From contig JAEUHX010000087.1 in NCBI GenBank assembly GCA_016792805.1, forward strand, positions 76,955 through 140,954: a stretch of DNA of 64,000 nucleotides. The letters are read 5' to 3'. A program made the translations under genes and the position numbers. A model generated the notes under the pieces. The model saw only the letters and a list, made by a program, of their open reading frames with translations. It did not search any database and was not told the DNA's origin. This stretch comes from Planctomycetota bacterium (GTDB taxonomy: Bacteria > Planctomycetota > UBA1135 > JACQFD01). Positions 1 to 64,000 of this stretch are shown here, piece by piece (the first letter of the stretch is position 1; the number at the start of each line of letters is the position of its first letter).

Positions 1-1660
1 CGGAGACAGCAACTGCCAAGTCCACGTCACCATCCCGATCGAAGTCGGCTCCGACGGCGTCCGATGGGCTGTCCAGGACAGGGAACGAGAAGCTCGCCCC
101 AAATCCGCCGAGCCCATCGCCGAGACGCGCGACGAACTCGTTGCTCGTTCGGCAGGATGCAGCGAGATCCGTCTTGCCGTCCAGGTTCCAGTCTCCCGCA
201 ATCACGGACCGAGTATCCGCTCCCATTGCAAATGTTGCAATCGATCCGAATGCGCCGCCGCCGACCCCGAGCGCAACGGTGCTGGTATTGGTGGATCCGT
301 TGGCCGTTGCGAAGTCGATCTTGTGATCACCATTGAAGTCCGCGGCAACGATGTCCCGGCACAGCCCGCCCCCCGAAACGGTGCTGGCGATCGTGAGCGA
401 CCCGTCGCCGTTTCCGAAGAACCGATTCACAGAGGAGCTCGAAGCTGCCGCTACGAGTGCATCCTCGAAACCATCCTGATCGAGATCACACAAAGCGACT
501 CGGCTCGGGGAGGTGCCTGTAGCGATTGCAGTGGCTGAAAGAAAGCTCGATCCGCCGTCCGATCGAAATACTTGAAGATCATTGATGATGGAAACGACGA
601 CGAGGTCGGTTCGGCCGTTCCCGTCCACGTCGCCAGCGCTCACGAACTGCGGATCATTGTCACAAGGGAAACTCTTTAGAGTGGGGAACGCTCCGTTTCC
701 GGCTCCCGAACCTAAAACAAGCACATCCGCAGCGTTCGAGGTCGCCGCGAAGTCGAGCTTGCCGTCGGCGTTGGCATCCAGCAAAACGATCCCTGTAAGC
801 TGGTTCGCGGTGGAAGTGTTCTGGGAGCTCCCAAATCCCCCGATGCCATTCCCGAGCCGAGTGTATACAAATCCAGGGGAGAACGTCGCGGCCGCGGCCA
901 CAATGTCGGGGCTGCCGTCGCCGTTCACGTCGCCGGCGCTCACAGAGCTGGGCCGGTCAAATACCGAGAAATTTGTATTCGCGCCGAAGCTCCCAAACCC
1001 ATCTCCGAGCCGAACGGAGAGGTTGTCGGAGTTGAGATTCGCGGTCACGAAATCGGGTCTCCCATCGAGGTTGAAGTCCGCCGTATCGACCGACTGGGGA
1101 AGGGATCCCACGGAGAAGTTCACTCCAGGCGCAAACCCGCCGACGCCGTTCCCCAGGAGCACCGTCGCATTGTTGCCGAGCTCATTGACCGTTACGGCAT
1201 CGAGTTTGCCATCTAGGTTGAAATCACGCAGACGCACCCGCTTGGGCTTCACTCCAGTCGTCATCGGCGTGCCGACGGAGAATGCTCCGGTGCCGGAGTT
1301 CGTCAGCACGGACATGGTGTCGTTATTCTGATTTGTGAACACCACGTCGGGCGCGGAATCGCCATTCAGATCTCCGACCGCGAGCCCGCTCGGCCCGAGG
1401 CTCCCGGTTCCTGAAGAACTCACATTGGGACCGGTGAAGTTGCCGGCGCCATCGCCGGGGAAGAGATGAAGCTGTGTCGCTCCATTGCACGCGACCAGAT
1501 CGGCCTTTCCATCGCCGGTGACGTCGGCGATCACCGCTCCTGAGCTGTTCACAATTCCCGCCCATGGGAACGTTGGAGACGGGAACCGGGGCGCATTCTG
1601 CCCGAGGGCGCTCCCGCTGCATGCTGCCAGGATCGCTGCCGAAACGGAGATGTGCCGCAT
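1..1660 (-). CDS. FG-GAP/VCBS-repeat secreted protein; N-terminus in window, C-terminus runs off the left edge
   Basis: Own minus-strand translation from ATG at 1660. It starts with a signal-like MRHISVSAAILAACSGSALGQ, followed by repeated hydrophobic-x-GDxNGDGxxDhh units (VIADVTGDGKADLVA, AVGDLNGDSAPDVVF, SAGDVNGDGSPDIVA, SAGDVDGNGRTDLVV, GADFDRDGDVDLAV). The frame stayed open wherever I translated it: 1660 to ~1300, ~900-960, and continuously from 601 to position 2. Absent from the ORF track because there is no stop inside the window. Confidence 0.8.
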   Translation of the reverse strand, partial: MRHISVSAAILAACSGSALGQNAPRFPSPTFPWAGIVNSSGAVIADVTGDGKADLVACNGATQLHLFPGDGAGNFTGPNVSSSGTGSLGPSGLAVGDLNGDSAPDVVFTNQNNDTMSVLTNSGTGAFSVGTPMTTGVKPKRVRLRDFNLDGKLDAVTVNELGNNATVLLGNGVGGFAPGVNFSVGSLPQSVDTADFNLDGRPDFVTANLNSDNLSVRLGDGFGSFGANTNFSVFDRPSSVSAGDVNGDGSPDIVAAAATFSPGFVYTRLGNGIGGFGSSQNTSTANQLTGIVLLDANADGKLDFAATSNAADVLVLGSGAGNGAFPTLKSFPCDNDPQFVSAGDVDGNGRTDLVVVSIINDLQVFRSDGGSSFLSATAIATGTSPSRVALCDLDQDGFEDALVAAASSSSVNRFFGNGDGSLTIASTVSGGGLCRDIVAADFNGDHKIDFATANGSTNTSTVALGVGGGAFGSIATFAMGADTRSVIAGDWNLDGKTDLAASCRTSNEFVARLGDGLGGFGASFSFPVLDSPSDAVGADFDRDGDVDLAVAVS

Positions 1661-1753
1661 AAGCCCCTCAATCCGGCCCCAGCGCTTTCCGTTGCAGCTG
1701 CGGATCAGAGCAGCCCTCGGAGGCCTTGCCCGCTGCCGAGCTGGCGCGGATCA

Positions 1754-1905
1754 GGAGGACGATTCAAACATGCTCCGCGAAGCGAGCGCGAGGACTCGTC
1801 GCCCAGCGCGAGGAGCCTCGCGTCAGGCGTAGCCAAAGAGTTCCGTCGGGGACGAGGCGACGGTGCTGCGATGGGCGACGAGGCCCGCGCACAGCTCGGA
1901 TGACT
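1754..1905. repeat. Left arm of a ~150-bp inverted repeat flanking the 1920-3380 CDS
   Basis: Hand alignment of 1754-1905 against the reverse complement of 3441-3589. Both start GGAGGACG(A/T)TTCAAA and end CTCGGATGACT. Roughly 80-84% identity with three small indels. Confidence 0.85.
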
Positions 1906-1919
1906 CGGGGAAGTCCGTC

Positions 1920-3380
1920 TCAGCCTTGACCGACGGCCTCTTCGAAGCTCTTTCGATACTTTTCCATGAGCTTCGTGTCGCGCCGGATGCGCTTTTTCTG
2001 GTCAGGCCGAAGCGTGGAAACGCAGTGCTCTTGGAACTCGAGCTGGAAATCGCTCCACTTGTCGTCGCTGTCGAGCCCGAAGATCTTCTCAAACATCGCG
2101 CCGGGCATCTCCCCGCTGTGTTTATTGAGCTCGCTCTTCAGCCAGTCATGGAACTGCTTGCGATACTTGCCTTCTTCATAATGCTGGAGGAAATGACACA
2201 GCGCCCAGCCGATGGAATAGGTGCCGCTGAAGAGATCGCTCGCTTTCTTTCCCTCGGCGCCGCCCACCTTGCTTTCGAGCGTCGCGCGGGCCGTCCAGAA
2301 TTCGAGATACGACATCGTTGCGATCTCCCGCATCGACGGCTTGAGCTCAATGAGCTCATCCATCGTGGAGTGATCCACCTTCTCGAGGCCGAGCGCCATG
2401 ACCGCCTTGACGCGATCGATTTGCGGCAACCCGAAGAAGTAACGCCAGCCGTCAGGCTGCTTCTTGTCGAGCAGGCGGTCGTACCCCGAGACGTACTCGG
2501 CGAAGCCCTCCTGCATCCATGGTGAATTCGTAAGATCGAACCCGCGGCCCGGAGAGTTGAAATCCATCAGCTGGTGAGTTCCCTCGTGCCAGGCTGTCTC
2601 TCGAATCGACTCGATCTGGTCGCCCGTGAAGCTCTTGTTTTCTTGAGGATCCTGAAGCCATAAAAACAGGAATCCAGAACGGTTATTTTTCTCCGTGCCC
2701 GAATAGAACGCCCCCGCGGTCGACGTGGAGGGTCCTGGATTCCCCGAACGGCGCCACCGCTCGTATTGGCCCTGAGAGCGGAAGACCCACACCGGAACCG
2801 GCGTGGTGTCAAGCGCCCTCAGCCCGGCGACCTTTGAGTAACGTTCATAGAAAGTCCTGAAGAGGGCGCCGAAGATCTCGCCGAAGCTCTCGGCGTACGA
2901 TTCGGTCCGCTTGGCTCCGTCTTTCTGAATCGCCAACAAATAGGGCCGGGGGACGATCTTCGTACCCTTCGAGTCGCCGTTGTAGAAGAACTCGAACTCG
3001 CAGGGCTTGGCGTCATCGGGGTGTGTCGCATCCGGATCCGGCGGATCCTTCGGCTTGAACCCTGCCGGCAGCTTCGCGACGTTTTCCTTCGCGATGCCAT
3101 TCGTACGATCGATGAGCCTCTTCATCTCGCGGATGGTCTCGAGGGCGCCACGCGAATAGGCGTCCTTGGGCATCGGATCGGCGTCCTCGCCCTGCGCCGC
3201 GCCGGGTTGAGAAGCCGGCGCCGAGCCGCCTTGCGGAAGCGCATCTCCGGGCTGCGCCACGCTGGCGAGCAGACTTGCTGCGACGAGCGCGCTCAGCGCA
3301 GACGCGCAAGCGCCCGTCCGAAGGCAAACAGCCGGAAGTCGGAGGGAGCTGAAAAACTCGTGGGTCGACGCGTGGGCCAT
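1920..3380 (-). CDS. Secreted HExxH zinc-metallopeptidase-like protein (DUF1570-like)
   Basis: ORF 1920..3446. Contains WHEGTHQL (HExxH) followed by WMQEGFAEY, as in DUF1570/MA-clan-like proteins. Hydrophobic signal-like segment ACASALSALVAASLLASVAQ. ATG at 3380 (MAHAST...) gives a normal n-region; the distal ATG at 3446 lies inside the inverted repeat. Confidence 0.6.
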   Translation of the reverse strand: MAHASTHEFFSSLRLPAVCLRTGACASALSALVAASLLASVAQPGDALPQGGSAPASQPGAAQGEDADPMPKDAYSRGALETIREMKRLIDRTNGIAKENVAKLPAGFKPKDPPDPDATHPDDAKPCEFEFFYNGDSKGTKIVPRPYLLAIQKDGAKRTESYAESFGEIFGALFRTFYERYSKVAGLRALDTTPVPVWVFRSQGQYERWRRSGNPGPSTSTAGAFYSGTEKNNRSGFLFLWLQDPQENKSFTGDQIESIRETAWHEGTHQLMDFNSPGRGFDLTNSPWMQEGFAEYVSGYDRLLDKKQPDGWRYFFGLPQIDRVKAVMALGLEKVDHSTMDELIELKPSMREIATMSYLEFWTARATLESKVGGAEGKKASDLFSGTYSIGWALCHFLQHYEEGKYRKQFHDWLKSELNKHSGEMPGAMFEKIFGLDSDDKWSDFQLEFQEHCVSTLRPDQKKRIRRDTKLMEKYRKSFEEAVGQG

Positions 3381-3440
3381 ACAGTCCTCGCTGGGCAGGA
3401 TCGCGCACCAGGGAAGGCGCGGCAAGCAGGGCGTTTCAGA

Positions 3441-3589
3441 AGTCATCCGAGGTGCGCAAGGGCCACGCCGCCCATCGCTGCGCGGCCCCGTCCTCGACGG
3501 AACTCTTCGGCTGCGCCTGCGGCGAGGCTCCTTGCGCTGGGCGACGGTTTCTCGCGCTCCCGTTGAGGAGCACTTTTGAAACGTCCTCC
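3441..3589. repeat. Right arm of the ~150-bp inverted repeat flanking the 1920-3380 CDS
   Basis: Its reverse complement aligns end to end with 1754-1905 (see that feature). Lies between the stop of the 3606-5243 CDS and the start of the HExxH CDS. Confidence 0.85.
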
Positions 3590-3605
3590 AAGCCGTGGTC
3601 GTACG

Positions 3606-5243
3606 TCAGCCGCGCGCGAGCTGACGGACCCGCAGTAGCGCGAGCCCCGCGACCACCGCGAGGATCGCGGGGATCGCCCAGAGAGCGCTTCGGTCGAAGC
3701 GTGCGCCGAAGCCGACCCAGCCGATGCTCCCGAACGAGTGATACTCGGGAATCTGCTGAAGCGCTGCCACGGAGATCGCCCCGTCGCGATCAACGTCGAG
3801 TTCACGCCAAGGAAGTTCGCCGCCGCGAAGAAGGACCGCTCGTCCGAGCGCATGCTGCGCTCGGAGAAAGCCGCCGGGCCCCGCATCGAGGCAGAGCCTT
3901 TGGAATCGATCCTGGTCCCCCAATTTCGGCTCCCGGACAGCGGACGCCTCCATCGCCGCGGCCATCGCTGCGAATGGAGAAGTGAACGTGGCAGGCGCCA
4001 CCAGTGCACATCCCGCGAGGGCGACAGCGCCCGCGAATAGACGCCCTCGCGGGCTCCACATGTCGATCGCCAGAGCAGCGGCGACCGCCATCGCCGGATA
4101 GCCGAGCAGCGCATATCGCGGGCCGAAAGACCATGCGCCGTGCCATTCGATGGTGCGTCCGACGGAGGTCCACGCCCCGAGCGCCGAGAGAGCCAGAGGC
4201 AGAACAAGAATCCACTTTTTGTGGAGAAGGAGGCGGCCCAATCCTGCGAGCCCGATCCAGAAGGTGGGGAGCGCAAACCAGGCAACCCCTTTCGACGGCG
4301 CAAAAAGCAGCGCCGTGAATCCCAGGTGGATTGGCACATAAAACCAGCTCTCCGCCGTCGACTTCTCATATCCGGTGATCCAGGGGCTGCCCCAGCGAAG
4401 CGCGTTTGCAACAAAAAACGTGAGTGCGAAGGGAAGCGCACCGGCGGCGATGAGAACGAGCGCGCGGAGGTGGGAGCGCACGCCAGCCGCGCGCGCGGCG
4501 CAGAGAAGCACGAGCGGCGGAACCGCAGCAACAGTATGAACCTTCGTCAGCAGGCCGAGCCCGCAGGCAGCTCCGACGACAAGGCCGCGCACCGCCGTCG
4601 GAGCCGCCGCAAAGGCGAGCGCGCGCTCGAGCACAAGCGAAACGCAAAAAACCGCCTGCATGTCGGAGAGCCCCGAGCGTGCCTGCGGGAAGAAGTGAGT
4701 TCCGAATCCGAGAGAGGCGGCGGCAAGGAGCGCCGAAGTCGGCGACGCGCCGGCGCGTCGGCAGGCGAGAAACACCAGTGAAAGGGCCGCAGCCCCGAAC
4801 AGCGGCTGGAGCGCGAGCACGGCCGCCCGTGCGAAATAGTCGCTTCCGCCGAGGTGCTGAGAAGTGAACGACTGCGACGCGAAGCTCGCCGCGATCTCGG
4901 AGCAAAGGCCGTCGAGCGTTCGCCCGAGGAAGTAGGCCGGCACGCCGATCACGGAGTAAGCGATTCCCCAGTAAGGATATTGGAGCCCATTCAATCCAGG
5001 GCGACAATTGTACGCTTCACCTTTTGCCGCCGGGGTCGAGGCGAACTCCAGAATGCGCTTCGCGGAGGGCGTCTCCGGCTCCAGGTGCAGCTCGCCGCGC
5101 TCCGCAATGGCGCGAGTTGCCTGGAAGCCGACTTCGGTATCGACCTCCTCGGGAACCCAATTGGCGAAGATTAAGAAGATCGCGGCACAGAAAACGAGCC
5201 AGGCTCGCGCGATGCGCAGGTCTGTGGACGTGAGCTGCTGCAT
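3606..5243 (-). CDS. Polytopic membrane protein, GT-C fold glycosyltransferase-like (ArnT/PMT_2 family-like)
   Basis: ORF 3606..5381. The ATG at 5243 (MQQLTSTDL...) sits 2 nt after the upstream stop codon (5248-5250). Many hydrophobic spans, an acidic first loop (PEEVDTE) and a GLGLLTKVHT motif resembling GT39/GT83 enzymes. Confidence 0.5.
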   Translation of the reverse strand: MQQLTSTDLRIARAWLVFCAAIFLIFANWVPEEVDTEVGFQATRAIAERGELHLEPETPSAKRILEFASTPAAKGEAYNCRPGLNGLQYPYWGIAYSVIGVPAYFLGRTLDGLCSEIAASFASQSFTSQHLGGSDYFARAAVLALQPLFGAAALSLVFLACRRAGASPTSALLAAASLGFGTHFFPQARSGLSDMQAVFCVSLVLERALAFAAAPTAVRGLVVGAACGLGLLTKVHTVAAVPPLVLLCAARAAGVRSHLRALVLIAAGALPFALTFFVANALRWGSPWITGYEKSTAESWFYVPIHLGFTALLFAPSKGVAWFALPTFWIGLAGLGRLLLHKKWILVLPLALSALGAWTSVGRTIEWHGAWSFGPRYALLGYPAMAVAAALAIDMWSPRGRLFAGAVALAGCALVAPATFTSPFAAMAAAMEASAVREPKLGDQDRFQRLCLDAGPGGFLRAQHALGRAVLLRGGELPWRELDVDRDGAISVAALQQIPEYHSFGSIGWVGFGARFDRSALWAIPAILAVVAGLALLRVRQLARG

Positions 5244-5247
5244 CGAA

Positions 5248-6480
5248 CTACCGCGGCACGAGAAGCGACGCCGCAAGCGCGCCGCAGGCCGCGAGGCCGC
5301 CCAGAGAGAGCCCCGCCGGTAGCTCCCACCATTGGAAAAGGAAGATCGCTGCCGAAGAGAGCACCACAGATGCCGCTTCAAATCTGAAAGCTACTCTTCT
5401 CCATGCGACGGCGGCGAGCAGCAGAAGCGATGCATGGAGGACGAGCAGCCCAATGGGCGGAGTCAGAAACGAAGCTCCGGGAATCCCGTCGCGAAGCGCA
5501 AAGGACGACTCCCGCGCCGATCGCGATAGAAGCGACCAGGAGAGGACGGCTCCGACTAGCTGCAGCAGGAGCAGAAGCGTGCCTGCGGCTACCGCGGCGG
5601 GAGCGCGCCGACGCCACCCAGCGAGGGCGGCCACGGCGCCGGCGGGAATGAGAGCAGCGGCGAGCCAGGGTGAGATGCACGAGGCGCCAATGGTGAAGAT
5701 CGCGGCGAGCGTCGTCCATGCTCCGACGCCGCGGCTCTCCTCGCCCTCGGCACGGGCGATATGTGTACACGCGTACAGCGTGCCGAGAAATTGTGATCCC
5801 CCAGCTGCATCTCTTCCGAAACCGATCTCACCGGGAGCGGAGACAAGCCAGGGGCTTCCCGGTACGACGAGCGCCGCCGCTGAGCCGAGGGTCAGCACGA
5901 GCGCCGCGGCCACCGTTCGCCGGGAGGCCGCGAATCTCGTCGCAAGAAAAAAAGTGAAAATCACAGTCAGCAGAATTCCCGCGGAAGTGTGGATCGCGGA
6001 GCCGATCGAGAGGCGTAGCGGGATCGTGATGGCAGCGGCAGCGACTGCGCCTACCGCACCGACGGCGAGCATGAGCGTTCCCCCCGCGCGCCACTGGACA
6101 GATTTGTCGCGAATGGTGCGCCCCTCCCGACGAAGCACAAGAGCGAGCGCGTTCAAGATCATGGATCCACACAGAACCCAGCGAATAAGAACGTGGTCCG
6201 GCGCACTCGGCCACCTCGCGAGCCACGCCATGAGCGCCAGGGTCGAGCCGGAGGAGAACGCGACCCATTTGGCGCCATTGATCGGTTCCGGGCTCATCCA
6301 AGCGAGGAACGGAGTCCAAGGACACAATAAGAGCGCAAGGGCCCCGAGTACGGCAGTCGCCGCGGCAGCCGCAGTTCCTTCCAAACGATACTCATGCAGC
6401 AGGAGCGCAAGCGCGGCTAGCCAGGCGAATTGCGCAAGTGCGAAGCCTGCGCTGGAGGGCTTCACGGGCGCTCTCCGCAT
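5248..6480 (-). CDS. Integral membrane protein of unknown function (about 10-12 predicted hydrophobic spans)
   Basis: 410-aa ORF that is almost entirely hydrophobic/Ala-Leu rich. ATG at 6480 overlaps the upstream CDS by 19 nt. Same strand and tightly packed with its neighbours. Confidence 0.55.
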   Translation of the reverse strand: MRRAPVKPSSAGFALAQFAWLAALALLLHEYRLEGTAAAAATAVLGALALLLCPWTPFLAWMSPEPINGAKWVAFSSGSTLALMAWLARWPSAPDHVLIRWVLCGSMILNALALVLRREGRTIRDKSVQWRAGGTLMLAVGAVGAVAAAAITIPLRLSIGSAIHTSAGILLTVIFTFFLATRFAASRRTVAAALVLTLGSAAALVVPGSPWLVSAPGEIGFGRDAAGGSQFLGTLYACTHIARAEGEESRGVGAWTTLAAIFTIGASCISPWLAAALIPAGAVAALAGWRRRAPAAVAAGTLLLLLQLVGAVLSWSLLSRSARESSFALRDGIPGASFLTPPIGLLVLHASLLLLAAVAWRRVAFRFEAASVVLSSAAIFLFQWWELPAGLSLGGLAACGALAASLLVPR

Positions 6481-7904
6481 GTGCCCGCAGGAATCGGCGT
6501 CGCAGGATGCCCGGGCTCTCCGTGGATTCGCTCCCTGCGAATCGCCTCGATCCGAGCCGGGTCCGTTTCATCCACCGGCGGGGCCGGACGAACGGAGGCA
6601 CGAAGCCGTGTGAGATGGGCGCGCATGCGCTCCAGCGAAGAAGAAGCTGAGAGCGCCAGGTTCACCGACTCCTCCGGATCCGTCGGCTCGTCGTAGAGCT
6701 CCTCCGGCACGGCCGACGTCGAATCCCCGGGCCAGCCGCCCGGCGCAACTCGCAGGGGATCACAAATCAGCCTCTCTCGGAGAGCCCGAGCCGCAAAGAC
6801 CCTGTTCTCCCAGCTTGCGAAAGCCACATAATCCCTCGAACTCGGATCGTCCAGAAGCTTCATCAGGTCGCGTCCACTGGAACCCTCCGGGGGATCGCAA
6901 TCAAAGCGCGCTGCGATCGTACGAGTAATATCATACAGTTCCACCACGGGCGCCGCCACCTTCGGCCGGCCAGCCGTATCCTGGCTCCAGTAGAACAGCG
7001 GCACATGCAGCGCAGCGTCGCGCAGCGAACCGAGTCCACCGAAGGGCCCGCGAGCTCCGAGCTGATCTCCATTGGTTCCCGCAAAGATCATGGTGGTCGA
7101 TTCGTACCTACCGAGCAGCGGCCTTGCCGTCTCGAGGAAGACCTGCGCGGCATCGGAGCCCTGAAGAACGCTCGCGGCGTGCAGGCCGTGCACGGTCCGG
7201 CGCCGCTCCTGTGTTCGAAGGACCGGACTCTTGGCGAACTGCTCCAGTTCCTCCAGCGTTCCCGCCGCCGGGTCGGCATCCGGGCAGATCACTTTTCGGT
7301 ACTCCCAGGCAGGCTGGTAGGGCGGCGATGGATTCGATAAATGAATCCATAGAAATATGGGCCGATCCGGCGCCGCAAGCCTCATCGAGCGAAGCCATAC
7401 ATGAGCTTCCAGCACGAGCTGATCGTCTTTGTCGCAGGCTACATAAGTGCCGAAGCCGCGCTCGAGCCCGCAGGGGGGCGCGAGCGCTTTGCGCCGCACG
7501 AATGCGCCGCATCGCACGCCCCGCAGCGAGAGCAGCTCAGCAAGTGTCGAGACGCCCGTCAGCCGGCTGTACTCGTTGTACACACCGAGTTCCTCGGGCG
7601 GACGCCCCGAGTGCAATGCAACAAGAGAGGGAAACGGCGAACCTGAGGGCGCGAAGGCTTGCGCGAACCGAATCCCGCTTCGGGCGAGATCATCCAAATC
7701 CTCAGGCAGCGCGGGGGGAAAGTTGCCGCCGTACTCCGGAGGCGTCGTGTCAGTCGTCGCCCAGCCGTAATGGGCAGCCGACACATCATCCGCGCGCACG
7801 GATTCCATTGTGAAGAGGAGCAGTGTCTTCACCGGGCGTTCGCCCGAGCAGGCCGCAACCGCCGCCAGCGCCGCCGCTGCGAACACTCGATGCAGTGCGC
7901 TCAC
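6462..7904 (-). CDS. Sulfatase-fold (alkaline-phosphatase superfamily) lipoprotein with apparently degenerate catalytic motifs
   Basis: ORF 6462..8288. GTG at 7904 forms a GTGA overlap with the upstream stop at 7901-7903. N-terminus VSALHRVFAAAALAAVAACSG carries a lipobox-like VAAC. Sulfatase-like blocks are LLLFTMESVRADD, LWIHLSNPSPPYQP and IFAGTNGDQLGARGPFG. Confidence 0.7.
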   Translation of the reverse strand: MSALHRVFAAAALAAVAACSGERPVKTLLLFTMESVRADDVSAAHYGWATTDTTPPEYGGNFPPALPEDLDDLARSGIRFAQAFAPSGSPFPSLVALHSGRPPEELGVYNEYSRLTGVSTLAELLSLRGVRCGAFVRRKALAPPCGLERGFGTYVACDKDDQLVLEAHVWLRSMRLAAPDRPIFLWIHLSNPSPPYQPAWEYRKVICPDADPAAGTLEELEQFAKSPVLRTQERRRTVHGLHAASVLQGSDAAQVFLETARPLLGRYESTTMIFAGTNGDQLGARGPFGGLGSLRDAALHVPLFYWSQDTAGRPKVAAPVVELYDITRTIAARFDCDPPEGSSGRDLMKLLDDPSSRDYVAFASWENRVFAARALRERLICDPLRVAPGGWPGDSTSAVPEELYDEPTDPEESVNLALSASSSLERMRAHLTRLRASVRPAPPVDETDPARIEAIRRERIHGEPGHPATPIPAGTCGERP

Positions 7905-9448
7905 GGGGCGCTCCCGAATCCAAGCGAGCGGCTTGTCCACAAAAAGACGGCTGCCGTCGCCAGGGCGACGCAACACAGGTTCAGCACGAGCCCGGATCGA
8001 AGCATGGTGGCCATGGGGATTCTGCCCGACGAGAAGACGATTGCATTGGGCGGCGTCCCGATCGGCAGCATGAAGGCGAGCGAAGCCGCGAGCGTCACCG
8101 ACAGGGCGGGCAGCCTGGGATCGATGCCGGCCGCACGCCCAATTTCGACGGAGAGAGGAATCATGACCTGGGCGGTCGCCGTGTTGGAGGTCACCTCGCT
8201 CAGGAATGTCACAAAAACGGAGATTCCTGCGACGATCGCGAGGGCGCTCCATTGGGAGGCTGCAGGAGCGAGCGCCTGGCCGAACCACTCTGAGAGGCGC
8301 GACTCCCGAAAGGAAGCTGCGATCGCAGAGCCGGCGCCCAGCAGCAGCAACATCTCCCAGGGCACACTTCGAATGGCACGGGCATCGACAAGGCGCGTGC
8401 CCTCGGTATCGCCGGAGGGCAGCGCAAAAGCCAGTACGCAGAAGAGCACTGCTATCGTCGTATTAGTGATCGCGTCCTCGAGCTTGATGCCGCGCCCCAG
8501 CTCCTCCGGGAAAAAACGCAGCCATCCGTACTCGATTCCGTCGAACCGGAGCGTCCGCGTCACCCAGAGCACGACGGCCGCCAGAAAGAGGAGGCCAATT
8601 CGCGCCTCGGGCTTTGTCCAGGGGCGCGGCTGAACCTGCGCCGCGAAGGTCTCCTCGAGGCGCTCCATCCGCGCGGGGACGCGGATCGCGATTCGCGTCA
8701 CCAGGACCCAGGCCACGAAGCAGGCTGCCGCGGCGATCGGCACCATGCCGAGCATCCAGCCGAGAAATGTCGGCGGCGGCAGGGCGCCCAGCGGGCGGCC
8801 GCTCGAAAACTGTGATAACATCACAATATTCGGACCTGTGCCGATTGGAGTGGCGAGGCCGCCGATGTTCGCACCGTAGGCCACGACAATGAGTAACGCC
8901 GCGGAGAAGGAGCGATGGCCGGCGTCTCGTTCGTCGAGGCCCGCCGACTCCACGACCGCCAACGCGATCGGATACATCATGACCGCCGTCGCAGTATTGG
9001 AAATCCACATCGAGACAAATGCGGTTCCAACAAGAAAGCCGAGCACGAGGCGGCGCGGGCTTGTGCCGATGAACCGAACGACCCCGAGCGCAATTCGCCG
9101 GTGGAGGTTCCAACGCTCGACACCGGCGCCGAGCACCATGCCGCCCAGAAAAAGAAAATTGACGTCGTCGAAGTATGTGGTGGCGACCGTGGTGGCCGGC
9201 AACACGCCCAGAATCGGGAAGAGCGCGAGCGGGATGAGGGATGCGGCGCCGAGCGGCATTGCGTCCAGTACCCAACAAATAGCCGTCGCGACCGTCACTG
9301 AGGCCGCATGCCGGGCGCTGACCGGCATCGAAGTAATAGAAGTCAATACTTCTGTTAGCACAAATCCTGCGGCGGCCACGAAGAGCCCTCTGCGGGCGAG
9401 GAAGGGAATGGCCGGCTCGTCCGCGGCAGGGGGCGGCCCGGTGCTCAT
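7901..9448 (-). CDS. DASS/SLC13-family anion:sodium symporter (sulfate or di/tricarboxylate type)
   Basis: ORF 7901..9994. ATG at 9448 (MSTGPPP...) forms an ATGA overlap with the cutA stop. Polytopic, with MWISNTATAVMMYP and SEVTSNTATAQVMIP hairpin motifs typical of SLC13/DASS transporters. Confidence 0.8.
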   Translation of the reverse strand: MSTGPPPAADEPAIPFLARRGLFVAAAGFVLTEVLTSITSMPVSARHAASVTVATAICWVLDAMPLGAASLIPLALFPILGVLPATTVATTYFDDVNFLFLGGMVLGAGVERWNLHRRIALGVVRFIGTSPRRLVLGFLVGTAFVSMWISNTATAVMMYPIALAVVESAGLDERDAGHRSFSAALLIVVAYGANIGGLATPIGTGPNIVMLSQFSSGRPLGALPPPTFLGWMLGMVPIAAAACFVAWVLVTRIAIRVPARMERLEETFAAQVQPRPWTKPEARIGLLFLAAVVLWVTRTLRFDGIEYGWLRFFPEELGRGIKLEDAITNTTIAVLFCVLAFALPSGDTEGTRLVDARAIRSVPWEMLLLLGAGSAIAASFRESRLSEWFGQALAPAASQWSALAIVAGISVFVTFLSEVTSNTATAQVMIPLSVEIGRAAGIDPRLPALSVTLAASLAFMLPIGTPPNAIVFSSGRIPMATMLRSGLVLNLCCVALATAAVFLWTSRSLGFGSAP

Positions 9449-9816
9449 GGCCCGTCGGCGCCCCCCGGCGCATCGGTGCCAACGGCCTCGTGTACCCAGG
9501 CGGCATAAGCCCCGTTCAGCGCAATCGCATCGCCTGCCACAATCTCCGGGACCGCATAGGGATGGAGTGTCCGCAACCGCTGTGCGAGCCCCGACGCGCG
9601 GTCCGCCGTGGTCTTGAGCAGCAGCAGCACCTCGGTCGACTCCTCGAGCTTTCCTTGCCAGACATAGAAGCTTCGAGCCCCCGGAATGCAGGTCCCGCAG
9701 GCCGCCCACCGCTCGCGCACGAGCTGCTGGGCCACTTCCGCCGCCTTCTCCTCTCGATCGAATGTCGTGAGCACCACGGTGATTCGCGGCTCGGAAGCAG
9801 TTCCTGCAGTCGGCAT
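9445..9816 (-). CDS. cutA: Divalent-cation tolerance protein CutA
   Basis: 123 aa. Contains WAACGTCIPGARSFYVWQGKLEES...LLLLKTT...LHPYAVPEI, which matches the CutA1 signature. Confidence 0.85.
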   Translation of the reverse strand: MPTAGTASEPRITVVLTTFDREEKAAEVAQQLVRERWAACGTCIPGARSFYVWQGKLEESTEVLLLLKTTADRASGLAQRLRTLHPYAVPEIVAGDAIALNGAYAAWVHEAVGTDAPGGADGP

Positions 9817-9840
9817 ATCCGCAGGGTATCAGCGGCAGCC

Positions 9841-9939
9841 GCTCGGCAAGAAATCGCTCTGCCGGCCCACCCGGCTGGCACCCGCCGAGCCGTGAGCCGG
9901 CATGGCCGCCCGCCGCCGGGCGCCGGTATCTTGCCGAGC
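9841..9939. promoter_or_regulatory. 11-bp perfect inverted repeat (GCTCGGCAAGA / TCTTGCCGAGC) in the cutA/proline-dehydrogenase divergent region
   Basis: GCTCGGCAAGA at 9841-9851 and its exact reverse complement at 9929-9939. GGTATC lies upstream of the left arm (9825-9830) and overlaps the 5' end of the right arm (9925-9930). The right arm ends 6 nt before the ATG at 9945. Confidence 0.3.
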
Positions 9940-9944
9940 CCAAG

Positions 9945-10862
9945 ATGAAACTCTTCGATCGGGCAGTCGTCGGACTGCTGCCGCTCATCCCCAAGCCGGT
10001 CGTTCGAAAAATCGCCGATCGCTACATCGCCGGTGAAACGCTGGACGAGGCGGCGCGCACGGTGCGACGGCTGAACGAAGTCGGCTGCGAGGCGACCGTC
10101 GACGTGTTGGGAGAGTTCATTACAGATTTCCGCGAAGCCGAGGAAACGGCGGCCGCCTATCACGACGTGCTCGACCGGATCCGGCAGGACAAGCTGCGAT
10201 CCAACGTCTCCATCAAGCTCACCGCATTTGGACTGAGTCTCGACGGAGCGAAGTGCTACGCGCTGGTCAAGAAGCTCGTGGGCCACGCGCGAGAACTTGG
10301 AAACTTCGTGCGGATCGACATGGAGGATTCGCCGGTCACTACGCAGACGCTCGATTTGTATCGTCAGCTTCGGCGCGACGGCTTCGAGAACGTGGGCGTC
10401 GTGATTCAAGCCTATCTGAGGCGGAGCCCCAACGATGTTCGCGAGCTCCTTTCGGGGGAGCTGACACGCGGCACGTCGTTCCGATTGTGTAAAGGCATTT
10501 ATGTGGAGCCGCCGGAGATCGCATTCAAGGATCGCGAAGAGATCCGCAATGCCTATAAATCAGTGCTTCGGCAGATGTTTCGCGAGGGTTCTCGGCGCGT
10601 CGGCATTGCAACGCACGACCCTCCCCTGATCGAGGACGCTCGAAGCCTGCTGCGGGAGCAACAGATCCCCAAGGAGCGATACGAGTTCCAAATGCTGCTC
10701 GGCGTCGCCCCCGCCTGGCGAAAGCGGCTCGTCGAGGAAGGCCACACCGTGCGCATTTATGTGCCTTTCGGAAAATCTTGGTATGGCTATAGCGTCCGCC
10801 GCCTGAAGGAGAACCCGAGCATCGCCGGATATGTAGCCAAGGCGATGATCGGCCTCGGCTAG
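9945..10862 (+). CDS. Proline dehydrogenase (monofunctional PRODH)
   Basis: 305 aa. Contains DVLGEF, SIKLTAFG, VRIDMEDS, IQAYLRRS, RLCKGIY, GIATHD and YEFQMLLGV...YVPFG...YSVRRLKENP, which are collinear with PutA-type PRODH domains. Confidence 0.85.
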   Translation: MKLFDRAVVGLLPLIPKPVVRKIADRYIAGETLDEAARTVRRLNEVGCEATVDVLGEFITDFREAEETAAAYHDVLDRIRQDKLRSNVSIKLTAFGLSLDGAKCYALVKKLVGHARELGNFVRIDMEDSPVTTQTLDLYRQLRRDGFENVGVVIQAYLRRSPNDVRELLSGELTRGTSFRLCKGIYVEPPEIAFKDREEIRNAYKSVLRQMFREGSRRVGIATHDPPLIEDARSLLREQQIPKERYEFQMLLGVAPAWRKRLVEEGHTVRIYVPFGKSWYGYSVRRLKENPSIAGYVAKAMIGLG

Positions 10863-10863
10863 C

Positions 10864-10882
10864 AGGACGTTTGGAACGTCCT
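10864..10882. terminator. 8-bp hairpin between convergent genes (weak bidirectional terminator candidate)
   Basis: AGGACGTT-TGG-AACGTCCT lies immediately after the PRODH stop codon. No clear T-tract. Confidence 0.25.
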
Positions 10883-10965
10883 CCTAGCGCCGACCCCACT
10901 TATCGACTGGGGAGTTGCTCGCACGCGCCGATGATTTGTGCGTCAGGCGCTTGCGGAACAGGGGG

Positions 10966-11724
10966 TCAGCGCCCGATCGCGAGGCGACGGGCCAGCACTT
11001 CGTCGAGCCCTGGCGTCGCTCGGATCTTCGCCATCGTCGCGTTGAAATCGTAGGGAACGCGAAACCAACGCATCCGGCTTCCATCGAGAACCGCGAAGCA
11101 GGCGCGGGGATCGCCGTCTCGCGGCTGACCGACGCTTCCGACATTCACCAGCACCTGCTCACCTTCGGGGAGGTCGACCCAGGCGTCACCTTCGGGAGGC
11201 ACTTCGAACCGAAGATTGCGCCGGAAGACACCCGGCTGGTGCGTGTGGCCCACGAAGCAGGCCCCCTCATACGTTCGGAAGATCGCCTCGAGCTTCTCGG
11301 GATTCAGAAATCCATCTGTTGCAAGCACATATTCGCGCACGGGATCACGCGGCGAGGCGTGCACAAAAAGGTAGCGCCCGACGCGGTGCGTCGTCGGGAG
11401 CGAACGCAAGAATTCCCAGCGCGCCCGCTTCGTCCCCGTCGAGAGAATTCCGGGCTTCAAGCGCCGAACTGTAAACTCGATTGCTCCGCGCGCGTGAGGA
11501 TTGAAATCCTGGGCGCCGTTGAAAAGCGCCTCATCGTGGTTTCCGAGAAGACACACCTCACAGCGTTCGCGGACCTTGTCGACGCAGTACTCGGGCTCCG
11601 GCCCATAGCCGACCACGTCGCCGAGACAATACACTTTTTCGATTCCCGGCAGCCGGTCAATGACGGCGAAGACGGCGTCGAGCGCTTCGCGATTGGAGTG
11701 CAGGTCGGAGATCAGTGCGATCAC
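10966..11724 (-). CDS. Metallophosphoesterase (calcineurin-like, YfcE/MPP family)
   Basis: 252 aa with a GTG start. Motifs SDLHSN, LGDVVGYG, GNHD and GHTH...VNVGSVGQPRDGD. Confidence 0.8.
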   Translation of the reverse strand: MIALISDLHSNREALDAVFAVIDRLPGIEKVYCLGDVVGYGPEPEYCVDKVRERCEVCLLGNHDEALFNGAQDFNPHARGAIEFTVRRLKPGILSTGTKRARWEFLRSLPTTHRVGRYLFVHASPRDPVREYVLATDGFLNPEKLEAIFRTYEGACFVGHTHQPGVFRRNLRFEVPPEGDAWVDLPEGEQVLVNVGSVGQPRDGDPRACFAVLDGSRMRWFRVPYDFNATMAKIRATPGLDEVLARRLAIGR

Positions 11725-11729
11725 GACTG

Positions 11730-12752
11730 CTACGACGCTGGTCGCCCTTCCACAGTCGCCACGGCGGCGGCCACGACGCGCTGAGTCACGGCTTCCAGCG
11801 TCCCTGCGATGTCGGCCCCCGCTGCTCTGCGATGGCCGCCGCCGCCGAATTGATGAAGCAGCGCATGCACATCGACGGCTCCCTTCGAGCGGGCGGAGAT
11901 TTTCACTCTTCCTGATGCCAACTCCCGAAACAACAAAACGACGTCCACGGCGGCAACCGATCTCAGAATGTCGAGCACGTCGTCAGTCTCGTGGAGTTCG
12001 GCCCCCGCTGCTTCGAGTTCGGATGGGCGAATGACACAGATCGCAATCTTTCCGCCAGCGGCATAACGCATTCCGCGCAGCGCAATTCCGATTCCGGGCG
12101 GGTACTGGGGACTGAATCTCTGGAAAAGCTTATTGTAAATCTCCGAGGGATCGACTCCCGCAGCAACGAGTTCCCCAGCGACGTGGAACGCTTCCCGATC
12201 CGTATTGCTATATTTGAACCAGCCAGTGTCCGTCGTCAGGGAAATGAAGACGCCCTCGAGGGCGGCCTTCGGGAGCGCGATGCCGAGCGCCTTCGCGACT
12301 CGGTAGATCAGTACCCCCGTCGCCGACGCCTTTGAGTCGATGTAGGAGAAATGGAATCCCGGACCCGCGACCGGCTGGTGATGGTCGAATACACATGTAG
12401 TCGCCCGATCTTCTCGAATTTGTGCAGCGATCGGACCTGTACGGTCGAGCGTCGCCACATCGAGGACGCACGCCACGTCGAAACGCTCCGTGCCGCCCCT
12501 CGGCTGGTCAGCTCTCCAGTGGCTATAGGGCGCCATCTCCAGGAGAAAGGCGTAGCGCTCGGAAAGCGGATCGGGATTCACAATTGCGACCTTTTTGCCG
12601 AGCGCCGCGAGCACATGAAAGAGCGCGCACTCCGCCCCCAGGCAATCGCCGTCGGGTCTGACATGCCCTGTCAGGAGAAACCGGTCGCGAGAGCGCAACA
12701 GCTCTACGATTGGGGTCAGATCCGGGGCGGATGCGTCGCGTTCGAGTTCCAC
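11730..12752 (-). CDS. nrnA: DHH/DHHA1 phosphoesterase, NrnA-like (oligoribonuclease / pAp phosphatase)
   Basis: 340 aa. Motifs LLTGHVRPDGDCLG, DHH, TDTGWFKYSNT and GGGGHRRAAG. Confidence 0.85.
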   Translation of the reverse strand: MELERDASAPDLTPIVELLRSRDRFLLTGHVRPDGDCLGAECALFHVLAALGKKVAIVNPDPLSERYAFLLEMAPYSHWRADQPRGGTERFDVACVLDVATLDRTGPIAAQIREDRATTCVFDHHQPVAGPGFHFSYIDSKASATGVLIYRVAKALGIALPKAALEGVFISLTTDTGWFKYSNTDREAFHVAGELVAAGVDPSEIYNKLFQRFSPQYPPGIGIALRGMRYAAGGKIAICVIRPSELEAAGAELHETDDVLDILRSVAAVDVVLLFRELASGRVKISARSKGAVDVHALLHQFGGGGHRRAAGADIAGTLEAVTQRVVAAAVATVEGRPAS

Positions 12753-12965
12753 GAGGGCTGGAGTGAGGATGGCCTTACGATCTCAGAGGGCAAGCTTCAA
12801 AACGGCGATTCCGATCCCCCAGAAGCCCATGCGGGCTCGGCGGGCGGTCGAGAGGAGACATCGCTGTCACAGTGTGGACTCAGCGGCGCTTGTCGCGGCC
12901 AGGATCGCCGCGAATGGAGCGAGAATTGTGAGCCTGTGGGCCATGGGAGACAGGATGTTCGGCCG

Positions 12966-14171
12966 CTAGCGATCCACGCCCGACCAACCGTCGGCTGCAA
13001 GCCACGTCCCAGCCACCGGCGGGTGGGAACAGAGAAGCTCGCAGATCCAGGCATGCCGGGACCGGGCCGTCAGGTTTCGAGGCACGTGGCTCCTGAGAAG
13101 GACGAAATCGGCCGCGGCCCCGGGCAGGAGGTGGCCTGCTTCGGGGCGCCCCAGTGCCCGGGCTCCCTCCTCCAGCGCCGCCTTCACGATGGCGCGAGGC
13201 GAAAGCCATGGATCGCTCTGCGTCATCAGCCGCATCTCGTGAAGGATGCTGAGGTCGGAATTGGAGGCGAGCGAGTCGACGCCCAGGGCGAAGGGAAGGC
13301 CGGCTCGAACCCACCTCCGAAGGGGCGTTTCGCCCCGGCGGAAGTAGCGGTGCGTTCCAGGGCAGTGAACGGCTCGGGCCCGGCTGCGAACGAGCGCCGA
13401 GATCTCCGAGTCGGACAGGCAGTTTCCATGGATGATGAGCGTGTTTCGGCGAAGGAGCCCGGTGCGGCGAAGCCAGGTCAACGGCGTCGACCGGCGCCAA
13501 GGCATCGCGGGGCGCCTATTTCGAGCTCGAAGCAGCTCTTCGACGGGGCCATCGCCATGGGAGAGCCAGCGGCGCTCCTCTTCGGTCTCGGCGAGGTGAA
13601 CGGAGACGGGAACGCCGGCGGCTGCTGCCTGCTTCGCCGCCTGCTCGACAACGGTGTAAGGCGCATGGGGTGCGAGGCCGGCCCGCACGCGCGCGGAGTT
13701 CCTCCCCGGGGCGGGCGGTTCGGAGCCCGGCTCGAAAGCGAAGAATTCGCGGAAAGCGCAGCCGCGAAGGCCCGCCGCGCGGAGTGCAGCCGCACCCGAG
13801 CCGTCGGGATCGTGGTCGCCGACACACGTTACTCCAGAGCGGCGAAGGCGGCGCACACCGGAGGCTGGGCCGTTCTGTGTCCTCCCGGGCGCGGCAAGAA
13901 GTTCAGTAATCCATCCCGTGAAGGACCTCGACTCCCGCAGCGGCTTCTTCAAATGTGAGAACGCCAGGTGGGTATGCGCACTTACAAAACCGGGAACGAG
14001 CACGCCGTCAGGAAGCTCAACCGCGAGCGCCTCCTTCGGCAGCTTCGGCTCAAAGCCCAAAACTCGGCCGCCTCGGTAGAGAAGGTAGCCTTCGCCGCGA
14101 GACTCCTCCGACGAAAGAAGCGCGAGCCTACAAAAAACTGCGCGCGTCCGCGCCGAGCTTTTTGTTGCCAT
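12966..14171 (-). CDS. Amidohydrolase-superfamily deaminase/chlorohydrolase-like enzyme
   Basis: ORF 12966..14360. ATG at 14171 lies downstream of the upstream stop at 14219. Motifs PGFVSAHTHL, VHLAETEEE, IIHGNCL and GVDSLASN. Confidence 0.75.
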   Translation of the reverse strand: MATKSSARTRAVFCRLALLSSEESRGEGYLLYRGGRVLGFEPKLPKEALAVELPDGVLVPGFVSAHTHLAFSHLKKPLRESRSFTGWITELLAAPGRTQNGPASGVRRLRRSGVTCVGDHDPDGSGAAALRAAGLRGCAFREFFAFEPGSEPPAPGRNSARVRAGLAPHAPYTVVEQAAKQAAAAGVPVSVHLAETEEERRWLSHGDGPVEELLRARNRRPAMPWRRSTPLTWLRRTGLLRRNTLIIHGNCLSDSEISALVRSRARAVHCPGTHRYFRRGETPLRRWVRAGLPFALGVDSLASNSDLSILHEMRLMTQSDPWLSPRAIVKAALEEGARALGRPEAGHLLPGAAADFVLLRSHVPRNLTARSRHAWICELLCSHPPVAGTWLAADGWSGVDR

Positions 14172-14218
14172 CGCTCGACGAGAACGCGCGCAGTTTCTGG
14201 GAGTTCTTCCGCGGAGGG

Positions 14219-17200
14219 CTAGCCGCCGAAAGCGTCGATCTCCAGCTTCTCGATCGAGAGGAAACTCGGGTTCGCGAGTTGCGCCGGGCGCGAGAACAGA
14301 ATCACCGCACGGACGAACTTCGGGCTCGAGATCGAGAGATCTGTAAGCCTCTGCGACCACACCGTTCGAGAGTTCGGATCCTCCTGGCCCTGCGAGTTGG
14401 CGCGGGAGCCCTGGAAGAAGACCTGGAACGGCAGCGGGCCGCCGAGAGCGAACGTCCCGGTCGTGCCATTCAGCACATCATTATTGGCTGCGTCGTCCTG
14501 CACGAGAATCTTGTCACCCGTGGTGGTCTTGATCGTCAGCCGATAGCGCAGGAGCGTGTTGAATGAAGTATTGAGGTCGATCTTATAAAAAATCGACTGG
14601 GCGCCGCTGAAATCCGTCACCGTGTTGGGGTTGCTCACCTGGCCGTTGCTGTTGATGCCGCTGAACGGCGTCGGGTCGAGAATCGCGCTCGAGGCCGGAG
14701 TGATTCCGTTGGGATTCGGAACGGGGGAGCCTGTGCCCACCTGGACGAATGCTCGACCGTTGCCACCGTTTCCACCGCGCACGCGCACCGCCTGCCCGCC
14801 GGCTCCCGCCGTTCCGAGCAAGAGCGGAGCTGCGGCGGCAGAAGCGTTCAACGGACGACCGTCACCGCCGAGTCCACCTCGCACCGAGACTGCGCCATTG
14901 ATCAGCGACAGCGTCCCGGGGGTCTGAATGACGAGCGCACCGCCGCCACCGCCGCCACCGGGGGCCATGCTGTGGCCAAAGAAGTTCGAGCTAATCGTGA
15001 GACAGAGCGGGGTCTGGGTATTCGTCGGGTGCGTGTGGTGATCACCGCCATCGCCACCACCGGCATCGATTCCAGCCACGGCGTTTACCGTGATGCCGCG
15101 GCCCGCCTGGAGCTGCATCGCACCGCCGCCGCCACCGCCCGCCGCGCCAACCGACAGGATCGGAGCCACGGTGGTGGGTTGCACCGCGCCATTCCAGGTG
15201 GCGGAGCCGCCGAGCGCAATATTTCCGGCCGTTCCAAAGATGTTGGTTCCGCCGCCGCCGCCACCTGCGGCGCCGCGCAGCAACGCAAAGTTGCCGATGC
15301 CGTCCGCGCCGAAGTTCGGCTGATTGACGAGCTGGCCCTTCGCCCCGGCCGTTCCGACCGGCACGAGCGGATAGACCGCAGCGCCAATGCTGGCGTTCGA
15401 AAGAACCTGGGGCGGGTTCGGCGGTGCGAGCTTCGTCGCGAAGTTCGGCGGAGCGATCAGGCCCGCGCCATTGTTGCAGCTGGCCGTCACAGAGCCGGTG
15501 GTCTCCGTGCACCAACCTCCGGCTGTGCCATCCTCGAAGTGGCTTGCACCACCGCCACCGCCGCTGCCCATCTGGAGGCTCGCGCCGAGCGGGCCACTGA
15601 CGCCGTTCTGGAACTGACCGACGATTCCCTCGCAGAGCGTGTCGTTGTCGACGTTATCGAAGATGAAACCGACGCCAGGAGTCTGGAACACGTTCGAAAA
15701 GATCTCGAAGGGCGTCGTGAGGACGTTGATCACGGGGTTGCCCTTCGTGCCGCCTCCCGGCGTAGCCGGTTGATTGGACACAGTCGATCCGCCCTTGGCC
15801 GCGGTTCCGCTCGACCCATTGAAGGACGTAAAGGCTGCCACGAGCGCATTGAGCTGTGGGCTGCCGGCAACGAGAGGCGTATTGATCGGCAGGTCGCCGC
15901 CATCGCCGCCATCGCCTGCCATGGCCCCGCCGCGGGCGCCGGTCTTCCCGACGATGTACTGCGGGAAGGCAGTCCAGGTGTTGAGCGGATCTCCGCCAGC
16001 CTTCGAAGTGCACGGCGTATTGAATCCTGCGAAGTCAATATTCTGCTGAGCCGTGGGCGATTGCGGAGAGCCATCGAGGCCTCGGACCGACAGCGTCGAA
16101 TTCGCTGCGATCGTGGCTGCGCCGCGGACAAAAATCCGGGCCGGATTGTTTCCTTCGAAACGCACCGTGCGCGATTCCGTGCCGTCTCCAACCTGGAGCG
16201 ACGCGAACTGATAAATACCATCCGAGATCGTCACCTCCGAACCGGCCAGCGACTCTTTGGTGGCAATCGTCAGCGGCGTGCGCTTCACAGTCGCCGTCGA
16301 TACCGCGACGCCGTCCGTTGCGATGGCGCCGAAATTGGCATTGTTAAAATCGTTGGCCGTGCTCGCCACGAAATCGCCATGGGTGCCGGAACCGCCTCCG
16401 ACGCCCGGGACGAGAACGCCGGGATTGGCGGCGCTATTCCACATGTTGGCGCCTGAGCGCTGCGCGTCCTCGCCAAGGTTGTCCCCGAAGTTTTCTGTAA
16501 TGGTAAACGGAGCGCCCACGGAGCTCGTTGTCTTGAACTTCAGAACCTGCCCGCCTGCGAGCGTATTGCCGCCCAGATCCTTGATCAGCGCCGAATTCAT
16601 AACTACCACAATTCGACGCGATCCCGTCGGTCCGGGCCCGGGGAAATCCGTCGGATGCGTGAAGCTGACCGTGGTGGTCTGATTCGTAGAGTTGAAGCTG
16701 ATGTCCCAAGTCCCCTGGATATCGATCTGATCCTGGAAATCAGCAGGTGTGTCGGTTTCTCCGTCGAGATCGACCTTGACCGCCATTGAGTTGCTCGTGC
16801 CCTGGATTTTGTTCACCAACGTCGACGCATCCATGATGTCGTCGAACTCAATCTCGATGGGGGTGTTCACCGGCGCCGCGTTGATCTGCGCCGGAGTCGG
16901 GATCAGGAGCGCCGCGCTCGGGCTGCCCGGCTTCACATCCGCGAGCTGATTTGTAACGATCACATTGGTGTCAACGGCAGCTGTATTGTTCTTGCCGTTG
17001 ACGGAGCGGATCGTGTTGCCCTGCCCTGCTGGAATCCGAATGCGATAGGTGCGGTTCGGGGAGAATCCGTAGATCACGTTGCCGCTCGAATCGAACGACA
17101 CCTCGGGGATGAACGTGACTTTGTTCCCGGCGACCTTGCGAATTCCAGCGGGCTCGCCGCCGCCGCCGCCGCCCGTGTCGACCTCCACAATATTGAGCGT

Positions 17201-17515
17201 CTCCGCGGTGACGGACGACTCAAGCACGGGCGCATTGAAGGTGAACACGATCTGAGTGCTCTGCTGCACCACGTTCGACGCGCCGCCGCAGGGCGCACCG
17301 CCGAGGGAGCAGGAAACGACGGCGAACGAAGTGCTGCCGCCGCCGCTGCCGCCGTTTCCGCCAGTCGTCACGTTGTCATTGTTGAAGAGCGAGGAGCCGC
17401 CGCCGCCGCAGCCCGAGAGGGCTACACAAAGCACGGCGGACGCGAGCGCGGTAACTGCTCTCGATGCGTCCGTCGGCAGGAATCGTTGAACAAGCTCGAA
17501 GGTTCGCTGAGTCAT
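14219..17515 (-). CDS. Giant surface lipoprotein A: SbsA-Ig-like N-terminal domains, glycine-rich beta-helix-like core, conserved C-terminal module
   Basis: ORF 14219..17596, probable start MTQRTF at 17515. Lipobox LSGC is followed by GGGGSSLFN. Contains a Big_5/SbsA-Ig-like segment (IVFTFNAPVLESSVTAETLNIV...TYRIRIP) and poly-Gly motifs such as APGGGGGGGALVIQTPGTLSLINGAVSVRGGLGGDG. Paralogous to 32851-36297. Confidence 0.8.
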   Translation of the reverse strand: MTQRTFELVQRFLPTDASRAVTALASAVLCVALSGCGGGGSSLFNNDNVTTGGNGGSGGGSTSFAVVSCSLGGAPCGGASNVVQQSTQIVFTFNAPVLESSVTAETLNIVEVDTGGGGGGEPAGIRKVAGNKVTFIPEVSFDSSGNVIYGFSPNRTYRIRIPAGQGNTIRSVNGKNNTAAVDTNVIVTNQLADVKPGSPSAALLIPTPAQINAAPVNTPIEIEFDDIMDASTLVNKIQGTSNSMAVKVDLDGETDTPADFQDQIDIQGTWDISFNSTNQTTTVSFTHPTDFPGPGPTGSRRIVVVMNSALIKDLGGNTLAGGQVLKFKTTSSVGAPFTITENFGDNLGEDAQRSGANMWNSAANPGVLVPGVGGGSGTHGDFVASTANDFNNANFGAIATDGVAVSTATVKRTPLTIATKESLAGSEVTISDGIYQFASLQVGDGTESRTVRFEGNNPARIFVRGAATIAANSTLSVRGLDGSPQSPTAQQNIDFAGFNTPCTSKAGGDPLNTWTAFPQYIVGKTGARGGAMAGDGGDGGDLPINTPLVAGSPQLNALVAAFTSFNGSSGTAAKGGSTVSNQPATPGGGTKGNPVINVLTTPFEIFSNVFQTPGVGFIFDNVDNDTLCEGIVGQFQNGVSGPLGASLQMGSGGGGGASHFEDGTAGGWCTETTGSVTASCNNGAGLIAPPNFATKLAPPNPPQVLSNASIGAAVYPLVPVGTAGAKGQLVNQPNFGADGIGNFALLRGAAGGGGGGTNIFGTAGNIALGGSATWNGAVQPTTVAPILSVGAAGGGGGGAMQLQAGRGITVNAVAGIDAGGGDGGDHHTHPTNTQTPLCLTISSNFFGHSMAPGGGGGGGALVIQTPGTLSLINGAVSVRGGLGGDGRPLNASAAAAPLLLGTAGAGGQAVRVRGGNGGNGRAFVQVGTGSPVPNPNGITPASSAILDPTPFSGINSNGQVSNPNTVTDFSGAQSIFYKIDLNTSFNTLLRYRLTIKTTTGDKILVQDDAANNDVLNGTTGTFALGGPLPFQVFFQGSRANSQGQEDPNSRTVWSQRLTDLSISSPKFVRAVILFSRPAQLANPSFLSIEKLEIDAFGG

Positions 17516-18031
17516 CTTGGATCTGGTGCGTAGCGGGTTGGATCCGGGGGTCTTTGAACTGCGATCACCGCCTCGAAAGCTTGATTCCAAGCCCACAAAG
17601 CGATGTGGAGGGCATCAGACAGAGACCTGTCAGACACGGACCAAGGCGGAGTCGAACCCTTGTCCGATCGGTGCGCAGACGTCGCAAAGGCCGGAACAAG
17701 GGGCGGGGATCATAGGAGCGGTGGGCATCTCGCGACAAGGAACGGCGAGGGAAGTTTTCGGAGCCACTCGCGGGCTTATCGCTCGGTCGCGACTATTGGC
17801 ACACGGCGTGCCGGTTACCGTGCTTCTGTTCGCACCCTCACCCTTCCATTCGCCCATCCAAGAAACTGTTCGATCCCGGCTGATTCCTGCGGCTCTGCGC
17901 CATCGGAGGCGCGATGGCGGCACCGCTCCCCCACGCACGCTCAACGCTGGGAGCGGCGTCGGCCCCCGCCGCCGGTTCGGTTCAACTCGATCGTTCCCCA
18001 CAGTGCGAACGCGCACCTCTCCTGAGCATCC

Positions 18032-19042
18032 ATGAACTCGAATCGCTCTGTTCTGCCCCTTCTCACCACGGCGCTGGTCGCCGGCGCGATCGGCTTTGGA
18101 GCCGGCGTGTGGATCGCGACCTCCGGGCATTGGAAGCCGTCGGGTCCTTCGACAGGGACTGGCCCAGCGGTGACGTCGCCGGGAGAGACCAACGGCTCGC
18201 TCCTGCCTGCAATCCCGGAGCTTCGATTCCCCGACGTCGCGACGGCGGTGCGTGCGCATGCCGAGGCCCTGCACAAGCAGTACGGCCCATTCCAGAACGC
18301 CGCCGAATCGAGCCATGCGGCGCAGCTCGTGGTGTTGACGAGGCAGGCGGTGCTTCGCTTCGGCGCGCCCGCCTTTGAAGCGATCACGACCTTCCTGGGG
18401 CCCGCGCCGGGAACGACGAGCGATGGTGGGATTCAGCCCCCGAGAAGCGGAGCCGTCCGGCCGGAGCTGAATCCGGAGGTGCGCGAGGGGCTCGTGAGGA
18501 TCCTGCCGGAGCTCGATCCGGAGCGGGCGGCGCCCGAACTCGCGACGCGCCTCCTCAATGACAACGAGCACGGCCGCGTCCGCGGCAGCGCAGCGGGGCT
18601 CCTTGGAAAGCTCGACCGCAAGATCGCAGTTCCGGCTCTGGTGAAGGCTCTCGATGACGCCTCGACCCACGACTGGGCCGGTTCCCGTGACATTCTCGAC
18701 GGGATACAGCTCCAGGGCGGTCCGGAAGCGGAAGAGATCTTACAAAAAGTTCTGGCGCGTCCGACGACGCCGCTCGAAATGCGCATTCGAGTCTGCGAGT
18801 GCATCGGCGAACTCAAGGTGGCTGCAGCCGTGCCGGCGCTTGCGACGATCATCCGATTCGAAGAGAGCAACCATTACCTGAGGCGAGCCGCAGTCCGGGC
18901 ACTCCTGAAAATTGATCCCGCGCGTGCCGATGCCGCGGCCGAAGCCCAATATCCCGAAGAGCGCGACGAGGGCTTCCGCGCCTGGCTCGCGGAGTACCTC
19001 CGAACGCGCGGGCGGGCCCTGCCGCCGAGCGAGAGAAGATAG
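18032..19042 (+). CDS. Membrane-anchored HEAT-repeat (PBS-lyase HEAT-like) protein
   Basis: 336 aa with an N-terminal hydrophobic span. Repeats of the type RVRGSAAGLLGKL.DRKIAVPALVKALDD and MRIRVCECIGELKVAAAVPALATII...YLRRAAVRALLKI. Confidence 0.7.
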   Translation: MNSNRSVLPLLTTALVAGAIGFGAGVWIATSGHWKPSGPSTGTGPAVTSPGETNGSLLPAIPELRFPDVATAVRAHAEALHKQYGPFQNAAESSHAAQLVVLTRQAVLRFGAPAFEAITTFLGPAPGTTSDGGIQPPRSGAVRPELNPEVREGLVRILPELDPERAAPELATRLLNDNEHGRVRGSAAGLLGKLDRKIAVPALVKALDDASTHDWAGSRDILDGIQLQGGPEAEEILQKVLARPTTPLEMRIRVCECIGELKVAAAVPALATIIRFEESNHYLRRAAVRALLKIDPARADAAAEAQYPEERDEGFRAWLAEYLRTRGRALPPSERR

Positions 19043-19055
19043 GTCGAGCGCGCCT

Positions 19056-19835
19056 TTGATTGATTCTCACGCTCACGTCGGTGACGAAGCCTTCGACGCC
19101 GACCGAAACGATGTGTTGCACCGATGCGTCGAGGCCGGGCTCACCGGAATTGTGTGCGTCGGCCAGGACGTGGACACCTCTCGGCGCGCGATCGCGATGC
19201 AGCACGCGGGATTCGCGGGGCTCGAGTTCGCCGCGAGCGCGGGACTTCACCCTCACCACGCCAAAGATTGGGAGGCGACGCATGCCGCACTGGAAGAGCT
19301 GGCCGAGCGTCCCGACGTTTTCGCAGTCGGTGAGACCGGGCTGGATTTCCATTACAACTATTCGCCCCGAGAAGAACAGCGGCGGTCCTTTCGCTGGCAC
19401 CTTCGGCTCGCGTCGCGGCTCCGCAAACCGGTCGTCGTTCACGTTCGCGAAGCGCACCGGGAGGCACTGGACGACATGGCGGCAGAGCCGGGAGCGCTCT
19501 GCGTGATCCATTGCTTCACAGGCTCGCGCGCCGAGGCAGAGAGGTATCTTGACCTCGGAGCCTACATCTCATTCTCGGGAATCGTGACATTCAAGAATGC
19601 GCAGGATCTCCGAGATGCAGCATTGTGTGTTCCCGCGAATCGTCTGATGGTGGAGACCGACAGCCCGCTCTTGGCTCCGGTGCCGATGCGCGGGAAGCGC
19701 TGCGAGCCCTCCTTCGTTCGCCACACACTCGAGATTCTCGCCAAGGTTCGAGGCAGCCGCGTTGAGGAGATTGCTGCCGCGACGGCCGAGAACGCACGCG
19801 CGGTGTTCTTTGCGGCGAGCGAAGGCGCGCGATAG
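19056..19835 (+). CDS. tatD: TatD-family metal-dependent hydrolase/DNase
   Basis: ORF 18912..19835. Homology begins at LIDSHAHV (TTG at 19056, just after the upstream stop at 19040-19042). Motifs GLHPHH, GETGLDFHY, VVHVREA, VIHCFTG and VETDSP. The start codon is uncertain. Confidence 0.85.
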   Translation: MIDSHAHVGDEAFDADRNDVLHRCVEAGLTGIVCVGQDVDTSRRAIAMQHAGFAGLEFAASAGLHPHHAKDWEATHAALEELAERPDVFAVGETGLDFHYNYSPREEQRRSFRWHLRLASRLRKPVVVHVREAHREALDDMAAEPGALCVIHCFTGSRAEAERYLDLGAYISFSGIVTFKNAQDLRDAALCVPANRLMVETDSPLLAPVPMRGKRCEPSFVRHTLEILAKVRGSRVEEIAAATAENARAVFFAASEGAR

Positions 19836-19843
19836 CCGCAGCT

Positions 19844-20560
19844 TCAGTTCACAGTTGTCCAGACCTGGCCGTCCATCCCAAGCTTCGAGGGAAGGGTGTT
19901 CGCGGTCGGCTGGATAATTGAGTTTGTGACTCCGCCCGAAGCGAATGCGGCGGAGGGCGCAGGGGCTGCGACTCCGGTGTAGATGCCACCGACGTTAAGC
20001 ATCTGCAGAAGCTCCCCGCCCTGATTGGCAAAGAAGACTCGATTGCTCGAGTTCCCTTGGCTCACGGGCCAGGCGTAGGCGCACCAGGTTGCCTCGCATC
20101 CATCCGGGTCCGGAAGGTTCGCAGGATCGGCCCCGCCCGTGGCAGCCTCGGCAACGCCGAGACCCGCCGCATTGGGAAGCCAGATCTGGAACAAATAGCC
20201 GGAGCGCTGAACTCTCGCGCTCACGACGTTGCCGAAGGAGCTCGAAGCCACCGGCGGCTTCATCTTCTCCGTAGCGGAGACGATTTGTGTTGTTCCGTTA
20301 AATGTGCGAACAAATGCAGCGCCTGCGAGCTCCCCGAAATTGGCGAACTCACCGACTCCGTCGCCGTCCCCATCGATAATGGCGGCAGCCTTCGCCTGTG
20401 CTTGGCTCGACATCAGCTGCCGCAGGGTCGAGATCGCCGCCGACTCGTTGGCTGCCTGCCGCGCCGACAGGAGATTGGGAACGGCGAGTGCGGCGATGAT
20501 TGCAACAATCGCAATGACGATCATGAGCTCGATTAGTGTGAAGCCGCGGTTCCCTCGCAT
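19844..20560 (-). CDS. Type IV pilin / pseudopilin paralogue 2 (prepilin-type N-terminal methylation domain)
   Basis: ATG at 20560 with GAGG 9-10 nt upstream. MRGNRG|FTLIELMIVIAIVAIIAALAVPNLLSAR is a class III signal with Gly-1/Phe+1/Glu+5. About 55-60% identical by eye to 20688-21419. Confidence 0.85.
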   Translation of the reverse strand: MRGNRGFTLIELMIVIAIVAIIAALAVPNLLSARQAANESAAISTLRQLMSSQAQAKAAAIIDGDGDGVGEFANFGELAGAAFVRTFNGTTQIVSATEKMKPPVASSSFGNVVSARVQRSGYLFQIWLPNAAGLGVAEAATGGADPANLPDPDGCEATWCAYAWPVSQGNSSNRVFFANQGGELLQMLNVGGIYTGVAAPAPSAAFASGGVTNSIIQPTANTLPSKLGMDGQVWTTVN

Positions 20561-20641
20561 CGCATGATACCTCAGTTTTTCCGCCAGGCTTCTATCGGAC
20601 AGAGATGCTGCGACGCTTTCGCAGGTTCTTCCAGAAATGCA

Positions 20642-20665
20642 CAAGGGCGGGTAACCCCGCCCTTG
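20642..20665 (-). terminator. 10-bp perfect GC-rich hairpin between the two pilin genes (attenuator/partial terminator candidate)
   Basis: CAAGGGCGGG-TAAC-CCCGCCCTTG lies 23 nt downstream of the pilin-1 stop. The downstream T-tract is poor (GTGCATTTC). Confidence 0.4.
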
Positions 20666-20687
20666 CGCGAATGGAGCGAACTGTCTC

Positions 20688-21419
20688 TTACTGGACGTTC
20701 GACCAAACGTTCGTGTCCATGCCGAGCTTGGTGGTCGTGGTCACGGCCAACGGCTGATTGATCGCACCCGCGGTGCCGCCCGAAGCGAACGCAGCGTCCG
20801 CCGCCGGCGCGGTTGTGCCGTTGTACGGAGCCGCACCGTTATTGAGGCATTGCAGCACGTCACCCTGCTGATTCACGAAGAATGCACGGTTGCCGCTGTT
20901 GCCGCGGTTAATCGGCCAGGCATAGGCGCACCAGGTGGTCTCGCAGAGGTCCGGCGACAAAGTACCCACAAGCGACGTCGCACCCGCACCGCTCGCGTCT
21001 TCCTTGCTGCCGATGCCGGTCGCATTGGGCAGCCAGATCACAAAGTTGTAACCAGAACGCGACACATAACCGTTCGCGTCAACGTTGCCGAACGCTCCCG
21101 ACAGAACCGGGGGCGTCACCTTCGTCGTCGCGCTGATCACCTGTGTCGTGCCGTTGAAGGCGCGCACGAACGACCTGCCGGAGAGCTCGGCAAAGAAGCC
21201 GTACTCACCCGTGCCATCTCCATCGCCGTCGATCACGCCCGAGGCCTGCACCTGCGCTTGCGCGGAGGCGAGGTTGCGAAGCGTCGCGACGGCGGCCGTC
21301 TCGTTCGCCGAGAGGCGAGCGGACAGGAGGTTCGGAATCGCGATCGAGGCGATGATCGCAATAATCGCGACCACGATCATGAGCTCAATCAGCGTGAAAC
21401 CCTTGTTCCCCTTCTTCAT
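20688..21419 (-). CDS. Type IV pilin / pseudopilin paralogue 1
   Basis: MKKGNKG|FTLIELMIVVAIIAIIASIAIPNLLSAR. AAGGAG lies 10 nt upstream. ATGA overlap with the upstream TPR gene stop. Contains a DGDGDGTGEY loop and CETTWCAYAWP. Confidence 0.9.
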   Translation of the reverse strand: MKKGNKGFTLIELMIVVAIIAIIASIAIPNLLSARLSANETAAVATLRNLASAQAQVQASGVIDGDGDGTGEYGFFAELSGRSFVRAFNGTTQVISATTKVTPPVLSGAFGNVDANGYVSRSGYNFVIWLPNATGIGSKEDASGAGATSLVGTLSPDLCETTWCAYAWPINRGNSGNRAFFVNQQGDVLQCLNNGAAPYNGTTAPAADAAFASGGTAGAINQPLAVTTTTKLGMDTNVWSNVQ

Positions 21420-22336
21420 CGAACCGGTTCTCCTTTGCTTGCCGGCGGGATCTCGTTCCCTCCGGATTTCTTACCTTCGAGCATCGATGGCGCCCCTCCA
21501 CTGTGGAGAGTTACCACGAATTCCCTGAGGTCGTCAGGGATGACTCCCTGCGCGACCCACGCTTGCCAAACTTCCGCGTCGCTTCGCACCGCAGCAGCAA
21601 GCTGTTGCTTGAGCATCGGCCTCAGGACTCGGAGGTCTTCGAGCCCGCTATCGGCATTGCCCAGCTGTATCTTTAGCTTCGCAGCTTGGTAGCAAGCGTG
21701 GGGGTCCTCCTTTCCGAGGGCTGAAAGAATTTCCAGCGCCCCTTCCACCTGCCCCAGCTGCGCAGCGCGGAGCGCTGCAGAGATCGAGAGCTGCTTGTCC
21801 GGCCCCGCTCCGCGGCCAGCAGAAAGATATTTCTGCGCGGCCTCGTCCATTCGCCCGCATGCTTCCTCGATCTGAGCGGACACGAAGCAACATTTTTGTA
21901 CGGTCTCGGCGTTCGACGCGCTCTGCGCGAGCACGACCTGCTCGCGCGCCTGTTCGAGGTCGCCCGCCCTCAAGCGGCTCGCGGCGAGAGCCACACGGAT
22001 CTCGCCGCGTTGATCGGCGTTCGCCGCCAGCGAGAGCGCCTTTTTATAACAGTCTTCTCCAACGCTTCGATCTCCAATCTGCAATGATGCGTGCGCTTTC
22101 ACGAGCAGCGAGTTCAAGTCCCTCGGATCGCGGGCGAGCGCGCGCTCCGCGCTTTCGAGCGCCGGCGAGTAGAGTCCGAGGGAGAGCTGGAGTACGGCGA
22201 TGTCCGCCGGGGAGACCTCCTCGAGCCGCCGATCACGGGTCCGCCAGCCTCCGTAGGCAAGAAGACCCGCAATCGTGCAGCCGAACCCGTAGAGAGCAAG
22301 GCGCTTCGAGAGGGTTGGATTCGTGAACATCGACAT
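21416..22336 (-). CDS. Membrane-anchored TPR-repeat protein
   Basis: 306 aa. N-terminal hydrophobic span LALYGFGCTIAGLLAYGGW, then Ala/Leu-rich TPR-like helices. Its ATG immediately follows the pilC stop. Confidence 0.65.
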   Translation of the reverse strand: MSMFTNPTLSKRLALYGFGCTIAGLLAYGGWRTRDRRLEEVSPADIAVLQLSLGLYSPALESAERALARDPRDLNSLLVKAHASLQIGDRSVGEDCYKKALSLAANADQRGEIRVALAASRLRAGDLEQAREQVVLAQSASNAETVQKCCFVSAQIEEACGRMDEAAQKYLSAGRGAGPDKQLSISAALRAAQLGQVEGALEILSALGKEDPHACYQAAKLKIQLGNADSGLEDLRVLRPMLKQQLAAAVRSDAEVWQAWVAQGVIPDDLREFVVTLHSGGAPSMLEGKKSGGNEIPPASKGEPVR

Positions 22337-23569
22337 TTAGTGAGAGTGCGCCAGCTGCTCCTGGAGCTTGAAGATCGGCAGGAACACCGCGAGCACAATT
22401 CCGCCGACCACAAAACCCATGACTCCGATCATGATCGGCTCGATCATGGATGTGAGCCCCTTGACGGCAGCTTCGACCTGCTGGTCATAAAAGTGCGCAA
22501 TTTTCTCGAGGAGCGTGTCGAGGGCACCCGTGCGCTCACCGATCGAGATCATCTTGACCACCATGGGCGGGAAGACCTTGGACTGACCGAGCGGAGCGGA
22601 GAGCGTTTCACCTTGGCGAACGCTCTCGCGCGCCGAGAGCACGGCGGCCGAAATCACCTTGTTGCCCGCAGTCTGTGCCACGATGTCCATCGCGGCAAGA
22701 ATCGGCACACCGGACTTCACAAGCGTGGCGAACGTCCGCGAAAAGCGCGACAGTGCTACTTTTCGAAAGAGCGTACCGAAGACCGGCATCCGGAGAAGTG
22801 TGGCGTCGAAGAGGTAGGCGCCTCGCGGTGTCTTCTTCGCCACCATGATTCCGGTCGCCGCCGCAGCTCCAGCCCCGACGAGCAGGTACCAATACCCTTT
22901 ACAGAAGAATGCCGCATCCATCACGAACAGCGTGAGGCCGGGAAGCTCGATGTCGAGGCTGTCGAACACCGGCTTGAACTGCGGCACGATTCCGATCATG
23001 AGGAATGCCGCAATTCCGAGCACGAGCACGAGCGAGATGACGGGGTAGGTCATTGCGCTCTTCACCTCTCGGATCAGCTGAGCGCTCGCCTCGAGGTACT
23101 CGGCAAGGCGAACAAGAATGATATCCAGCTGACCCGATGCCTCGCCCGCGCGCACCATGTTTACATAAAGCTCAGGAAAAACCTGCGGGTACTTCTCGAG
23201 AGCCTTCGAGAGATCGACACCTCCCCGCACAGATTCGACCACGCCCGACAGCACGGCCTGGAAACCGGGCGACTCGGCTTGCTCGCGCTGAATCTCGAGC
23301 GCCTCAAGAATCGGGATACCGGCACCCACCATCGTGGCGAGCTGCCGAGTAAAAACCACCAGTTCCTCGCGCGTGACTCCCTTGCGGGAAGCCTTCGCGA
23401 AAAGCTCCTTCATGGTTTTTGTCGCATCGTCGCCCCCGCTCGAAACCTCCATTACTGTGAGGTTCTTCCGCTTCAGCTCCGACATGGCGTCCGACTTCGT
23501 CTTCGCAGAGATCGTTCCCGTGAGCGTGGCTCCTGCCTGATCGCGTGCGCGGTATCGGAAGCTCCCCAT
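22337..23569 (-). CDS. pilC: Type IV pilus / T2SS platform protein PilC/GspF
   Basis: ORF 22337..23704. ATG at 23569 (MGSFRYRARD) is preceded by AGAGGGA. Two T2SSF repeats (FTRQLATMVGAGIPILEAL... and FSRTFATLVKSGVPILAAM...). Confidence 0.9.
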   Translation of the reverse strand: MGSFRYRARDQAGATLTGTISAKTKSDAMSELKRKNLTVMEVSSGGDDATKTMKELFAKASRKGVTREELVVFTRQLATMVGAGIPILEALEIQREQAESPGFQAVLSGVVESVRGGVDLSKALEKYPQVFPELYVNMVRAGEASGQLDIILVRLAEYLEASAQLIREVKSAMTYPVISLVLVLGIAAFLMIGIVPQFKPVFDSLDIELPGLTLFVMDAAFFCKGYWYLLVGAGAAAATGIMVAKKTPRGAYLFDATLLRMPVFGTLFRKVALSRFSRTFATLVKSGVPILAAMDIVAQTAGNKVISAAVLSARESVRQGETLSAPLGQSKVFPPMVVKMISIGERTGALDTLLEKIAHFYDQQVEAAVKGLTSMIEPIMIGVMGFVVGGIVLAVFLPIFKLQEQLAHSH

Positions 23570-23712
23570 TGCATTCCCTCTTCTATTCGGCTGCGTAGTG
23601 TCTGGCGTGCGTGCGTTGCGTGACCGTTGCGGCGCGACAACCTGTCGGCGCCGGTGTGTACCTGTAGCTTGAGCGCTCCGCGCGTTGCGCGTCCCGCTCT
23701 GCACTCGGGCGC

Positions 23713-25134
23713 CTATGCCATCGGCATCGGGAGCGCCTCAACCGTAGTGCGCCCGCGTGCGAGGGCTCGGAAGGCGCTGTCGCGCATCCGAAGCCCCGGC
23801 ACGCGCTGGTCGAGTGCGCTGCCGGTGAGACCTTCCCGAATCGCGAGAGCTGCCGCCTCGGGAGGCGAGAGCACCTCGCTAATGAGAACATTCCCGAGAT
23901 ATCCGCTCGAGCATCGGTCGCATCCCGTCGCTCGATAAAAGGAGGCTGCCGCGACCTCGCTCTCCGGAAACCCGCCGAAGCTCATCGAGAGCTCGTCGGA
24001 ACCGACAGGCTCTCGGCAGCTCGGGCAAAGCGCCCGCACGAGACGCTGCCCCACGAGGACGGGCCGCGCGGCAGCGAGCTCCACGGGGTCCACGTCGAGG
24101 TGCCTCAGTGCGGAGACGGCGTCGACGGCGCCGCGCGCCGAGACCGCAAGAATCACGTGGCGGCCGTCAGCCGCGGCACGGAAGGCGCGAACCGTGCCGT
24201 GCTTATTATGAACTCTGCCGATGAGTAAGACATCGGGGTCGTGGCGCATGGCGTCGTCGACGGCGTCTTCCCGGGAACTCGGCGACTGCGAGCTGCGAAG
24301 CGAGATCCAGGACCAGTTCTCCCGCTCCGGAGCAGGTCCGATCAACGACACAATCAGCTTCCCCTGGACAGCCGCTTCCGCTCCCAGTGCGAGAAGTGTG
24401 GATCGCGCACCTTCCGCGATCGGAACGCCAAGAACGATCATTCCGCCATGCGGGCGTGACAACGCGGTCCTGAGCTCCTTTGCTACGTGCGGCTCGAGCC
24501 CCAGGGCGTCGAGGCCGTCGAAGCTCCTGCGATGGAGCACCCGCCCGACATAACGAATACCTCCGGACCAAGCGAGGATGTCGAACTCAATGTTCGACAG
24601 GCCCGTCGGCGTCTCGACTCCACAAGTGACTGCTGAGGGCATTGGCTGGTCGGGGCGGATCCCAGCGGCGCGGCGCAGCTGTGCTTCGAGCGCGCCCGCC
24701 GCAAGCTCTCCGAGAATCCGCCGCTCGCCGCCCATCCGCGCGGTAGCGACCATCCCAGAATTTGTGATATCGAAGTGGATCGTATGTGCTCCAGCTTCGA
24801 TCGCATCGGTGAGAATGTCTGCGAGTGAAGATGCTGGGGTCGCCGACGCCGGCTCCGCTGCCGCCGGCACCGGCGGCTTGGCCGAAGGCGGATCGGCCTG
24901 CAGTTCTCCCGGAGATGTCATCATTTGCTCATCGGCGAGGACTCGATCGAGTTCGTCGAGCAGCGAACTCGGTGCAGCGCTCGGCTCACTGGAACTCTGC
25001 GTCGGCGTCGGCAGGGCCGCCCCCGCTGGCTGCTGCACCAGGGGCGGCGGCGGGAGCGCCGCGGAGTCCTCCATGGTCCGAAACACTTCGCACTCGTCCA
25101 GTGCGCGCCCGATTCCCCCGCCCGGCGCGTTCAT
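23713..25134 (-). CDS. GspE/PilB-family protein with degenerate ATPase motifs (pseudo-ATPase); Zn tetracysteine retained
   Basis: 473 aa. The fold markers are collinear with GspE/PilB: AHTIHFD in place of ASDIH, DPDVLLIG, and CPSC...CDRC. Walker A is GVPIAEGARST (no GK[ST]). The Asp box is SLIGPAPE. Walker B reads DPDVLLIGRVHN, where Glu is replaced by Arg. The His box is DGRHVILAVSARG. ATGA overlap with the pilT stop. Confidence 0.8.
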   Translation of the reverse strand: MNAPGGGIGRALDECEVFRTMEDSAALPPPPLVQQPAGAALPTPTQSSSEPSAAPSSLLDELDRVLADEQMMTSPGELQADPPSAKPPVPAAAEPASATPASSLADILTDAIEAGAHTIHFDITNSGMVATARMGGERRILGELAAGALEAQLRRAAGIRPDQPMPSAVTCGVETPTGLSNIEFDILAWSGGIRYVGRVLHRRSFDGLDALGLEPHVAKELRTALSRPHGGMIVLGVPIAEGARSTLLALGAEAAVQGKLIVSLIGPAPERENWSWISLRSSQSPSSREDAVDDAMRHDPDVLLIGRVHNKHGTVRAFRAAADGRHVILAVSARGAVDAVSALRHLDVDPVELAAARPVLVGQRLVRALCPSCREPVGSDELSMSFGGFPESEVAAASFYRATGCDRCSSGYLGNVLISEVLSPPEAAALAIREGLTGSALDQRVPGLRMRDSAFRALARGRTTVEALPMPMA

Positions 25135-26204
25135 CGCACAGACTCCTTTCGGAGAAGATTATTGAGCTCCGTCTGGTCGGGTGTTGCCGAAAGAGCCTCG
25201 TCGTAGGAGATGAGGTTCTGGCGATACAAATCCGCCAGGGATTGGTTCATGGTCCGCATCCCAAGGCGCCCGCCGGTCTGTATGAGCGAGTAGATCTGGT
25301 GAGCCTTGTTCTCGCGAATGAGCGCTCGAATGGCGGGGTTCACCACCATGATCTCCGCCGCCAGAACTCGTCCTCGGCCGTTCGTGCGCGCAAGGAGCTG
25401 CTGACAGAACACAGCCTGAAGCGAGAAGGCGAGCTGAGTTCGAATTTGTTGCTGCCGATCGGCGGGGAACACGTCCACGATACGGTTGATCGTCTGGACG
25501 CAATCCGATGTATGGAGAGTCGCAAAAGTAAGATGTCCGGTCTCCGCGAGCGTCAAGGCGGCCTCGATCGTCTCGGGATCGCGCATTTCGCCGATGAGCA
25601 CGACGTCGGGGTCCTCGCGGAGCACGGCGCGAAGCGCCTGGTTGAATCCGTGGGTGTCGGTGCCTACTTCGCGCTGATTCACGAGGCAGCCCTTGTTCCG
25701 ATGGAGGAACTCGATCGGATCCTCGACTGTAATAATGTGCTCCTGCCGCTGCGCATTAATGTGATCGACGAGCGAAGCGAGCGTCGTGCTCTTGCCCGAT
25801 CCAGTGGCGCCAGTGACGAGGACGAGCCCCTTCGGCAGCGAGCAGATTTCTTCACAAATGCGCCTCGGCAGACCAAGCTTTTCGAACTCATGGATCTCGT
25901 AGGGAATCACGCGCAGTACGGCTGCGATGGAGCCCCGCTGCATGAAGACGTTCGTTCGAAAACGGCCGAATCCGGAGAACCCGAATGAGCAGTCGAGTTC
26001 GAGGTTCTTCTCGAAGCGTGCGATCTGGTCCGGCGTGAGGATCGAGTAGATCAGCTTCCGAGCGATCTCCGGAGTGAGCGGATCGAACTCGGTCAGAATG
26101 AGCTTGCCGTCGACACGGATTCGCGGAGGCGAGCCAACGGCCAAATGAAGATCCGAACCACCACGCTGCACGAGCAGCGTGAGCAACTCCTCCATCGAGA
26201 TCAT
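25131..26204 (-). CDS. pilT: Type IV pilus retraction-type ATPase PilT
   Basis: ORF 25131..26360, start MISMEELL at 26204. Intact GATGSGKST, DPDVVLIGEMRD, TGHLTFATLHTS and the PilT signature AIRALIRENK. Confidence 0.9.
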   Translation of the reverse strand: MISMEELLTLLVQRGGSDLHLAVGSPPRIRVDGKLILTEFDPLTPEIARKLIYSILTPDQIARFEKNLELDCSFGFSGFGRFRTNVFMQRGSIAAVLRVIPYEIHEFEKLGLPRRICEEICSLPKGLVLVTGATGSGKSTTLASLVDHINAQRQEHIITVEDPIEFLHRNKGCLVNQREVGTDTHGFNQALRAVLREDPDVVLIGEMRDPETIEAALTLAETGHLTFATLHTSDCVQTINRIVDVFPADRQQQIRTQLAFSLQAVFCQQLLARTNGRGRVLAAEIMVVNPAIRALIRENKAHQIYSLIQTGGRLGMRTMNQSLADLYRQNLISYDEALSATPDQTELNNLLRKESVR

Positions 26205-26246
26205 ATTTCCCCACCCCGGGTGCCGAGGAGCCTCCTCGCAGACCCG

Positions 26247-26300
26247 CAAAAGCATCGGACGCTGCGGCGGGCGCTCTTGAGCGCCCCGACGCAGCGTCCG
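26247..26300 (-). terminator. Long GC hairpin plus T4 tract downstream of the EF-G-like gene
   Basis: Minus strand: CGGACGCTGCG-tcg-GGGCGCT-CAAG-AGCGCCC-gc-CGCAGCGTCCG, followed by ATGCTTTTGC. That is 11 bp plus 7 bp with a small internal loop. It ends only about 42 nt before the pilT ATG. Confidence 0.6.
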
Positions 26301-26323
26301 CTCGGCACCCGGCGGCCAGAAAA

Positions 26324-28390
26324 TTATTCTTCGGCTTTGTGCCCGTGGGCTGCGGCCCACTCGGAAACGATCTGCTCCTGGAGCGTCGAGGGGACCTGGT
26401 CGTAGTGTGAGAACTCAAGGGTGAAGGACCCCTCCCCCGCCGTCACGGAGCGCAGCTGCGTTGTGTATTGCTGCAACTCCTTGAGCGGCACCTGGGCCTT
26501 CACGATCGCTTGGTCGCCCACGGAATCCATACCCATGATGCGGCCGCGCCGGGTATTGAGGTCTCCGATCACGGCGCCCATCAGCGCTTGCGGAATCACA
26601 ATAGTTACATCCATGATCGGCTCGAGGAGGATCGGCTTCGCCTTGATGAATGCGTCCTTAAATGCGTTGCGCCCGGCAATCTCGAATGAAATGCCGTCGG
26701 AGTCGACCTCGTGATACTTGCCGTCGTAGACCGAGACGCTCACGTCAATCACTTCGCAGCCCGCGATGATTCCCTTCTCGAGAACGCTGCGCATCCCCTT
26801 CTCGACAGCGGGAAGGAACTGCCTCGGGACGGATCCGCCCACGACATCATCCACAAATTCGAACCCGGCGCCGCGTTCGCGCGGCTCGACGCGGCAATAG
26901 ATCTCCCCGAACTGTCCGCGTCCGCCCGATTGTTTCTTATGTCGATAGTGCCCCTCTGCCTTGCCTCGGATTGCCTCCTTGTATGCAATCTTGGGCAGAT
27001 GGGTCGACACCTCGACTCCGTACATCCGGTGGAGACGGTGCAGCTGGGTGTTGATCTGCAGATCGCTCAGACCCTCAATAATCAGCTCATGGGTCGTCGC
27101 GTCGCGGCGCAGGTGGAGTGAGGGGTCCTCGGCGACGATCTTGCGCAAGGTCTCAGCAATCTTGCCTTCGTCCTCGCGGCGCTTCGGTTCGATCGCCCAA
27201 GAGACCGTGGGCTTCGGAAGCTCCGGCTTCTTGAAATGAAACACGACGCCGCGATCTTTGCCTTCAAGGGCTGGCAGGAGCGTGTCGCCGAAGTGCAGCG
27301 GAGCCTGCATCTTTGATATCGCAATGAGCTGGCCGCTCACGCAATGATCCGTCGGCTTCCGATCCTTTCCGAAAAGTGTAAGAATCCCGCCGATCTTTAG
27401 CGGCTTTCCCGAATGGGGATCGGCGATGGGAAGGTCGTGGTCGAGCGTCCCGCGGGTCACGCGCACGTAGTGGATCTCGCCGATCGCCTTATCGGTAACT
27501 GTCTTGAAGACGAATCCGGCAAAGGGCTCAGTCGTGCTCGGCGAAACCTGCACTTCCTTGCCATCGGGCCCGACTCCAACGTGCGCGCCGAAATCAACCG
27601 CGCGCGGAAAGTACAATTCCACAAATCGAGCGAGCTCGGGGATGCCAAGCCCAGTCGCTGAGTTCACAAAAAACACCGGTACGACGGTCTTGGCGACCAT
27701 GGCCCGGGCAATGGCCTTCTCGAGAACCTCGGGGGCAACCGAGCCCGATTCCAAGTAGCTCTCCATGAGCTTCTCGTCTGCTTCGACGACGCGCTCCACG
27801 AAGGTGGCGTAGAACCCGGCTGCCCGATCCCTCAGCCCCGCGTCGGCATCGGCCGCCGGCCGGAGGACATCGACGACCTGCTTGGCGTTCGGACCGAGCG
27901 CGTTGGGAAGCGTGACCGGAACACATCGGTCGCCGAACTGCGACTGAATCGCCTCGAGCACAGTGTCGAGTTCGACGTTCGGATGGTCCATTTTGGTGAC
28001 CACGATGGCGCGCGCGACGCCGGCCGCCTCGGCGCGTCCCCACATCGTCCTTGCGTGGAACGGGATCGTTCCAACGGCAGGGATACAGATCGCCGCGGTC
28101 TCCACCACAGAGAGTCCCGCGATCGCGTCCGCGATGAACTCGGGATACCCCGGGGTATCAATCATCTCCACGATGCCGTTCTTCCGCGGCAGGTGCAGCA
28201 CCGCGAGCTGGAACGAGTGCTTCTTTTCTTTCTCTTCCGGCTCGTAATCCGCGACTGTCGTGCCGTCGGCTACGGAGCCTTTCCGAGTGATGGCGCCGTA
28301 CGCGTGGGCCAGGGATTCCGCAAGCGTTGTCTTTCCCGAGTCGGCGGGGCCGACGAGGGCAAAAGTACGAACATCGATGACCTGAGCCAT
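26324..28390 (-). CDS. Elongation factor G paralogue with non-canonical GTPase motifs
   Basis: 688 aa and collinear with EF-G through domains I-V (YHEVDSD, LEPIMDV, DLNTRRGRI). G1 is GPADSGKTT. G2 reads KKHSF in place of RGITI. G3 is DTPGYPEF, with Tyr where the catalytic His sits. G4 is TKMD. AAGGAG lies 9 nt upstream of the ATG. Confidence 0.9.
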   Translation of the reverse strand: MAQVIDVRTFALVGPADSGKTTLAESLAHAYGAITRKGSVADGTTVADYEPEEKEKKHSFQLAVLHLPRKNGIVEMIDTPGYPEFIADAIAGLSVVETAAICIPAVGTIPFHARTMWGRAEAAGVARAIVVTKMDHPNVELDTVLEAIQSQFGDRCVPVTLPNALGPNAKQVVDVLRPAADADAGLRDRAAGFYATFVERVVEADEKLMESYLESGSVAPEVLEKAIARAMVAKTVVPVFFVNSATGLGIPELARFVELYFPRAVDFGAHVGVGPDGKEVQVSPSTTEPFAGFVFKTVTDKAIGEIHYVRVTRGTLDHDLPIADPHSGKPLKIGGILTLFGKDRKPTDHCVSGQLIAISKMQAPLHFGDTLLPALEGKDRGVVFHFKKPELPKPTVSWAIEPKRREDEGKIAETLRKIVAEDPSLHLRRDATTHELIIEGLSDLQINTQLHRLHRMYGVEVSTHLPKIAYKEAIRGKAEGHYRHKKQSGGRGQFGEIYCRVEPRERGAGFEFVDDVVGGSVPRQFLPAVEKGMRSVLEKGIIAGCEVIDVSVSVYDGKYHEVDSDGISFEIAGRNAFKDAFIKAKPILLEPIMDVTIVIPQALMGAVIGDLNTRRGRIMGMDSVGDQAIVKAQVPLKELQQYTTQLRSVTAGEGSFTLEFSHYDQVPSTLQEQIVSEWAAAHGHKAEE

Positions 28391-28460
28391 CCGAGCGAGC
28401 TCCTTTACGAGCCGTCCGACGGTGCAGCCTCAACAGCACGCATCGCCGAGCTGACCGCTA

Positions 28461-28500
28461 GAGAAAAAAGAAGGGTCCAGACTCTACCGAGTCCGAACCC
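28461..28500 (-). terminator. Rho-independent terminator after the OmpA-domain lipoprotein gene
   Basis: Minus strand: GGGTTCGGACTC-GGTA-GAGTCTGGACCC-TTCTTTTTTCTC. This is a 12-bp stem whose two non-Watson-Crick positions are G.U on the minus-strand RNA but C.A on the plus strand. Confidence 0.65.
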
Positions 28501-28596
28501 TCTTTGGGCACTGGGTCGAAGGCTGCTGTCAGAGCCTCCGTCAAGGCGCCTACCGCGGGAGCAGGGATTGAATCTCTGGCTGCGTTCAGGACGGGA

Positions 28597-29343
28597 TCAG
28601 TCGATCCAGATTTCGACGCGGCGGTTCTTCGACTTCTCTTGCTTGCCGGAGCCAGCGGCGACGGGCGCGTACTCGCCGAACGCAGCGGGAACCATGCGCT
28701 TCTGAGAAATCCCCACGGCAGAGAGCTCCGCCACAACAGCCACGGCGCGCTCGAAAGAAAGGTGGCGATTGTCCTTGAACTTGTCGCGCGACTTCTTGGG
28801 CGGATCCGCGTCGGTGTGCCCCGCAACCCAAAGACGCGCGTCGGCGGGAAGGCTCTTCGCGAGCGCAGCTCCGACGTCGCGAACGGCCTTCTTGCCCTGT
28901 GCCGTCAGCTCAGCGCTGCCGGGGTTGAACGCGTCTCCGAGCGCGAGAGTGACGCAGACCTTGCCGTCGCGCACTTCAACGTTGCCCTTCGAATTGCCCA
29001 TCGACGTGGAGAGCTTCTTCGCGAGGGCGGCAACCTCCGCGCTCCCGCGGCCGGCGACCGCGTCCGTCGGTTGGCCGATTGTGCCCGCAGCGGCGACCGG
29101 TCGAGCGGCGGACTGCTCGCGAGCAACGCGCGCGGCCTCCTCGGCCGCGCTCGCCTTCTGCTGAAGCGTCGTCTCGCGGGCTCGCGCTTCGTCGCGCTCC
29201 GCCTTCACCTGGTCGAGTTCATTCTCGAGCTGGTGATTGGAATTCGCGAGGTCGTCGTTGCGCCGCTTCAGATCGGAGTAGCACGACGGCATCAGAGGCA
29301 CGGCGAGAAATAAAGCCACAGAGAGAACTTGTGTGAATCGCAT
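28597..29343 (-). CDS. Lipoprotein with coiled coil and C-terminal OmpA/MotB-like peptidoglycan-binding domain
   Basis: ORF 28597..29532, start MRFTQVLSVALFLAVPLMPSC at 29343. Coiled-coil segment (NHQLENELDQVKAERDEARARE). The OmpA_C-like tail reads AGHTDADP...NRHLSFERAVAVVAEL...NRRVEIWI. Confidence 0.8.
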   Translation of the reverse strand: MRFTQVLSVALFLAVPLMPSCYSDLKRRNDDLANSNHQLENELDQVKAERDEARARETTLQQKASAAEEAARVAREQSAARPVAAAGTIGQPTDAVAGRGSAEVAALAKKLSTSMGNSKGNVEVRDGKVCVTLALGDAFNPGSAELTAQGKKAVRDVGAALAKSLPADARLWVAGHTDADPPKKSRDKFKDNRHLSFERAVAVVAELSAVGISQKRMVPAAFGEYAPVAAGSGKQEKSKNRRVEIWID

Positions 29344-29353
29344 CGGGTTACTC

Positions 29354-29399
29354 CGGATCCTGCAACGGATCCAAAGATGAGTGGCAAACGAGCGGATCC
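29354..29399. promoter_or_regulatory. Cluster of three CGGATCC palindromes directly upstream of the OmpA-domain lipoprotein start
   Basis: CGGATCC at 29354-29360, 29366-29372 and 29393-29399, with a fourth at 29543-29549. The first two can pair with each other and abut the GGAG Shine-Dalgarno-like sequence. Confidence 0.35.
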
Positions 29400-29553
29400 G
29401 CCGGAGCAGCGTGCGCGCCGATTCGGAGCCTGTGGGCTCGTGCGCCATGGAGAAACGTGAATGGGTTCGTATTGAGGAGATGATCTGAGAAATTACAAAA
29501 ATCGCCCGGGGACCATGGAGTTCGGAGTTCACAGCGGCCGCTCGGATCCTCCA

Positions 29554-30714
29554 TTATCCGTGGAGGCCGGAGAACGCCGCAAATACGCTCAGAACTTCGC
29601 GCCGATTCAAAAGCACAATTGCAGCCCCCGCCGCGAGGAAGGGCCCGAAAGGAATCAGCCGCCCCGCCGCATTCGCGACGGACCAGGCGGTCGGCCTCCG
29701 TTCGATGCGGTGGCTCCGCGGCCGTTGACGAGCCCGTCGACGCTGCACCAGAAAAACGTAGAGGCGCGCGATATTGGCAATCCCGAGGAGCGCTCCAAGC
29801 ACCGAGGCCACCGCAAATGCCAAGAGGGACCCCTCGGGTCCTACGCAACCGCCGATTGCTCCCTGCAGCTTCACATCTCCAAATCCCATCGCTTCGCGCT
29901 CATTTCGGATGCGGAGTTCACCGCCGGGCTCAATTGGCTGGGCTGTATCGCGAACCAGCACGGGATTTGTGGCGGTCGGCGCCTTCCACAGAATCTGCTG
30001 GTCCTCGACGAGCCGCTGGACCTCGGCCGAAGAGCGCTTCATACCGGCCGATGCCAAGTAAGTGTCCAGGCGACGGGGCCTTGCGTCGGCCGGAACCTGG
30101 AGAATCTCAACGCTCGAGTAGGCCCATGTGCCTGCTGCACGGATAAGTGCCACACTGGCTGCACCCGTTCCGACGCCGAGCACGCTCACCACCAGCGCGC
30201 GCAGCCGCTCATGCTCAATCCAGGGTGCGAGCTGGCGTGCGCCCCAAGTGTCGGCCAAGAGATGTGGAGCGATGAGCGCCAGCAACGGCCCGAAGAGGAG
30301 TCCCGGAATGGTGATCTCGTCAGGGAGGATCGTGAGTTCGAGATCGATCAGAGAGAGCGCGAGCAGCGCCGCGAGTGCAATCCAGATAAAGATCAGTGCC
30401 GGCGAATAGCCTGGGCCGGGTTGCATCCACCAAGCCCACAAGAAGAGCAAACTGCAGGAAAGCTCCACGACGGGATAGCGCGCCGAAATCGGAGTTCTGC
30501 AGCGCCGGCATCGGGCACCCAGCAGCACCCAGGCGACCACCGGAAGATTGTCATACCAAGCGATGTCCGCGCTGCAGCGAGGACAGCGGGAGCGACCGAG
30601 TAGCGATCGCCAGCCGCCCTCCGGCAAGCGATGGACGACAACGTTGACGAACGAGCCTACAGCCAATCCAAAGAGGGCCGCGAATATGCCGAATACAAGA
30701 GTGACGCCGTCCAC
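29554..30714 (-). CDS. pilD: Prepilin peptidase / N-methyltransferase (A24 family) with large cytoplasmic insertion
   Basis: 386 aa with a GTG start. CPRC...CRRC zinc motif. First catalytic Asp in LSLIDLE (D124), second in GFGDVKL (D280), and a C-terminal IPFGPFL motif. Confidence 0.85.
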   Translation of the reverse strand: MDGVTLVFGIFAALFGLAVGSFVNVVVHRLPEGGWRSLLGRSRCPRCSADIAWYDNLPVVAWVLLGARCRRCRTPISARYPVVELSCSLLFLWAWWMQPGPGYSPALIFIWIALAALLALSLIDLELTILPDEITIPGLLFGPLLALIAPHLLADTWGARQLAPWIEHERLRALVVSVLGVGTGAASVALIRAAGTWAYSSVEILQVPADARPRRLDTYLASAGMKRSSAEVQRLVEDQQILWKAPTATNPVLVRDTAQPIEPGGELRIRNEREAMGFGDVKLQGAIGGCVGPEGSLLAFAVASVLGALLGIANIARLYVFLVQRRRARQRPRSHRIERRPTAWSVANAAGRLIPFGPFLAAGAAIVLLNRREVLSVFAAFSGLHG

Positions 30715-30783
30715 CGGTCGTCTGCGATTGTGACTTCTTCGGAGAGCGGGTTCAAAACCTAGGAATCGATGCTGCCGCGGAAA

Positions 30784-32586
30784 TCACCTGGTCGAGATTT
30801 CGAAGACGGCTCGGTCGACAACCGGAGCCACGAGTTCGGGGCCACTGCCGGCGCGCAGGAGTGAGATCTCGATTTGAAACTGCATCCACTGTCCGGGTGG
30901 GAGTCTCTCGGCCGGATCGGCCCATGGGGTTGCCGACCGGGGATCCATTGCGGCGGTCTCCGGATTCGGGGCCGGAAGGGAGCGTGCCGTGCGCACGCGG
31001 AGCGCCACGTCGCCGCTTCCCATGGCCGATTCGGCTCTTGCACCAACGATTGTGACAAGGCGGCCACCCATGCGGATCCACTTGGATGTGCTCACATAGC
31101 GAAGATTTGGCCGGGAGCGGAAGCTGGTGGCGTCGAGGAGCGGTGTGCGCTGGAACTCGCGCTCTTTCACTCCGCTCAGATCACCTGCAAGCCCCATCCC
31201 CGCAGGTGCAATGATCCGAAGCTTCGTGCATTCGATGCGGGCGCTGGCGGCGACCCTCACCGCGCCCCCTGCCACGAGGAGCAAGGTCCCAGGAGTTGTG
31301 ATCCTTCCCGATATGTGGAGATCTCCTCCTGCGACAAGGGCGAGATCCCACGGCCCCATGAGACCATCGACTCGCTCCCAAGCGGGCTCGTGGGTTCCCT
31401 CTCGTCTCGCGGAGAGCACACCGCGCAGGTCGAGACTGCCGGCGCATCCAATGCAGGACGGCAGCACAAGCCTCCCTTCGTCCGTTGGAAGGGAATCAAT
31501 CGAAGAGGCTTGGAGCAACCTCGTTCCGAGCTCGCCGCGCAACGCGATGTGGCCATCGCGACCGTCGCCGGCGGCCTTCGGGAAATGCGCGCGCAGCGCG
31601 CCGTCTCCTGCCCATGTGGCCGTTGCCGTCTGCGGGTCGAATGTCTCCGGCGTCGACCGGTCATGAACATAGAGAAATTCTTCAATAATTGAACTCGGCT
31701 CATAGCTCGGCGCCGGGATGATTTCGAATCGCGGCTGTCGGCCGTCCAGAAGGCGGCACGGATTGCCGCCGAAGTCGGTGACCCGATCGGACACTTCAAG
31801 CGAAACCGCCGAGTACCCGTCCAGCGGCGCCACCGTTCGGAGCTCGATGCGCGCAGAGGAAGTGTCGTTGCGGAGCACCGGATCCAACAAGGCAATGGGC
31901 CGACGACTGCCGCGGTCGTCGATCCCGATGAGCTGAAAATTGTCTGCGGTCACTCGATGGGGCGCCAACGGCTCATCTGTGGCAAGCTCAAGCGCTGCGC
32001 CGCGATGCCATAGGACACTTGCGATCTCGCCTCCGCCCGCAGCCGGATCGCTGGCACCATAGACCGTGAGCACGGGCCCTTTCCACGGAGAATGGTCCAC
32101 GAGAAGGGCGAGCGTGGAGTCCTGGCGCAGCGGAGCTGTGGTGAACTCGAACCGATGGGATTTCGAGAGCACCTGCCCGCGTGAGGACCGAACTCCCGAC
32201 GCCCTCGGAAAGCCCATGATCTCAACGGTATAGGTTCGCCCCGGCTGAAGTCCTCCATCGGCGTAGTCGACCCGGGAAGGGAGCGCGGGCAAGAACCTTA
32301 CTCTTCCGTTGGGAAGCACGTCGAGCTTCCCAGCAGTGACCCGCTCTCCGGGCGCGGAATCGGCGAGAGCGATTCGAATGCCGCCGCCATGGACGCTTCC
32401 GGGATCGACCGGCTGATTGAAGACCCAGGTCAGCTCGCCATTGACGGGGTGCCCCGTGGCACCGCCCTGGAGGAAATTGGTGAGGTCGAAAGGAGCCTCA
32501 GCGGGCGGCTGGCAAGCAGTGAGCGGACAGGCGACCAATGCCAGCGCGCAGAGCAGAATCCTGAAATGAGAGCGGTCCACGGACAC
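30784..32586 (-). CDS. Lipoprotein D: SbsA-Ig-like domains plus beta-helix-like region; short paralogue of the giant lipoproteins
   Basis: 600 aa with a GTG start. Signal ILLCALALVACPLTAC. Ig-like segment LTWVFNQPVDPGSV...GRTYTVEI. C-terminal QWMQFQIEISLL...PVVDRAVFEI resembles the tails of lipoproteins A, B and C. Confidence 0.75.
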   Translation of the reverse strand: MSVDRSHFRILLCALALVACPLTACQPPAEAPFDLTNFLQGGATGHPVNGELTWVFNQPVDPGSVHGGGIRIALADSAPGERVTAGKLDVLPNGRVRFLPALPSRVDYADGGLQPGRTYTVEIMGFPRASGVRSSRGQVLSKSHRFEFTTAPLRQDSTLALLVDHSPWKGPVLTVYGASDPAAGGGEIASVLWHRGAALELATDEPLAPHRVTADNFQLIGIDDRGSRRPIALLDPVLRNDTSSARIELRTVAPLDGYSAVSLEVSDRVTDFGGNPCRLLDGRQPRFEIIPAPSYEPSSIIEEFLYVHDRSTPETFDPQTATATWAGDGALRAHFPKAAGDGRDGHIALRGELGTRLLQASSIDSLPTDEGRLVLPSCIGCAGSLDLRGVLSARREGTHEPAWERVDGLMGPWDLALVAGGDLHISGRITTPGTLLLVAGGAVRVAASARIECTKLRIIAPAGMGLAGDLSGVKEREFQRTPLLDATSFRSRPNLRYVSTSKWIRMGGRLVTIVGARAESAMGSGDVALRVRTARSLPAPNPETAAMDPRSATPWADPAERLPPGQWMQFQIEISLLRAGSGPELVAPVVDRAVFEISTR

Positions 32587-32629
32587 AGCCCATCCTACGG
32601 ATCGAGGTGGGTTCTTGAGCCGCTCCGTC

Positions 32630-32663
32630 GAAAAGACGCGGGCCGTGCATTGGCACGGCCCGC
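32630..32663 (-). terminator. Terminator/attenuator-like hairpin between lipoprotein B and lipoprotein D genes
   Basis: Minus strand: GCGGGCCGTGC-CAAT-GCACGGCCCGC-GTCTTTTCG, an 11-bp perfect stem. It lies 188 nt after the lipoprotein B stop but only about 44 nt before the lipoprotein D start. Confidence 0.55.
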
Positions 32664-32850
32664 ACGATGAGTCGTTTGTCGGGGCGCTAGCAGGTCGTTG
32701 AGAAGCTGCCGTTGAGCAATTCGAAGTTCACTATTCGCAAAGTCGAGGAGGGACGCGTGGGACGTAGCAAGGTGTTACGTCGATCGCGGCTCAACCATGA
32801 GATCACGAGAAGCGGACGAGAACTGCCGGAATGAATACTTCTGCGGCCTG

Positions 32851-35800
32851 TTAGTTGAACTGGAACGGAACCTTCAGGAATCGAACTCGCGGCTTCGAGC
32901 TGGAGGCCGTAACCGCACCGCCCAACGCAACGTCGAAGGTCACCGTGAACCGAATGAAGCGCTTGCCTGTGAGAATGCTCATGTCGGAGGTGCCAACGCC
33001 GGTCGAATCCTGGACCGCTGTTGGAACGATCGACGCCAGATTCACATTTCCAGTGGCGTCGGCATCGGCGCCTTGGAACTGGATCTGAACGGCCGCGAAC
33101 GAGCTGGTGCTCGGTGGCAGGAAATCGTTGATTTCGCCGGCGCTCGTGAAGGTTGAAACCTCAAAGCTCCGAGTCACCAGCTGCCACGCAGGAGTACCGC
33201 TCAGGCCCGCGTTGAGCGCCGTCGGATTCCCCGAGCTGCCGTTGTCGGTCGTGAGAACGATGTTATTCCCGGATTCGGTTGCTCCGATCACCGTGCCGGC
33301 GTTCGAGCCGACGCGGACGCGATCAAGAATCATCGTCTTGGGCTCCACCGCCTTCAGGTTTCCGCCCGCGATCAGATCGAGCTTCGCAAGTGTGATCGAG
33401 TTGGCCGTGACGCTCGACGCGTTCACAGTGCCCGACACGCCCACGATCGGTGCAACAAATCCCTGGGCATCGGTCAGGATCTTACCGACCGGGCCGAGGC
33501 CTGAAGCCGGGAGAGCGAGGCCCGCGAACTCATAGGTGGGCTTGCCCGCCGCCAAGGGAAGGCCCGTGTCGAACCAAGTCGAACGGACCCGGCTCTGGGA
33601 GCCGAACCCCGGCAGCAGCAGCAGCGGGGCCGGGTCAAAGTTGGCCGGCAACGGCTGGGCGCTCGCGGTACCGCCGCCGAGGAACGCCGTCTTATAGAGC
33701 CCGGTCGCGGGATTGATCGGCGCATGGAGCTGCACGAGTCCCTTGCCGCCGCGGCCGCCATGGCCAAGCCCCAGCGAGGTAGTCGGCGGAACGGGATCCT
33801 GCTGACCGGAATTCGCGCCGCCTCCTCGTCGTCCACCGCGAGCGAGAATGGTGCCGGAGGTCGCTCCGATGAATGCATCGATCGAATCGGCGCTTTGAAT
33901 AATGATCGTGCCGCCAGCGCCACCGCCAGACCCGCCGCCGATTCGGTCAAGGAAGATGGTGTTCTCACCGGCAGCACCATTGCCGCCGGAGGCAGAGATC
34001 GTCCCGGCAACCGAAACCTTGCCGAGAGCCTGAATCGAAAGGATGCCGCCGCCGCCGCCGCCACCGGCGCCCTTCTTGTCAACGGCTCCGAAATTGGGAT
34101 TGGTGATCGTCGTCGAACCAATGGCATTGCCGCCGCCGCCACCACCCTGGCCACCGAGCGGAGTCACAATTTCTCCGGTCAGGTTATCGCCACGCCCCAT
34201 CAGGACGACGAGGTCGCCCGTCGCCGCTGTGACCGGCAGCGGTGCCGAGAAGTTCACTGCTGCCAGATCTCCCGTCACGCTGGAGATCTGGCGAACCAGA
34301 ACCTTCGAGCGGAAGCACTGGGTCGGGTCCAACGCGGTCGTGCCCGTCGTGCAAGCGGCAAGTGTGTCTTCCCAGGTGCCCGCGGTTCGATAGATCGCGA
34401 TGAATCGACCGACATCCGACGTATTGAAAATCGGCGAAGTCGCGCGCACTTGAGTCGTGGAGCCGGTCGTGATGCAGGTGCCCCGCGTCACGATGGTCGT
34501 GCCGACGAAGTCATCGGTCGGAGACGTAGTGACAAAGTTGAGCGGGCCAGGTGCGCCGCCTTGAGGGAACGTCGCCGGGTTCACCGCACTCACACCCTGA
34601 GGAGCAATGCAGGAGCCGATCGTGAACGACGCCGTCGTGGGGCCGTCATTTCCCTTCTCGCCCGCCGTCGTATGGCTGCCGCCGCCGCCACCGGCCGGGT
34701 GGCGATCTTCGTTCTCAAAGCACTGCTGCCCGTTCACCACCGGCACGAGCGCCGACTCGCCGCCGAAGCCACCGCCGTTCAACACATTGAACGGACCGGC
34801 TCCTTGACCACCCTTCACGCTCGACTGGCTCGTCACCGGATTACCAACGCCGCCCGAGCCGCCGCCGCAGATTCCGGCGCCACCCGGCTCCGAGAACTGC
34901 GCGGCCGTGAGAAGTGTCTGGACGTCGGAAGCGTCGGCTCCGGTCACCAGGATCTGGCCGCCGGCGTCCACCTGCACCGTTTCATTGGCAAAGATCTGAA
35001 GCGGATTCAGACCCTGCCCGACGAGTCGACCGCCGTTGAAGACGCGCAGCCGGCGCAGGAAGATCCGCCCGTTCACAAATGTCTGCTGAACCGGGGATCC
35101 GATCGCACTCTTGAGGGTGAGCGTCGCGGCGCTCGTATCGACGAAGATCGTCTGACCGGATAGCACCTCGAGATCGTTATCCGTCGGCTGGCCGCCGAAG
35201 GAGAAGCCGGCTTCGAGGAATCCTTGGCTGTTCCACTCCGCCGCCGGGAATCCGAAGCCGGGGTTCTGGTCCTCGCGCGCCGCGGAATCAAAACTCTCAA
35301 CGATCGCGTCGTAGTCCGGAGTCGACGCAGTCTCTACGATGGGCTCGGTCCCGAAGCTCGCGGGGATCGCCGTTGGGAATAGTGCAGTCTCTCCGGTGAT
35401 GTCACTAAATCCTTGGGAGATCAGGAATCGGATCCGACGACCGCTCGGCAGAAGGCCCAGCGGAGTCACACGAACCTTGGCTCCAGCCGCCGTGCAATTC
35501 TCGATCAGCGCGACGCTGACAGGGATCGACGCGAAGCTCGATCCTGTCGTATTGAACTGGAGGCTGATGTTCGAAGACGTAATGTTTGTGGCCGCCGGAT
35601 CGACAGGCTGATTGAACGTCACATCGAAGTAGACGGACGGGCCAACGAACTTATTCGTGGGGATCGTGGCGCCCGCTGTGAAATCGCTTTCCACAAGGTC
35701 GCCCGCGCTGTTCGGCGTCACAAAAACAACTCGCGTGACCTGCGGCGACTCGTTCACCTTGGGGTCGTAGAACACTCCGGACCCTGCGGGCTTCGTCACG

Positions 35801-36297
35801 AAGGTCGAGGTCTTTCCGACGACGAGCCCTTCCCCCTTTGTGGAAAGGACCGTTGTCGCTCCCGCCTGGGTGCTCGACGGAATATTGATCACATAGGGGA
35901 TTCCGCCGGCCTGGAGCCCGCCGCCGCCCGTCGAAGACGGGCAGGTGGGCTGGAAGATAACCTTCTTTTTGTTGGCATTATCGAACGAGAAGGTTCCGAG
36001 GGCCGGCACCGCAGTTCCCTGCTGAACGATGGAAATCGACGCGGGCGTCACCGTGTCCGGCCGGACCTCTTTGTTGAAGAGAATCTCGATGGGGCGATTG
36101 ACCTCCCAATCCTGTCCGGGCTGAGGCAGGATCGATTCCACGAGGAAGTCGGCGCTGTCCGGCCCAGGATTCCCACCCGGATCGATCACATCATTGAACA
36201 AGGACGAGCCGCCGCCACCGCAGCCGCTCAGGAGGGCACTGGAAGCGGTGCCGATCAGCAGGCTGAGAGAGAGACGCGCGTTGCGGGAGAGGGTCAT
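32851..36297 (-). CDS. Giant surface lipoprotein B (paralogue of A)
   Basis: ORF 32851..36483, start MTLSRNARLSLSLLIGTASSALLSGC at 36297, followed by GGGGSSLFN. Ig-like domain (IEILFNKEVRPDTVTPASISIV). Poly-Gly motifs KGAGGGGGGGILSIQALGKVSVAGTISASGGNGAAG. C-terminal KRFIRFTVTF...VRFLKVPFQFN. Confidence 0.8.
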   Translation of the reverse strand: MTLSRNARLSLSLLIGTASSALLSGCGGGGSSLFNDVIDPGGNPGPDSADFLVESILPQPGQDWEVNRPIEILFNKEVRPDTVTPASISIVQQGTAVPALGTFSFDNANKKKVIFQPTCPSSTGGGGLQAGGIPYVINIPSSTQAGATTVLSTKGEGLVVGKTSTFVTKPAGSGVFYDPKVNESPQVTRVVFVTPNSAGDLVESDFTAGATIPTNKFVGPSVYFDVTFNQPVDPAATNITSSNISLQFNTTGSSFASIPVSVALIENCTAAGAKVRVTPLGLLPSGRRIRFLISQGFSDITGETALFPTAIPASFGTEPIVETASTPDYDAIVESFDSAAREDQNPGFGFPAAEWNSQGFLEAGFSFGGQPTDNDLEVLSGQTIFVDTSAATLTLKSAIGSPVQQTFVNGRIFLRRLRVFNGGRLVGQGLNPLQIFANETVQVDAGGQILVTGADASDVQTLLTAAQFSEPGGAGICGGGSGGVGNPVTSQSSVKGGQGAGPFNVLNGGGFGGESALVPVVNGQQCFENEDRHPAGGGGGSHTTAGEKGNDGPTTASFTIGSCIAPQGVSAVNPATFPQGGAPGPLNFVTTSPTDDFVGTTIVTRGTCITTGSTTQVRATSPIFNTSDVGRFIAIYRTAGTWEDTLAACTTGTTALDPTQCFRSKVLVRQISSVTGDLAAVNFSAPLPVTAATGDLVVLMGRGDNLTGEIVTPLGGQGGGGGGNAIGSTTITNPNFGAVDKKGAGGGGGGGILSIQALGKVSVAGTISASGGNGAAGENTIFLDRIGGGSGGGAGGTIIIQSADSIDAFIGATSGTILARGGRRGGGANSGQQDPVPPTTSLGLGHGGRGGKGLVQLHAPINPATGLYKTAFLGGGTASAQPLPANFDPAPLLLLPGFGSQSRVRSTWFDTGLPLAAGKPTYEFAGLALPASGLGPVGKILTDAQGFVAPIVGVSGTVNASSVTANSITLAKLDLIAGGNLKAVEPKTMILDRVRVGSNAGTVIGATESGNNIVLTTDNGSSGNPTALNAGLSGTPAWQLVTRSFEVSTFTSAGEINDFLPPSTSSFAAVQIQFQGADADATGNVNLASIVPTAVQDSTGVGTSDMSILTGKRFIRFTVTFDVALGGAVTASSSKPRVRFLKVPFQFN

Positions 36298-36461
36298 GTG
36301 CAGAAATCTATTCCGAGTAGTGCGACGCGAAGGTTCTGTGTCGTTGTGGGCCGTGAGGCTCGGCGAGGCGATCTCAGTGACTCCTTTTGGAGTGGAACTC
36401 ACAGATCGTTTTTCGTCTGTCGGCGGCGAGCCGCCGATGCGCTCGCGCCGAAAGCCGATGT

Positions 36462-36501
36462 CGATCCTCGGGGCGAGCCGCATCGACCGCCCCGAGGATC
36501 G
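36462..36501 (-). other. 14-bp perfect inverted repeat hairpin immediately after the lipoprotein C stop
   Basis: CGATCCTCGGGGCG-(12 nt)-CGCCCCGAGGATCG lies 10 nt downstream of the TAA at 36511-36513. There is no good T-tract, so it may be an RNA-stabilising or processing element or a weak terminator. Confidence 0.4.
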
Positions 36502-36510
36502 AGGGTTGGG

Positions 36511-39500
36511 TTACGGCGCCGAGAATCCGATGCCGACCGCCGACAGCGACGGAGCGACATCGTTCACGATGTCGGACGTGAACGTGAAGCGCATCTGGAG
36601 GAATCGCTTCGCATTCAGAAGCGTAATGTTGTTGGTGAAGTTCACACCTCCGCTGGCGCCTGTTCCCTTTGTGATCGGAACAACGCCGCTGGGCGTCGCA
36701 CCGCACACAACGCCGGTCGGAAGCTGCGGGATCGTTGGGAAGATGCCGCCCTCAGCCCCCGCGTAGAACTCGCCATAGACGTCAAAGCAGCGCGCGTCGC
36801 CCGTGAAGCCGGCTCCGGCGGAGTCTGCGCCGCGGAATTCGATAGTCGCGGATGTGTTGGTCGGCTGAATCGCGGGCAACATCACAATCCAGGATGGATC
36901 AAAGATCGGATTGTTGATACCCACAGTGGTCAAGTTGTAGAAGTGCGTGTAGACGCGCGAGACCTTGACCGCGAAATCGATCTGCGCCGGGTACACCTCC
37001 GGTCCACCGGGCGGCGTCTTGGTACCTGCGGGGCCCTGAGTCGAGCCTGGCGGGAAATAGCCGCCGTTCGGAACGAGGCCGCCAGGTGCCACATCCGGCG
37101 TAACCGTCTGGGGGGTGCCGCCCTGGTCGAGGCCGCCGGTCGAGAAGACTCGGAAATTGGGCTTCGACGACGAGTTCAAGGCCACGTTCACCTGGAAGCC
37201 GTTCAAGCCCTTCGTGTTGCTGTCCTGCGCCGGATAGACGCGGCAATCAAACAGAAGCGGCAGTCCCACGGAGGGCACTTGGTTGGGCTTGTAGGGATGG
37301 TCGACGGTGAGGTTGTTCGCATTCGTCGGCGGCGGAATGAAAGGCAACAGTGCGTAGTACTGTTGAGGATTGACACCGAAGCCGTTCTGTCCGGCGAACT
37401 TGCCGGCGCCGTACGAGCTGTCACGCCATGTGAACGTCGACGTGAATTTCGGGTAGGGGAACATGGTCACACCCGACGGGGAGAGGAACGCCGCGTTCGG
37501 GTTGATCACATATTGGCCGTCGTAGACGCGCTCGGGCGGATGATCGGCCGCCTCGAAAACGTTGGCGATGAACGAAGTCTCCTGGAGGCCCGATGCCGGG
37601 AAGACCGGCAGCAGGCTCATCGGATCCACGAACTCATCGGGGAACTGCCTCGAGTGCGCCAGATCGATTCGGAATCGACCGAAGAAGTCGTTCTGTACGA
37701 TTCCACCAAACGGCGTCCAGGCCATGCGCTCGACGTCAAGGTCGGTATCCGAGATCGAATTGATCGCCAGGTTCAGGTCGATGTGGCGATAGACAGTCAT
37801 CAGGCGGCTTCCGAGGTTCGAAAGCGGAGTCTGCACCGCCTGGTTGAATGCCTGCATCGATCCCACAAACACGTTGGATCCATCGGCATTTCGCGAGAAG
37901 TGCGTCGGCGGCCGCGGCCCAATGAAGCCGGCGGCCGGCTGCGTCACCTGTCCGCTCACCAGCTGCGCTGGCGGCGTCGCCTCGAAGAGCGAGTCGAAGC
38001 GCAACGAAAGGCCGCGCGTGCTGTTCGTCGCGGCAGCGGGATTCACTCGGAACTTCATCTTGAATCCGAACTGGCTGATCGGCAGCGAGTTGCCCACCAG
38101 GTCGGTCACGCCTGTCGATCCTCCGACGACGTAGAAGATGTAATCCGCGGTCTGCGGCGCTCCCGAATCATTGCGGTAGGGCAGAACCGGAATGAACTTC
38201 AACGACCGCTGATCGGGAGAGGACACCACATTTCCGATCGCCATATCAAACGCCTGTGCAGTCGTCGGCGTGATCTCGGTCAGTGTGGTCGGGTTCATCA
38301 CGACGCAGAAATTCTCGATCGAGTTGACCTTCGAGAGATTCACGGGCTTCGTGAACCGCACGGTGAAGGTCGAATTCGGGTCGATGTTCGTGAGCGGAAT
38401 TGTGATCGGCAGAGGAAGCGGCTGAACCACGACGAAGCACCCGGCGAAGTTGCTCATCGTCGCTTCGTCGTAGAGCGTCGTGAGAAGCGCCTGATCGGTG
38501 GTATTGAATGTGGACGCCTGAAGATAATTGACCGTCACTGTATAGGTCGGGTCGGCGTCTCCGATCGATGCCGGATCGATGGCGACGACTGTCGCGAAGC
38601 GGGTCGCCCCGGAACCGCCCTGCTGGATCGAATCGCCGACTCGGATCGAGATATCGCAGGCTGTGTTCACATAAGCGATCTTGATCGTCCGCTGGTCGAC
38701 CGAGACGATCTCATTCACCGTCATCGGCTGCGAGCCGATGATGCGCGGCGGAGTCGGGTCGGAGAGGAATCCCTGGTTCGCGTCGGAAGGTGCGCCGCCG
38801 GCGCGGAAGACACGCACCACACCGTCCCCCGTCGTCGTCGACGAGAACTTCGTGATGGAGGCATTGGGGTTCAGCGCCGATCCGTCCTTGCCGAGGATGA
38901 TGCGCGTCACGCCCTTTGCGAGGTCGTAGCGCGAGGGCAAGAACACCGCGATGTTGTAGGTGGCCGTCGAAATGCTCGGGGGAAGACCCTGAGAGTTCAG
39001 CGGGAGGGCCTGCGGGTTCATCTTGTTCCCCACCGCAATTGCCTCCTCGATTCGCGAATCGTCGAGGGCGCTGACCGTCGGGTCGATGATCAGCTCGCGG
39101 GGCGATTCGGGCTTGAAGATGAATCGGCCCTGGAACGGGTCGGGGGGCAATTGGCCCGACGAAGTCGCCGATCCGACGAAGAGTCGCACCGTGTCGGGGC
39201 CCACCGATTTGGGATTGATTGCCCGGTCGAAGATCAGGCGGAACGAAGCATCTCGCGGAACTTCCGTGAACGGCGGAACGCTGGAAGGCCCAGCCGTTGC
39301 GATGGAGCCGAGCGATCCCGTCACCTCAGCGAATGCCCGCTGGAAAAGTGACTTCGGCGCGGCGTCAAACTGGGTGCCGATCGTCAAAATCACCGCGCCG
39401 GTCACTACGTCCGATTGGAGCGTCAGCAGCACCGGAGTCCCGGTCGTCGAAGTCAGCGTCTTGCTGATTCCGACGTTCTCCGACACGAGCTGATCCAGGT

Positions 39501-39768
39501 AGAACTGGTCCGTCACGGTGACACCGTTGACGACCTTGGTGATGGGCGTCGAATTGCCGGCGCCGTCGAGGGCGCGAATGTCGACGAGGCGACCCCAGGA
39601 GAGGTTCTTCAGAGTCAGACCGGCAGCCGGTGTGTTGTTATTTGAGCCGCCAGCTGCGGGGCCGACGTTCTGATTCGAGGTGCCTCCGCCACCACAGGCG
39701 GGAAGAACCGCCGCGACCGTGGCGAGAAAGAGCGTCGCGATTCCAAGGCGCCCAACGCTGAATCCCAT
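36511..39768 (-). CDS. Giant surface lipoprotein C (divergent paralogue; Ig-like domains, no poly-Gly core)
   Basis: ORF 36511..40128. Best start is MGFSVGRLGIATLFLATVAAVLPAC at 39768 (GAGG 7 nt upstream), followed by GGGGTS. Ig-like segments (FRLIFDRAINPKSVGPDTVRLF and FTVRFTKPVNLSKV). C-terminal KRFLQMRFTFTS...AVGIGFSAP. Confidence 0.8.
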   Translation of the reverse strand: MGFSVGRLGIATLFLATVAAVLPACGGGGTSNQNVGPAAGGSNNNTPAAGLTLKNLSWGRLVDIRALDGAGNSTPITKVVNGVTVTDQFYLDQLVSENVGISKTLTSTTGTPVLLTLQSDVVTGAVILTIGTQFDAAPKSLFQRAFAEVTGSLGSIATAGPSSVPPFTEVPRDASFRLIFDRAINPKSVGPDTVRLFVGSATSSGQLPPDPFQGRFIFKPESPRELIIDPTVSALDDSRIEEAIAVGNKMNPQALPLNSQGLPPSISTATYNIAVFLPSRYDLAKGVTRIILGKDGSALNPNASITKFSSTTTGDGVVRVFRAGGAPSDANQGFLSDPTPPRIIGSQPMTVNEIVSVDQRTIKIAYVNTACDISIRVGDSIQQGGSGATRFATVVAIDPASIGDADPTYTVTVNYLQASTFNTTDQALLTTLYDEATMSNFAGCFVVVQPLPLPITIPLTNIDPNSTFTVRFTKPVNLSKVNSIENFCVVMNPTTLTEITPTTAQAFDMAIGNVVSSPDQRSLKFIPVLPYRNDSGAPQTADYIFYVVGGSTGVTDLVGNSLPISQFGFKMKFRVNPAAATNSTRGLSLRFDSLFEATPPAQLVSGQVTQPAAGFIGPRPPTHFSRNADGSNVFVGSMQAFNQAVQTPLSNLGSRLMTVYRHIDLNLAINSISDTDLDVERMAWTPFGGIVQNDFFGRFRIDLAHSRQFPDEFVDPMSLLPVFPASGLQETSFIANVFEAADHPPERVYDGQYVINPNAAFLSPSGVTMFPYPKFTSTFTWRDSSYGAGKFAGQNGFGVNPQQYYALLPFIPPPTNANNLTVDHPYKPNQVPSVGLPLLFDCRVYPAQDSNTKGLNGFQVNVALNSSSKPNFRVFSTGGLDQGGTPQTVTPDVAPGGLVPNGGYFPPGSTQGPAGTKTPPGGPEVYPAQIDFAVKVSRVYTHFYNLTTVGINNPIFDPSWIVMLPAIQPTNTSATIEFRGADSAGAGFTGDARCFDVYGEFYAGAEGGIFPTIPQLPTGVVCGATPSGVVPITKGTGASGGVNFTNNITLLNAKRFLQMRFTFTSDIVNDVAPSLSAVGIGFSAP

Positions 39769-40149
39769 CGGTAGACCTCGATGACGCAGGCCCAGCTGAG
39801 GAGATCTCAGCGGAGTGGGCGCCGACTGGGGAAGTGCCGAGTGAGAATTCGCGAGCTGCGCTAGGGAGCCCGCGTTCGGCGGAGTATTCAGCTGACGAAG
39901 TAGCGTCATCGTGTAAGCACCTGGAGCCGGATTCTCCGGGTTCCTGCCAAGGACGTGAACAAAAGCGGAAAACCTCGGGGATTCGTGAAGTAGGCACGCC
40001 CGCCGAGGAACCGCCGAGGCGGGTCCGCATGCGAGTTGCCCGGATGACCGTTGTACTCGACGGGAAATGCGCGGTTCTCGCGCGTCGCTCGTCGCACGCC
40101 ACAACGGGTCCTGGGAGCCCAGGATCATAGTTGCCGCGTGAAACTTCGG

Positions 40150-40518
40150 TCAATCGACAGCATCGAATCCGCCCGCCGTTGGCTTGGTGGTGATGCGACG
40201 CTTCGCATCTCCACCGGCTCGAAAGGGCGTTCGAGACTGTCCCCGGTCGTCGATTCGAATCCCGTGCCAGAGGCCGTCAGGAATCTGGGCGGCTTCGAAG
40301 TCCGCGGATGGGCGTACCGGTCGCTGCGAGGCCGCGGCTTGGCGTAGCAAGCCCACCGTAACCCCTTGACTATCAAGGGTTCGCAGCGAGATGCCTTTCA
40401 CGAACTCGACTGCGCGGCCGGAACCGACCGTCTCGAAAGTCGCGATTCGTATTTCGCGAGCGCGTTTCGCGCCCGACACCGAGCGGCGTTGCTGGGACGA
40501 CTGTGCGCCGACGCTCAC
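40150..40518 (-). CDS. Hypothetical 122-aa protein, start overlapping the pyrB stop (GTGA)
   Basis: The GTG at 40518 overlaps the TGA at 40515-40517. Third-position G+C is moderately high and looks coding by eye. No recognisable motif. Confidence 0.35.
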   Translation of the reverse strand: MSVGAQSSQQRRSVSGAKRAREIRIATFETVGSGRAVEFVKGISLRTLDSQGVTVGLLRQAAASQRPVRPSADFEAAQIPDGLWHGIRIDDRGQSRTPFRAGGDAKRRITTKPTAGGFDAVD

Positions 40519-41882
40519 TCGCGATTCGCGCTCGATCGCGTCCCGGCGGCGACGTAGCCGGCGCTTTGCGCCTGGTGTTCCGAAGCGAAGAGCACGAGAT
40601 GCTCCGGCTTGATCCGGGCAACCTCCGCGGAGCTCGCAAAGTGAAAGTGGCGCGTGCTTGAGCAGCCGAGAAGCGGCACTTGCTGCTCATGATCACAGAA
40701 CGCGCATCGGATCAACAGCGGCTCCCGGGAGACTAGGTGGTATTCGGGGCTGAGATATTGACGTTCAGCGTGGGTGACACAATTTGAGTTGCCACATTCA
40801 ATTCCACCGCGCGTTCGCAGGCGAATCGGGCTCCTCGGCGCCGGAGGGGCTGTGCCAAGCTCGAAAAGCCCGAGCAGGAAGCCGAGAACCGCCATGCGAA
40901 CGGGCACGCCTCGTGCAGCCTGCTCGAAGTAGATCGAGCGCGGATCTTCGTCGAGGTCGTAGGAAAGCTCATCAATGCGAGGGAGCGGGTGCAGCACGAC
41001 CGTGTCGCGAAACTTGGCTCCCGATAGGGCAGCGCGATCGACGCGGAAGTAAGGAGCTGCCACGCTCCGCTCGGCCTCGGTGTAACGTTCGCGCTGCGGG
41101 CGAGTGACGTAGAGAGCGTCAAATTTCTTGACGTTCACTTCTCGAATATCTGTAAAAAGCGAGAGCTGGTGGGGCCGCTCCGGCGTGAAATACATAGCAT
41201 CCATCTGAGGTGCCACGGTCTCGAGATCCTTGACCTCAACCGAATGCGGCTCGACACGGTACTCGTGACGCAGGCGGTGCACGACGTAGGACGGGAGCTC
41301 GAATCCTGGCTGCGGCGCGCACACGAGATTCGCGCCGAAGCGAGCGAGTGCGAACGCGAATGAGTGGATCGTTCGAGAGTATTTGAGGTCTCCGCACAAA
41401 ACGACGTCGAGCCCTTCGATGCCGCCTTTCTCGACCCGCAGAGAATATAAGTCGCAGAGCGTTTGCGTCGGGTGCTCGTGGCTTCCGTCGCCGGCATTCA
41501 CCACGGGGACCTTCGCGTACCGCTGCGCGACTTTGGCGGCGCCTTCCTTCGGGTGGCGAATCACGATCACGTCGGCGTAAGCGCCCACAACGCGCACCGT
41601 GTCAGCGAGCGACTCCCCTTTTGCAGCCGACGAAGCGCGCATGTCGGCTGCGGAGATCACTCCTCCGCCAAGGCGCTGCATCGCCGACTCGAAGGAGAGC
41701 CGCGTGCGCGTCGAGGGCTCGTAAAAGAGGCTCGCCACGATCGATCCCTGGGCGAGCCGCGAAACCTGCCGGCGATCCGCTCGGATGCGATCGGCAACTT
41801 CAAACAGCTTCAAGATCTCATCGTTCGTGAGATCGTCGATCGAGACGAGGTGGCGAGGAGCCGATCCGTCACTCGAGGGCAC
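40515..41882 (-). CDS. pyrB: Aspartate carbamoyltransferase catalytic chain fused to a PyrI-type zinc domain and a further C-terminal tail
   Basis: ORF 40515..42158. GTG at 41882 is the first start after the upstream stop at 41894. PyrB motifs EPSTRTRLSFE, HEHPTQTL and LHPLPRIDEL, followed by CGNSNCVTHAE...IRCAFCDHE (PyrI Zn-domain pattern CxNxxC...CxxC). Confidence 0.85.
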   Translation of the reverse strand: MPSSDGSAPRHLVSIDDLTNDEILKLFEVADRIRADRRQVSRLAQGSIVASLFYEPSTRTRLSFESAMQRLGGGVISAADMRASSAAKGESLADTVRVVGAYADVIVIRHPKEGAAKVAQRYAKVPVVNAGDGSHEHPTQTLCDLYSLRVEKGGIEGLDVVLCGDLKYSRTIHSFAFALARFGANLVCAPQPGFELPSYVVHRLRHEYRVEPHSVEVKDLETVAPQMDAMYFTPERPHQLSLFTDIREVNVKKFDALYVTRPQRERYTEAERSVAAPYFRVDRAALSGAKFRDTVVLHPLPRIDELSYDLDEDPRSIYFEQAARGVPVRMAVLGFLLGLFELGTAPPAPRSPIRLRTRGGIECGNSNCVTHAERQYLSPEYHLVSREPLLIRCAFCDHEQQVPLLGCSSTRHFHFASSAEVARIKPEHLVLFASEHQAQSAGYVAAGTRSSANRE

Positions 41883-41893
41883 GAGCCCGGACC

Positions 41894-42946
41894 CTACAGA
41901 CGCCAAGCGTTGGCGTCCATCGACTGGAGCACGCGGACGGCGAGGGCGAGGGCGCGCCGCCCCTCGTCGCCCGAGCAGGGATTCTGGCCGGCACCGCGCA
42001 CCGCATTCAGGAATGCCGCGATCTCCGCCTTGAGCGGCTCGGTCTCGTCCTGAAAGTGAGCTTCCTTGATCTCGAGAAGTCCACCAAAAACGAACGCGCG
42101 CGGATCCTGGAGGCTCGCCGGGTCGAGCTCGGAGAGCCGCTTGCGCTCCGATTCCCACCGTGGTCCCTTGCGAACGGCGAGAGCATATCTCTTCTGGAGA
42201 TCGAGCGATACGTAGGAGTCCGGCGAGAAGAAACGCATGCGGCGCAGCGGCTCCAGCGACACACGGCTTGCGGTAACATTTGCAACACAGCCGTTCTTGA
42301 ATCGGATTCTTGCATTCGCCAGGTCTTCAGCCGTGGTGAGCACATTTCCCCCGACGGCATCCACCGACTCCACTTCGTCGCACACCAGATGCAACAGAAG
42401 ATCGAGATCGTGAATCATAAGATCCAGAACGACTCCGACATCCTGCGACCGAAACGAAAAGGGCGCCAATCGATGGACTTCCACAAATCGAGGGCGTACG
42501 GCAAATTCAGCGACAGCCCGAATGCCCGGATTGAACCGCTCCGAGTGTCCCACTGTGAGGACGGCACCGGAGCGGGAGGCCGCAGCAAGCATGGCGTCGG
42601 CCTCCTCGATCGACGCGGCGATCGGCTTCTCGACGAGAACCGAGACTCCGCGCTCCAGGAACGGAATGGCGATCTCCGCGTGGGCCACCGTCGGCGTGGC
42701 GATCGAAACCACGTCGAGGTCGGACGGAAGCTCACCGACAGCTTTGTATCCCTTCGAGCCGAGCCGCTCCGCAACGCCCCGCGCCCGATCCTCACGCGCG
42801 TCGACGACGCCGACGAGGTCGACTCCGCCGATCTCGCGATAAACGCGGCTGTGGATTCGCCCGAGGTGCCCGGCACCCACCACGGCGGCGCGTAGCCGCC
42901 GTTCAGAGCCTGCGCTCGAGCCGGACGCTTCGGACGCGGAGTTCAC
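41894..42946 (-). CDS. Gfo/Idh/MocA-family NAD(P)-dependent oxidoreductase
   Basis: 350 aa. Rossmann motif AAVVGAGHLGRIH, then LVEKP and GHSERFNP. Its start lies 2 nt after the lpxC-fabZ stop. Confidence 0.85.
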   Translation of the reverse strand: MNSASEASGSSAGSERRLRAAVVGAGHLGRIHSRVYREIGGVDLVGVVDAREDRARGVAERLGSKGYKAVGELPSDLDVVSIATPTVAHAEIAIPFLERGVSVLVEKPIAASIEEADAMLAAASRSGAVLTVGHSERFNPGIRAVAEFAVRPRFVEVHRLAPFSFRSQDVGVVLDLMIHDLDLLLHLVCDEVESVDAVGGNVLTTAEDLANARIRFKNGCVANVTASRVSLEPLRRMRFFSPDSYVSLDLQKRYALAVRKGPRWESERKRLSELDPASLQDPRAFVFGGLLEIKEAHFQDETEPLKAEIAAFLNAVRGAGQNPCSGDEGRRALALAVRVLQSMDANAWRL

Positions 42947-42948
42947 GA

Positions 42949-44241
42949 TTACGGATTTCTCATGGTGAAAGTGAATTGAGCTTCGGCCACCAGCTTGGCG
43001 TTCACGAGCGCCTTGCCGTGGACAACTCCAACATTCTCCTTGAACTTCTGGGTCTCGACTTCGAGGCGCAGCTGATCTCCCGGAAACACCGCGGCTCGCA
43101 GCTTCACGCGGTCAATTGCCCACAATACCGCGAGCTTGCCCGTGTTCTCAAGGCGGCGCAGCAGCAGCACTCCCGCCAACTGTGCCATCGACTCAAGAAT
43201 GAGCACGCCCGGCATGATGGGATTGCCCGGGTAGTGCCCCTGGAAGAACGGCTCATTCATGCTCACGTTCTTCAGACCAACCGCTCGGCGGAAGCCGTCG
43301 CGCTCGATCACTCGGTCGATCAACAAAAACGGATAGCGGTGCGGCAGCACCGATTGAATCTCACGAATATCCACGAATGCAGGCGGCCGCAGCTCGCCGG
43401 AATCCTCGCGAAGCTTCATTTCCTCGACGAGGGCCTTGACGAGTTCTGCATTCAGGGAATGCCCGCTTCGAGTCGCAACGACATGTGCATTGAGGTCGAC
43501 GCCTGTGAGGAACAGATCCCCGATGAGATCGAGCACCTTGTGCCGCACCGGCTCGTCGGGGATCCGAAACGAGGGCGGCTCATTGGGACTCAGGACGACA
43601 GTGTTCTCGAGGCTTGCACCTTTGCCGAGCCCAGCAGCCCGGAGGGCGTCGATCTCCTCCGCGAGGCAGAACGTCCGCGCGGGAGCCACGTCGCTCAGGA
43701 AAGTCTGCGAGTCGACTCGGCAAGAGTAATTTTGCGACACAATTCCCGGGAACCGGAAATCCCCGAGGTATTGGATCGTGAGCCCTTCCGCGGCCGGGTA
43801 GCAGACGAGGGAAACTTCGCGGTCGCGCACTGCGATCGGCTTCAGCGGAGAGAACACTCTTCGCGGGGATTTCTGCTCGACGAACCCCATCTCGAGGAAC
43901 CGCTCGGCCAGGGGCTTCGCGGAGCCATCCACACCGGGAACCTCGGGCCCGTCGAGTTCAACGTCGAGGTTGTCGACGCCGAGAGCGTGGCAGCAAGCCA
44001 ACAGATGCTCGACGGTATCCACCTCCGCATTGCCGACCTTCAGCGTCGTTCGCCGATTTGTTGCAGTAATCGAATCTGCCGCGGCGGGAATACCCGGGGA
44101 ATCCGGGAGATCGACTCGGTGGAACACGACGCCGTTGCCGGCCGGCGCAGGCTTCACTCGGAGACGAATCTGCTTTCCGGAGTGCAAGCCGACGCCGGTC
44201 GCCTCGAAGGGCGCGCGAAGAGTTCGTTGATTTCTGGGCAC
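42949..44241 (-). CDS. lpxC-fabZ: Bifunctional UDP-3-O-acyl-GlcNAc deacetylase / 3-hydroxyacyl-ACP dehydratase (LpxC-FabZ fusion)
   Basis: 430 aa. The N-terminal LpxC part has GVGLHSG, TVEHLLA and ATRSGHSLN. The C-terminal FabZ part has LPHRYPFLLIDRV, FFQGHYPGNPIMPGVL and ESMAQ. Confidence 0.9.
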   Translation of the reverse strand: MPRNQRTLRAPFEATGVGLHSGKQIRLRVKPAPAGNGVVFHRVDLPDSPGIPAAADSITATNRRTTLKVGNAEVDTVEHLLACCHALGVDNLDVELDGPEVPGVDGSAKPLAERFLEMGFVEQKSPRRVFSPLKPIAVRDREVSLVCYPAAEGLTIQYLGDFRFPGIVSQNYSCRVDSQTFLSDVAPARTFCLAEEIDALRAAGLGKGASLENTVVLSPNEPPSFRIPDEPVRHKVLDLIGDLFLTGVDLNAHVVATRSGHSLNAELVKALVEEMKLREDSGELRPPAFVDIREIQSVLPHRYPFLLIDRVIERDGFRRAVGLKNVSMNEPFFQGHYPGNPIMPGVLILESMAQLAGVLLLRRLENTGKLAVLWAIDRVKLRAAVFPGDQLRLEVETQKFKENVGVVHGKALVNAKLVAEAQFTFTMRNP

Positions 44242-44292
44242 GACGTGAATCGGGTTGCCGCCCCGCTCGGAAAAATGGCCGCGCGGAAGAGA

Positions 44293-44916
44293 CTACTTCA
44301 GAGATTTCAGAATCTCGGCTGTGGCGTCGAGGTCCTTGTGGAACCATAACACTTGTCGTCGAAGCGCGCGCTCGTAGCGACCCACGATGTCTTCGTCGCC
44401 CTGCTCTTCCTCATCGATCGTGAAGACGCAGTCGATTCCATTGGCGGCGGCCCACGTCGCAACGGCCTGCTGGATCTGTTGATACTCCCAGATGAGGATC
44501 CGAAGGCGCTTCTCTTCACGCTCGCGCTTCAGCTCCTCCTGCTCCACCTGAAGCATGGCCACGCCGCGCGCGACCTCGCCATTCAGACGCTTGACCTCGT
44601 CTTTCTGCCCTTGCTTGGCGGCCTGCTTGGCCTCCTCGCGCTTCTTGTCGAGCTCCGAAGCCTTGCGCTCGAGGGCCTCCGTCCGGCCGCGGAACTCCTC
44701 GTTCCATCTTGTTGCTTCCTTTTTGGCCGTTTCCCAGCCGCCGAGGATAGCGTTGAGATTAATGAATCGATAATTGGGCTTTGCGCCCTCGGCCGCCGAC
44801 GAGCCTTCGGAACGGCTTCCCGAGTTCGAGGCAAGGGCGGCGGCTGGGAGCGCGCTCGCCGCGCCTACTGCGAGGGCAGAGTTCAAAAATCCACGCCTAT
44901 CCAAAGGGGTTGCCAT
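44293..44916 (-). CDS. skp: OmpH/Skp-like periplasmic chaperone with twin-arginine-like signal
   Basis: ORF 44293..45009. ATG at 44916 follows the bamA stop. N-terminus MATPLDRRGFLNSALAVGAASALPAAALA, a coiled-coil core, and a C-terminal IQQAVATWAAANGIDCVF...KDLDATAEILKSLK that is OmpH-like. Confidence 0.75.
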   Translation of the reverse strand: MATPLDRRGFLNSALAVGAASALPAAALASNSGSRSEGSSAAEGAKPNYRFINLNAILGGWETAKKEATRWNEEFRGRTEALERKASELDKKREEAKQAAKQGQKDEVKRLNGEVARGVAMLQVEQEELKREREEKRLRILIWEYQQIQQAVATWAAANGIDCVFTIDEEEQGDEDIVGRYERALRRQVLWFHKDLDATAEILKSLK

Positions 44917-44941
44917 GGGAGATCTCTTACTGCGAGCTGGA

Positions 44942-47479
44942 TCAGAAGATGCCAACGGTAAAGGAGAGAATTCGAGAATCGTCCGTCTTCTCGCGAAGCC
45001 AAGGGGCACCGAGGTGAATCGCGATCGGAAGCTGCGGAAGATACGGAATGCGGATACGCACGCCGATGCCGAGGCCCGAACGCACGTCCCCGAGGCCGGG
45101 GTCGTGGGGGCGCTCTCCGATGCCCCCCCAGTCGTTCCAAATCACGCCGCGGAGCACTTCGATCTCGTCATCCCGCCCCGGCATGCGCGCCGCGAAGAGT
45201 GGGAATCGATACTCAAGCGAAAGCGTGTAAAGCGCCTCGCCGCCGAGGGGCTGCCCGAAATACACGGGGCCTGCACCGCGGAAACGGAAGCCGCGCAAGG
45301 AGCCCTCGCCGCCGAGGAAGAAACGCTCCGAGTAGGGCACATTCCGCTGGTCGCCCGTCGTAAATGCGACGCCGCCCCGGGCCTGCGCGAAGAGCGTGTG
45401 CGGATGTCCGTCCTCGTTAGAACCCAGCGGAAACCACTGGCGAAAGACGAACTGTGACTTCTGGAAGTCAAAATTACCGCCGAGGACATTGCCGACGCTC
45501 TCGTGGTCGACCTGGAACGTCGTTCCTTTCGTCGGCTCGACCGGCAGATCGGTATCTCGGTAGCCGGCGCCGAGCGAGATGGAGCGGAGCTCGCTGTTCC
45601 CCCGCTGCTCGAAGAGGAGCTTGGGCGCAGTTTCATTAATGTCCAGGAGCCGGATGTTCTCGTTGCGAAGGGTCGCGTCGACGAACCAGTTCCGATCAAG
45701 GGATTTCCCGAGAGACACCGACTCGCCGAGGCGATCCTCACGGTTCGTGGGCAAGAGGAAGATCTGATAGAAAATCCGAGATGAGAACGACCAAGGCTGC
45801 TGGTGATCTCCGAACAAATCCGGCTCCGTGAATCGAATATCAAAATTCGATTTCTGAAGGCCGGGGAGAATTGAGAAGAACAGCTCTTGGCCGGCACCCG
45901 TGAATGCGCGCGAATCGGCGATCTCGGAGACAGCGTTGTCAAGCGAGGACGGAGGGTGGAAGAGGTCGAAGTTCCTCTTCGTGAAAGTAAAGCCTGCGAA
46001 CGGTCCTGTGTTCGAGCTGATTCCGCCAGCCAGCGCGAAATTCCCGGTTCGTCCTTCGGTGACCTCGATCTCGATGTCCTTCCACTCCGGATCAGGCGTC
46101 TCGATGAAGCGATAATTGGTCCGAGTCGAGGCCTCCTCGAAATATTGAAGAGCCTGGAGATTCAGAATTGAGCGCTCGATGGCGGTCTGGTCGACGGGGT
46201 CGCCGGGATAGAACTCAAGCGCGCGGCGCACGACGCGGTCCTGGGTTAGACGATTGCCCGTCACCAGCACGTCGCGCACCTTCATCGGCGAGTTCTCGGT
46301 GATCTCGTAGACGACATCGACGACGGTGTCACTCTCATCGGAGTGATAAGTGAGCACCGGCTCAGAGATCTGCCACGAATCGCGCAGTGTGGGATGGCGC
46401 GCGAATCCATGCTCACCATAGAAGCGCTGAATGGCTCGGAAGTCGCGCAGCACCCCGTCTTCTGTATACGGGTCGCCGGGCTTGAGCAGAACCTTCGAGA
46501 GGACTTCCTCCCGCGAGAACGCCTTCATGCCGGTGACGTCGATCTTGCCGACTCGGTAACGCCTGCCCTCGTCGATCAGGACCACGAGGTCGACGGAGGA
46601 GCCATCTGCTGAGAACTGTACGGTCGGACACTCCACAACCGCGTCGTGGTATCCTTCCTTTCTATAATACCTTCGCAGCGCAACCAGATCCTGCCGAAGC
46701 TTGCTTTCCGAGAACTCGCTGCCACGGAAGAAAAGGAATTTGCCGTGAAGCTCTGTGGCCGCCGTCAGGTGTTTCCCGAGGCCGAGGAATGTCGACGCAG
46801 GCACCTGGTTGGCGCCTCGGAACTCCATCGAACGAACTCGGACGAGCGGCCCTTCGATCACGTCGTAGAGCGCCCGCTGTTTATCGTAGTCTTTCTTGAG
46901 ACTCACTTCTGCGAACAGATAACCGCGGTCTCGGTAGAAGCGTTGAATCTCGCGGCGAATGCGCTCGGCGGTCACGTCATCGAGATCGGACGTGGCCGTC
47001 ACTCCCGTGGCGTCGAGAAGCTCCTTGCGCTTGAACTCGCTGTTGCCGCGGATCTCGAGCGATCCCACGGCGCGCACCTCCTCCACCTTCACAAAAACGG
47101 AAACGCCGCCCGCCGGATGCGCATCGACGCGAAGCTCCAGAACTCGCACTTTGGCGAGACGCCACAAATCCCGAAGCCCTTCACGCACGCGCGAAGCGTC
47201 GTATCGCTCTCCGATGCGAATCTGCAGATAACCGAGGATATCGGCTTCGCTGTGTCGGAAGCTGCCATCGACCTTCACGGTCTTCACTTCGAGATCCTGT
47301 GCACCGGCTCCGCCTTGAAGCGGCCCGGCAGGAATCAACACGTCCAGCACGGCATCGGAGGGCGCCAAAGCAATCGTGCGCTCTCCCGGCGCGTCACTCA
47401 CAAGCCCCGGATACGCCCTTGCCGGTGCGCCGACCCCGAAGAGCGCTCCACCCGCGAGCAGAAACGAGAGTCCGCTCAC
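44942..47479 (-). CDS. bamA: Outer-membrane protein assembly factor BamA
   Basis: 845 aa. POTRA-like repeats (VKVDGSFRHSEADILGYLQIRIGERYD...) and a C-terminal Omp85 barrel ending in ILSFTVGIF. The GTG start overlaps the dnaB stop (GTGA). Confidence 0.9.
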   Translation of the reverse strand: MSGLSFLLAGGALFGVGAPARAYPGLVSDAPGERTIALAPSDAVLDVLIPAGPLQGGAGAQDLEVKTVKVDGSFRHSEADILGYLQIRIGERYDASRVREGLRDLWRLAKVRVLELRVDAHPAGGVSVFVKVEEVRAVGSLEIRGNSEFKRKELLDATGVTATSDLDDVTAERIRREIQRFYRDRGYLFAEVSLKKDYDKQRALYDVIEGPLVRVRSMEFRGANQVPASTFLGLGKHLTAATELHGKFLFFRGSEFSESKLRQDLVALRRYYRKEGYHDAVVECPTVQFSADGSSVDLVVLIDEGRRYRVGKIDVTGMKAFSREEVLSKVLLKPGDPYTEDGVLRDFRAIQRFYGEHGFARHPTLRDSWQISEPVLTYHSDESDTVVDVVYEITENSPMKVRDVLVTGNRLTQDRVVRRALEFYPGDPVDQTAIERSILNLQALQYFEEASTRTNYRFIETPDPEWKDIEIEVTEGRTGNFALAGGISSNTGPFAGFTFTKRNFDLFHPPSSLDNAVSEIADSRAFTGAGQELFFSILPGLQKSNFDIRFTEPDLFGDHQQPWSFSSRIFYQIFLLPTNREDRLGESVSLGKSLDRNWFVDATLRNENIRLLDINETAPKLLFEQRGNSELRSISLGAGYRDTDLPVEPTKGTTFQVDHESVGNVLGGNFDFQKSQFVFRQWFPLGSNEDGHPHTLFAQARGGVAFTTGDQRNVPYSERFFLGGEGSLRGFRFRGAGPVYFGQPLGGEALYTLSLEYRFPLFAARMPGRDDEIEVLRGVIWNDWGGIGERPHDPGLGDVRSGLGIGVRIRIPYLPQLPIAIHLGAPWLREKTDDSRILSFTVGIF

Positions 47480-48849
47480 TGCGACTCACCTCGGCCGAAT
47501 GCCAAGTTTCGGAACCGCGTCGCGCCGGAATCGAAAGCCAACAAAATCGTATCCGTGGGACCGTTTCGCTGCTTCGCAACAATCACCTCCGCTTTCCCCG
47601 TGTTCTCCTCCGTGCGCTTGTAGAGCTCCTCGCGATAAAGGAGCATCACGACGTCGGCGTCCTGCTCGATGGATCCAGACTCGCGCAAGTCGGCGAGCTT
47701 CGGCCGGCGATCTTCCTTTTCCGTGCTCCGGTTGAGCTGCGAAAGCGCGATCACCGGGGTGTTGAGTTCGCGCGCGAGCGCCTTGAAAGAGCGCGAGATC
47801 ACAGAGATCTCCTGCTGACGGCTCTCCGCGCCCGGCTGGCTCACGAGCTGTAAATAGTCAATGATCACGAGATCCAACATGCCTCGCGACTTGAGCCGCC
47901 GCGCCTTCATACGAATCGAGAAGGGCGTCTGCGTACCTGCATCGTCGATCCAGATGTTTGCGCGCTCGAGCCGTCCGGCAGCATCGGCGAGCCGGTAGAG
48001 CTGATCCTCGGGGAGGCGTCCCGTGCGCAGCGCGTGCGAATCAACGCCCGCGTCGGCGCAAAGAAACCGATTGGTGAGCTCCTCCCGCGACATTTCCAGG
48101 CTGAAGAGCGCGACGTGGGCGGCGTGATCGCGGTTCAGCGCCGCATTCGAAGCAACATTCAGCGCGAAGGCGGTCTTTCCCATGCCGGGCCGGCCTGCAA
48201 CAATAATGAGCTGACCCTTGCGCATGCCGGTCGTCAGGTCGTCGAGATCATAAAAACCCGTTTCGACGCCTCCGTCGTGCCGGGAGCTTCGATCTCGGCT
48301 CTTCTCGATGCGCTGCATCGACGGATGTACCAGATCCTTGATCCACTGGCCGGTACCCGACGTCTCGCGGTCTGCGATTTCGAAGATCTTTCGCTGGGCC
48401 GCGTCCAGGAGCGCGGGCATCCCCCCTTCGTTGTCAGCAGGCGGATTTCTTGCAAGATCAATAATCTCCCCGCCCGCTCGGAACAGACTTCTCCGAACAG
48501 ATCGCTCGCGCACGATCTGCGCGTGCCGGAGGATGTTCGCGGAGGTCGCGACCATCTCGACGACCGATTGGAGATAGCTTCGACCGCCCGCCGCCGTGAG
48601 CTCGCCTGTTCGCTCCAGCTCGTCGCCGACGGTGATGTAATCGACCGAGAAGGTCTGCTGCCACACCGCGCGAATCGCCCGGAAGATGCGTTGGTGGCGC
48701 GTGTCGTCGAAGTCGTCGGGATCGACTGCCTGGAAAAGCTCCAGGAGCGCGTCCTTCTCGTGCGGATCAACGAGGATCGAGCCGATGACGGCGGCCTCTG
48801 CCTCGGGATCGGCAAGCCGGCTGCGCGAATCGTCGGACGGGGTGGACAC
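47476..48849 (-). CDS. dnaB: Replicative DNA helicase DnaB
   Basis: 457 aa. Motifs AEAAVIGSIL, GRPGMGKTAFALN, SLEMS, IIDYLQL and ALSQLNR. Confidence 0.95.
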   Translation of the reverse strand: MSTPSDDSRSRLADPEAEAAVIGSILVDPHEKDALLELFQAVDPDDFDDTRHQRIFRAIRAVWQQTFSVDYITVGDELERTGELTAAGGRSYLQSVVEMVATSANILRHAQIVRERSVRRSLFRAGGEIIDLARNPPADNEGGMPALLDAAQRKIFEIADRETSGTGQWIKDLVHPSMQRIEKSRDRSSRHDGGVETGFYDLDDLTTGMRKGQLIIVAGRPGMGKTAFALNVASNAALNRDHAAHVALFSLEMSREELTNRFLCADAGVDSHALRTGRLPEDQLYRLADAAGRLERANIWIDDAGTQTPFSIRMKARRLKSRGMLDLVIIDYLQLVSQPGAESRQQEISVISRSFKALARELNTPVIALSQLNRSTEKEDRRPKLADLRESGSIEQDADVVMLLYREELYKRTEENTGKAEVIVAKQRNGPTDTILLAFDSGATRFRNLAFGRGESQ

Positions 48850-49096
48850 AGAGAAATCTCGCCGATGGGGGCGGGCAGCGGAACGAAGAGCGAAGGCAAC
48901 CGCAGCGAAAATCGGGCGCCCTTCTTACCGTTCTACGGGCGGCGCCGCCACGGTGCTCGGGCTCAAGGCACCGAAGAGATCCCGCCCGCTTCGAGGAGGG
49001 CAGCGCGCACCGGCGATCTCAACAGTTCTGCAAATGCGCCGCGCGCCCTTGGCCAACCTTCGTCGGCCGCCGGCGCGCGGACGGAGCATCGAGGAG

Positions 49097-49561
49097 CTAA
49101 CTGCTCTTCTTCACTTCGGTGACGAACACCTTGATCTCGGCCGAAACTTGGCCGCGAAGGTGGATCTTCACCGGGAAGGCTCCGACCTCCTTGATCGGGT
49201 GCTCGAGGCGCACGTCGCGCTCGGGCACCTGGAAGCCCTTCTGCTCAAGCGCGGCTGCGATCTCGCGCGCGCCGACCGAGCCGTAGAGCTGTCCCGACTC
49301 GGAAGTCGCCGCCTCGATTTGTAGCTCAACGCCCTGCATCTTCGCAGCGACGGCGTGGAGTTCCTCGAGGCGCTTGGCGTCCTCAGCCGCCCGTCGCGCA
49401 CGAAGCTTATCAATGCGCTTGCGGCTCTCAGCATCGGCCACCACGGCGAGACGCCGCGGGAAAAGGTAATTGCGAGCGTAGCCCGCAGACACCTTCACCA
49501 CGTCGCCCATGCGCCCCAGGGGGTCGATGTCGCTCTGGAGAATCACTTCATAATCCGGCAT
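49097..49561 (-). CDS. rplI: 50S ribosomal protein L9
   Basis: 154 aa. Begins MPDYEVILQSDIDPLGRMGDVVKVSAGYARNYLFPRRLA. Confidence 0.9.
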   Translation of the reverse strand: MPDYEVILQSDIDPLGRMGDVVKVSAGYARNYLFPRRLAVVADAESRKRIDKLRARRAAEDAKRLEELHAVAAKMQGVELQIEAATSESGQLYGSVGAREIAAALEQKGFQVPERDVRLEHPIKEVGAFPVKIHLRGQVSAEIKVFVTEVKKSS

Positions 49562-49645
49562 GGCTATACCTTGTGTTCAGCAATCTTCGCGGCGAAAGAC
49601 ACCGCGCAGAGAATTCAACGAAGTCTTCGCAACAGATCCTGCTGC

Positions 49646-49942
49646 TCAAACGACGTAGGGAAGAAGGCCGACGAAGCGCGCCCGGCGAACCGCCTGCGCG
49701 AGAAGTCGCTGGCACTGAGCGCAATATTTCGTGCGCTTGCGCGACTGGAGCTTTCCCTGCGGCGTCAAGTAACGCTGCAGGAGCGGAAGGTTTTTGTAAT
49801 CAATCGGATCTTCCTTGTCGTCGCACTGACGGCGCATTGCGCCGCCCGAGAAACGCTTGAACTTCCGATCGCCATTTCCGACGCCATTTCCGGAGCGGGA
49901 GTCACCGCGGGACCCGCCGCCCGGTCCATTCATGGAACTCAT
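49646..49942 (-). CDS. rpsR: 30S ribosomal protein S18
   Basis: 98 aa. Contains IDYKNLPLLQRYLTPQGKLQSRKRTKYCAQCQRLLAQAVRRARFVGLLPY. ATGA overlap with rpsF. Confidence 0.9.
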   Translation of the reverse strand: MSSMNGPGGGSRGDSRSGNGVGNGDRKFKRFSGGAMRRQCDDKEDPIDYKNLPLLQRYLTPQGKLQSRKRTKYCAQCQRLLAQAVRRARFVGLLPYVV

Positions 49943-50370
49943 TCTTCCACCTCGTCGAGTGCATCGCGTCCAGGAACCACCTCAGGAATCCCGTCCAGAG
50001 CGGGCTCCACCGGCGGGAGAATTTCTTCAATCTGGGGCGCGATCGTCGCATCCCAGGGCTCCTCCATAACCTTTGCCGGCACCGAGTCGGTGCGCAGAAT
50101 CATGCAACGGAGGATCGCTTCTGTGAGTTGAGCCTCATGCTCAATTTTCGCAGGGGCAGTGGAAGGAGCGTCGAAGTACGCGAGCATGTAGGTCGCGCGC
50201 TTCTGCTTCTTGATGTCATAGGTGAGCTTTCGCTCATCCCACTTGCGAACGATTCGCGGCGCTGCGCCGTGCTTGGTGAGCAGCGTCGTGATGCGATCGC
50301 GGGCCTGCTCGAGGCCCTTTTTCACCTCCCGGTTGTCCAGGAGGAACATCGCTTCGTACAGATAGGTCAT
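49939..50370 (-). CDS. rpsF: 30S ribosomal protein S6
   Basis: 143 aa. Begins MTYLYEAMFLLDN...KWDERKLTYDIKKQKRATYML and has an acidic tail. Confidence 0.9.
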   Translation of the reverse strand: MTYLYEAMFLLDNREVKKGLEQARDRITTLLTKHGAAPRIVRKWDERKLTYDIKKQKRATYMLAYFDAPSTAPAKIEHEAQLTEAILRCMILRTDSVPAKVMEEPWDATIAPQIEEILPPVEPALDGIPEVVPGRDALDEVEE

Positions 50371-50489
50371 CGTTGGGTCCGATTGGTTCCGTCGGGAACG
50401 CGTTTCGGGAGTCAGGACGCCCGTGACGCGCCGTCGGAGATCCGGTTGCGCTCCTTGATCGATCGCCTTGGGGAGATCACTCCCTTTGG

Positions 50490-51158
50490 CTACTCGGTCT
50501 GGGGATCGCTGCCGGACCTCGTCCCGCGCCCGCCGCCTCCGGACTTCGGAGGCTCGCCCGCGGGCGCGTTCAGAGCATTCATCAGCCGATTCAGGTCGCC
50601 GGTTTCACACCACCGAGCGACGTGGCCGGCCACCGTTTCCACGGTGTCCGAGATCACTTTTCGCTCAGCAGTATTGAACTTCGAAAGGACGAAGTTTTCC
50701 GTGACGCCTCGGACTTCACCGATCCCGATTCGCACGCGCGGAAACTGATCCGTCGCGAGCGAGCCGATAATCGACTTCAGCCCGTTGTGACCTCCGGCGC
50801 TTCCACTCGGCCGAACGCGAATTCGCGCCAGGTCGAGATGAAAGTCGTCACAGATCACAAGAATGTTCGTAGGTTCGATTCCGAAGCGATCGCGCGCCGC
50901 CGACACCGCTGAACCGCTCAGGTTCATGTAGGTCGTCGGCTCGAGCAGCGCGAAGCCGCGTCCGGAATCCTCACCGATCTCGCCGAGCGTCTTGCCCGCG
51001 CCAAACCGACCGCGGAAACGGCCGAGCCGTACTCCAAGGTCGCGTGCGATTCGCTCGACCACGTCGAAACCGACGTTGTGGCGGGTACCGGCGTATTCCT
51101 CGCCGGGATTCCCGAGTCCCACAACCAGCCGGTGGATCGACATGGCAGCCGCTTCCAT
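50490..51158 (-). CDS. pth: Peptidyl-tRNA hydrolase
   Basis: Motifs LVVGLGNPGEEYAGTRHNVGF, TYMNLSG and GSAGGHNGLKS. An alternative ATG exists at 51143. Confidence 0.9.
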   Translation of the reverse strand: MEAAAMSIHRLVVGLGNPGEEYAGTRHNVGFDVVERIARDLGVRLGRFRGRFGAGKTLGEIGEDSGRGFALLEPTTYMNLSGSAVSAARDRFGIEPTNILVICDDFHLDLARIRVRPSGSAGGHNGLKSIIGSLATDQFPRVRIGIGEVRGVTENFVLSKFNTAERKVISDTVETVAGHVARWCETGDLNRLMNALNAPAGEPPKSGGGGRGTRSGSDPQTE

Positions 51159-51225
51159 GGCTCACTCGAAAGCGCACGAGCCTTCGAGCAACCGGGGAAA
51201 CGAGCTCCGAGCTCGGCGTAGATCG

Positions 51226-51888
51226 TTACTTTTTCTCCTTGTCGCCAGCCTCCTCGCCCTCCTCTTCGGCGGCAGGGCGCTTGGCGATCATCTCCGGCTC
51301 CTGCGGTCCGCCCTCTGCGCCCGCGGCCGCCGGCTCCGGTTCCAGACCCTTCTGGTGGACCGTGCAGACGATCGAGTCAGGGGGCGACGCCAACGCGACG
51401 CCAGCAGGAAGAGTGAGTTCTTTCGCGGTGATCGACATGTGCAGATCGAGATGATCCACATTCACGCGGATGCTCTCAGGGATCTGTGTCGGGAGGCACT
51501 CGACCTCAACCTCATTCATCGGGTGAACAAATTCGCCGCCGGCGCCGAGGCCCTTGGGATGACCTTTGAACTCGAGCGGCACGTTCACGCGCATCTTCTT
51601 CGTCTCGTCGATGCGCAGGAAGTCGATATGCACCACTCCATCGCCGAGAGCGTCGTGCTGGACATTCTTCAAGAACGCCATCGAGGCCGGACCGGATCCT
51701 TCGATGCGGAACACGCGACGATGCTTGCGAAGAAGAATATCGAACTCCTCGGCGCCAACCGTTACGTGCGCGACCTCTTTGCCGCCGCCGTAGAGCACCG
51801 CGGGAATCCCGCCCTTGCGGCGCACGCGCCCGGCCTCCTTGGAGCCGCCAACTTTGCGAGGCTGAACTTTGAGAACACCGGTTTCCAT
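51226..51888 (-). CDS. rplY: 50S ribosomal protein L25 / general stress protein Ctc
   Basis: 220 aa. Contains RRKGGIPAVLYGGGKE...VQHDALGDGVVHIDFLRI and has an acidic C-terminal tail. Confidence 0.9.
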   Translation of the reverse strand: METGVLKVQPRKVGGSKEAGRVRRKGGIPAVLYGGGKEVAHVTVGAEEFDILLRKHRRVFRIEGSGPASMAFLKNVQHDALGDGVVHIDFLRIDETKKMRVNVPLEFKGHPKGLGAGGEFVHPMNEVEVECLPTQIPESIRVNVDHLDLHMSITAKELTLPAGVALASPPDSIVCTVHQKGLEPEPAAAGAEGGPQEPEMIAKRPAAEEEGEEAGDKEKK

Positions 51889-52044
51889 GGCAGTGATCCG
51901 AGCGTCGAGAGAAGTGGAACTTTGAGAAGTGTGAGAGTGTCGAAAGGAATCGGGGAGCAGGCCGCCGTTTCGGGAAGGTGCGCGCGCCGGGAGGATGGGC
52001 GGCCTCGCCGCGGCTTTTGGCCGGCGGCTCAGCTACAGATCCGG

Positions 52045-52995
52045 TCAGCCCGGCGAAGGCCCCTTCTCGTTGAAGAGATCGCTCACCGATTGGGATCGGA
52101 AAATTCGGAGAATCGCCTGCGCCAGCAGCGTCGCCGTCGAAATGATTGTGACATTCGGCGGCGGGTTGAGGCAGGGGATCGTGTCTGTAAGAAAGATCTG
52201 TTCGGCACCGCACGCCGCCAGGCGTTCGCGCGCCGGACCGCAGAGGACCGCGTGGGTCGCTCCGACGTACACGCGCTTGGCGCCGAACTTCTTCACAATT
52301 TTGACCGCTTCGGCGATCGAGCCACCCGTCGAGATCATGTCATCGACGAGGAGCACTGTCTTGTCCTTCACGTCGCCGATCACATTCTCCGAGACGGTTT
52401 TTGTGGCATTGACGCGCCGCTTATCGACGATCGCCAGCTCCGCCTGGAGATCGCGGGCATACGCGCGCGCCATCTTCACGCCGCCGACGTCGGGCGAAAC
52501 CACGACCGGTTCGTCGACGACGAGCTTTCGGAAGTGAGAAATCAGAACCGGCTTCGCGTAGAGGTGATCGACGGGAATATCAAAGAAACCCTGGATCTGC
52601 GCCGCGTGCAAGTCGACCGACACGACTCGGTCTGCGCCAGCTTCTGTTATGAGATTCGCGACGAGCTTCGCACTGATCGGCACGCGCCCCTCATCCTTCC
52701 GGTCCTTGCGCGCATAGCCGAAGTAAGGAATCACGGCGGTGATCCGGTCGGCAGACGCGCGGCGCAGGCAGTCGATCAGAAGCAGAAGCTCAACGATGTT
52801 CTGATTGACGGGCGGGCAGGTGGGCTGAATCACGAAGACGTCGCGTCCGCGGACGTCTTGGTTGACTTTGATATCGATCTCACCGTCGGGGAAATCGCTG
52901 ATTTGGATATCTCCCAGCGCGGTCCCGAGGTTCCGAGCGATCGCGTCGGCGAGCGCGGGATGCGCGCGACCCGAGAAGAGCCGCACGCGATCCAT
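52045..52995 (-). CDS. prs: Ribose-phosphate pyrophosphokinase
   Basis: ORF 52045..53169. Homology to Prs starts exactly at MDRVRLFSG (ATG 52995; compare E. coli MPDMKLFAG). Motifs ITAVIPYFGYARKDRK and VDDMISTGGS. A GTG at 53169 would add a 58-aa Gly/Ala/Arg-rich extension, so the start is uncertain. Confidence 0.9.
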   Translation of the reverse strand: MDRVRLFSGRAHPALADAIARNLGTALGDIQISDFPDGEIDIKVNQDVRGRDVFVIQPTCPPVNQNIVELLLLIDCLRRASADRITAVIPYFGYARKDRKDEGRVPISAKLVANLITEAGADRVVSVDLHAAQIQGFFDIPVDHLYAKPVLISHFRKLVVDEPVVVSPDVGGVKMARAYARDLQAELAIVDKRRVNATKTVSENVIGDVKDKTVLLVDDMISTGGSIAEAVKIVKKFGAKRVYVGATHAVLCGPARERLAACGAEQIFLTDTIPCLNPPPNVTIISTATLLAQAILRIFRSQSVSDLFNEKGPSPG

Positions 52996-53206
52996 CTCCT
53001 CCGGCAGCAGCCGGAGCGCCGCCAGCTCGCGCGCGCTCGGCTCACCGGTCGGGCGGGAAGCCTTCGAGCCGCCCGCAGCGCCGCGACCGCCCTTGGCGCG
53101 ACCCGAAGCTGTCGCGGCAGCGCCTCGCGGGCTGCCGGACTTCACGGGAGTCGGATCAGAAGGTGTCACAGAAGGGCTCTGAAATATGGATTTGGAATAC
53201 TGGACT

Positions 53207-54601
53207 TCAGCGCGAACGCCGAGACGCAGCGCGCGAGCCGCCGCGCGTCACGCGAGATGTTTTTGTAGCTTTTCTCTTGGGCTTCGCGCTTGCCGATCCC
53301 GACGCCGCAGCGCGCGCCACCGGCCCCTTGGGCTGAAGCGGCCGCGCGGGCACTCCGACCCACACGTCGCCAGCCGGGATCTTCTTGCGGGTCACAATCG
53401 CTCCTGCGCCGACGATGGCATCGGCGCCGACGGTCGACGGGGCCACCAGCACCGTTCCGCTGCCGATGAATGCGCGCGCTCCGATCAGCGTGGGCCACTT
53501 GGCCTTGCCGTCATAATTGGCAGTGATTGTGCCCGCGCCGATATTCGAGCCCTCCCCGACGGTGGTATCGCCGAGGTAGGCGAGGTGCATCGCCTTCACG
53601 CCCTTGCCGAGCGTGCTCTTCTTCACCTCGACGTAATTCCCCACTTTTGCGCCATCCTCCAGGACCGATTCACCTCGGAGGTGTGCGAACGGACCGACCT
53701 CACAATTCGAGCCGATCTTGCAGCCCTTGCGGATCACGGTGAACGGCTGAATCACTGTTCCAACGCCGATCTCGACATCCACATCGATGCGGGCCGTCTC
53801 CGGATCGACGACATGGACACCGTTGGCCAGATGCCGCTCGAGGATCCTTTCCTGCCACACGCTGCGCGCCATCGCCAGCTCCGAGAGCGAATTCACGCCG
53901 AGCGCTTCATTCTCATCTTCGAGAGGAACGAGGCGGACGAGACCGGCGTGCTTGGCAATCTCCAGCACCGCATCGGTGAGGTAGTACTCGCGCTGCGCAT
54001 TGTTGGCCGTGATGCGAGGGAGGACGCGCACCAGCACTTCGCGATCGAAGGCGTAGACCCCCACGTTCACCTCGCGAATCGCGCGCTCCTCCGACGAGCA
54101 GTCTTTCTCCTCTCGGATGCCGGCAAAGCCCCCGTCGGGATCGCGAAGAATGCGGCCGAAGCCGTGGGCCTTTTCGCGGGTGACCGTCAGCAGCGCCACA
54201 CCGCCGCGCGGCTTCGCCTCAATGAGCCGGTTCAGAGTCGTCGGCGCCAAGCAGGGCATGTCGCCGTAGGTCACCAGTACCAGCTCCGCAGAGCTCGGCA
54301 CCGACGGCATCGCCACGCGCACGGCGTCGCCCGTTCCCCGCGGCGGGTCTTGCGTCACGAAGGAAAGGTCGCGCTCTCCTTCGAACTCTCGGCGCACCTC
54401 CTCGCGGCCGTGACCGACGACGATGGCAATGCTCCGAGCGTGGACACCGCGCACCGAGTCGATCGCATGGCCGAGCAGCGAGCGCCCGCAGATCTCGAAG
54501 AGCACCTTGGGCTTGGGCGACTTCATGCGAGTCCCCTTGCCGGCGGCGAGGATCACCGCGGCAACTTCCGAGTGCGATTTGTGCGATCGAGTGGCGGACA
54601 C
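53207..54601 (-). CDS. glmU: Bifunctional GlmU (GlcNAc-1-P uridyltransferase / GlcN-1-P acetyltransferase) with basic C-terminal tail
   Basis: ORF 53207..54721. LAAGKGTRM lies 15 codons after the GTG at 54601. Left-handed beta-helix hexapeptide repeats, and a basic tail KPKRKATKTSRVTRGGSRAASRRSR. Start uncertain; alternatives at 54682 and 54721. Confidence 0.85.
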   Translation of the reverse strand: MSATRSHKSHSEVAAVILAAGKGTRMKSPKPKVLFEICGRSLLGHAIDSVRGVHARSIAIVVGHGREEVRREFEGERDLSFVTQDPPRGTGDAVRVAMPSVPSSAELVLVTYGDMPCLAPTTLNRLIEAKPRGGVALLTVTREKAHGFGRILRDPDGGFAGIREEKDCSSEERAIREVNVGVYAFDREVLVRVLPRITANNAQREYYLTDAVLEIAKHAGLVRLVPLEDENEALGVNSLSELAMARSVWQERILERHLANGVHVVDPETARIDVDVEIGVGTVIQPFTVIRKGCKIGSNCEVGPFAHLRGESVLEDGAKVGNYVEVKKSTLGKGVKAMHLAYLGDTTVGEGSNIGAGTITANYDGKAKWPTLIGARAFIGSGTVLVAPSTVGADAIVGAGAIVTRKKIPAGDVWVGVPARPLQPKGPVARAAASGSASAKPKRKATKTSRVTRGGSRAASRRSR

Positions 54602-54630
54602 GCGTGGGCAGGGCGGGAGCCCGGAACCTG

Positions 54631-54680
54631 AAAAAAGGGGCGGAGATTGAACCCGATTGCGGGTCCGCTCGCAACGCCCC
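54631..54680 (-). terminator. Terminator-like GC stem plus T6 tract downstream of rne
   Basis: Minus strand: GGGGCG-(TTGCG..CGCAA sub-hairpin and 14 nt)-CGCCCC-TTTTTT. It lies inside the longest glmU ORF, which is why I prefer the 54601 start. Confidence 0.35.
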
Positions 54681-54742
54681 ATGGGTCCCTGAGCACCCCG
54701 GGAGGCTGCCCGCGCGTGCAAACCCCGGAGGGGCTGCCGGCG

Positions 54743-57040
54743 CTACGCCGAGACCGGCTTCGTGTCCTTGCCGTCGATCGTGAGGTAGCGGTAGCGCACC
54801 TCGCCGGGGGCAAGACGCGTATCGCCGACCGCGATGATGTTCTTGCCGCTCTTCTCTTCGAGCGCCAAGAGCCCGTCGCGCTTCACGTTCACGAGGTAGT
54901 GGAGCGCATCGGGATGGACCGCCACCTCGACCGTCACGAACCCCTTCTTGCGCACCGAGGCGGTGAGTTCGCGGAGCACCGCGAGGCTCATTGCCTCGGG
55001 TGTCTTCACGTAGCCCGTGCCCGAGCAGTGCGTGCACTGCTGGAAGAGCGAGCGCTGCAGGCCCGGCCCGACGCGCTGGCGCGTCATCTCCAATAATCCG
55101 AATTGTGAAATGCGGCCGATCTTGATGCGTGCGCGGTCGTCGCGAATCGCGTCGCGGAAGGCCTTCTCCACCTGCTTGCGGTGGCGCGTCTCCATCATGT
55201 CGATGAAGTCCACAACCACAATTCCGCCCAAGTCGCGAAGACGGATCTGCCTCACAATTTCCGGGATCGCCTCGAGATTCGTGCGGTACGCCGTCTCCTC
55301 GAGGTCGGCTTCTTTCTTGGCCTTACCCGAGTTCACGTCGATCGCGACGAGAGCCTCGGCCTGGTCGAACACAAGCGATGACCCGTTCGCAAGAGTGATC
55401 TTGCGAAGGAACAGCTTCTCCATCTCGGCCTCGATGCCGTACCGATGGAAAACGGGTGTCGGATCGCTGTAGAGCTCGATGCCGTCTGCGTAGCGCGGCA
55501 TGACGCGCTGCGCGAAATCACGCATCCGTCGGTACACCGGCTCCGAGTCCACAAATACTTTGCCGATCTCGGGGCCAAAGATGTCGCGCATGACCTCGAT
55601 GCAGAGGTCTTTCTCCTCATACATCACCATCGGCGCTCGGCCGGCGGTGAGCCGCTTCTTGAAGACCTCCCACAAATTCATCAGGTAGTCGAGGTCGCGC
55701 TGGAGCTCAGCGCGCGTGCGGTTCTCTCCCGCAGTGCGCACAATAAACCCGAGGTTCGGATCCGGAACGAGCTCCTTCAGCAAGCGCTTCAGGCGCCGCC
55801 GCTCTCGCTCATCCTGGATCTTCCGCGACACTCCGCAGCGCGGCAGGCTCGGCATGAGCACGAGCGATCGGCCGGGGATCGAGATGTACGTCGTGAGCGT
55901 CGGGCCCTTCAGTCCGATGCCGTCTTTTGTGACCTGCACGACGACTTCCTGCCCTCGATGCAACAGATCCGCGATGGACTTCCGTGGGGCACGAGCGCTC
56001 TCGCCGCGTCCGTTGTCTCGGTGGCGCGGATCGCGGCGCTCATCGGGATCGTCGACCACGGCGCGCACCGCCTCGGGCCCCTCATCCTCGCCCGCCTTGG
56101 CGAGAGGCAGATCGGTGAGCTCGAAGGCCGGATCGCCGTAAGCCGCCAACACATCGGAGGCGTGGAGGAATCCATTGCGGCCAATTCCGAAATCCACAAA
56201 TGCCGCGCCGATGGACGGCTCCACGTTGACCACGCGTCCCTTATAGATGTTTCCAAGCACCGAGGATCGAGCCACGGTGTCGACGTAGAGCTCCTCGAGA
56301 ACGCCGCGCTCGCTCAGCACCGCAACGCGCAACTCCTCGGGCTCGAGCGCATTGACGAGCATGAGCTTGCGACCGCGAACCTCCTCGCGCTCGGGCTCCT
56401 CTTCGGGCTGCTCGAACTCCATGGGCTCTTCGTCGGAGTCCTCGTCCGAATCGTCGTCCTCATCGTCGGAGTCCTCCGATCGCCGAGCAGGCGATGAGCG
56501 CTCTTCGTCCGATGGGAAACTCACACTTCCGCCGGCATCGTCGGCAGACTCCTCGTCTCCGCCGCTGGCACGTTCCGCCGGAGCCTCTTCGCGCGTCGAA
56601 GGAGTCTCCTCCGACTCCGCGTCGCCAGGCTCATCCGTGATTTCCTCCTCCGGGCCTTCACCCTCAACGGCCGTCGGAGTGTCTTCCTGGCGCTCGCGGC
56701 CGCGACCCCGCCGCCGTCCGCGTCGACCACGACGACGACGACGCCCCCCGGGGTCGCTCTCGCTGGAGCCACCCCCATTTGCGTCGTTGCCTCGGCCGCC
56801 CGCGCCGCCGAATCCTTCGTCGCCGCCGGCGCCACCGCCGGAGCCGTCGCCCCCGGCGTCATCTCCTCGCGCGCTTCCCGGCTCGCTGCCGCTAGGCGCT
56901 CCGCTCTCGGAGCTGCCCCGGCGGGCTCCCTCGCTCGGCGGTGCGCTGGTGTAGTTGCGCGGGTGGGTCGAATGGGTCGCCCGCGGAGCGGTGCTCGCGC
57001 GATTCCCATCCCGATTGCTCATTTCGTAGTTGCTGTCCAT
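54743..57040 (-). CDS. rne: Ribonuclease E/G with a possible 226-aa low-complexity N-terminal extension
   Basis: ORF 54743..57403. The canonical N-terminus MLVNALEPEELRVAVL aligns with E. coli RNase E MLINATQQEELRVAL and begins at 56362. It is followed by the S1 domain (NIYKGRVVNVEPSIGAAFVDFG) and the catalytic core. The in-frame upstream ATGs at 57040 and 57022 would add acidic and Arg-rich segments. Confidence 0.85.
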   Translation of the reverse strand: MDSNYEMSNRDGNRASTAPRATHSTHPRNYTSAPPSEGARRGSSESGAPSGSEPGSARGDDAGGDGSGGGAGGDEGFGGAGGRGNDANGGGSSESDPGGRRRRRGRRGRRRGRGRERQEDTPTAVEGEGPEEEITDEPGDAESEETPSTREEAPAERASGGDEESADDAGGSVSFPSDEERSSPARRSEDSDDEDDDSDEDSDEEPMEFEQPEEEPEREEVRGRKLMLVNALEPEELRVAVLSERGVLEELYVDTVARSSVLGNIYKGRVVNVEPSIGAAFVDFGIGRNGFLHASDVLAAYGDPAFELTDLPLAKAGEDEGPEAVRAVVDDPDERRDPRHRDNGRGESARAPRKSIADLLHRGQEVVVQVTKDGIGLKGPTLTTYISIPGRSLVLMPSLPRCGVSRKIQDERERRRLKRLLKELVPDPNLGFIVRTAGENRTRAELQRDLDYLMNLWEVFKKRLTAGRAPMVMYEEKDLCIEVMRDIFGPEIGKVFVDSEPVYRRMRDFAQRVMPRYADGIELYSDPTPVFHRYGIEAEMEKLFLRKITLANGSSLVFDQAEALVAIDVNSGKAKKEADLEETAYRTNLEAIPEIVRQIRLRDLGGIVVVDFIDMMETRHRKQVEKAFRDAIRDDRARIKIGRISQFGLLEMTRQRVGPGLQRSLFQQCTHCSGTGYVKTPEAMSLAVLRELTASVRKKGFVTVEVAVHPDALHYLVNVKRDGLLALEEKSGKNIIAVGDTRLAPGEVRYRYLTIDGKDTKPVSA

Positions 57041-57689
57041 CCAGAATCTCGAAGTCGGTTTCGTTGGGATCCGACGGGAGCCTCCGGACGCGAATCGGCG
57101 CACAGGACGGGTCGGCGCGCTCAATGCGCCCAACCGCCTCACGCAACCATGCCGTACCACCGCCTGAGGCGGAGGCGACTCGAAGGCGGATGGCCTCCAA
57201 ATCGCTAGCGAGCCAATGGATGGAGCCGCCAAGCGACGCGACGCAAGTCTTAGCCGCTTCAGCATTTGCAGCCGTCCAGGAGCTGCCGTCTCCTCTTCGA
57301 AGCTCGTATCGCTGCGCCGTCGGAACGCGGAAGCGCCCCGGTGCATGCACGACGGACACGAGATCCAACCCAGCGGGCAACACCTCGCGGAGCTTCTGCG
57401 CAACCTCCATCAACTCCACAGGGGAGTTCAACATCACGTCGAACTCTTCACCTTCGACCTCCAAGCCCACGGGCAAAGCCCCTGGGAAAGACAGGCGAAT
57501 TCGTGGATTGAAACCCTGGGAGTAGCGGATCGGCAGCTCGGAGCGCCGCAGCGCACGCTCAAGCGTGCGCACGAAATCGAGGTGGGAGAGGAAGCGCAGA
57601 TCTCCGCGCTTTCGGTAGGTGATTCGCAATCGCACCGAGGACTCGGCCTCCGAGGCCCGTCCTCGCTGGATGCCCCCGTCTTCTGGCAT
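56892..57689 (-). CDS. DUF2344 / TIGR03936-type radical-SAM-associated protein
   Basis: Contains VRLRITYRKRGDLRFLSHLDFVRTLERALRRSELPIRYSQGFNPRIRLSF. Candidate starts are 57722, 57689 and GTG 57635. The stop at 56892 lies about 150 nt inside the long rne ORF, in another frame. Confidence 0.75.
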   Translation of the reverse strand: MPEDGGIQRGRASEAESSVRLRITYRKRGDLRFLSHLDFVRTLERALRRSELPIRYSQGFNPRIRLSFPGALPVGLEVEGEEFDVMLNSPVELMEVAQKLREVLPAGLDLVSVVHAPGRFRVPTAQRYELRRGDGSSWTAANAEAAKTCVASLGGSIHWLASDLEAIRLRVASASGGGTAWLREAVGRIERADPSCAPIRVRRLPSDPNETDFEILDGQQLRNEQSGWESREHRSAGDPFDPPAQLHQRTAERGSPPGQLRERSA

Positions 57690-57867
57690 GACGGATCCCG
57701 GGTTCGAAGGTCCGGGCGTCATGGCAGGGAACAAAGTGGAGGGAGTCTAGCCGCGGTCCGAGGGCGTATCGACATCGGAAAACAGCGACGCGCCGAACCC
57801 GCTGCCCCTACATCGTTTTGGGGAGCGCGTCCGGCGCGTCCTGACAGCCTGTTGAGGGCGCGCGGAT

Positions 57868-59799
57868 CTAGCGGCCGGTCGATTCCGTCGGCGCCGGAGA
57901 CTCCCCCGTCGGTGCCGGTGCAGGCACGGTAGGAGTCAGATCCAGCATGCCCACTCTGGGTTCGCCGCCGCCGAAAAGGCGCTCGACGTCCTTCTGGATC
58001 TGCTTCTGACGCGCGTCGAGCTCGTGCTGGATCGCGTCCTCGGTTTCGAGGGACGACTTCACGATGGTCGGCGTGACCATGACCACCAACGCGCGGCGAT
58101 CCTTGAAGGACTCGGTGCGCTTGAAGAGCCAGCCGAGCAGGGGAATGTCGCCGAGCAGCGGGATCTTGTTGACCGTCTCGCCCTGGCTGTCGGTGTTGAG
58201 TCCGCCGATCACAGCCGTCTGTCCGCTCTCCAGGATCATCGTGGTGGCGATCGTCGAGGAGGCGATTCGCGGGAGCGCAATCGTTCCACCGGTGGAACCG
58301 GAGCCGACGGTGAAGACTTCAAAGCCCGCTGGAGCAATGGGCGGGCCCGCCGAGCCCGAGAGCGACTGCTGCTTGGGGATCATCTCGAGCACGACGCGAT
58401 CGCTGCTCGGAACGACGTGGGGCGTGACGAGGAGCTGAAAGCCCGTCGAGACGGGGCTCTTGTCTGCCTCTTCGATGGCAAACTCGAGGCCGCCCGATTG
58501 GTTCGACGACGCGCTCGACTGGGCATAGGGCACCTGCTCGCCGACGAAGATCGTGCCGGTGTGGTTGTCGAGCACAATGAGCTTCGGCGCCTGCACAATT
58601 TCACTGTGCACATCGCGCTTCAACATATGAAGCGCAGCAGTCACTTGGGTGAAGGAGAGCGCCCCGAAGATGGTGCTCGGCACGGCGGTTATCCCGACGT
58701 TCGAGAGTGGATTCGTAGCAAGCGTATCGGTGTAAGGAAACGGACCGCTGTTCGGCGTATTGGTAACGATGAAGTCGTCCTCGAATCCGCCCTTGCCGAG
58801 CTTGAAGGGGAGCTCGATCGGCACCTGGCCGCCGGAGGCGGAGATCACAGGCCCCTGCGCTCCGTAGTCGACGCCGAAATCGAACACGTCGGTTCGGGTC
58901 GTGGAGACGAACTTGACATCGAAGAAGATCTGCCGCGGCTCGACATCGATCAGAGAAATAATCTTCTCGATGTCGCGGACGACCGGCGGAATATCCGTCA
59001 CCACAATTGTATTGGTGCGATCGATGTAGTCGAGCTTTCCGTTCTTCGAAAGCACCTTTTTGAGCGCATCGATGAGCCGGAAATCCTTGATCACGTCCTG
59101 GGTCACCCTGGGGCCGCCCACCGTATAGAACGTCTCGATCTTCGGCTGGTAGACGCTCGACGGTCTCACATATCGAAGGTTGAAGGCGCGCATCTCGAAT
59201 TGGTCTTCGAGACGCTCCCGCGCAATCACGCGCAGAATCCCGCGCTCCTCCTCGACGATGGCAAAGCCAAGATTCTTCGTGGCCGCCTCGAGGGCGTCGC
59301 GCCACGGCACGTCCTTCAACCGAATGGTGATCGGGCCCTTCACCTCGGGCGACACCACAATATTCGCATTGGCAAGCTTCGCGATGGCGTCGATCACCAC
59401 GGTGATGTCGACGTTCTGGAAGGCGAAGTGCACGCGCGGCGGCTTTTCGACACGCAACAGATTCGCCGCCGACTGAAGCACGACGCATCCAGCTCGCTCG
59501 GCAACGAGATCGAGCGCTTTGCGCCACTCGACGTCCTTCAGCGCAAGAGTGACCTTCTCCTGAATCTCGGGCGCGACCACGATGTTGACATCGGTGCGCG
59601 CACGAATGAAGTCGATCACTGCAGTCAGCTCGCGATCCTTGACGTCAAAGGAGACCGTCTGGTTCGAGCCGTCCGGCGCTGTGCCGGAAGAGGATCCTCC
59701 CTGGGCCAAGGCCGGCGAGGCCGAAGCCGGGAGAACAAATGTAGCAGGGGCAAGAGCGAGGAACGCAGTCGCGATCCCCGAAGGGGACGGGAACGCCAT
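57868..59799 (-). CDS. pilQ: Secretin (PilQ/GspD family) with two tandem STN/N0-like N-terminal domains
   Basis: ORF 57868..59844. ATG at 59799 is preceded by GGAGG at 6-nt spacing. Signal MAFPSPSGIATAFLALAPATFVLPASASPALAQ. Repeated segment of the type VSFDVKDRELTAVIDFIRARTDVNIVV..LKDVEWRKALD. Secretin C-domain (NKIPLLGDIPLLGWLFK). Confidence 0.9.
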   Translation of the reverse strand: MAFPSPSGIATAFLALAPATFVLPASASPALAQGGSSSGTAPDGSNQTVSFDVKDRELTAVIDFIRARTDVNIVVAPEIQEKVTLALKDVEWRKALDLVAERAGCVVLQSAANLLRVEKPPRVHFAFQNVDITVVIDAIAKLANANIVVSPEVKGPITIRLKDVPWRDALEAATKNLGFAIVEEERGILRVIARERLEDQFEMRAFNLRYVRPSSVYQPKIETFYTVGGPRVTQDVIKDFRLIDALKKVLSKNGKLDYIDRTNTIVVTDIPPVVRDIEKIISLIDVEPRQIFFDVKFVSTTRTDVFDFGVDYGAQGPVISASGGQVPIELPFKLGKGGFEDDFIVTNTPNSGPFPYTDTLATNPLSNVGITAVPSTIFGALSFTQVTAALHMLKRDVHSEIVQAPKLIVLDNHTGTIFVGEQVPYAQSSASSNQSGGLEFAIEEADKSPVSTGFQLLVTPHVVPSSDRVVLEMIPKQQSLSGSAGPPIAPAGFEVFTVGSGSTGGTIALPRIASSTIATTMILESGQTAVIGGLNTDSQGETVNKIPLLGDIPLLGWLFKRTESFKDRRALVVMVTPTIVKSSLETEDAIQHELDARQKQIQKDVERLFGGGEPRVGMLDLTPTVPAPAPTGESPAPTESTGR

Positions 59800-59877
59800 T
59801 TCTGACCTCCGAGACGCCGGCTGGACGGGAGTGTCCTGGGACAAGCCGGCGGCGGTATTCGTTAGGATGTCTTGAAT

Positions 59878-61281
59878 TCACCACTTCTTCGTGATCTGTA
59901 CTTCGTCGAGGACAAAAGTAACTCCGTCCTCTGAGATGTCCGCGACCGTGAGCTCGTCGTCTACCGAGTCGCCAGGCTCCATGGTTCGGTTGTTGACCAC
60001 GGCAACCTTTCGCTGCGGCTCAACGATGATCCCCCCGAGCATCACCTTCTTGTCCTCGAAGCGCTGGGCAACGCGCGCCTCTCGGTCGAGCTTTCGGAGC
60101 TCGGCGACATAGGGAGCTCGGACGGCGTCTTGCTCGAACGACGGCGCCCGCTCCAGCACAGGCTTCATGAAGTCGATGGCCTCACGCACCTGGCCTGCAC
60201 GCACCAAGTCGCGTGCACGCACCAAGAGGTCGGAGAGTTCGCGAGCGGAGGGCCCGACGGTTCCAAGGTCCTTGAGCCCCGCGCGCACCTTCTTGAGCGG
60301 CTCGCTCACGGTTCCACGCCAGCTCCGGCGCAGTGCGTCGACTGTAAGGACTTTCTCCTTTTCGACGCGCGCGGCGTCGGCTTCGACAGGGCCGACCTTC
60401 TCGTCGAAGATCGCTTGGATCTCGAAGCGCCGCATGATGTTGAGCTGCGGATCGCTGAACTCGGCGAAGAGGCTGGTGAGTTCCTCGACACGCAACTGTA
60501 GCTTCGCGACGAGTTCCTGCTGCTGCTCGAGGCTCAGCTGATTCGCGTCGGTCGGAGGCGTTCGCGGATCGACGAAGATGTCCCGGCGGTTCTTCTGGTC
60601 GCTCCACTCGACCGCCGGCTGTTCGATCGTCTCTTTTTTGTGATCGATCTCCTCTCGGAGCTGGGTTCGGCGCGCCTCATAGTTGGGGATCGGCTCACGA
60701 ACGCCGCCTTTCGCGGGGTTGTATGCGTAGGTCTCGATGTCGAACTCGACGGTATGGTTCGCGTCGGTCGTGACGAAGGTCTCCTCGCTGTTCGACCGCG
60801 CTCCGTTCGAGAGCTTTAAGTAAGGAACGATCACGAATCGCTTGAACGACTCGACTCGGTTCAGAAACGCGAGGAAGTTCGAGAGTGTCGCTTCCGTCTT
60901 GAGCTGATACCCGATGCGCTCGAACACTTTCGACTGTCCCGTACGGCCGCCGCCGCCGGACTTCGGCCGAACTTCCGTCAAGCGCACATTCTTATCTTTC
61001 GCGAAGCCGGACATCGCCTTCACGAAGTCTTCGACTTCCTGTTGCGTCGGAAGCACGCTCGCGAGCGCAGCAACCGACTCGCGAAGCACGATCACCTGGT
61101 CCTCGAGGCCTTTGACCTGCTCGGTCTTCTTCCTCGCGGCCTCGAGGTCGGTGCGCTTCTCTTCGATCTGGATCTCCGTCTGGCCGATCTCCTCCCACGT
61201 GCTGTAGAGGAGCCATCCGAGACCGGCCGAGATCGCGAGCGTGCCGGCCGCGATTCCGAGGAGCACTTTCTTTTCGTTCAC
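59878..61281 (-). CDS. PilO-like protein fused to a PilP/GspC-HR-like C-terminal domain via a long helical linker
   Basis: 467 aa with a GTG start and AAGGAG 7 nt upstream. N-terminal TM plus coiled coil plus a PilO-like ferredoxin region (ERIGYQLKTEATLSNFLAFLNRVES). Mid-protein RRDIFVDP motif. C-terminal GGIIVEPQRKVAVVNNRTMEPGDSVDDELTVADISEDGVTFVL. Confidence 0.7.
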   Translation of the reverse strand: MNEKKVLLGIAAGTLAISAGLGWLLYSTWEEIGQTEIQIEEKRTDLEAARKKTEQVKGLEDQVIVLRESVAALASVLPTQQEVEDFVKAMSGFAKDKNVRLTEVRPKSGGGGRTGQSKVFERIGYQLKTEATLSNFLAFLNRVESFKRFVIVPYLKLSNGARSNSEETFVTTDANHTVEFDIETYAYNPAKGGVREPIPNYEARRTQLREEIDHKKETIEQPAVEWSDQKNRRDIFVDPRTPPTDANQLSLEQQQELVAKLQLRVEELTSLFAEFSDPQLNIMRRFEIQAIFDEKVGPVEADAARVEKEKVLTVDALRRSWRGTVSEPLKKVRAGLKDLGTVGPSARELSDLLVRARDLVRAGQVREAIDFMKPVLERAPSFEQDAVRAPYVAELRKLDREARVAQRFEDKKVMLGGIIVEPQRKVAVVNNRTMEPGDSVDDELTVADISEDGVTFVLDEVQITKKW

Positions 61282-61299
61282 GGTGGGGCTCCTTTTGTG

Positions 61300-61998
61300 C
61301 TACTTGGCCGCGGGTGCAGGAGTGGCGCCGGTGGCGGGCGCCGCGCCGCCGGCCCGGTTCTCCGCCAATGGCTTCGCCCCCGCCTGCTTCTTGGGGTCTC
61401 GCGGCGCGAGCGTGAACGTGAGCGGGAAGTCAACCACGACTCCGCGCTCTGAGCTGGTCGTCTTCCCTTCGGGAACCGAAGCGCTCACAAAATCTCCGTA
61501 GAAGGGATGCTCCTTTGAAGCCGAGATGAGGTCGGCTACGAGTCCCACGCTGTCGCCTTCGATGTGGCCCTGGAGCGCGAAGGTGCCGCCGCTCGTCTTG
61601 TTATCGATCGTTTGAGTGATACTCACTTCGTCGAACCAGGCCGTGCCGAGCCCCTGGTCGCCGCGAACGCTTATGAACTCGACGAACTGATCGAGCTTGG
61701 TCGTCCAGTTGATACGTCCCGCGCGAAGCTCATAAATCGTCTGATGCCACTTTTCGCTCTCAGCGATCTCCACCGAGAGGGCGGCATGATGCTTGAGCAT
61801 CGGCTCGAGGCCTTGCCGGTCCTCCTCGATGCGAGCCAGCGTCTCCTGCACAGAAACGAGCTGACCGAACCGAAGGTAGGCTACACCGGCGCCGAGTCCG
61901 GCCACAACCACCGCTGCGGCGAGCGTTGCAGCGAAAACCCGGAGAGGCGTCCGTTCGCGCCGGCGAAATTCCTCGGGGAGCAGGTTGACGGAAATCAC
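61300..61998 (-). CDS. pilN: PilN-like inner-membrane pilus alignment protein
   Basis: GTG at 61998 lies immediately after the pilM stop. VISVNLLPEEFRRRER is followed by a TM span (the PilN N-terminal signature INLLP) and a Pro/Ala-rich tail. Confidence 0.75.
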   Translation of the reverse strand: MISVNLLPEEFRRRERTPLRVFAATLAAAVVVAGLGAGVAYLRFGQLVSVQETLARIEEDRQGLEPMLKHHAALSVEIAESEKWHQTIYELRAGRINWTTKLDQFVEFISVRGDQGLGTAWFDEVSITQTIDNKTSGGTFALQGHIEGDSVGLVADLISASKEHPFYGDFVSASVPEGKTTSSERGVVVDFPLTFTLAPRDPKKQAGAKPLAENRAGGAAPATGATPAPAAK

Positions 61999-61999
61999 T

Positions 62000-63028
62000 T
62001 TAGACCTCCCGAGCCGCGAGACCGACGGCCACGGCGAGCGACGCAGCACGAGCATTCAGCTCGTCGACGTCGAGTCGCGAGCCGTGCACCTTCAAGCCTT
62101 CGATTGGATTCCATGTTTGTGTTTTCTTCCCGGTGGCCCGCTCTAACGATTCCGCCACGGTGGGAGCAAGCGAGCCGCCTCCCGAGAGATACACCATTTC
62201 GACGGTGCCCTCGCCCTGATGCTCAAAATAGTCGAGCGAAAGGCTGATCTCGTTGCCGAGATCCGAGAGCGTCGGGCCGATGGCGTCCTCGATGTCCGCG
62301 GCTCGGTCGCCCGGGCCGCATTTGATGCGTTCAGCTTCGAAGGGCTCGACGGCGAGCTTGCGCGAGACGGCCTGCGTCATATCGGATCCCGCCATGTCGA
62401 CCTCGCGTACGAAGCGCGTCGTGCCGCCCGAGAGAATATTGACAATCGTCTTGCTCGATCCGATATCCACAAGTGCAATCGCGCCCTGCGGAGGCGGCGA
62501 GCCCGTCACACGGCCATGGATCTCAAACGCAGTCGCAAGCGCCAGGGCATCGACATCGATGGCGAGCGGGAGCAGACCGTGATCGACCATCATTTGTGCA
62601 TGGTCGGTCACGTGGCTCTTCTTCGCCGCGACGACGAGGACTCTCATCTCCGGCGGCGCATTGGGGTCTTGCGACTGCACGTCGCCGAGGGAGACCGCAT
62701 CGATCTGGCTCTCCTCAATCGGCCACGGAATGTACTTTTCGGCCTCGAAAGCTACAGCTCGCTGCAACTCCTCGTGCGACATCCTCACCATCGTGAGGAA
62801 GCGGGTGATCACCGCCTTGCCCGAGACGGCGGTCACAGTTCGCTTGCCGCCGAACTTCCCGCGCTTCAGGCATTCGCCGATGGCGTCTGCTCGGTTGGTA
62901 TCGCTCGCAACGTCGACGCGGGAGAATCCCGTGATCACGAGGTCATCGCGGTCGCGATGAACCTCGAGGATCTTCACAGCGGAAGATCCGACATCGACGG
63001 CGAGCACATTCTTGCGGGAACCGAACAC
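62000..63028 (-). CDS. pilM: PilM, actin-like ATPase-fold pilus assembly protein
   Basis: 342 aa. Motifs LAVDVGSSAVKILE, AIALVDIGSSKT and VYLSGGGS. Confidence 0.9.
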   Translation of the reverse strand: MFGSRKNVLAVDVGSSAVKILEVHRDRDDLVITGFSRVDVASDTNRADAIGECLKRGKFGGKRTVTAVSGKAVITRFLTMVRMSHEELQRAVAFEAEKYIPWPIEESQIDAVSLGDVQSQDPNAPPEMRVLVVAAKKSHVTDHAQMMVDHGLLPLAIDVDALALATAFEIHGRVTGSPPPQGAIALVDIGSSKTIVNILSGGTTRFVREVDMAGSDMTQAVSRKLAVEPFEAERIKCGPGDRAADIEDAIGPTLSDLGNEISLSLDYFEHQGEGTVEMVYLSGGGSLAPTVAESLERATGKKTQTWNPIEGLKVHGSRLDVDELNARAASLAVAVGLAAREV

Positions 63029-63179
63029 CCAGGCCTCCGCTGTCGGTGGTTGAAGCCGGCGCCCGGCGGGCGTCGGAGAAGTCCGACAGCGGCCGATCGA
63101 TCGGCTGATCAGTCGCCTTGGCTTGAGCAGGCCTCCTGCGAGGCGCCCCGATCGGAAAGAATTTCCAGCAGAGTCCCGA

Positions 63180-63207
63180 CTCCGGCGGCCGCGGCGCCGC
63201 GCCGGAG
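63180..63207 (-). other. 8-bp GC hairpin immediately after the ptsH stop
   Basis: CTCCGGCG-(12 nt)-CGCCGGAG lies 1-2 nt downstream of the TAA at 63209-63211. No adjacent T-tract. Confidence 0.3.
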
Positions 63208-63208
63208 A

Positions 63209-63490
63209 TTACCGCTCTTCGTCGAGCAGGCCGAAGCCGCGGGAGATCTCCACGCAGAGCGCCTCGACGGCTGCCGCTTCGTCGGCACCATCCGCTTCGA
63301 CCACGACGGGCGTATCTGGAAGCACTCCAAGGGTAAGCACCGAGATCACGCTTTTCGCGTTCGCGGTCTGCCCCGTCGCATGGATCGATATCTGTGAACT
63401 ATAGCGGTTGGCAATCTCGACGAGCCGAGTTGACGGCCGGGCGTGCAGCCCCTGCCGATTCACCACTCGCACCTCGCGGCGCACGGTCAC
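63209..63490 (-). CDS. ptsH: Phosphocarrier protein HPr/NPr
   Basis: 93 aa. Contains GLHARPS (His15 site) and ANAKSVISVLTLG (Ser46 site). GTGA overlap with ptsN. Confidence 0.9.
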   Translation of the reverse strand: MTVRREVRVVNRQGLHARPSTRLVEIANRYSSQISIHATGQTANAKSVISVLTLGVLPDTPVVVEADGADEAAAVEALCVEISRGFGLLDEER

Positions 63491-63951
63491 GCCGAGCCGA
63501 GCTCCTTCAACAATCCGATCATCTCGGCAGGCGACTTCGCCGCCGCCACAAAACGCCGGAAATCATCATTGCGGCCGAGTCGCGAGATCCACTGCAGCAG
63601 CCGCAGGTGCTCGCCAGCATCCTCAGCGGAGCGAACCACAAGAAAGACAATTCGAACGCGCTCCCCATCGATCGCCCGGAAGTCGAGCCCGCCCCGGTGG
63701 ATACCGAGACCCACTGCCATCTCTTGCAGCCCTTCCAGCTTGACATGGGGGATCGCAACGCCATTCCCGATGCCTGTCGAGCCGAGCTTCTCGCGCCGAC
63801 GGAGCGCCTCGAGCGCACGCGGCACCTCTTTCTTCGCAAGCCGGTTCGAATCCACGAGTGCATTCAGGATCTCCTGAAAACACTCATCGCTCGTCGTGGC
63901 CTTCAGATCGTGGAGGACAGTCTGCTCTGTAAAGAGCTCGGCGAACGTCAT
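63487..63951 (-). CDS. ptsN: PTS EIIA-Ntr (nitrogen regulatory IIA, PtsN)
   Basis: 154 aa. Contains REKLGSTGIGNGVAIPHVKL with the active-site His, and IVFLVV. Confidence 0.85.
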   Translation of the reverse strand: MTFAELFTEQTVLHDLKATTSDECFQEILNALVDSNRLAKKEVPRALEALRRREKLGSTGIGNGVAIPHVKLEGLQEMAVGLGIHRGGLDFRAIDGERVRIVFLVVRSAEDAGEHLRLLQWISRLGRNDDFRRFVAAAKSPAEMIGLLKELGSA

Positions 63952-64000
63952 TCGTAATTTCAGCTTGATGGTGAGATTTCAGCGCTCTCTGCAGCCGCAG

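Follow-up and report, generated by a model that had tools for sequence, protein, structure and literature searches.

An S4 domain inserted ahead of the catalytic GxGD motif of PilD in one family of Planctomycetota

Introduction

Type IV prepilins are matured by PilD-type prepilin peptidases (MEROPS A24A), of which PilD/XcpA of Pseudomonas aeruginosa and TcpJ of Vibrio cholerae are the textbook examples. These enzymes combine the Pfam domains PF06750 and PF01478 on an eight-transmembrane-helix (TM) plan, with two catalytic aspartates, the second within a GxGD motif, and a zinc-binding CxxC...CxxC methylase loop, and are encoded with a pilus cluster whose pilins carry G↓FTLIEL cleavage sites. 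The topology of A24A enzymes (PMC10191384, PMC3584216) and the four-Cys zinc motif (PMC3584216) have been described, and the textbook members have one large cytoplasmic portion, their other cytoplasmic loops being small (PMC10191384). The two aspartates of PilD and TcpJ stand about 64 residues apart.

The S4 domain is known from a different setting. Ribosomal protein uS4, Hsp15/RqcP, YlmH, TlyA and TyrRS, in which it is C-terminal, are soluble proteins with rRNA or tRNA as their ligand. To our knowledge, characterised S4 domains are almost always RNA binders, and we know of no ribosome-binding S4 protein that forms part of an integral membrane enzyme. Here we describe a Planctomycetota PilD that carries an S4 domain in the cytoplasmic loop leading to its GxGD motif.

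Results

Identification of the prepilin peptidase and its pilus cluster

The DNA analysed (the window) is a stretch of 64,000 nucleotides from an uncultured Planctomycetota bacterium, in which pilD lies within a co-directional type IV pilus cluster (Table 1). Profile searches of the protein gave 99.8 bits for PF06750 (cutoff 23) and 41.1 bits for PF01478 (cutoff 26.5), the latter match being broken into two stretches by an insert. In PilD alignments of 23 and 78 sequences, both catalytic aspartates are invariant or nearly so, and C44, C47, C69 and C72 of the methylase loop are at least 90% conserved. M276, G277, G279, D280, K282, P355 and P358 are invariant across the 78 sequences, with F356 and G357 nearly invariant. 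No other A24 peptidase was detected in the host genome, which is 91% complete. Judged by sequence, the protein is a PilD-type A24A enzyme with both aspartates, the GxGD motif and the four-Cys motif intact, and the conserved residues, together with its being the sole copy, suggest that it is an active peptidase.

The host genome encodes at least 20 prepilin-type proteins (20 N_methyl matches) and about 10 T2SSE ATPases. The two pilins of the cluster have cleavage sites of the MKKGNK↓GFTLIEL type, and the leaders are canonical and of the same type in genomes with and without the insert; an unusual pilin leader was rejected on these grounds as the reason for the insert. The PilB-like protein of the cluster lacks the Walker A motif in the family of the window, and the EF-G paralog also occurs in relatives whose PilD has no S4 insert. 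The pilD gene is present in seven bioreactor or metagenome runs from two studies, which may be its source; no RNA run is among the sequencing runs listed with the gene.

Table 1. Coordinates of pilD, its domains and motifs, and the surrounding cluster in the window.
Feature	Position	Strand	Basis
pilD, PilD-type (A24A) prepilin peptidase/N-methyltransferase with inserted S4 domain	29554..30714	(-)	ORF, GTG start, 386 aa; PF06750 + PF01478
A24_N_bact methylase domain, residues 14-97, including C44, C47, C69, C72	30424..30675	(-)	PF06750 E=9e-29; Cys columns at least 90% conserved
First catalytic Asp codon, D124 (LSLIDLE)	30343..30345	(-)	(nearly) invariant alignment column
Inserted S4 domain, residues 199-273	29896..30120	(-)	alignment, profile and structure matches
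GFGD motif, residues 277-280, second catalytic Asp D280	29875..29886	(-)	alignment conservation
Arg-rich cytoplasmic loop 4, residues 324-340, QRRRARQRPRSHRIERR, ahead of IPFGPFL	29695..29745	(-)	also in insert-free PilDs
PFGP motif, residues 355-358, start of last TM helix	29641..29652	(-)	alignment conservation
Co-directional conserved type IV pilus cluster around pilD	19844..32586	(-)	Pfam; synteny in 3 family genomes + 3 of other families of the order
Pilin	19844-20644	(-)	Pfam
Pilin	20688-21419	(-)	Pfam
TPR protein	21416-22336	(-)	Pfam
PilC/T2SSF platform	22337-23704	(-)	Pfam
PilB-like protein without Walker A	23713-25134	(-)	Pfam
PilT-like ATPase	25131-26360	(-)	Pfam
EF-G paralog	26324-28390	(-)	Pfam
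OmpA-family protein	28597-29532	(-)	Pfam
Big_5 lipoprotein	30784-32586	(-)	Pfam

Position of the insert and the Arg-rich loop

The insert lies in cytoplasmic loop 3, between TM5 and TM6, six residues upstream of the GxGD motif. Between the landmark residues 196 and 274, the alignment counts 78 residues in this PilD and six in ordinary insert-free relatives. A preliminary description of the window, made from the letters alone, had placed an extra cytoplasmic segment at nt 29890-30117; this is confirmed as residues 200-275, and the stretch quoted there, PRRLDTYLAS...GGELRI, is residues 213-269. Its reading frame and its spacing of 156 residues between D124 (LSLIDLE) and D280 (GFGDVKL) also stand, against about 64 in the textbook enzymes. 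The excess is not all due to the S4 insert, since insert-free Planctomycetota relatives have spacings of ~82-84; the insert explains ~72 of the extra residues, the remainder being typical of the lineage.

The loop ahead of the last TM helix departs from the textbook enzymes as well, being about 28 residues longer and Arg-rich. The basic stretch before IPFGPFL is present as described, but it is no companion of the S4 insert: a loop 4 segment of 28-29 residues is also found in the insert-free PilDs P0017, P0020, P0027 and P0123, compared with six residues in most others. The loop is therefore independent of the S4 insert, and its co-acquisition with the S4 domain was rejected. It would be an older positive-inside feature of the lineage.

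Homology of the insert to synthase-type S4 domains

A PF01479 search, proposed at the outset as a check on the S4 assignment, was borderline: the match covers only profile positions 1-28 and scores 19.2 bits in the whole protein, 22.1 bits in the insert alone and 23.2 bits in a six-frame scan, around a cutoff of 22.8. PF01479 is found at E<1 in seven of the 13 clade members. The bona fide S4 domain of a synthase from the same genome scores only 17.3 bits, with the same partial pattern; because PF01479 under-detects such domains, the Pfam annotations precomputed for the search matches do not show the architecture.

A hidden Markov model of the insert was built from 13 relatives and run against 55,823 ORFs of the host genome. 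It matched the N-terminal S4 domain of an RluD-type pseudouridine synthase (L101:1408-2484) over 65 of 75 positions, with E=7e-9. In six other genomes of the phylum, the insert profile matched frames of pseudouridine-synthase size (five with HRLD) and no PilD. RluD was the top PDB sequence match of the insert; a whole-clade profile against PDB sequences gave weak S4 matches (uS4 E=0.26, RluD E about 2). The insert and the RluD-type S4 domain have in common a strand-RLDxFLA-helix-(S)R/K-helix-sheet layout over 65-79 residues. The synthase catalytic domain PF00849 (PseudoU_synth_2, HRLD motif) has no match in PilD, which has only the S4 module in common with RluA/RluD synthases; unlike in those soluble RNA-modifying enzymes, where it is N-terminal, the module is internal to a membrane protease here.

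Predicted structure of the insert

The AlphaFold model of the whole protein has a pLDDT of 94.6 and zero residues below 50, with the membrane core above 90. The loop is therein confidently folded and not disordered, the alternative that the preliminary description had kept in view. Within the whole protein, the insert reaches a pLDDT of 95-98, compared with 84 when predicted alone, which suggests that it packs against the enzyme. The predicted fold is a strand followed by two helices (216-222, 229-237) and then a beta-sheet.

Searches with the predicted models point to the same fold. VIA aligned 79 of 81 residues with an S4 domain at a Z of 8.9 and an rmsd of 3.4, and the top 10 of 48,161 chains were all S4 domains. 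Foldseek matched RluD with TMq 0.67-0.68 and a probability of 1.00. ESM Atlas, from an independent ESM model, gave TM 0.79 to synthase clusters bearing PF01479; a feature search of ESM Atlas returned no usable match. The best Foldseek E was 2.9e-3 and 0.001 was never reached, so weight was put on the consistency of the matches, the VIA Z-scores and the sequence profiles. RluD/RluA synthases (E. coli RluD, PDB 2ist, 7bl5; the synthase of the host genome) are the best matches by both sequence and structure, and uS4, Hsp15/RqcP, YlmH, TlyA and the C-terminal domain of TyrRS share the fold more weakly (Z 4.2-5.4).

The initial proposal of a prepilin peptidase with an S4-fold insertion is borne out by the reciprocal profile match and the three structure searches. 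The insert is a genuine S4 homologue, closest to the S4 domain at the N-terminus of RluD/RluA-family pseudouridine synthases, and is predicted to fold compactly as such. Its predicted place is on the cytoplasmic side, next to both the active site of the protease and the zinc methylase domain.

Distribution and evolution of the insert

The S4-insert PilD occurs in all four genomes of the GTDB family of the window. Searches detected it neither in 37 other genomes of the order, despite a syntenic pilus cluster there, nor in about 400 genomes of the phylum. A search of 5.8 billion clusters yielded a clade of 13 proteins, plus one later match. With a profile of the insert only, a metagenome scan returned zero relatives, and a search of longer proteins returned six clade PilDs (one new) and no other architecture, by a method that needs shared words and is weak. 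The literature searched holds no paper joining a prepilin peptidase with an S4 domain, and queries on an RNA-binding domain or a Planctomycetes insertion returned only irrelevant papers. The insertion is rare, confined to one GTDB family, and without earlier description in that literature, which agrees with its apparent novelty when first noticed. The S4-PilD combination is real, and gives a known enzyme a new domain architecture.

In a tree of S4 domains the inserts form one clade (support 98/99) and group weakly with one synthase group (79/89), which does not establish the donor gene. Synteny of the locus holds whether or not the insert is present, in three genomes of the family and three of other families of the order. 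A domain of ~75 residues would have been inserted in frame into the orthologous pilD in an ancestor of this one family. Since then the insert has evolved faster than the enzyme, with pairwise identities of 35-39% compared with 60% for the core. At least three genera and 13 protein clusters, with overall identities as low as ~46%, have kept it in frame, similar in length and with its S4 hallmark residues. Most clade members retain many basic residues at the S4 hallmark positions (R215, R226, R227, K/R229, R268, R270). A long branch leads to the genus of the window, where neither the canonical basic residue after S228 nor the R-x-G turn has been kept; the net charge of its insert, +1, is the joint lowest of eight S4 domains compared in the host genome.

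The loop before GxGD and loop 4 take many unrelated insertions, some of low complexity, and loop 3 hosts at least four other unrelated insert families in other lineages, two of them domain-like. A beta-rich family from Verrucomicrobiota, seen among the matches listed in a contig scan with the clade alignment, and the inserts of P0079/P0140-type PilDs sit at the same point, immediately ahead of (R/K)EAMGxGD, and are of similar size (90-120 residues). In sequence they bear no relation to the S4 insert, and none was matched by the insert model; for these PilDs no Pfam family is reported besides the two peptidase domains and zinc-ribbon-type matches. On this sequence comparison, they look like independent acquisitions.

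Discussion

We favour, at a probability of about 0.5, the reading that a single intact PilD underwent one ancestral S4 insertion and that the S4 domain serves as an accessory module for docking or gating and does not tether ribosomes. The enzyme would still cleave and methylate ordinary prepilins with canonical leaders. The S4 module would be a non-catalytic element for docking or gating, placed where the active site opens to the cytoplasm, and would serve a putative partner in a remodelled pilus machine. This is preferred to an RNA role because unrelated inserts occupy the same loop elsewhere, the insert evolves faster than the core, basic positions are lost in the genus of the window, the net charge is low, pilin leaders are of one type whether or not the insert is present, and the model confidence of the insert is higher in the whole protein. 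The faster evolution and the unrelated inserts are indirect arguments. Against an accessory role, characterised S4 domains, as far as we know, almost always bind RNA, and most clade members have many basic residues at the hallmark positions.

The same basic positions, in a true RluD-type homologue that faces the cytoplasm and adjoins a strongly basic loop, are what one would expect if the S4 domain and the Arg-rich loop 4 held PilD to the rRNA of translating, membrane-docked ribosomes, or to a different structured RNA such as tRNA or SRP RNA, with prepilins cleaved and methylated during their insertion. Type IV prepilins use the SRP/Sec route for insertion, and an EF-G paralog is encoded in the same conserved cluster. 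But neither the Arg-rich loop nor the EF-G paralog forms a unit with the insert, since relatives that lack it have both; the genus of the window lacks some of the canonical basic positions and is left with the low net charge; and other lineages carry inserts without S4 similarity at the same site. We consider such a tether possible but unlikely. It is also rather doubtful that the S4 module works as an RNA-binding domain coupling PilD to ribosomes or to a specific structured RNA, making pilin maturation co-translational or RNA-regulated; an RNA-binding module of this kind might work together with two other products of the cluster, the PilB-like protein that lacks Walker A and the EF-G paralog.

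The permissiveness of loops 3 and 4, even to low-complexity sequence, together with the faster divergence of the insert, would also fit a segment caught by chance that folds independently and is harmless and functionless. A functionless domain of 75 residues is expected to decay or vanish in some lineages, so its retention across genera with length and hallmarks preserved counts against this reading, as does its confidently predicted fold, and we hold it to be improbable. That the insertion broke the active site, leaving a pseudo-enzyme, could be read from the split peptidase domain and from the loss of Walker A in the neighbouring PilB-like protein; we regard this as very improbable, given that the aspartates, GxGD, PFGP and the four cysteines are intact, that the membrane core is modelled with high confidence, and that the genome retains its prepilin-type genes with canonical cleavage sites and only this A24 peptidase to serve them. 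Least credible is a chance resemblance to the S4 motif in a disordered or novel-fold segment. The whole-protein PF01479 score below the gathering cutoff, its restriction to 28 profile positions and the Foldseek E-values would allow it, yet the bona fide synthase domain scores lower still, no residue of the whole-protein model has a very low pLDDT, and the reciprocal profile match, the VIA ranking and the ESM Atlas result refute it.

The site of the insert has a topological equivalent in distant relatives. Presenilin and signal peptide peptidase have a large cytosolic loop between the TM helix of the first aspartate and the GxGD helix; in presenilin it is largely unstructured, is the site of endoproteolysis and is not an S4 domain. 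By this analogy, the loop between the two aspartate helices appears to be a permissive or regulatory site across the superfamily.

A whole family of Planctomycetota has built an RNA-binding-type fold into the loop leading to the catalytic GxGD of its only prepilin peptidase, and loops 3 and 4 of PilD are hot spots of unrelated, unannotated domain insertions in many lineages of the PVC group. Should the S4 domain have kept its binding to RNA or ribosomes, it would, as far as we know, tie pilin maturation physically to translation for the first time, and the pilus machine would be coupled to the machinery of translation. Re-use for protein docking or gating would instead make it one of the rare S4 folds that have turned from RNA to another task, and would offer a handle on how substrate access is controlled in GxGD proteases.

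Identity and topology of the window's prepilin peptidase

The product of pilD is an A24A prepilin peptidase by every feature checked, and is not a pseudouridine synthase. Pfam analysis placed the bacterial A24 N-terminal domain (PF06750) at residues 14-97 with 99.8 bits, and matched the A24 peptidase domain (PF01478, 41.1 bits) in two stretches. The catalytic residues D124 (LSLIDLE) and D280 (GFGDVKL) are separated by 156 residues; this spacing, the ORF limits, the S4-like peptide (residues 213-269) and a basic run (324-340) had all been located correctly in a preliminary description made from the sequence alone. Two alignments, of 23 and 78 PilD homologues, show little or no variation at D124, D280, the four cysteines (C44, C47, C69 and C72) and the PFGP motif. 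PF01478 and PF06750 each have one match in the genome (91% complete), in both cases pilD, while the prepilin N-methylation motif has 20 matches and T2SSE-type ATPases number about ten. The two pilins downstream of pilD carry canonical cleavage sites (MRGNR/GFTLIEL and MKKGNK/GFTLIEL), of the same kind as that in a sister family lacking the PilD insert (MRRDQ/GFTLIEL). With all catalytic residues intact and no second copy detected, pilD probably encodes the housekeeping prepilin peptidase of the genome.

Features of the pilD cluster and related loci
Feature	Position	Strand	Remarks
pilD ORF	29554-30714	minus	386 codons, GTG start, intact reading frame
PilB-like ATPase of the pilD cluster	23713-25134	minus	no Walker A motif
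EF-G paralog	26324-28390	minus	full-length, all five EF-G domains (Pfam)
C8 pseudouridine synthase (own genome)	L101:1408-2484 = G000:C8:7964-9040	plus	closest S4 relative of the PilD insert
Arg-rich basic run QRRRARQRPRSHRIERR	residues 324-340		PilD cytoplasmic loop 4

Alignment with ordinary PilDs (about 290-310 aa) showed that landmarks 196 and 274 are 78 residues apart in the window's PilD versus 6 in the others, placing the insertion at about 199-273, with its end six residues before GFGD. Segment 316-350 holds 34 residues, versus 6 in most PilDs. The Arg-rich loop there had been described as a second insertion, but in the insert-free homologues P0017 and P0123 the same segment has 28-29 residues, and an Arg-rich loop is visible in the alignment of the insert-free P0020 and P0027 too. 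Co-acquisition was thus rejected, and the loop is an older feature of the lineage. The published topology of PilD has eight transmembrane (TM) helices, with the methylase loop and both aspartates cytoplasmic (PMC10191384, PMC3584216), and the predicted helices of the window's PilD agree with it. On that basis, the insert is predicted to occupy cytoplasmic loop 3 (TM5-TM6) and the Arg-rich stretch cytoplasmic loop 4. A review assigns prepilin peptidases only one large cytoplasmic portion (PMC10191384), a textbook layout from which a folded loop-3 domain deviates.

The insert is an RluD-type S4 domain

The AlphaFold2 model of PilD (78-sequence alignment) has a mean pLDDT of 94.6 and a pTM of 0.89, with no residue below 50, and the loop is predicted to be folded rather than disordered. 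The insert comprises a strand (201-206), two helices (216-222 and 229-237) and two further strands (241-244 and 266-271); modelled alone from 14 sequences, it reaches a pLDDT of 84. With either model, the top Foldseek matches were RluD (2ist, 7bl5) and chains of a trypanosome mitoribosomal assembly intermediate (7aoi_XP, 6yxx_EC), followed by uS4 and TyrRS; the top matches had TMq values of 0.67-0.68 over 70-77 columns and a probability of 1.00, with a best E-value of only 3e-3. VIA-align, a method independent of Foldseek, compared 48,161 chains and ranked 6yxx_EC best (Z 8.9, 79/81 residues), then RsuA, RluF, IMP3, uS4, RqcP and TlyA; all ten best matches were S4 domains. The ESM Atlas's own model of PilD matched PF01479-bearing pseudouridine-synthase clusters over residues 199-273 with a TM of 0.79.

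The S4 profile PF01479 gave a borderline result: against a cutoff of 22.8 bits, PilD scored 19.2 as a whole protein, 22.1 as the insert alone and 23.2 in a six-frame genome scan. The match covers profile positions 1-28 only, and 7 of 13 members of the clade, the PilD proteins sharing the insert, matched at E<1. From the 13 clade proteins an HMM of the insert was built and run against every six-frame ORF of the genome that contains the window (55,823 ORFs). The HMM recovered PilD at 5e-25, followed by a 358-aa ORF on contig C8 (E=7e-9, 65/75 positions aligned), a RluA/RluD-family pseudouridine synthase (PF00849, 114 bits; HRLDRETSG motif) whose N-terminal S4 domain contains the match. With PF01479 this undisputed S4 domain reaches only 17.3 bits, in the same partial pattern; the sub-threshold score of PilD therefore reflects the profile and not the insert, and RluD-type S4 domains are under-annotated in this lineage. 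The best PDB sequence match of an insert-only profile was RluD (E about 0.05), and the phylum yielded weaker matches in 14 further genomes. The six inspected are all in frames as long as a pseudouridine synthase; five have HRLD and none has a GxGD motif. We conclude from reciprocal sequence similarity and predicted fold that the insert is a genuine member of the S4 superfamily, as had been proposed, and that it is of the RluD type.

About 650 nt from the C8 synthase gene, the opposite strand carries a gene for a full-length T2SSE (PilB/GspE-like) ATPase. With about ten such ATPases in the genome, this may be coincidence.

Distribution and origin of the insert

Among 5.8 billion protein clusters, 13 (P0002-P0014, with P0002 the window's own protein) matched over the whole query, at 46-100% identity; their named members are from Planctomycetota MAGs. 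The insert-only profile search of proteins added one clade PilD (P0268) and no architecture other than PilD. A search of 1.84 billion representatives (50% identity) gave matches across the insert for P0012, P0014 and one fragment only. In whole genomes, the contiguous form occurred in the window's GTDB family (4/4 genomes, 3 genera); it was not found in 37 other genomes of the order, where similarity, if present, breaks into residues 1-200 and 272-378. Of 401 genomes sampled throughout the phylum, only the four family genomes had strong matches to the insert (E<1e-30).

The pilD cluster (pilin, pilin, TPR protein, PilC, PilB-like, PilT-like, EF-G paralog, OmpA-family, PilD, Big_5 lipoproteins) shows synteny with the other three genomes of the family, and also with three from other families that have an insert-free PilD; the S4 module therefore entered an orthologous pilD in place. 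A tree of S4 domains unites the PilD inserts in a single clade (support 98/99), which supports a single origin; the window's genus is on a long branch. The inserts group weakly (79/89) with planctomycete synthase S4 domains including the C8 protein, which as donor group is only suggested.

The Walker A motif is absent from the cluster's PilB-like protein in all four S4-PilD genomes (the window's own, L103, L104 and L105), whereas GPTGSGKS is present in all three insert-free sister-family genomes (L106, L107 and L108). The loss and the insertion fall on the same branch, that of the family, and one lineage counts as one event. This comparison does show that the family's pilus machine was remodelled on the branch of the insertion.

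The EF-G paralog lies between the PilT-like gene and ompA-pilD, overlapping the PilT-like ORF by 37 nt. It is found at this position both in the family and in three further families of the order, and is therefore older than the S4 insertion.

Other insertions in PilD

In other lineages, loop 3 is host to at least four further, unrelated insert families and loop 4 to about a dozen more, none of them S4-like; the loop-3 position seems to favour an added cytoplasmic segment irrespective of fold. A beta-rich insert of 90-190 residues, directly before (P)REAMGxGD in loop 3, is widespread in Verrucomicrobiota (P0088, P0145, P0149, P0163 and 14 more representatives; among the matches listed, loci L014-L032 from Chthoniobacterales, Prosthecobacter and other Verrucomicrobiota). 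This insert shares no similarity with the S4 module and has no reported Pfam family; it looks like an undescribed PilD accessory domain. At the same site, the 373-aa PilDs P0079 and P0140 carry a third, unrelated insert of about 90 residues, which on visual inspection recalls a small beta-barrel. Loop 4 insertions of 70-260 residues occur in about 20 representative PilD clusters (including P0125, P0130, P0147, P0204, P0253 and P0256), represent at least 12 unrelated families and have no reported Pfam family. Six long PilDs (P0090, P0141, P0159, P0160, P0203 and P0216) have 60-110 extra residues between TM4 and TM5, which in P0090 look hydrophobic, like additional TM segments.

Possible roles of the S4 module

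We favour, with a probability of about 0.5, a reading in which the S4 insert would serve for docking or gating, with no catalytic role, where the PilD active site opens to the cytoplasm. It is favoured because unrelated inserts occupy the same loop, because the insert evolves faster than the core (mean pairwise identity 35-39% versus 60%) and in the window's genus has lost a canonical basic residue, because the Arg-rich loop and the EF-G paralog are older, and because the insert is modelled with higher confidence inside the whole protein than alone, which suggests packing against the enzyme.

The module could instead still bind RNA and tether PilD to RNA or ribosomes. To our knowledge, almost all S4 domains characterised so far are RNA binders; most clade members keep the basic hallmarks R215 (of RLD), R226, R227, K/R229, R268 and R270, and the module faces the cytoplasm and adjoins the Arg-rich loop. 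However, the window's genus lacks the basic residue after S228 and the R-x-G turn, and its insert has a net charge of +1, tying for the lowest of eight S4 domains compared in its genome. The Arg-rich loop and EF-G paralog both predate the insert, and a loop that often accepts foreign domains weakens a specific RNA reading, leaving a tether rather unlikely. That the module is simply a tolerated passenger appears more doubtful still.

For every clade member, the precomputed Pfam annotations give PF01478 and PF06750 and nothing else, and a full-text literature search found no paper that brings together a prepilin peptidase and an S4 or RNA-binding domain in this way. The window's PilD thus represents a new domain architecture for a well-known enzyme. 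This architecture occurs in a single uncultured family, seen in metagenomes from bioreactors: a surprising combination of prepilin peptidase and S4 domain in a narrow taxon.

Follow-up and report, generated by a model that had tools for sequence, protein, structure and literature searches.

Four putative envelope proteins encoded beside type IV pilus-like genes in Planctomycetota

The four genes and their genomic neighborhood

The window (the whole 64,000-nt stretch of a Planctomycetota contig that was analyzed) encodes four large proteins on its minus strand, here called A, B, C, and D. Protein C (positions 36511 to 39768; 1085 amino acids [aa]), lipoprotein B (32851 to 36297; 1148 aa) and lipoprotein D (30784 to 32586; 600 aa) follow one another, and lipoprotein A (14219 to 17515; 1098 aa) is its own transcription unit downstream of pilin genes. 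All four were defined from their translations, together with a Big_5 domain in A, B, and D, a profile match of A to the B family, hhalign matches of D to A and B, an AlphaFold model of B, and the lipobox and C-terminal module match of C. A prior reading of the sequence alone (the sequence-only reading) had placed the four open reading frames at these positions and put their combined length at about 12 kb, which agrees with the 11,805 nt of coding sequence counted here. Database annotation of the four families has so far been “hypothetical” or “Ig-like domain-containing”, literature searches on the proteins found nothing, an NCBIfam search with A, B, C, and D gave zero matches, and no enzymatic domain was found in any of them using Pfam and NCBIfam.

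Downstream of D on the same strand, Pfam matches and conserved order identified genes for the prepilin peptidase PilD (29554 to 30714), an OmpA-like lipoprotein (28597 to 29532), an EF-G-like protein (26324 to 28390), PilT (25131 to 26360), a degenerate PilB (23713 to 25134), PilC (22337 to 23704), a TPR protein (21416 to 22336) and two pilins (20688 to 21419 and 19844 to 20644); A is parted from the pilins by two opposite-strand genes. The remaining set of the pilus system lies ∼18 kb upstream of C, also on the minus strand, and comprises pilM (62000 to 63028; Pfam PilM_2, 2e-47), a probable pilN (61300 to 62055; no Pfam match), a pilO-like gene (59878 to 61281; Pfam PilO, 3.6e-8) and a secretin gene (57868 to 59844; Pfam Secretin, 8.4e-38). 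With its PilT, PilM, PilO-like and secretin genes, the neighboring machine resembles a type IVa pilus; Pfam matches in the window revealed no GspC, L, or M.

To describe synteny, genes were classified with purpose-built HMMs. The order PyrB-C(-C)-B-D-PilD-OmpA-EFG-PilT-PilB-PilC-pilin...A recurs in ∼10 independent Planctomycetota contigs (conserved order was registered in the window and at loci L001, L003, L004, L006/L011, L008, L012, L013, L014, L015, L017, and L019), with orthologs keeping their places down to ∼30% identity. The linkage to pilT, degenerate pilB, pilC, and pilD is strong, and a scattering of the family away from pilus genes, which would have refuted the sequence-only reading, is not what these contigs show. 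In every context examined D lies directly upstream of pilD, and the overlap of the two genes in three lineages (L004, L015, and L019) suggests co-translation. In L006, L008, and L014, orthologs of A occupy the same place in the genome. The block persists despite a changed upstream flank in L012, and L017 has lost the OmpA and EF-G-like genes, leaving D-PilD-PilT contiguous. A single clade of the A family (P0045, from an 8-Mb genome) is not located in a pilus cluster. L001 has an additional gene between C and B that was considered as an A ortholog; this was rejected, the gene being a tandem duplicate of C. Since several housekeeping genes (pyrB, an EF-G paralog, tatD, and a DHH phosphoesterase gene) are retained in the block as well, inertia may explain some of the synteny. 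The gaps between C and B and between B and D (213 and 264 nt) contain strong hairpins (36461 to 36503 and 32629 to 32663), one of them terminator-like and ∼50 nt before the D start, and together these features suggest separate transcription units. A simple terminator/promoter scan from 29.3 to 40.6 kb remained at chance level.

Relationships and domain architecture

Pairwise BLASTP among the four proteins was near noise (E values of at least 0.001, only in the Big_5 region or signal peptide) and taken alone would wrongly suggest that A to D are unrelated, a view overturned by profile comparison. A and B are full-length paralogs (hhalign probability of 100%, E = 2e-55, 865 columns), confirming A as the closest relative of B, while D matched both B and A (99.5%, E = 1e-22 each) as a short paralog of their first ∼460 residues. 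Homology over most of the length is thus found between A and B, is restricted for D to the N-terminal ∼460 residues of its relatives, and does not extend to C, which has in common with A, B, and D only Ig-like domains (44 to 72% by hhalign) and the C-terminal module (85 to 97%). The sequence-only reading had described three tandem paralogs; this holds for D and B, but C shares only common modules with them. In the family tree a B-position clade (support of 100) stands apart from an A-position clade (support of 81), and the presence of deep lineages within both points to an old duplication after which each copy stayed in place. On this profile and tree evidence, A, B, and D are ancient paralogs and C is a more distant relative. 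The D family comprises 361 representative clusters, and 22 homologs of C were found. A genome-locus search seeded with a close C alignment returned only three already known MAGs, and in the search with the A alignment poly-Gly patterns gave 600 false candidates and zero true matches.

A and B have the same architecture: an SPII-type signal (LSGC in A) is followed by a tether of Gly/Ser residues with SLFN, then by Big_5 Ig-like domains, an all-beta core rich in Gly and, last, the C-terminal module. In D, a lipobox (LTAC) and a Pro/Ala-rich stretch without Gly4 precede a part resembling the N-terminal region of A and B and then the C-terminal module. C is an all-beta multidomain protein that in this genome carries an LPAC lipobox followed by CGGGGTS. 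Big_5 (PF13205) scored above its gathering threshold of 23.6 bits in A (25.2 bits, E = 2.8e-5), B (34.9 bits, E = 2.7e-8) and D (31 bits, E = 4.4e-7), whereas C had neither a Big_5 match nor a Pfam or NCBIfam match of any kind. The proposal that all four proteins start with Big_5-like domains was thus correct for A, B, and D but not for C, in which residues ∼445 to 600 give a weak, internal profile match (65 to 72%) to the A and D Ig regions. Precomputed annotation does list Big_5 for some distant C homologs.

The AlphaFold model of B (pLDDT of 71) shows a disordered N terminus (residues 1 to 46), confident Ig-like domains (∼50 to 315), the Gly-rich core (∼460 to 950) and the C-terminal beta module (∼1037 to 1147), and that of C (pLDDT of 72, pTM of 0.68) ends in a sandwich (928 to 1085) at pLDDT 80 to 90. 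Confidence fell to a pLDDT of ∼30 in residues 1 to 46 of B and 1 to 34 of C, and reached 85 to 93 in the Ig-like domains. A Foldseek search with the B model matched only the tandem Ig-like domains of LdtMt2/5, SbsC, Sap, and alpha-2-macroglobulin, and the C model gave weak matches only; for the all-beta remainder beyond the Ig-like domains, AlphaFold models and Foldseek yielded no solved structural analog. The B core is modeled at low to moderate confidence as short strand triplets, and no PDB fold match spans it. Sequence searches of the PDB with family profiles returned nothing significant; their one lead, in which the Gly-rich region weakly matched the Gly-rich domain of Obg (E = 0.005), was treated as compositional. 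The only Pfam sign of a right-handed beta-helix, as in pectate-lyase-like proteins or autotransporter passengers, was a Chondroitinase B match in the N-terminal part of A that stayed below threshold (E = 0.034; 13.6 bits, cutoff 24). A, B, and D therefore resemble Big_5/SbsA-Ig-like proteins such as SbsC and the LdtMt2/LdtMt5 proteins of Mycobacterium tuberculosis in their above-threshold Big_5 domains, and the B model in its tandem Ig-like domains (Foldseek E values of 1e-8 to 1e-4). However, these matches cover only ∼270 to 440 aligned columns of ∼1100 residues (query-normalized TM of ≤0.13), and the known proteins have no counterpart of the Gly-rich core or C-terminal module and are not linked to pili.

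Comparison of C-terminal sub-alignments by hhalign linked A with B (96%, E = 2e-9), B with C (97%, 5e-10), B with D (91%, 9e-7) and A with D (84%, 8e-6), with all reversed-sequence controls below 0.5%; the comparisons of A with C and of C with D alone were not significant. The similar C termini reported for all four proteins are therefore real at profile level through B (91 to 97%) and hold under proper alignment, but are not evident between A and C or C and D alone. The module HMMs cross-matched other families solely at their extreme C termini, and within the DNA sampled the module, a beta unit of ∼80 to 100 residues, was found on the A to D families only. B is the hub of the similarity between families; its module is encoded at 32854 to 33180 (minus strand; placed by hhalign and model secondary structure) and consists of a strand (vQIQFQGA), a variable loop, a short helix (SDMSIL), a strand (KRFIRFTVTF) and a terminal strand (PRVRFLKVPFQF), an order of elements that the C model repeats. 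The isolated C-terminal 130 to 170 residues of A to D had no Pfam match even at an E value of 10.

Lipoprotein signals and the motif after the lipobox

A and B encode an identical peptide at the lipobox, SGCGGGGSSLFN, with six differing codons (9 nt) that are all synonymous; the six synonymous differences had been noticed in the sequence-only reading. With 9.5 synonymous sites in the shared stretch, divergence at such sites has reached saturation; if changes fell at random, all of them would be synonymous with a probability of ∼3e-4 counted by codon and 6e-6 by nucleotide. Since all nine nucleotide differences are synonymous, the codon comparison indicates that the peptide is kept by purifying selection and not by recent gene conversion, as had been suggested, and the motif is also kept in orthologs. 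This motif, SGC-GGGG-SSLFN, was located by codon comparison at 36187 to 36225 in B and at ∼17375 to 17413 in A (both minus strand). In the form C-G/S(3-6)-S-L-[FL]-N it is retained in seven A and seven B orthologs of only 44 to 58% overall identity, and in ∼400 kb of DNA (the window plus loci) this type of motif was confined to A and B orthologs.

Gly4, which had been called invariant and offered as a possible sorting signal, did not survive comparison: the run varies from three to six Gly/Ser in orthologs, it is missing from D and from many C orthologs, and many C orthologs have no lipobox at all. Gly4 itself was consequently rejected as the conserved signal; a spacer of variable length with S-L-[FL]-N behind it took its place. 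Within one clade, this conserved S-L-[FL]-N of A and B probably serves for recognition or packing and not as a spacer.

An n-region, h-region and lipobox were seen in A, B, C, and D. The lipobox contexts are VALSGC in A, ALLSGC in B and PLTAC in D (in full LTAC|QPPA), each with basic residues upstream, and VLPAC in C, which has an atypical Pro at −2; the PACGGGGTS noted earlier for C was confirmed. The Cys column is invariant in 40 D-family members and nearly every full-length A and B member has the Cys, but a lipobox occurs in only 9 of 23 C-family members, and more than half of the C orthologs appear to have an ordinary signal peptide. In Neisseria, the surface lipoproteins TbpB and fHbp carry a poly-Gly tether behind their lipidated Cys. 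The planctomycete proteins are similar in that a short, flexible poly-Gly/Ser linker comes between the lipobox Cys and the folded domains (in the B model, residues 26 to 46 are disordered), but they have no known sequence or fold relation to TbpB or fHbp, and S-L-[FL]-N is specific to the planctomycete clade.

Possible role at the planctomycete pilus

Because their genes stayed beside pilus genes across distant lineages, A to D are probably uncharacterized envelope partners of the adjoining pilus. Co-inheritance with the pilus machine and the fixed place of D upstream of pilD argue for dedicated accessory proteins, and we give an even chance to the reading in which the ancient paralogs A, B, and D and their distant relative C are lipid-tethered accessory proteins of a planctomycete pilus system. 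Each would be an envelope protein that starts out with a type II (lipoprotein) signal peptide, its Cys acylated and a disordered tether of ∼20 residues (Gly/Ser-rich in A, B, and C; Pro/Ala-rich in D) holding it at a membrane. Two Big_5 Ig-like domains may serve as a stalk, the Gly-rich, repeat-containing all-beta core may be the working head of A and B, and the common beta module would close each of the four proteins. Their genes would have been co-inherited with the type IVa-pilus-like machine (pilMNO-secretin, pilD, pilT, pilB, pilC, and pilins) since before the lineages split to ∼30% identity, and as lipid-tethered outer-membrane or surface partners the proteins might either join the pilus in binding ligands or substrata or be placed where it exits the outer membrane. 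Counting against an accessory role are the gaps and hairpins, the separation of A by opposite-strand genes, the P0045 clade, the housekeeping genes in the block and the C orthologs with an ordinary signal peptide. In size (∼1000 to 1200 aa), linkage to type IV pilus genes and a plausible adhesive role, the proteins resemble PilY1/PilC adhesins, but they carry lipoprotein signals rather than associating with minor pilins. No PilY1/Neisseria_PilC domain was matched in A to D by Pfam at E ≤ 0.1, the B and C models have no beta-propeller, and Pfam, NCBIfam and Foldseek gave no fold or family link to PilY1, TsaP or pilotins.

It is also conceivable, if rather unlikely, that A to D are general envelope proteins, S-layer-like and structural or polysaccharide-binding, that share a frozen neighborhood but no function with the pilus. 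The retention of unrelated housekeeping genes in the same block, the hairpins and gaps that suggest separate transcription, and the P0045-type clade outside pilus clusters are all compatible with this, as are best fold matches to the S-layer proteins SbsC and Sap and the weak beta-helix match in A. However, the C-B-D-PilD adjacency outlives changes on both flanks (L012 and L017) at ∼30% identity, and D and pilD overlap in three lineages. PulA is established as a T2SS-dependent surface lipoprotein, and following its precedent A to D might instead be cargo that the pilus/pseudopilus system exports across the outer membrane to remain lipid-anchored at the surface; recognition would then rest on the C-terminal module that they share or on the SLFN motif. 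A single C-terminal module common to the four proteins and limited to their families in the DNA sampled, lipoprotein signals on all four, and genes that adjoin pilD, pilT, pilB, and pilC, members of the type II secretion/type IV pilus superfamily, fit such export. Yet we consider it unlikely: the machine is type IVa pilus-like with GspC, L, and M not seen, A to D have no glycoside hydrolase or other enzymatic domain, many C orthologs lack a lipobox, and we know of no linear or modular signal that known T2SS cargo have in common. A C-terminal sorting domain of the T9SS (Por_Secre_tail type) was likewise not matched in A to D by Pfam or NCBIfam, nor in their C termini by Pfam at an E value of 10.

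The absence of any lipid anchor, with the Cys just marking the end of an ordinary signal peptide or serving as a disulfide partner and the proteins being soluble in the enlarged planctomycete periplasm, seems highly improbable. The frequent absence of the Cys from C orthologs and the Pro at −2 of the C lipobox would suit a soluble protein, but the boxes of A, B, and D are canonical (L-[ST]-[GA]-C), and the Cys is kept in all of 40 D-family members and in almost every full-length member of A and B.

The accessory reading bears on a wider gap, as type IV pilus systems, although described well in Proteobacteria, have received hardly any description in Planctomycetota, where pili-like fibers have been implicated in polysaccharide capture. 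A to D are concrete candidates for lineage-specific pilus accessory proteins in this phylum. A more specific version, which we regard as quite improbable, has C, B, D, and A forming outer-membrane or surface parts of the planctomycete fiber apparatus (crateriform structures) that bind polysaccharide, in which case the C-terminal module might be what docks the four proteins, either mutually or onto the secretin, and ligand binding might fall to the Gly-rich heads of A and B. Crateriform structures are the site where the pili-like fibers emerge; the molecular players of this apparatus were called unknown in 2017 (PMC5394234) and again in a 2025 review (PMC12673574).

Four uncharacterized protein families are thereby defined, fixed in place around pilD, pilT, pilB, and pilC across deep divergence, together with two undescribed modules (the Gly-rich all-beta core and the C-terminal beta module) and the conserved post-lipobox motif C-(G/S)3-6-S-L-[FL]-N. 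Should the link to the pilus be merely positional, the families would still exemplify deep paralogy that is visible to profiles and not to BLAST.

Four related families of predicted lipoproteins

The DNA of the window, which derives from a bioreactor metagenome (G+C ~63%), carries four large minus-strand ORFs exactly where the sequence-only reading had placed them: A (14219-17515; 1098 aa), D (30784-32586; 600 aa), B (32851-36297; 1148 aa) and C (36511-39768; 1085 aa), together 11,805 nt. Each N terminus consists of a basic n-region, a hydrophobic stretch and then a lipobox (LSGC in A and B, LPAC in C, LTAC in D). When every long ORF of the window was scanned heuristically for a lipobox, only five candidates emerged (A, B, C, D and an OmpA-like protein), of which only A, B and C continue as CGGGG. 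In the D family the Cys is invariant and is followed by Pro/Ala-rich sequence. A lipobox was present in 9 of 23 members of the C family, the others having an ordinary signal peptide that ends at approximately “AQGP”. C is tandemly duplicated in two related MAGs (L001/L010, 2816-9857; L011, with two C-family ORFs), where the copies are ~50% identical and carry ordinary signal peptides and no lipoboxes.

Pairwise BLASTP among A, B, C and D detected almost no similarity (best values: B-D, 1e-3, and A-D, 4e-3, both in the region of the Ig-like domain Big_5 [PF13205]; B-C, 0.01, in the signal peptide). Homologues were gathered for each family (B, n = 12; A, n = 40; C, n = 22; D, n = 361 representative clusters), and their named sources were Planctomycetota without exception. 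When family profiles were compared (hhalign), B aligned with A end to end over 865 columns (probability 100%, E = 2e-55), and D matched both B and A (99.5%, E ~1e-22), with residues 1-386 of D covering the first ~460 residues of A/B, a region that takes in the signal and two Ig-like domains and reaches into the core. These matches place A, B and D in what is, by profile comparison, a single old superfamily, in which D is a short form without the Gly-rich core that makes up the middle of A and B. Matches of the C profile to A, B and D were limited to the Ig-like domains (44-72%) and the C terminus (85% to B), and C is probably a more distant relative having modules in common with the other three. 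In a tree of the A/B superfamily, proteins from the “B position” formed one clade (support 100) and those from the “A position” another (support 81); deep branches inside both clades indicate that the A/B duplication predates the sampled lineages.

N-terminal peptide, glycine-rich core and C-terminal module

A and B both encode the peptide SGCGGGGSSLFN, with 6 of 12 codons differing (9 nt), all of them synonymously. As the stretch contains only 9.5 synonymous sites, synonymous divergence between the two genes is saturated here, and, if changes were placed at random, the probability of every one being silent is ~3e-4 by codon and 6e-6 by nucleotide. That all nine nucleotide changes are silent bears out the earlier proposal of selection on the peptide rather than recent gene conversion. 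The same reading had described an invariant Gly4 after the Cys, which proved wrong: in close-clade orthologues (seven of B and seven of A, 44-58% identical overall) the pattern kept is C-(G/S)3-6-S-L-[FL]-N, with a Gly/Ser run of variable length (3-6 residues) ahead of an unchanging S-L-[FL]-N. All that more distant A and B relatives retain is a Gly/Ser-rich stretch, and across the ~400 kb searched (window plus related loci) the post-lipobox motif was confined to A and B orthologues. These data fit a flexible spacer of variable length leading into a short conserved motif; residues 1-46 of B are disordered in the AlphaFold model.

AlphaFold2 models of B (pLDDT 71, from a 39-sequence A+B alignment) and C (pLDDT 72, pTM 0.68) were essentially all-beta. 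The Ig-like domains of B (~50-315) were modelled confidently (pLDDT 85-93), and the Gly-rich core (~460-950) at low to moderate confidence, with short strand triplets after each poly-Gly run; shifted secondary hhalign matches showed the core to be internally repetitive. Likeness of the B model to PDB structures (Foldseek) was confined to tandem Ig-like domains (LdtMt2/5, the S-layer proteins SbsC and Sap, and MG domains of alpha-2-macroglobulin), and the C model matched SbsC and CopC-like sandwiches weakly. Searches against viral models again returned Ig-like matches and, at a low TM score, a phage “glycine-rich domain” protein, which is a lead only. No solved analogue of the core or the C-terminal module was detectable by these Foldseek searches. 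At the sequence level, B ~460-575 (A+B profile 467-575) weakly resembles the Gly-rich N-terminal domain of Obg GTPases (E = 0.005-0.013). The Obg and phage resemblances may be compositional, and polyglycine-II-type packing may be worth checking in a better model. A 1403-aa protein from a Planctomycetes MAG (P0015, NCBI “FG-GAP repeat protein”) is 85% identical over residues 569-1114 to B core residues 362-907, flanked by FG-GAP repeats and not by Ig-like and C-terminal modules; either the core is a genuinely shuffled domain or the assembly is chimeric. An FG-GAP protein is also inserted between B and D at locus L013.

The last 100-150 residues were cut from each family alignment and compared pairwise, with reversed alignments as controls. 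Similarity was found for A-B (probability 96%, E = 2e-9), B-C (97%, E = 5e-10), B-D (91%, E = 9e-7) and A-D (84%, E = 8e-6); C-D reached 12% (E = 0.0025), A-C was not significant and all reversed controls were ≤0.4%. The C-terminal resemblance first noticed by eye therefore persists in a proper profile alignment, with B as the hub linking A, C and D. In all fetched DNA, HMMs of the module matched ORFs of the four families only, with cross-family matches exactly at the C termini, and no Pfam model matched it even at E 10. The order of its elements (strand “v-I-x-F-[QR]-G-A”, variable loop, short helix, strand “[KR]-[FY]-[ILV]-[RQ]-[FM]-x-[FV]-x-F”, terminal strand) agrees between the family alignments and the models of B and C.

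Gene order around the pilus genes

Approximately 18 kb upstream of C lie pilM, a probable pilN (no Pfam match), a pilO-like gene with a T2SSB-like tail and a secretin gene (63028-57868, minus strand). In minus-strand order, these are followed by RNase E/G, DnaB, BamA, Skp, LpxC-FabZ, a Gfo-type oxidoreductase and PyrB, then by C, B, D, pilD, the OmpA-like lipoprotein, an EF-G-like gene, pilT, a degenerate pilB, pilC, a TPR protein and two pilins. Beyond the pilins, HEAT-repeat protein and TatD DNase genes occupy the opposite strand (18032-19042 and 18912-19835, plus, as in L006, L008 and L014), followed by A, an amidohydrolase and a DHH phosphoesterase. With the pilM-to-secretin block, the type IVa-pilus-like gene set of the window is essentially complete, in parts that housekeeping genes separate. 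A 346-aa ORF between the second pilin and A (17630-18670, minus) is probably spurious, having no Pfam match and no counterpart in related loci.

Genomic surroundings of homologues of all four proteins were retrieved, and the ORFs in them were classified with HMMs built in this analysis. The order PyrB-C(-C)-B-D-PilD-OmpA-EFG-PilT-PilB-PilC-pilin...A-...-DHH recurred in ~10 independent contigs of metagenomic origin (groundwater, marine, bioreactor and others), in which identity of B, C and D orthologues fell to 28-33%. In every context examined pilD was immediately downstream of D, overlapping it by 1-4 nt in L004, L015 and L019. The block is intact in L012 despite a different upstream flank (no PyrB). 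A marine contig (L017, 8001-12128) lacks the OmpA-like and EF-G-like genes, leaving C-B-D-PilD-PilT-PilB-PilC-pilin contiguous; with pilT directly after pilD, the EF-G paralogue and OmpA-like gene are dispensable inserts.

This conserved order is the strongest evidence pointing to a functional tie of A-D to the pilus, and we hold it an even bet that they are dedicated partners of that system. Against such a tie, the same block carries housekeeping genes, A is a separate unit, and a divergent A-family clade (P0045 and relatives; 8-Mb genome) adjoins lexA and clpB with no pilus genes nearby. In addition, the C/B (213 nt) and B/D (264 nt) gaps contain very stable hairpins. The first (36461-36503, minus) starts 8 nt after the C stop and is almost perfect, with a stem of ~20 bp (CUCGAUCCUCGGGGCGG...CCCCGAGGAUCGA) and no clear U-tract; the whole 213-nt gap folds at z = -4.7 versus shuffles. 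The second (32629-32663, minus; ~45-50 nt upstream of the D start) is an 11-bp GC-rich hairpin followed by UCUUUUC, a U-rich tail that makes it look like an intrinsic terminator, and little room is left between it and the D start for a promoter of D and pilD. A-D might on these grounds be unrelated envelope proteins in a frozen neighbourhood beside the pilus genes, which we consider unlikely.

Possible roles of A-D

The four related families combine lipoprotein-type signals, as predicted from sequence, with Ig-like stalk domains, a common undescribed C-terminal module and, in A and B alone, a Gly-rich core that is likewise undescribed, and their genes show a deep co-inheritance, specific to position, with those of a type IVa-like pilus. 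As partners of the pilus, they would be anchored by lipid via a flexible tether at the outer membrane or cell surface and could act as accessory proteins, either binding a ligand or adhering alongside it or forming a structural component on the outer-membrane side; any specific role is much less probable than partnership itself. With the same signals and neighbours they could instead be PulA-like cargo, slightly less likely still than a frozen neighbourhood. That they are protein parts of the planctomycete fibre/crateriform apparatus that binds polysaccharide, the components of which are reported as unknown (PMC5394234; PMC12673574), seems more doubtful again.

Orthologues found in the B, A and C searches are publicly named “hypothetical protein” or “Ig-like domain-containing protein”, and no Pfam or NCBIfam family covers A-D orthologues beyond Big_5. 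A-D are of the same general kind as familiar large Ig-domain envelope lipoproteins; what is new is the two undescribed modules and the unusually conserved link to pilus genes.

PilB itself differs among these loci. In the deeper lineages L008, L014, L015 and L017 it is 565-577 aa long with an MshEN domain, and at the same position the window, L001, L003 and L006 have a shorter PilB-like protein (462-486 aa) whose sole match, a weak one, is to T2SSE. Lineages of both kinds carry the lipoprotein genes.
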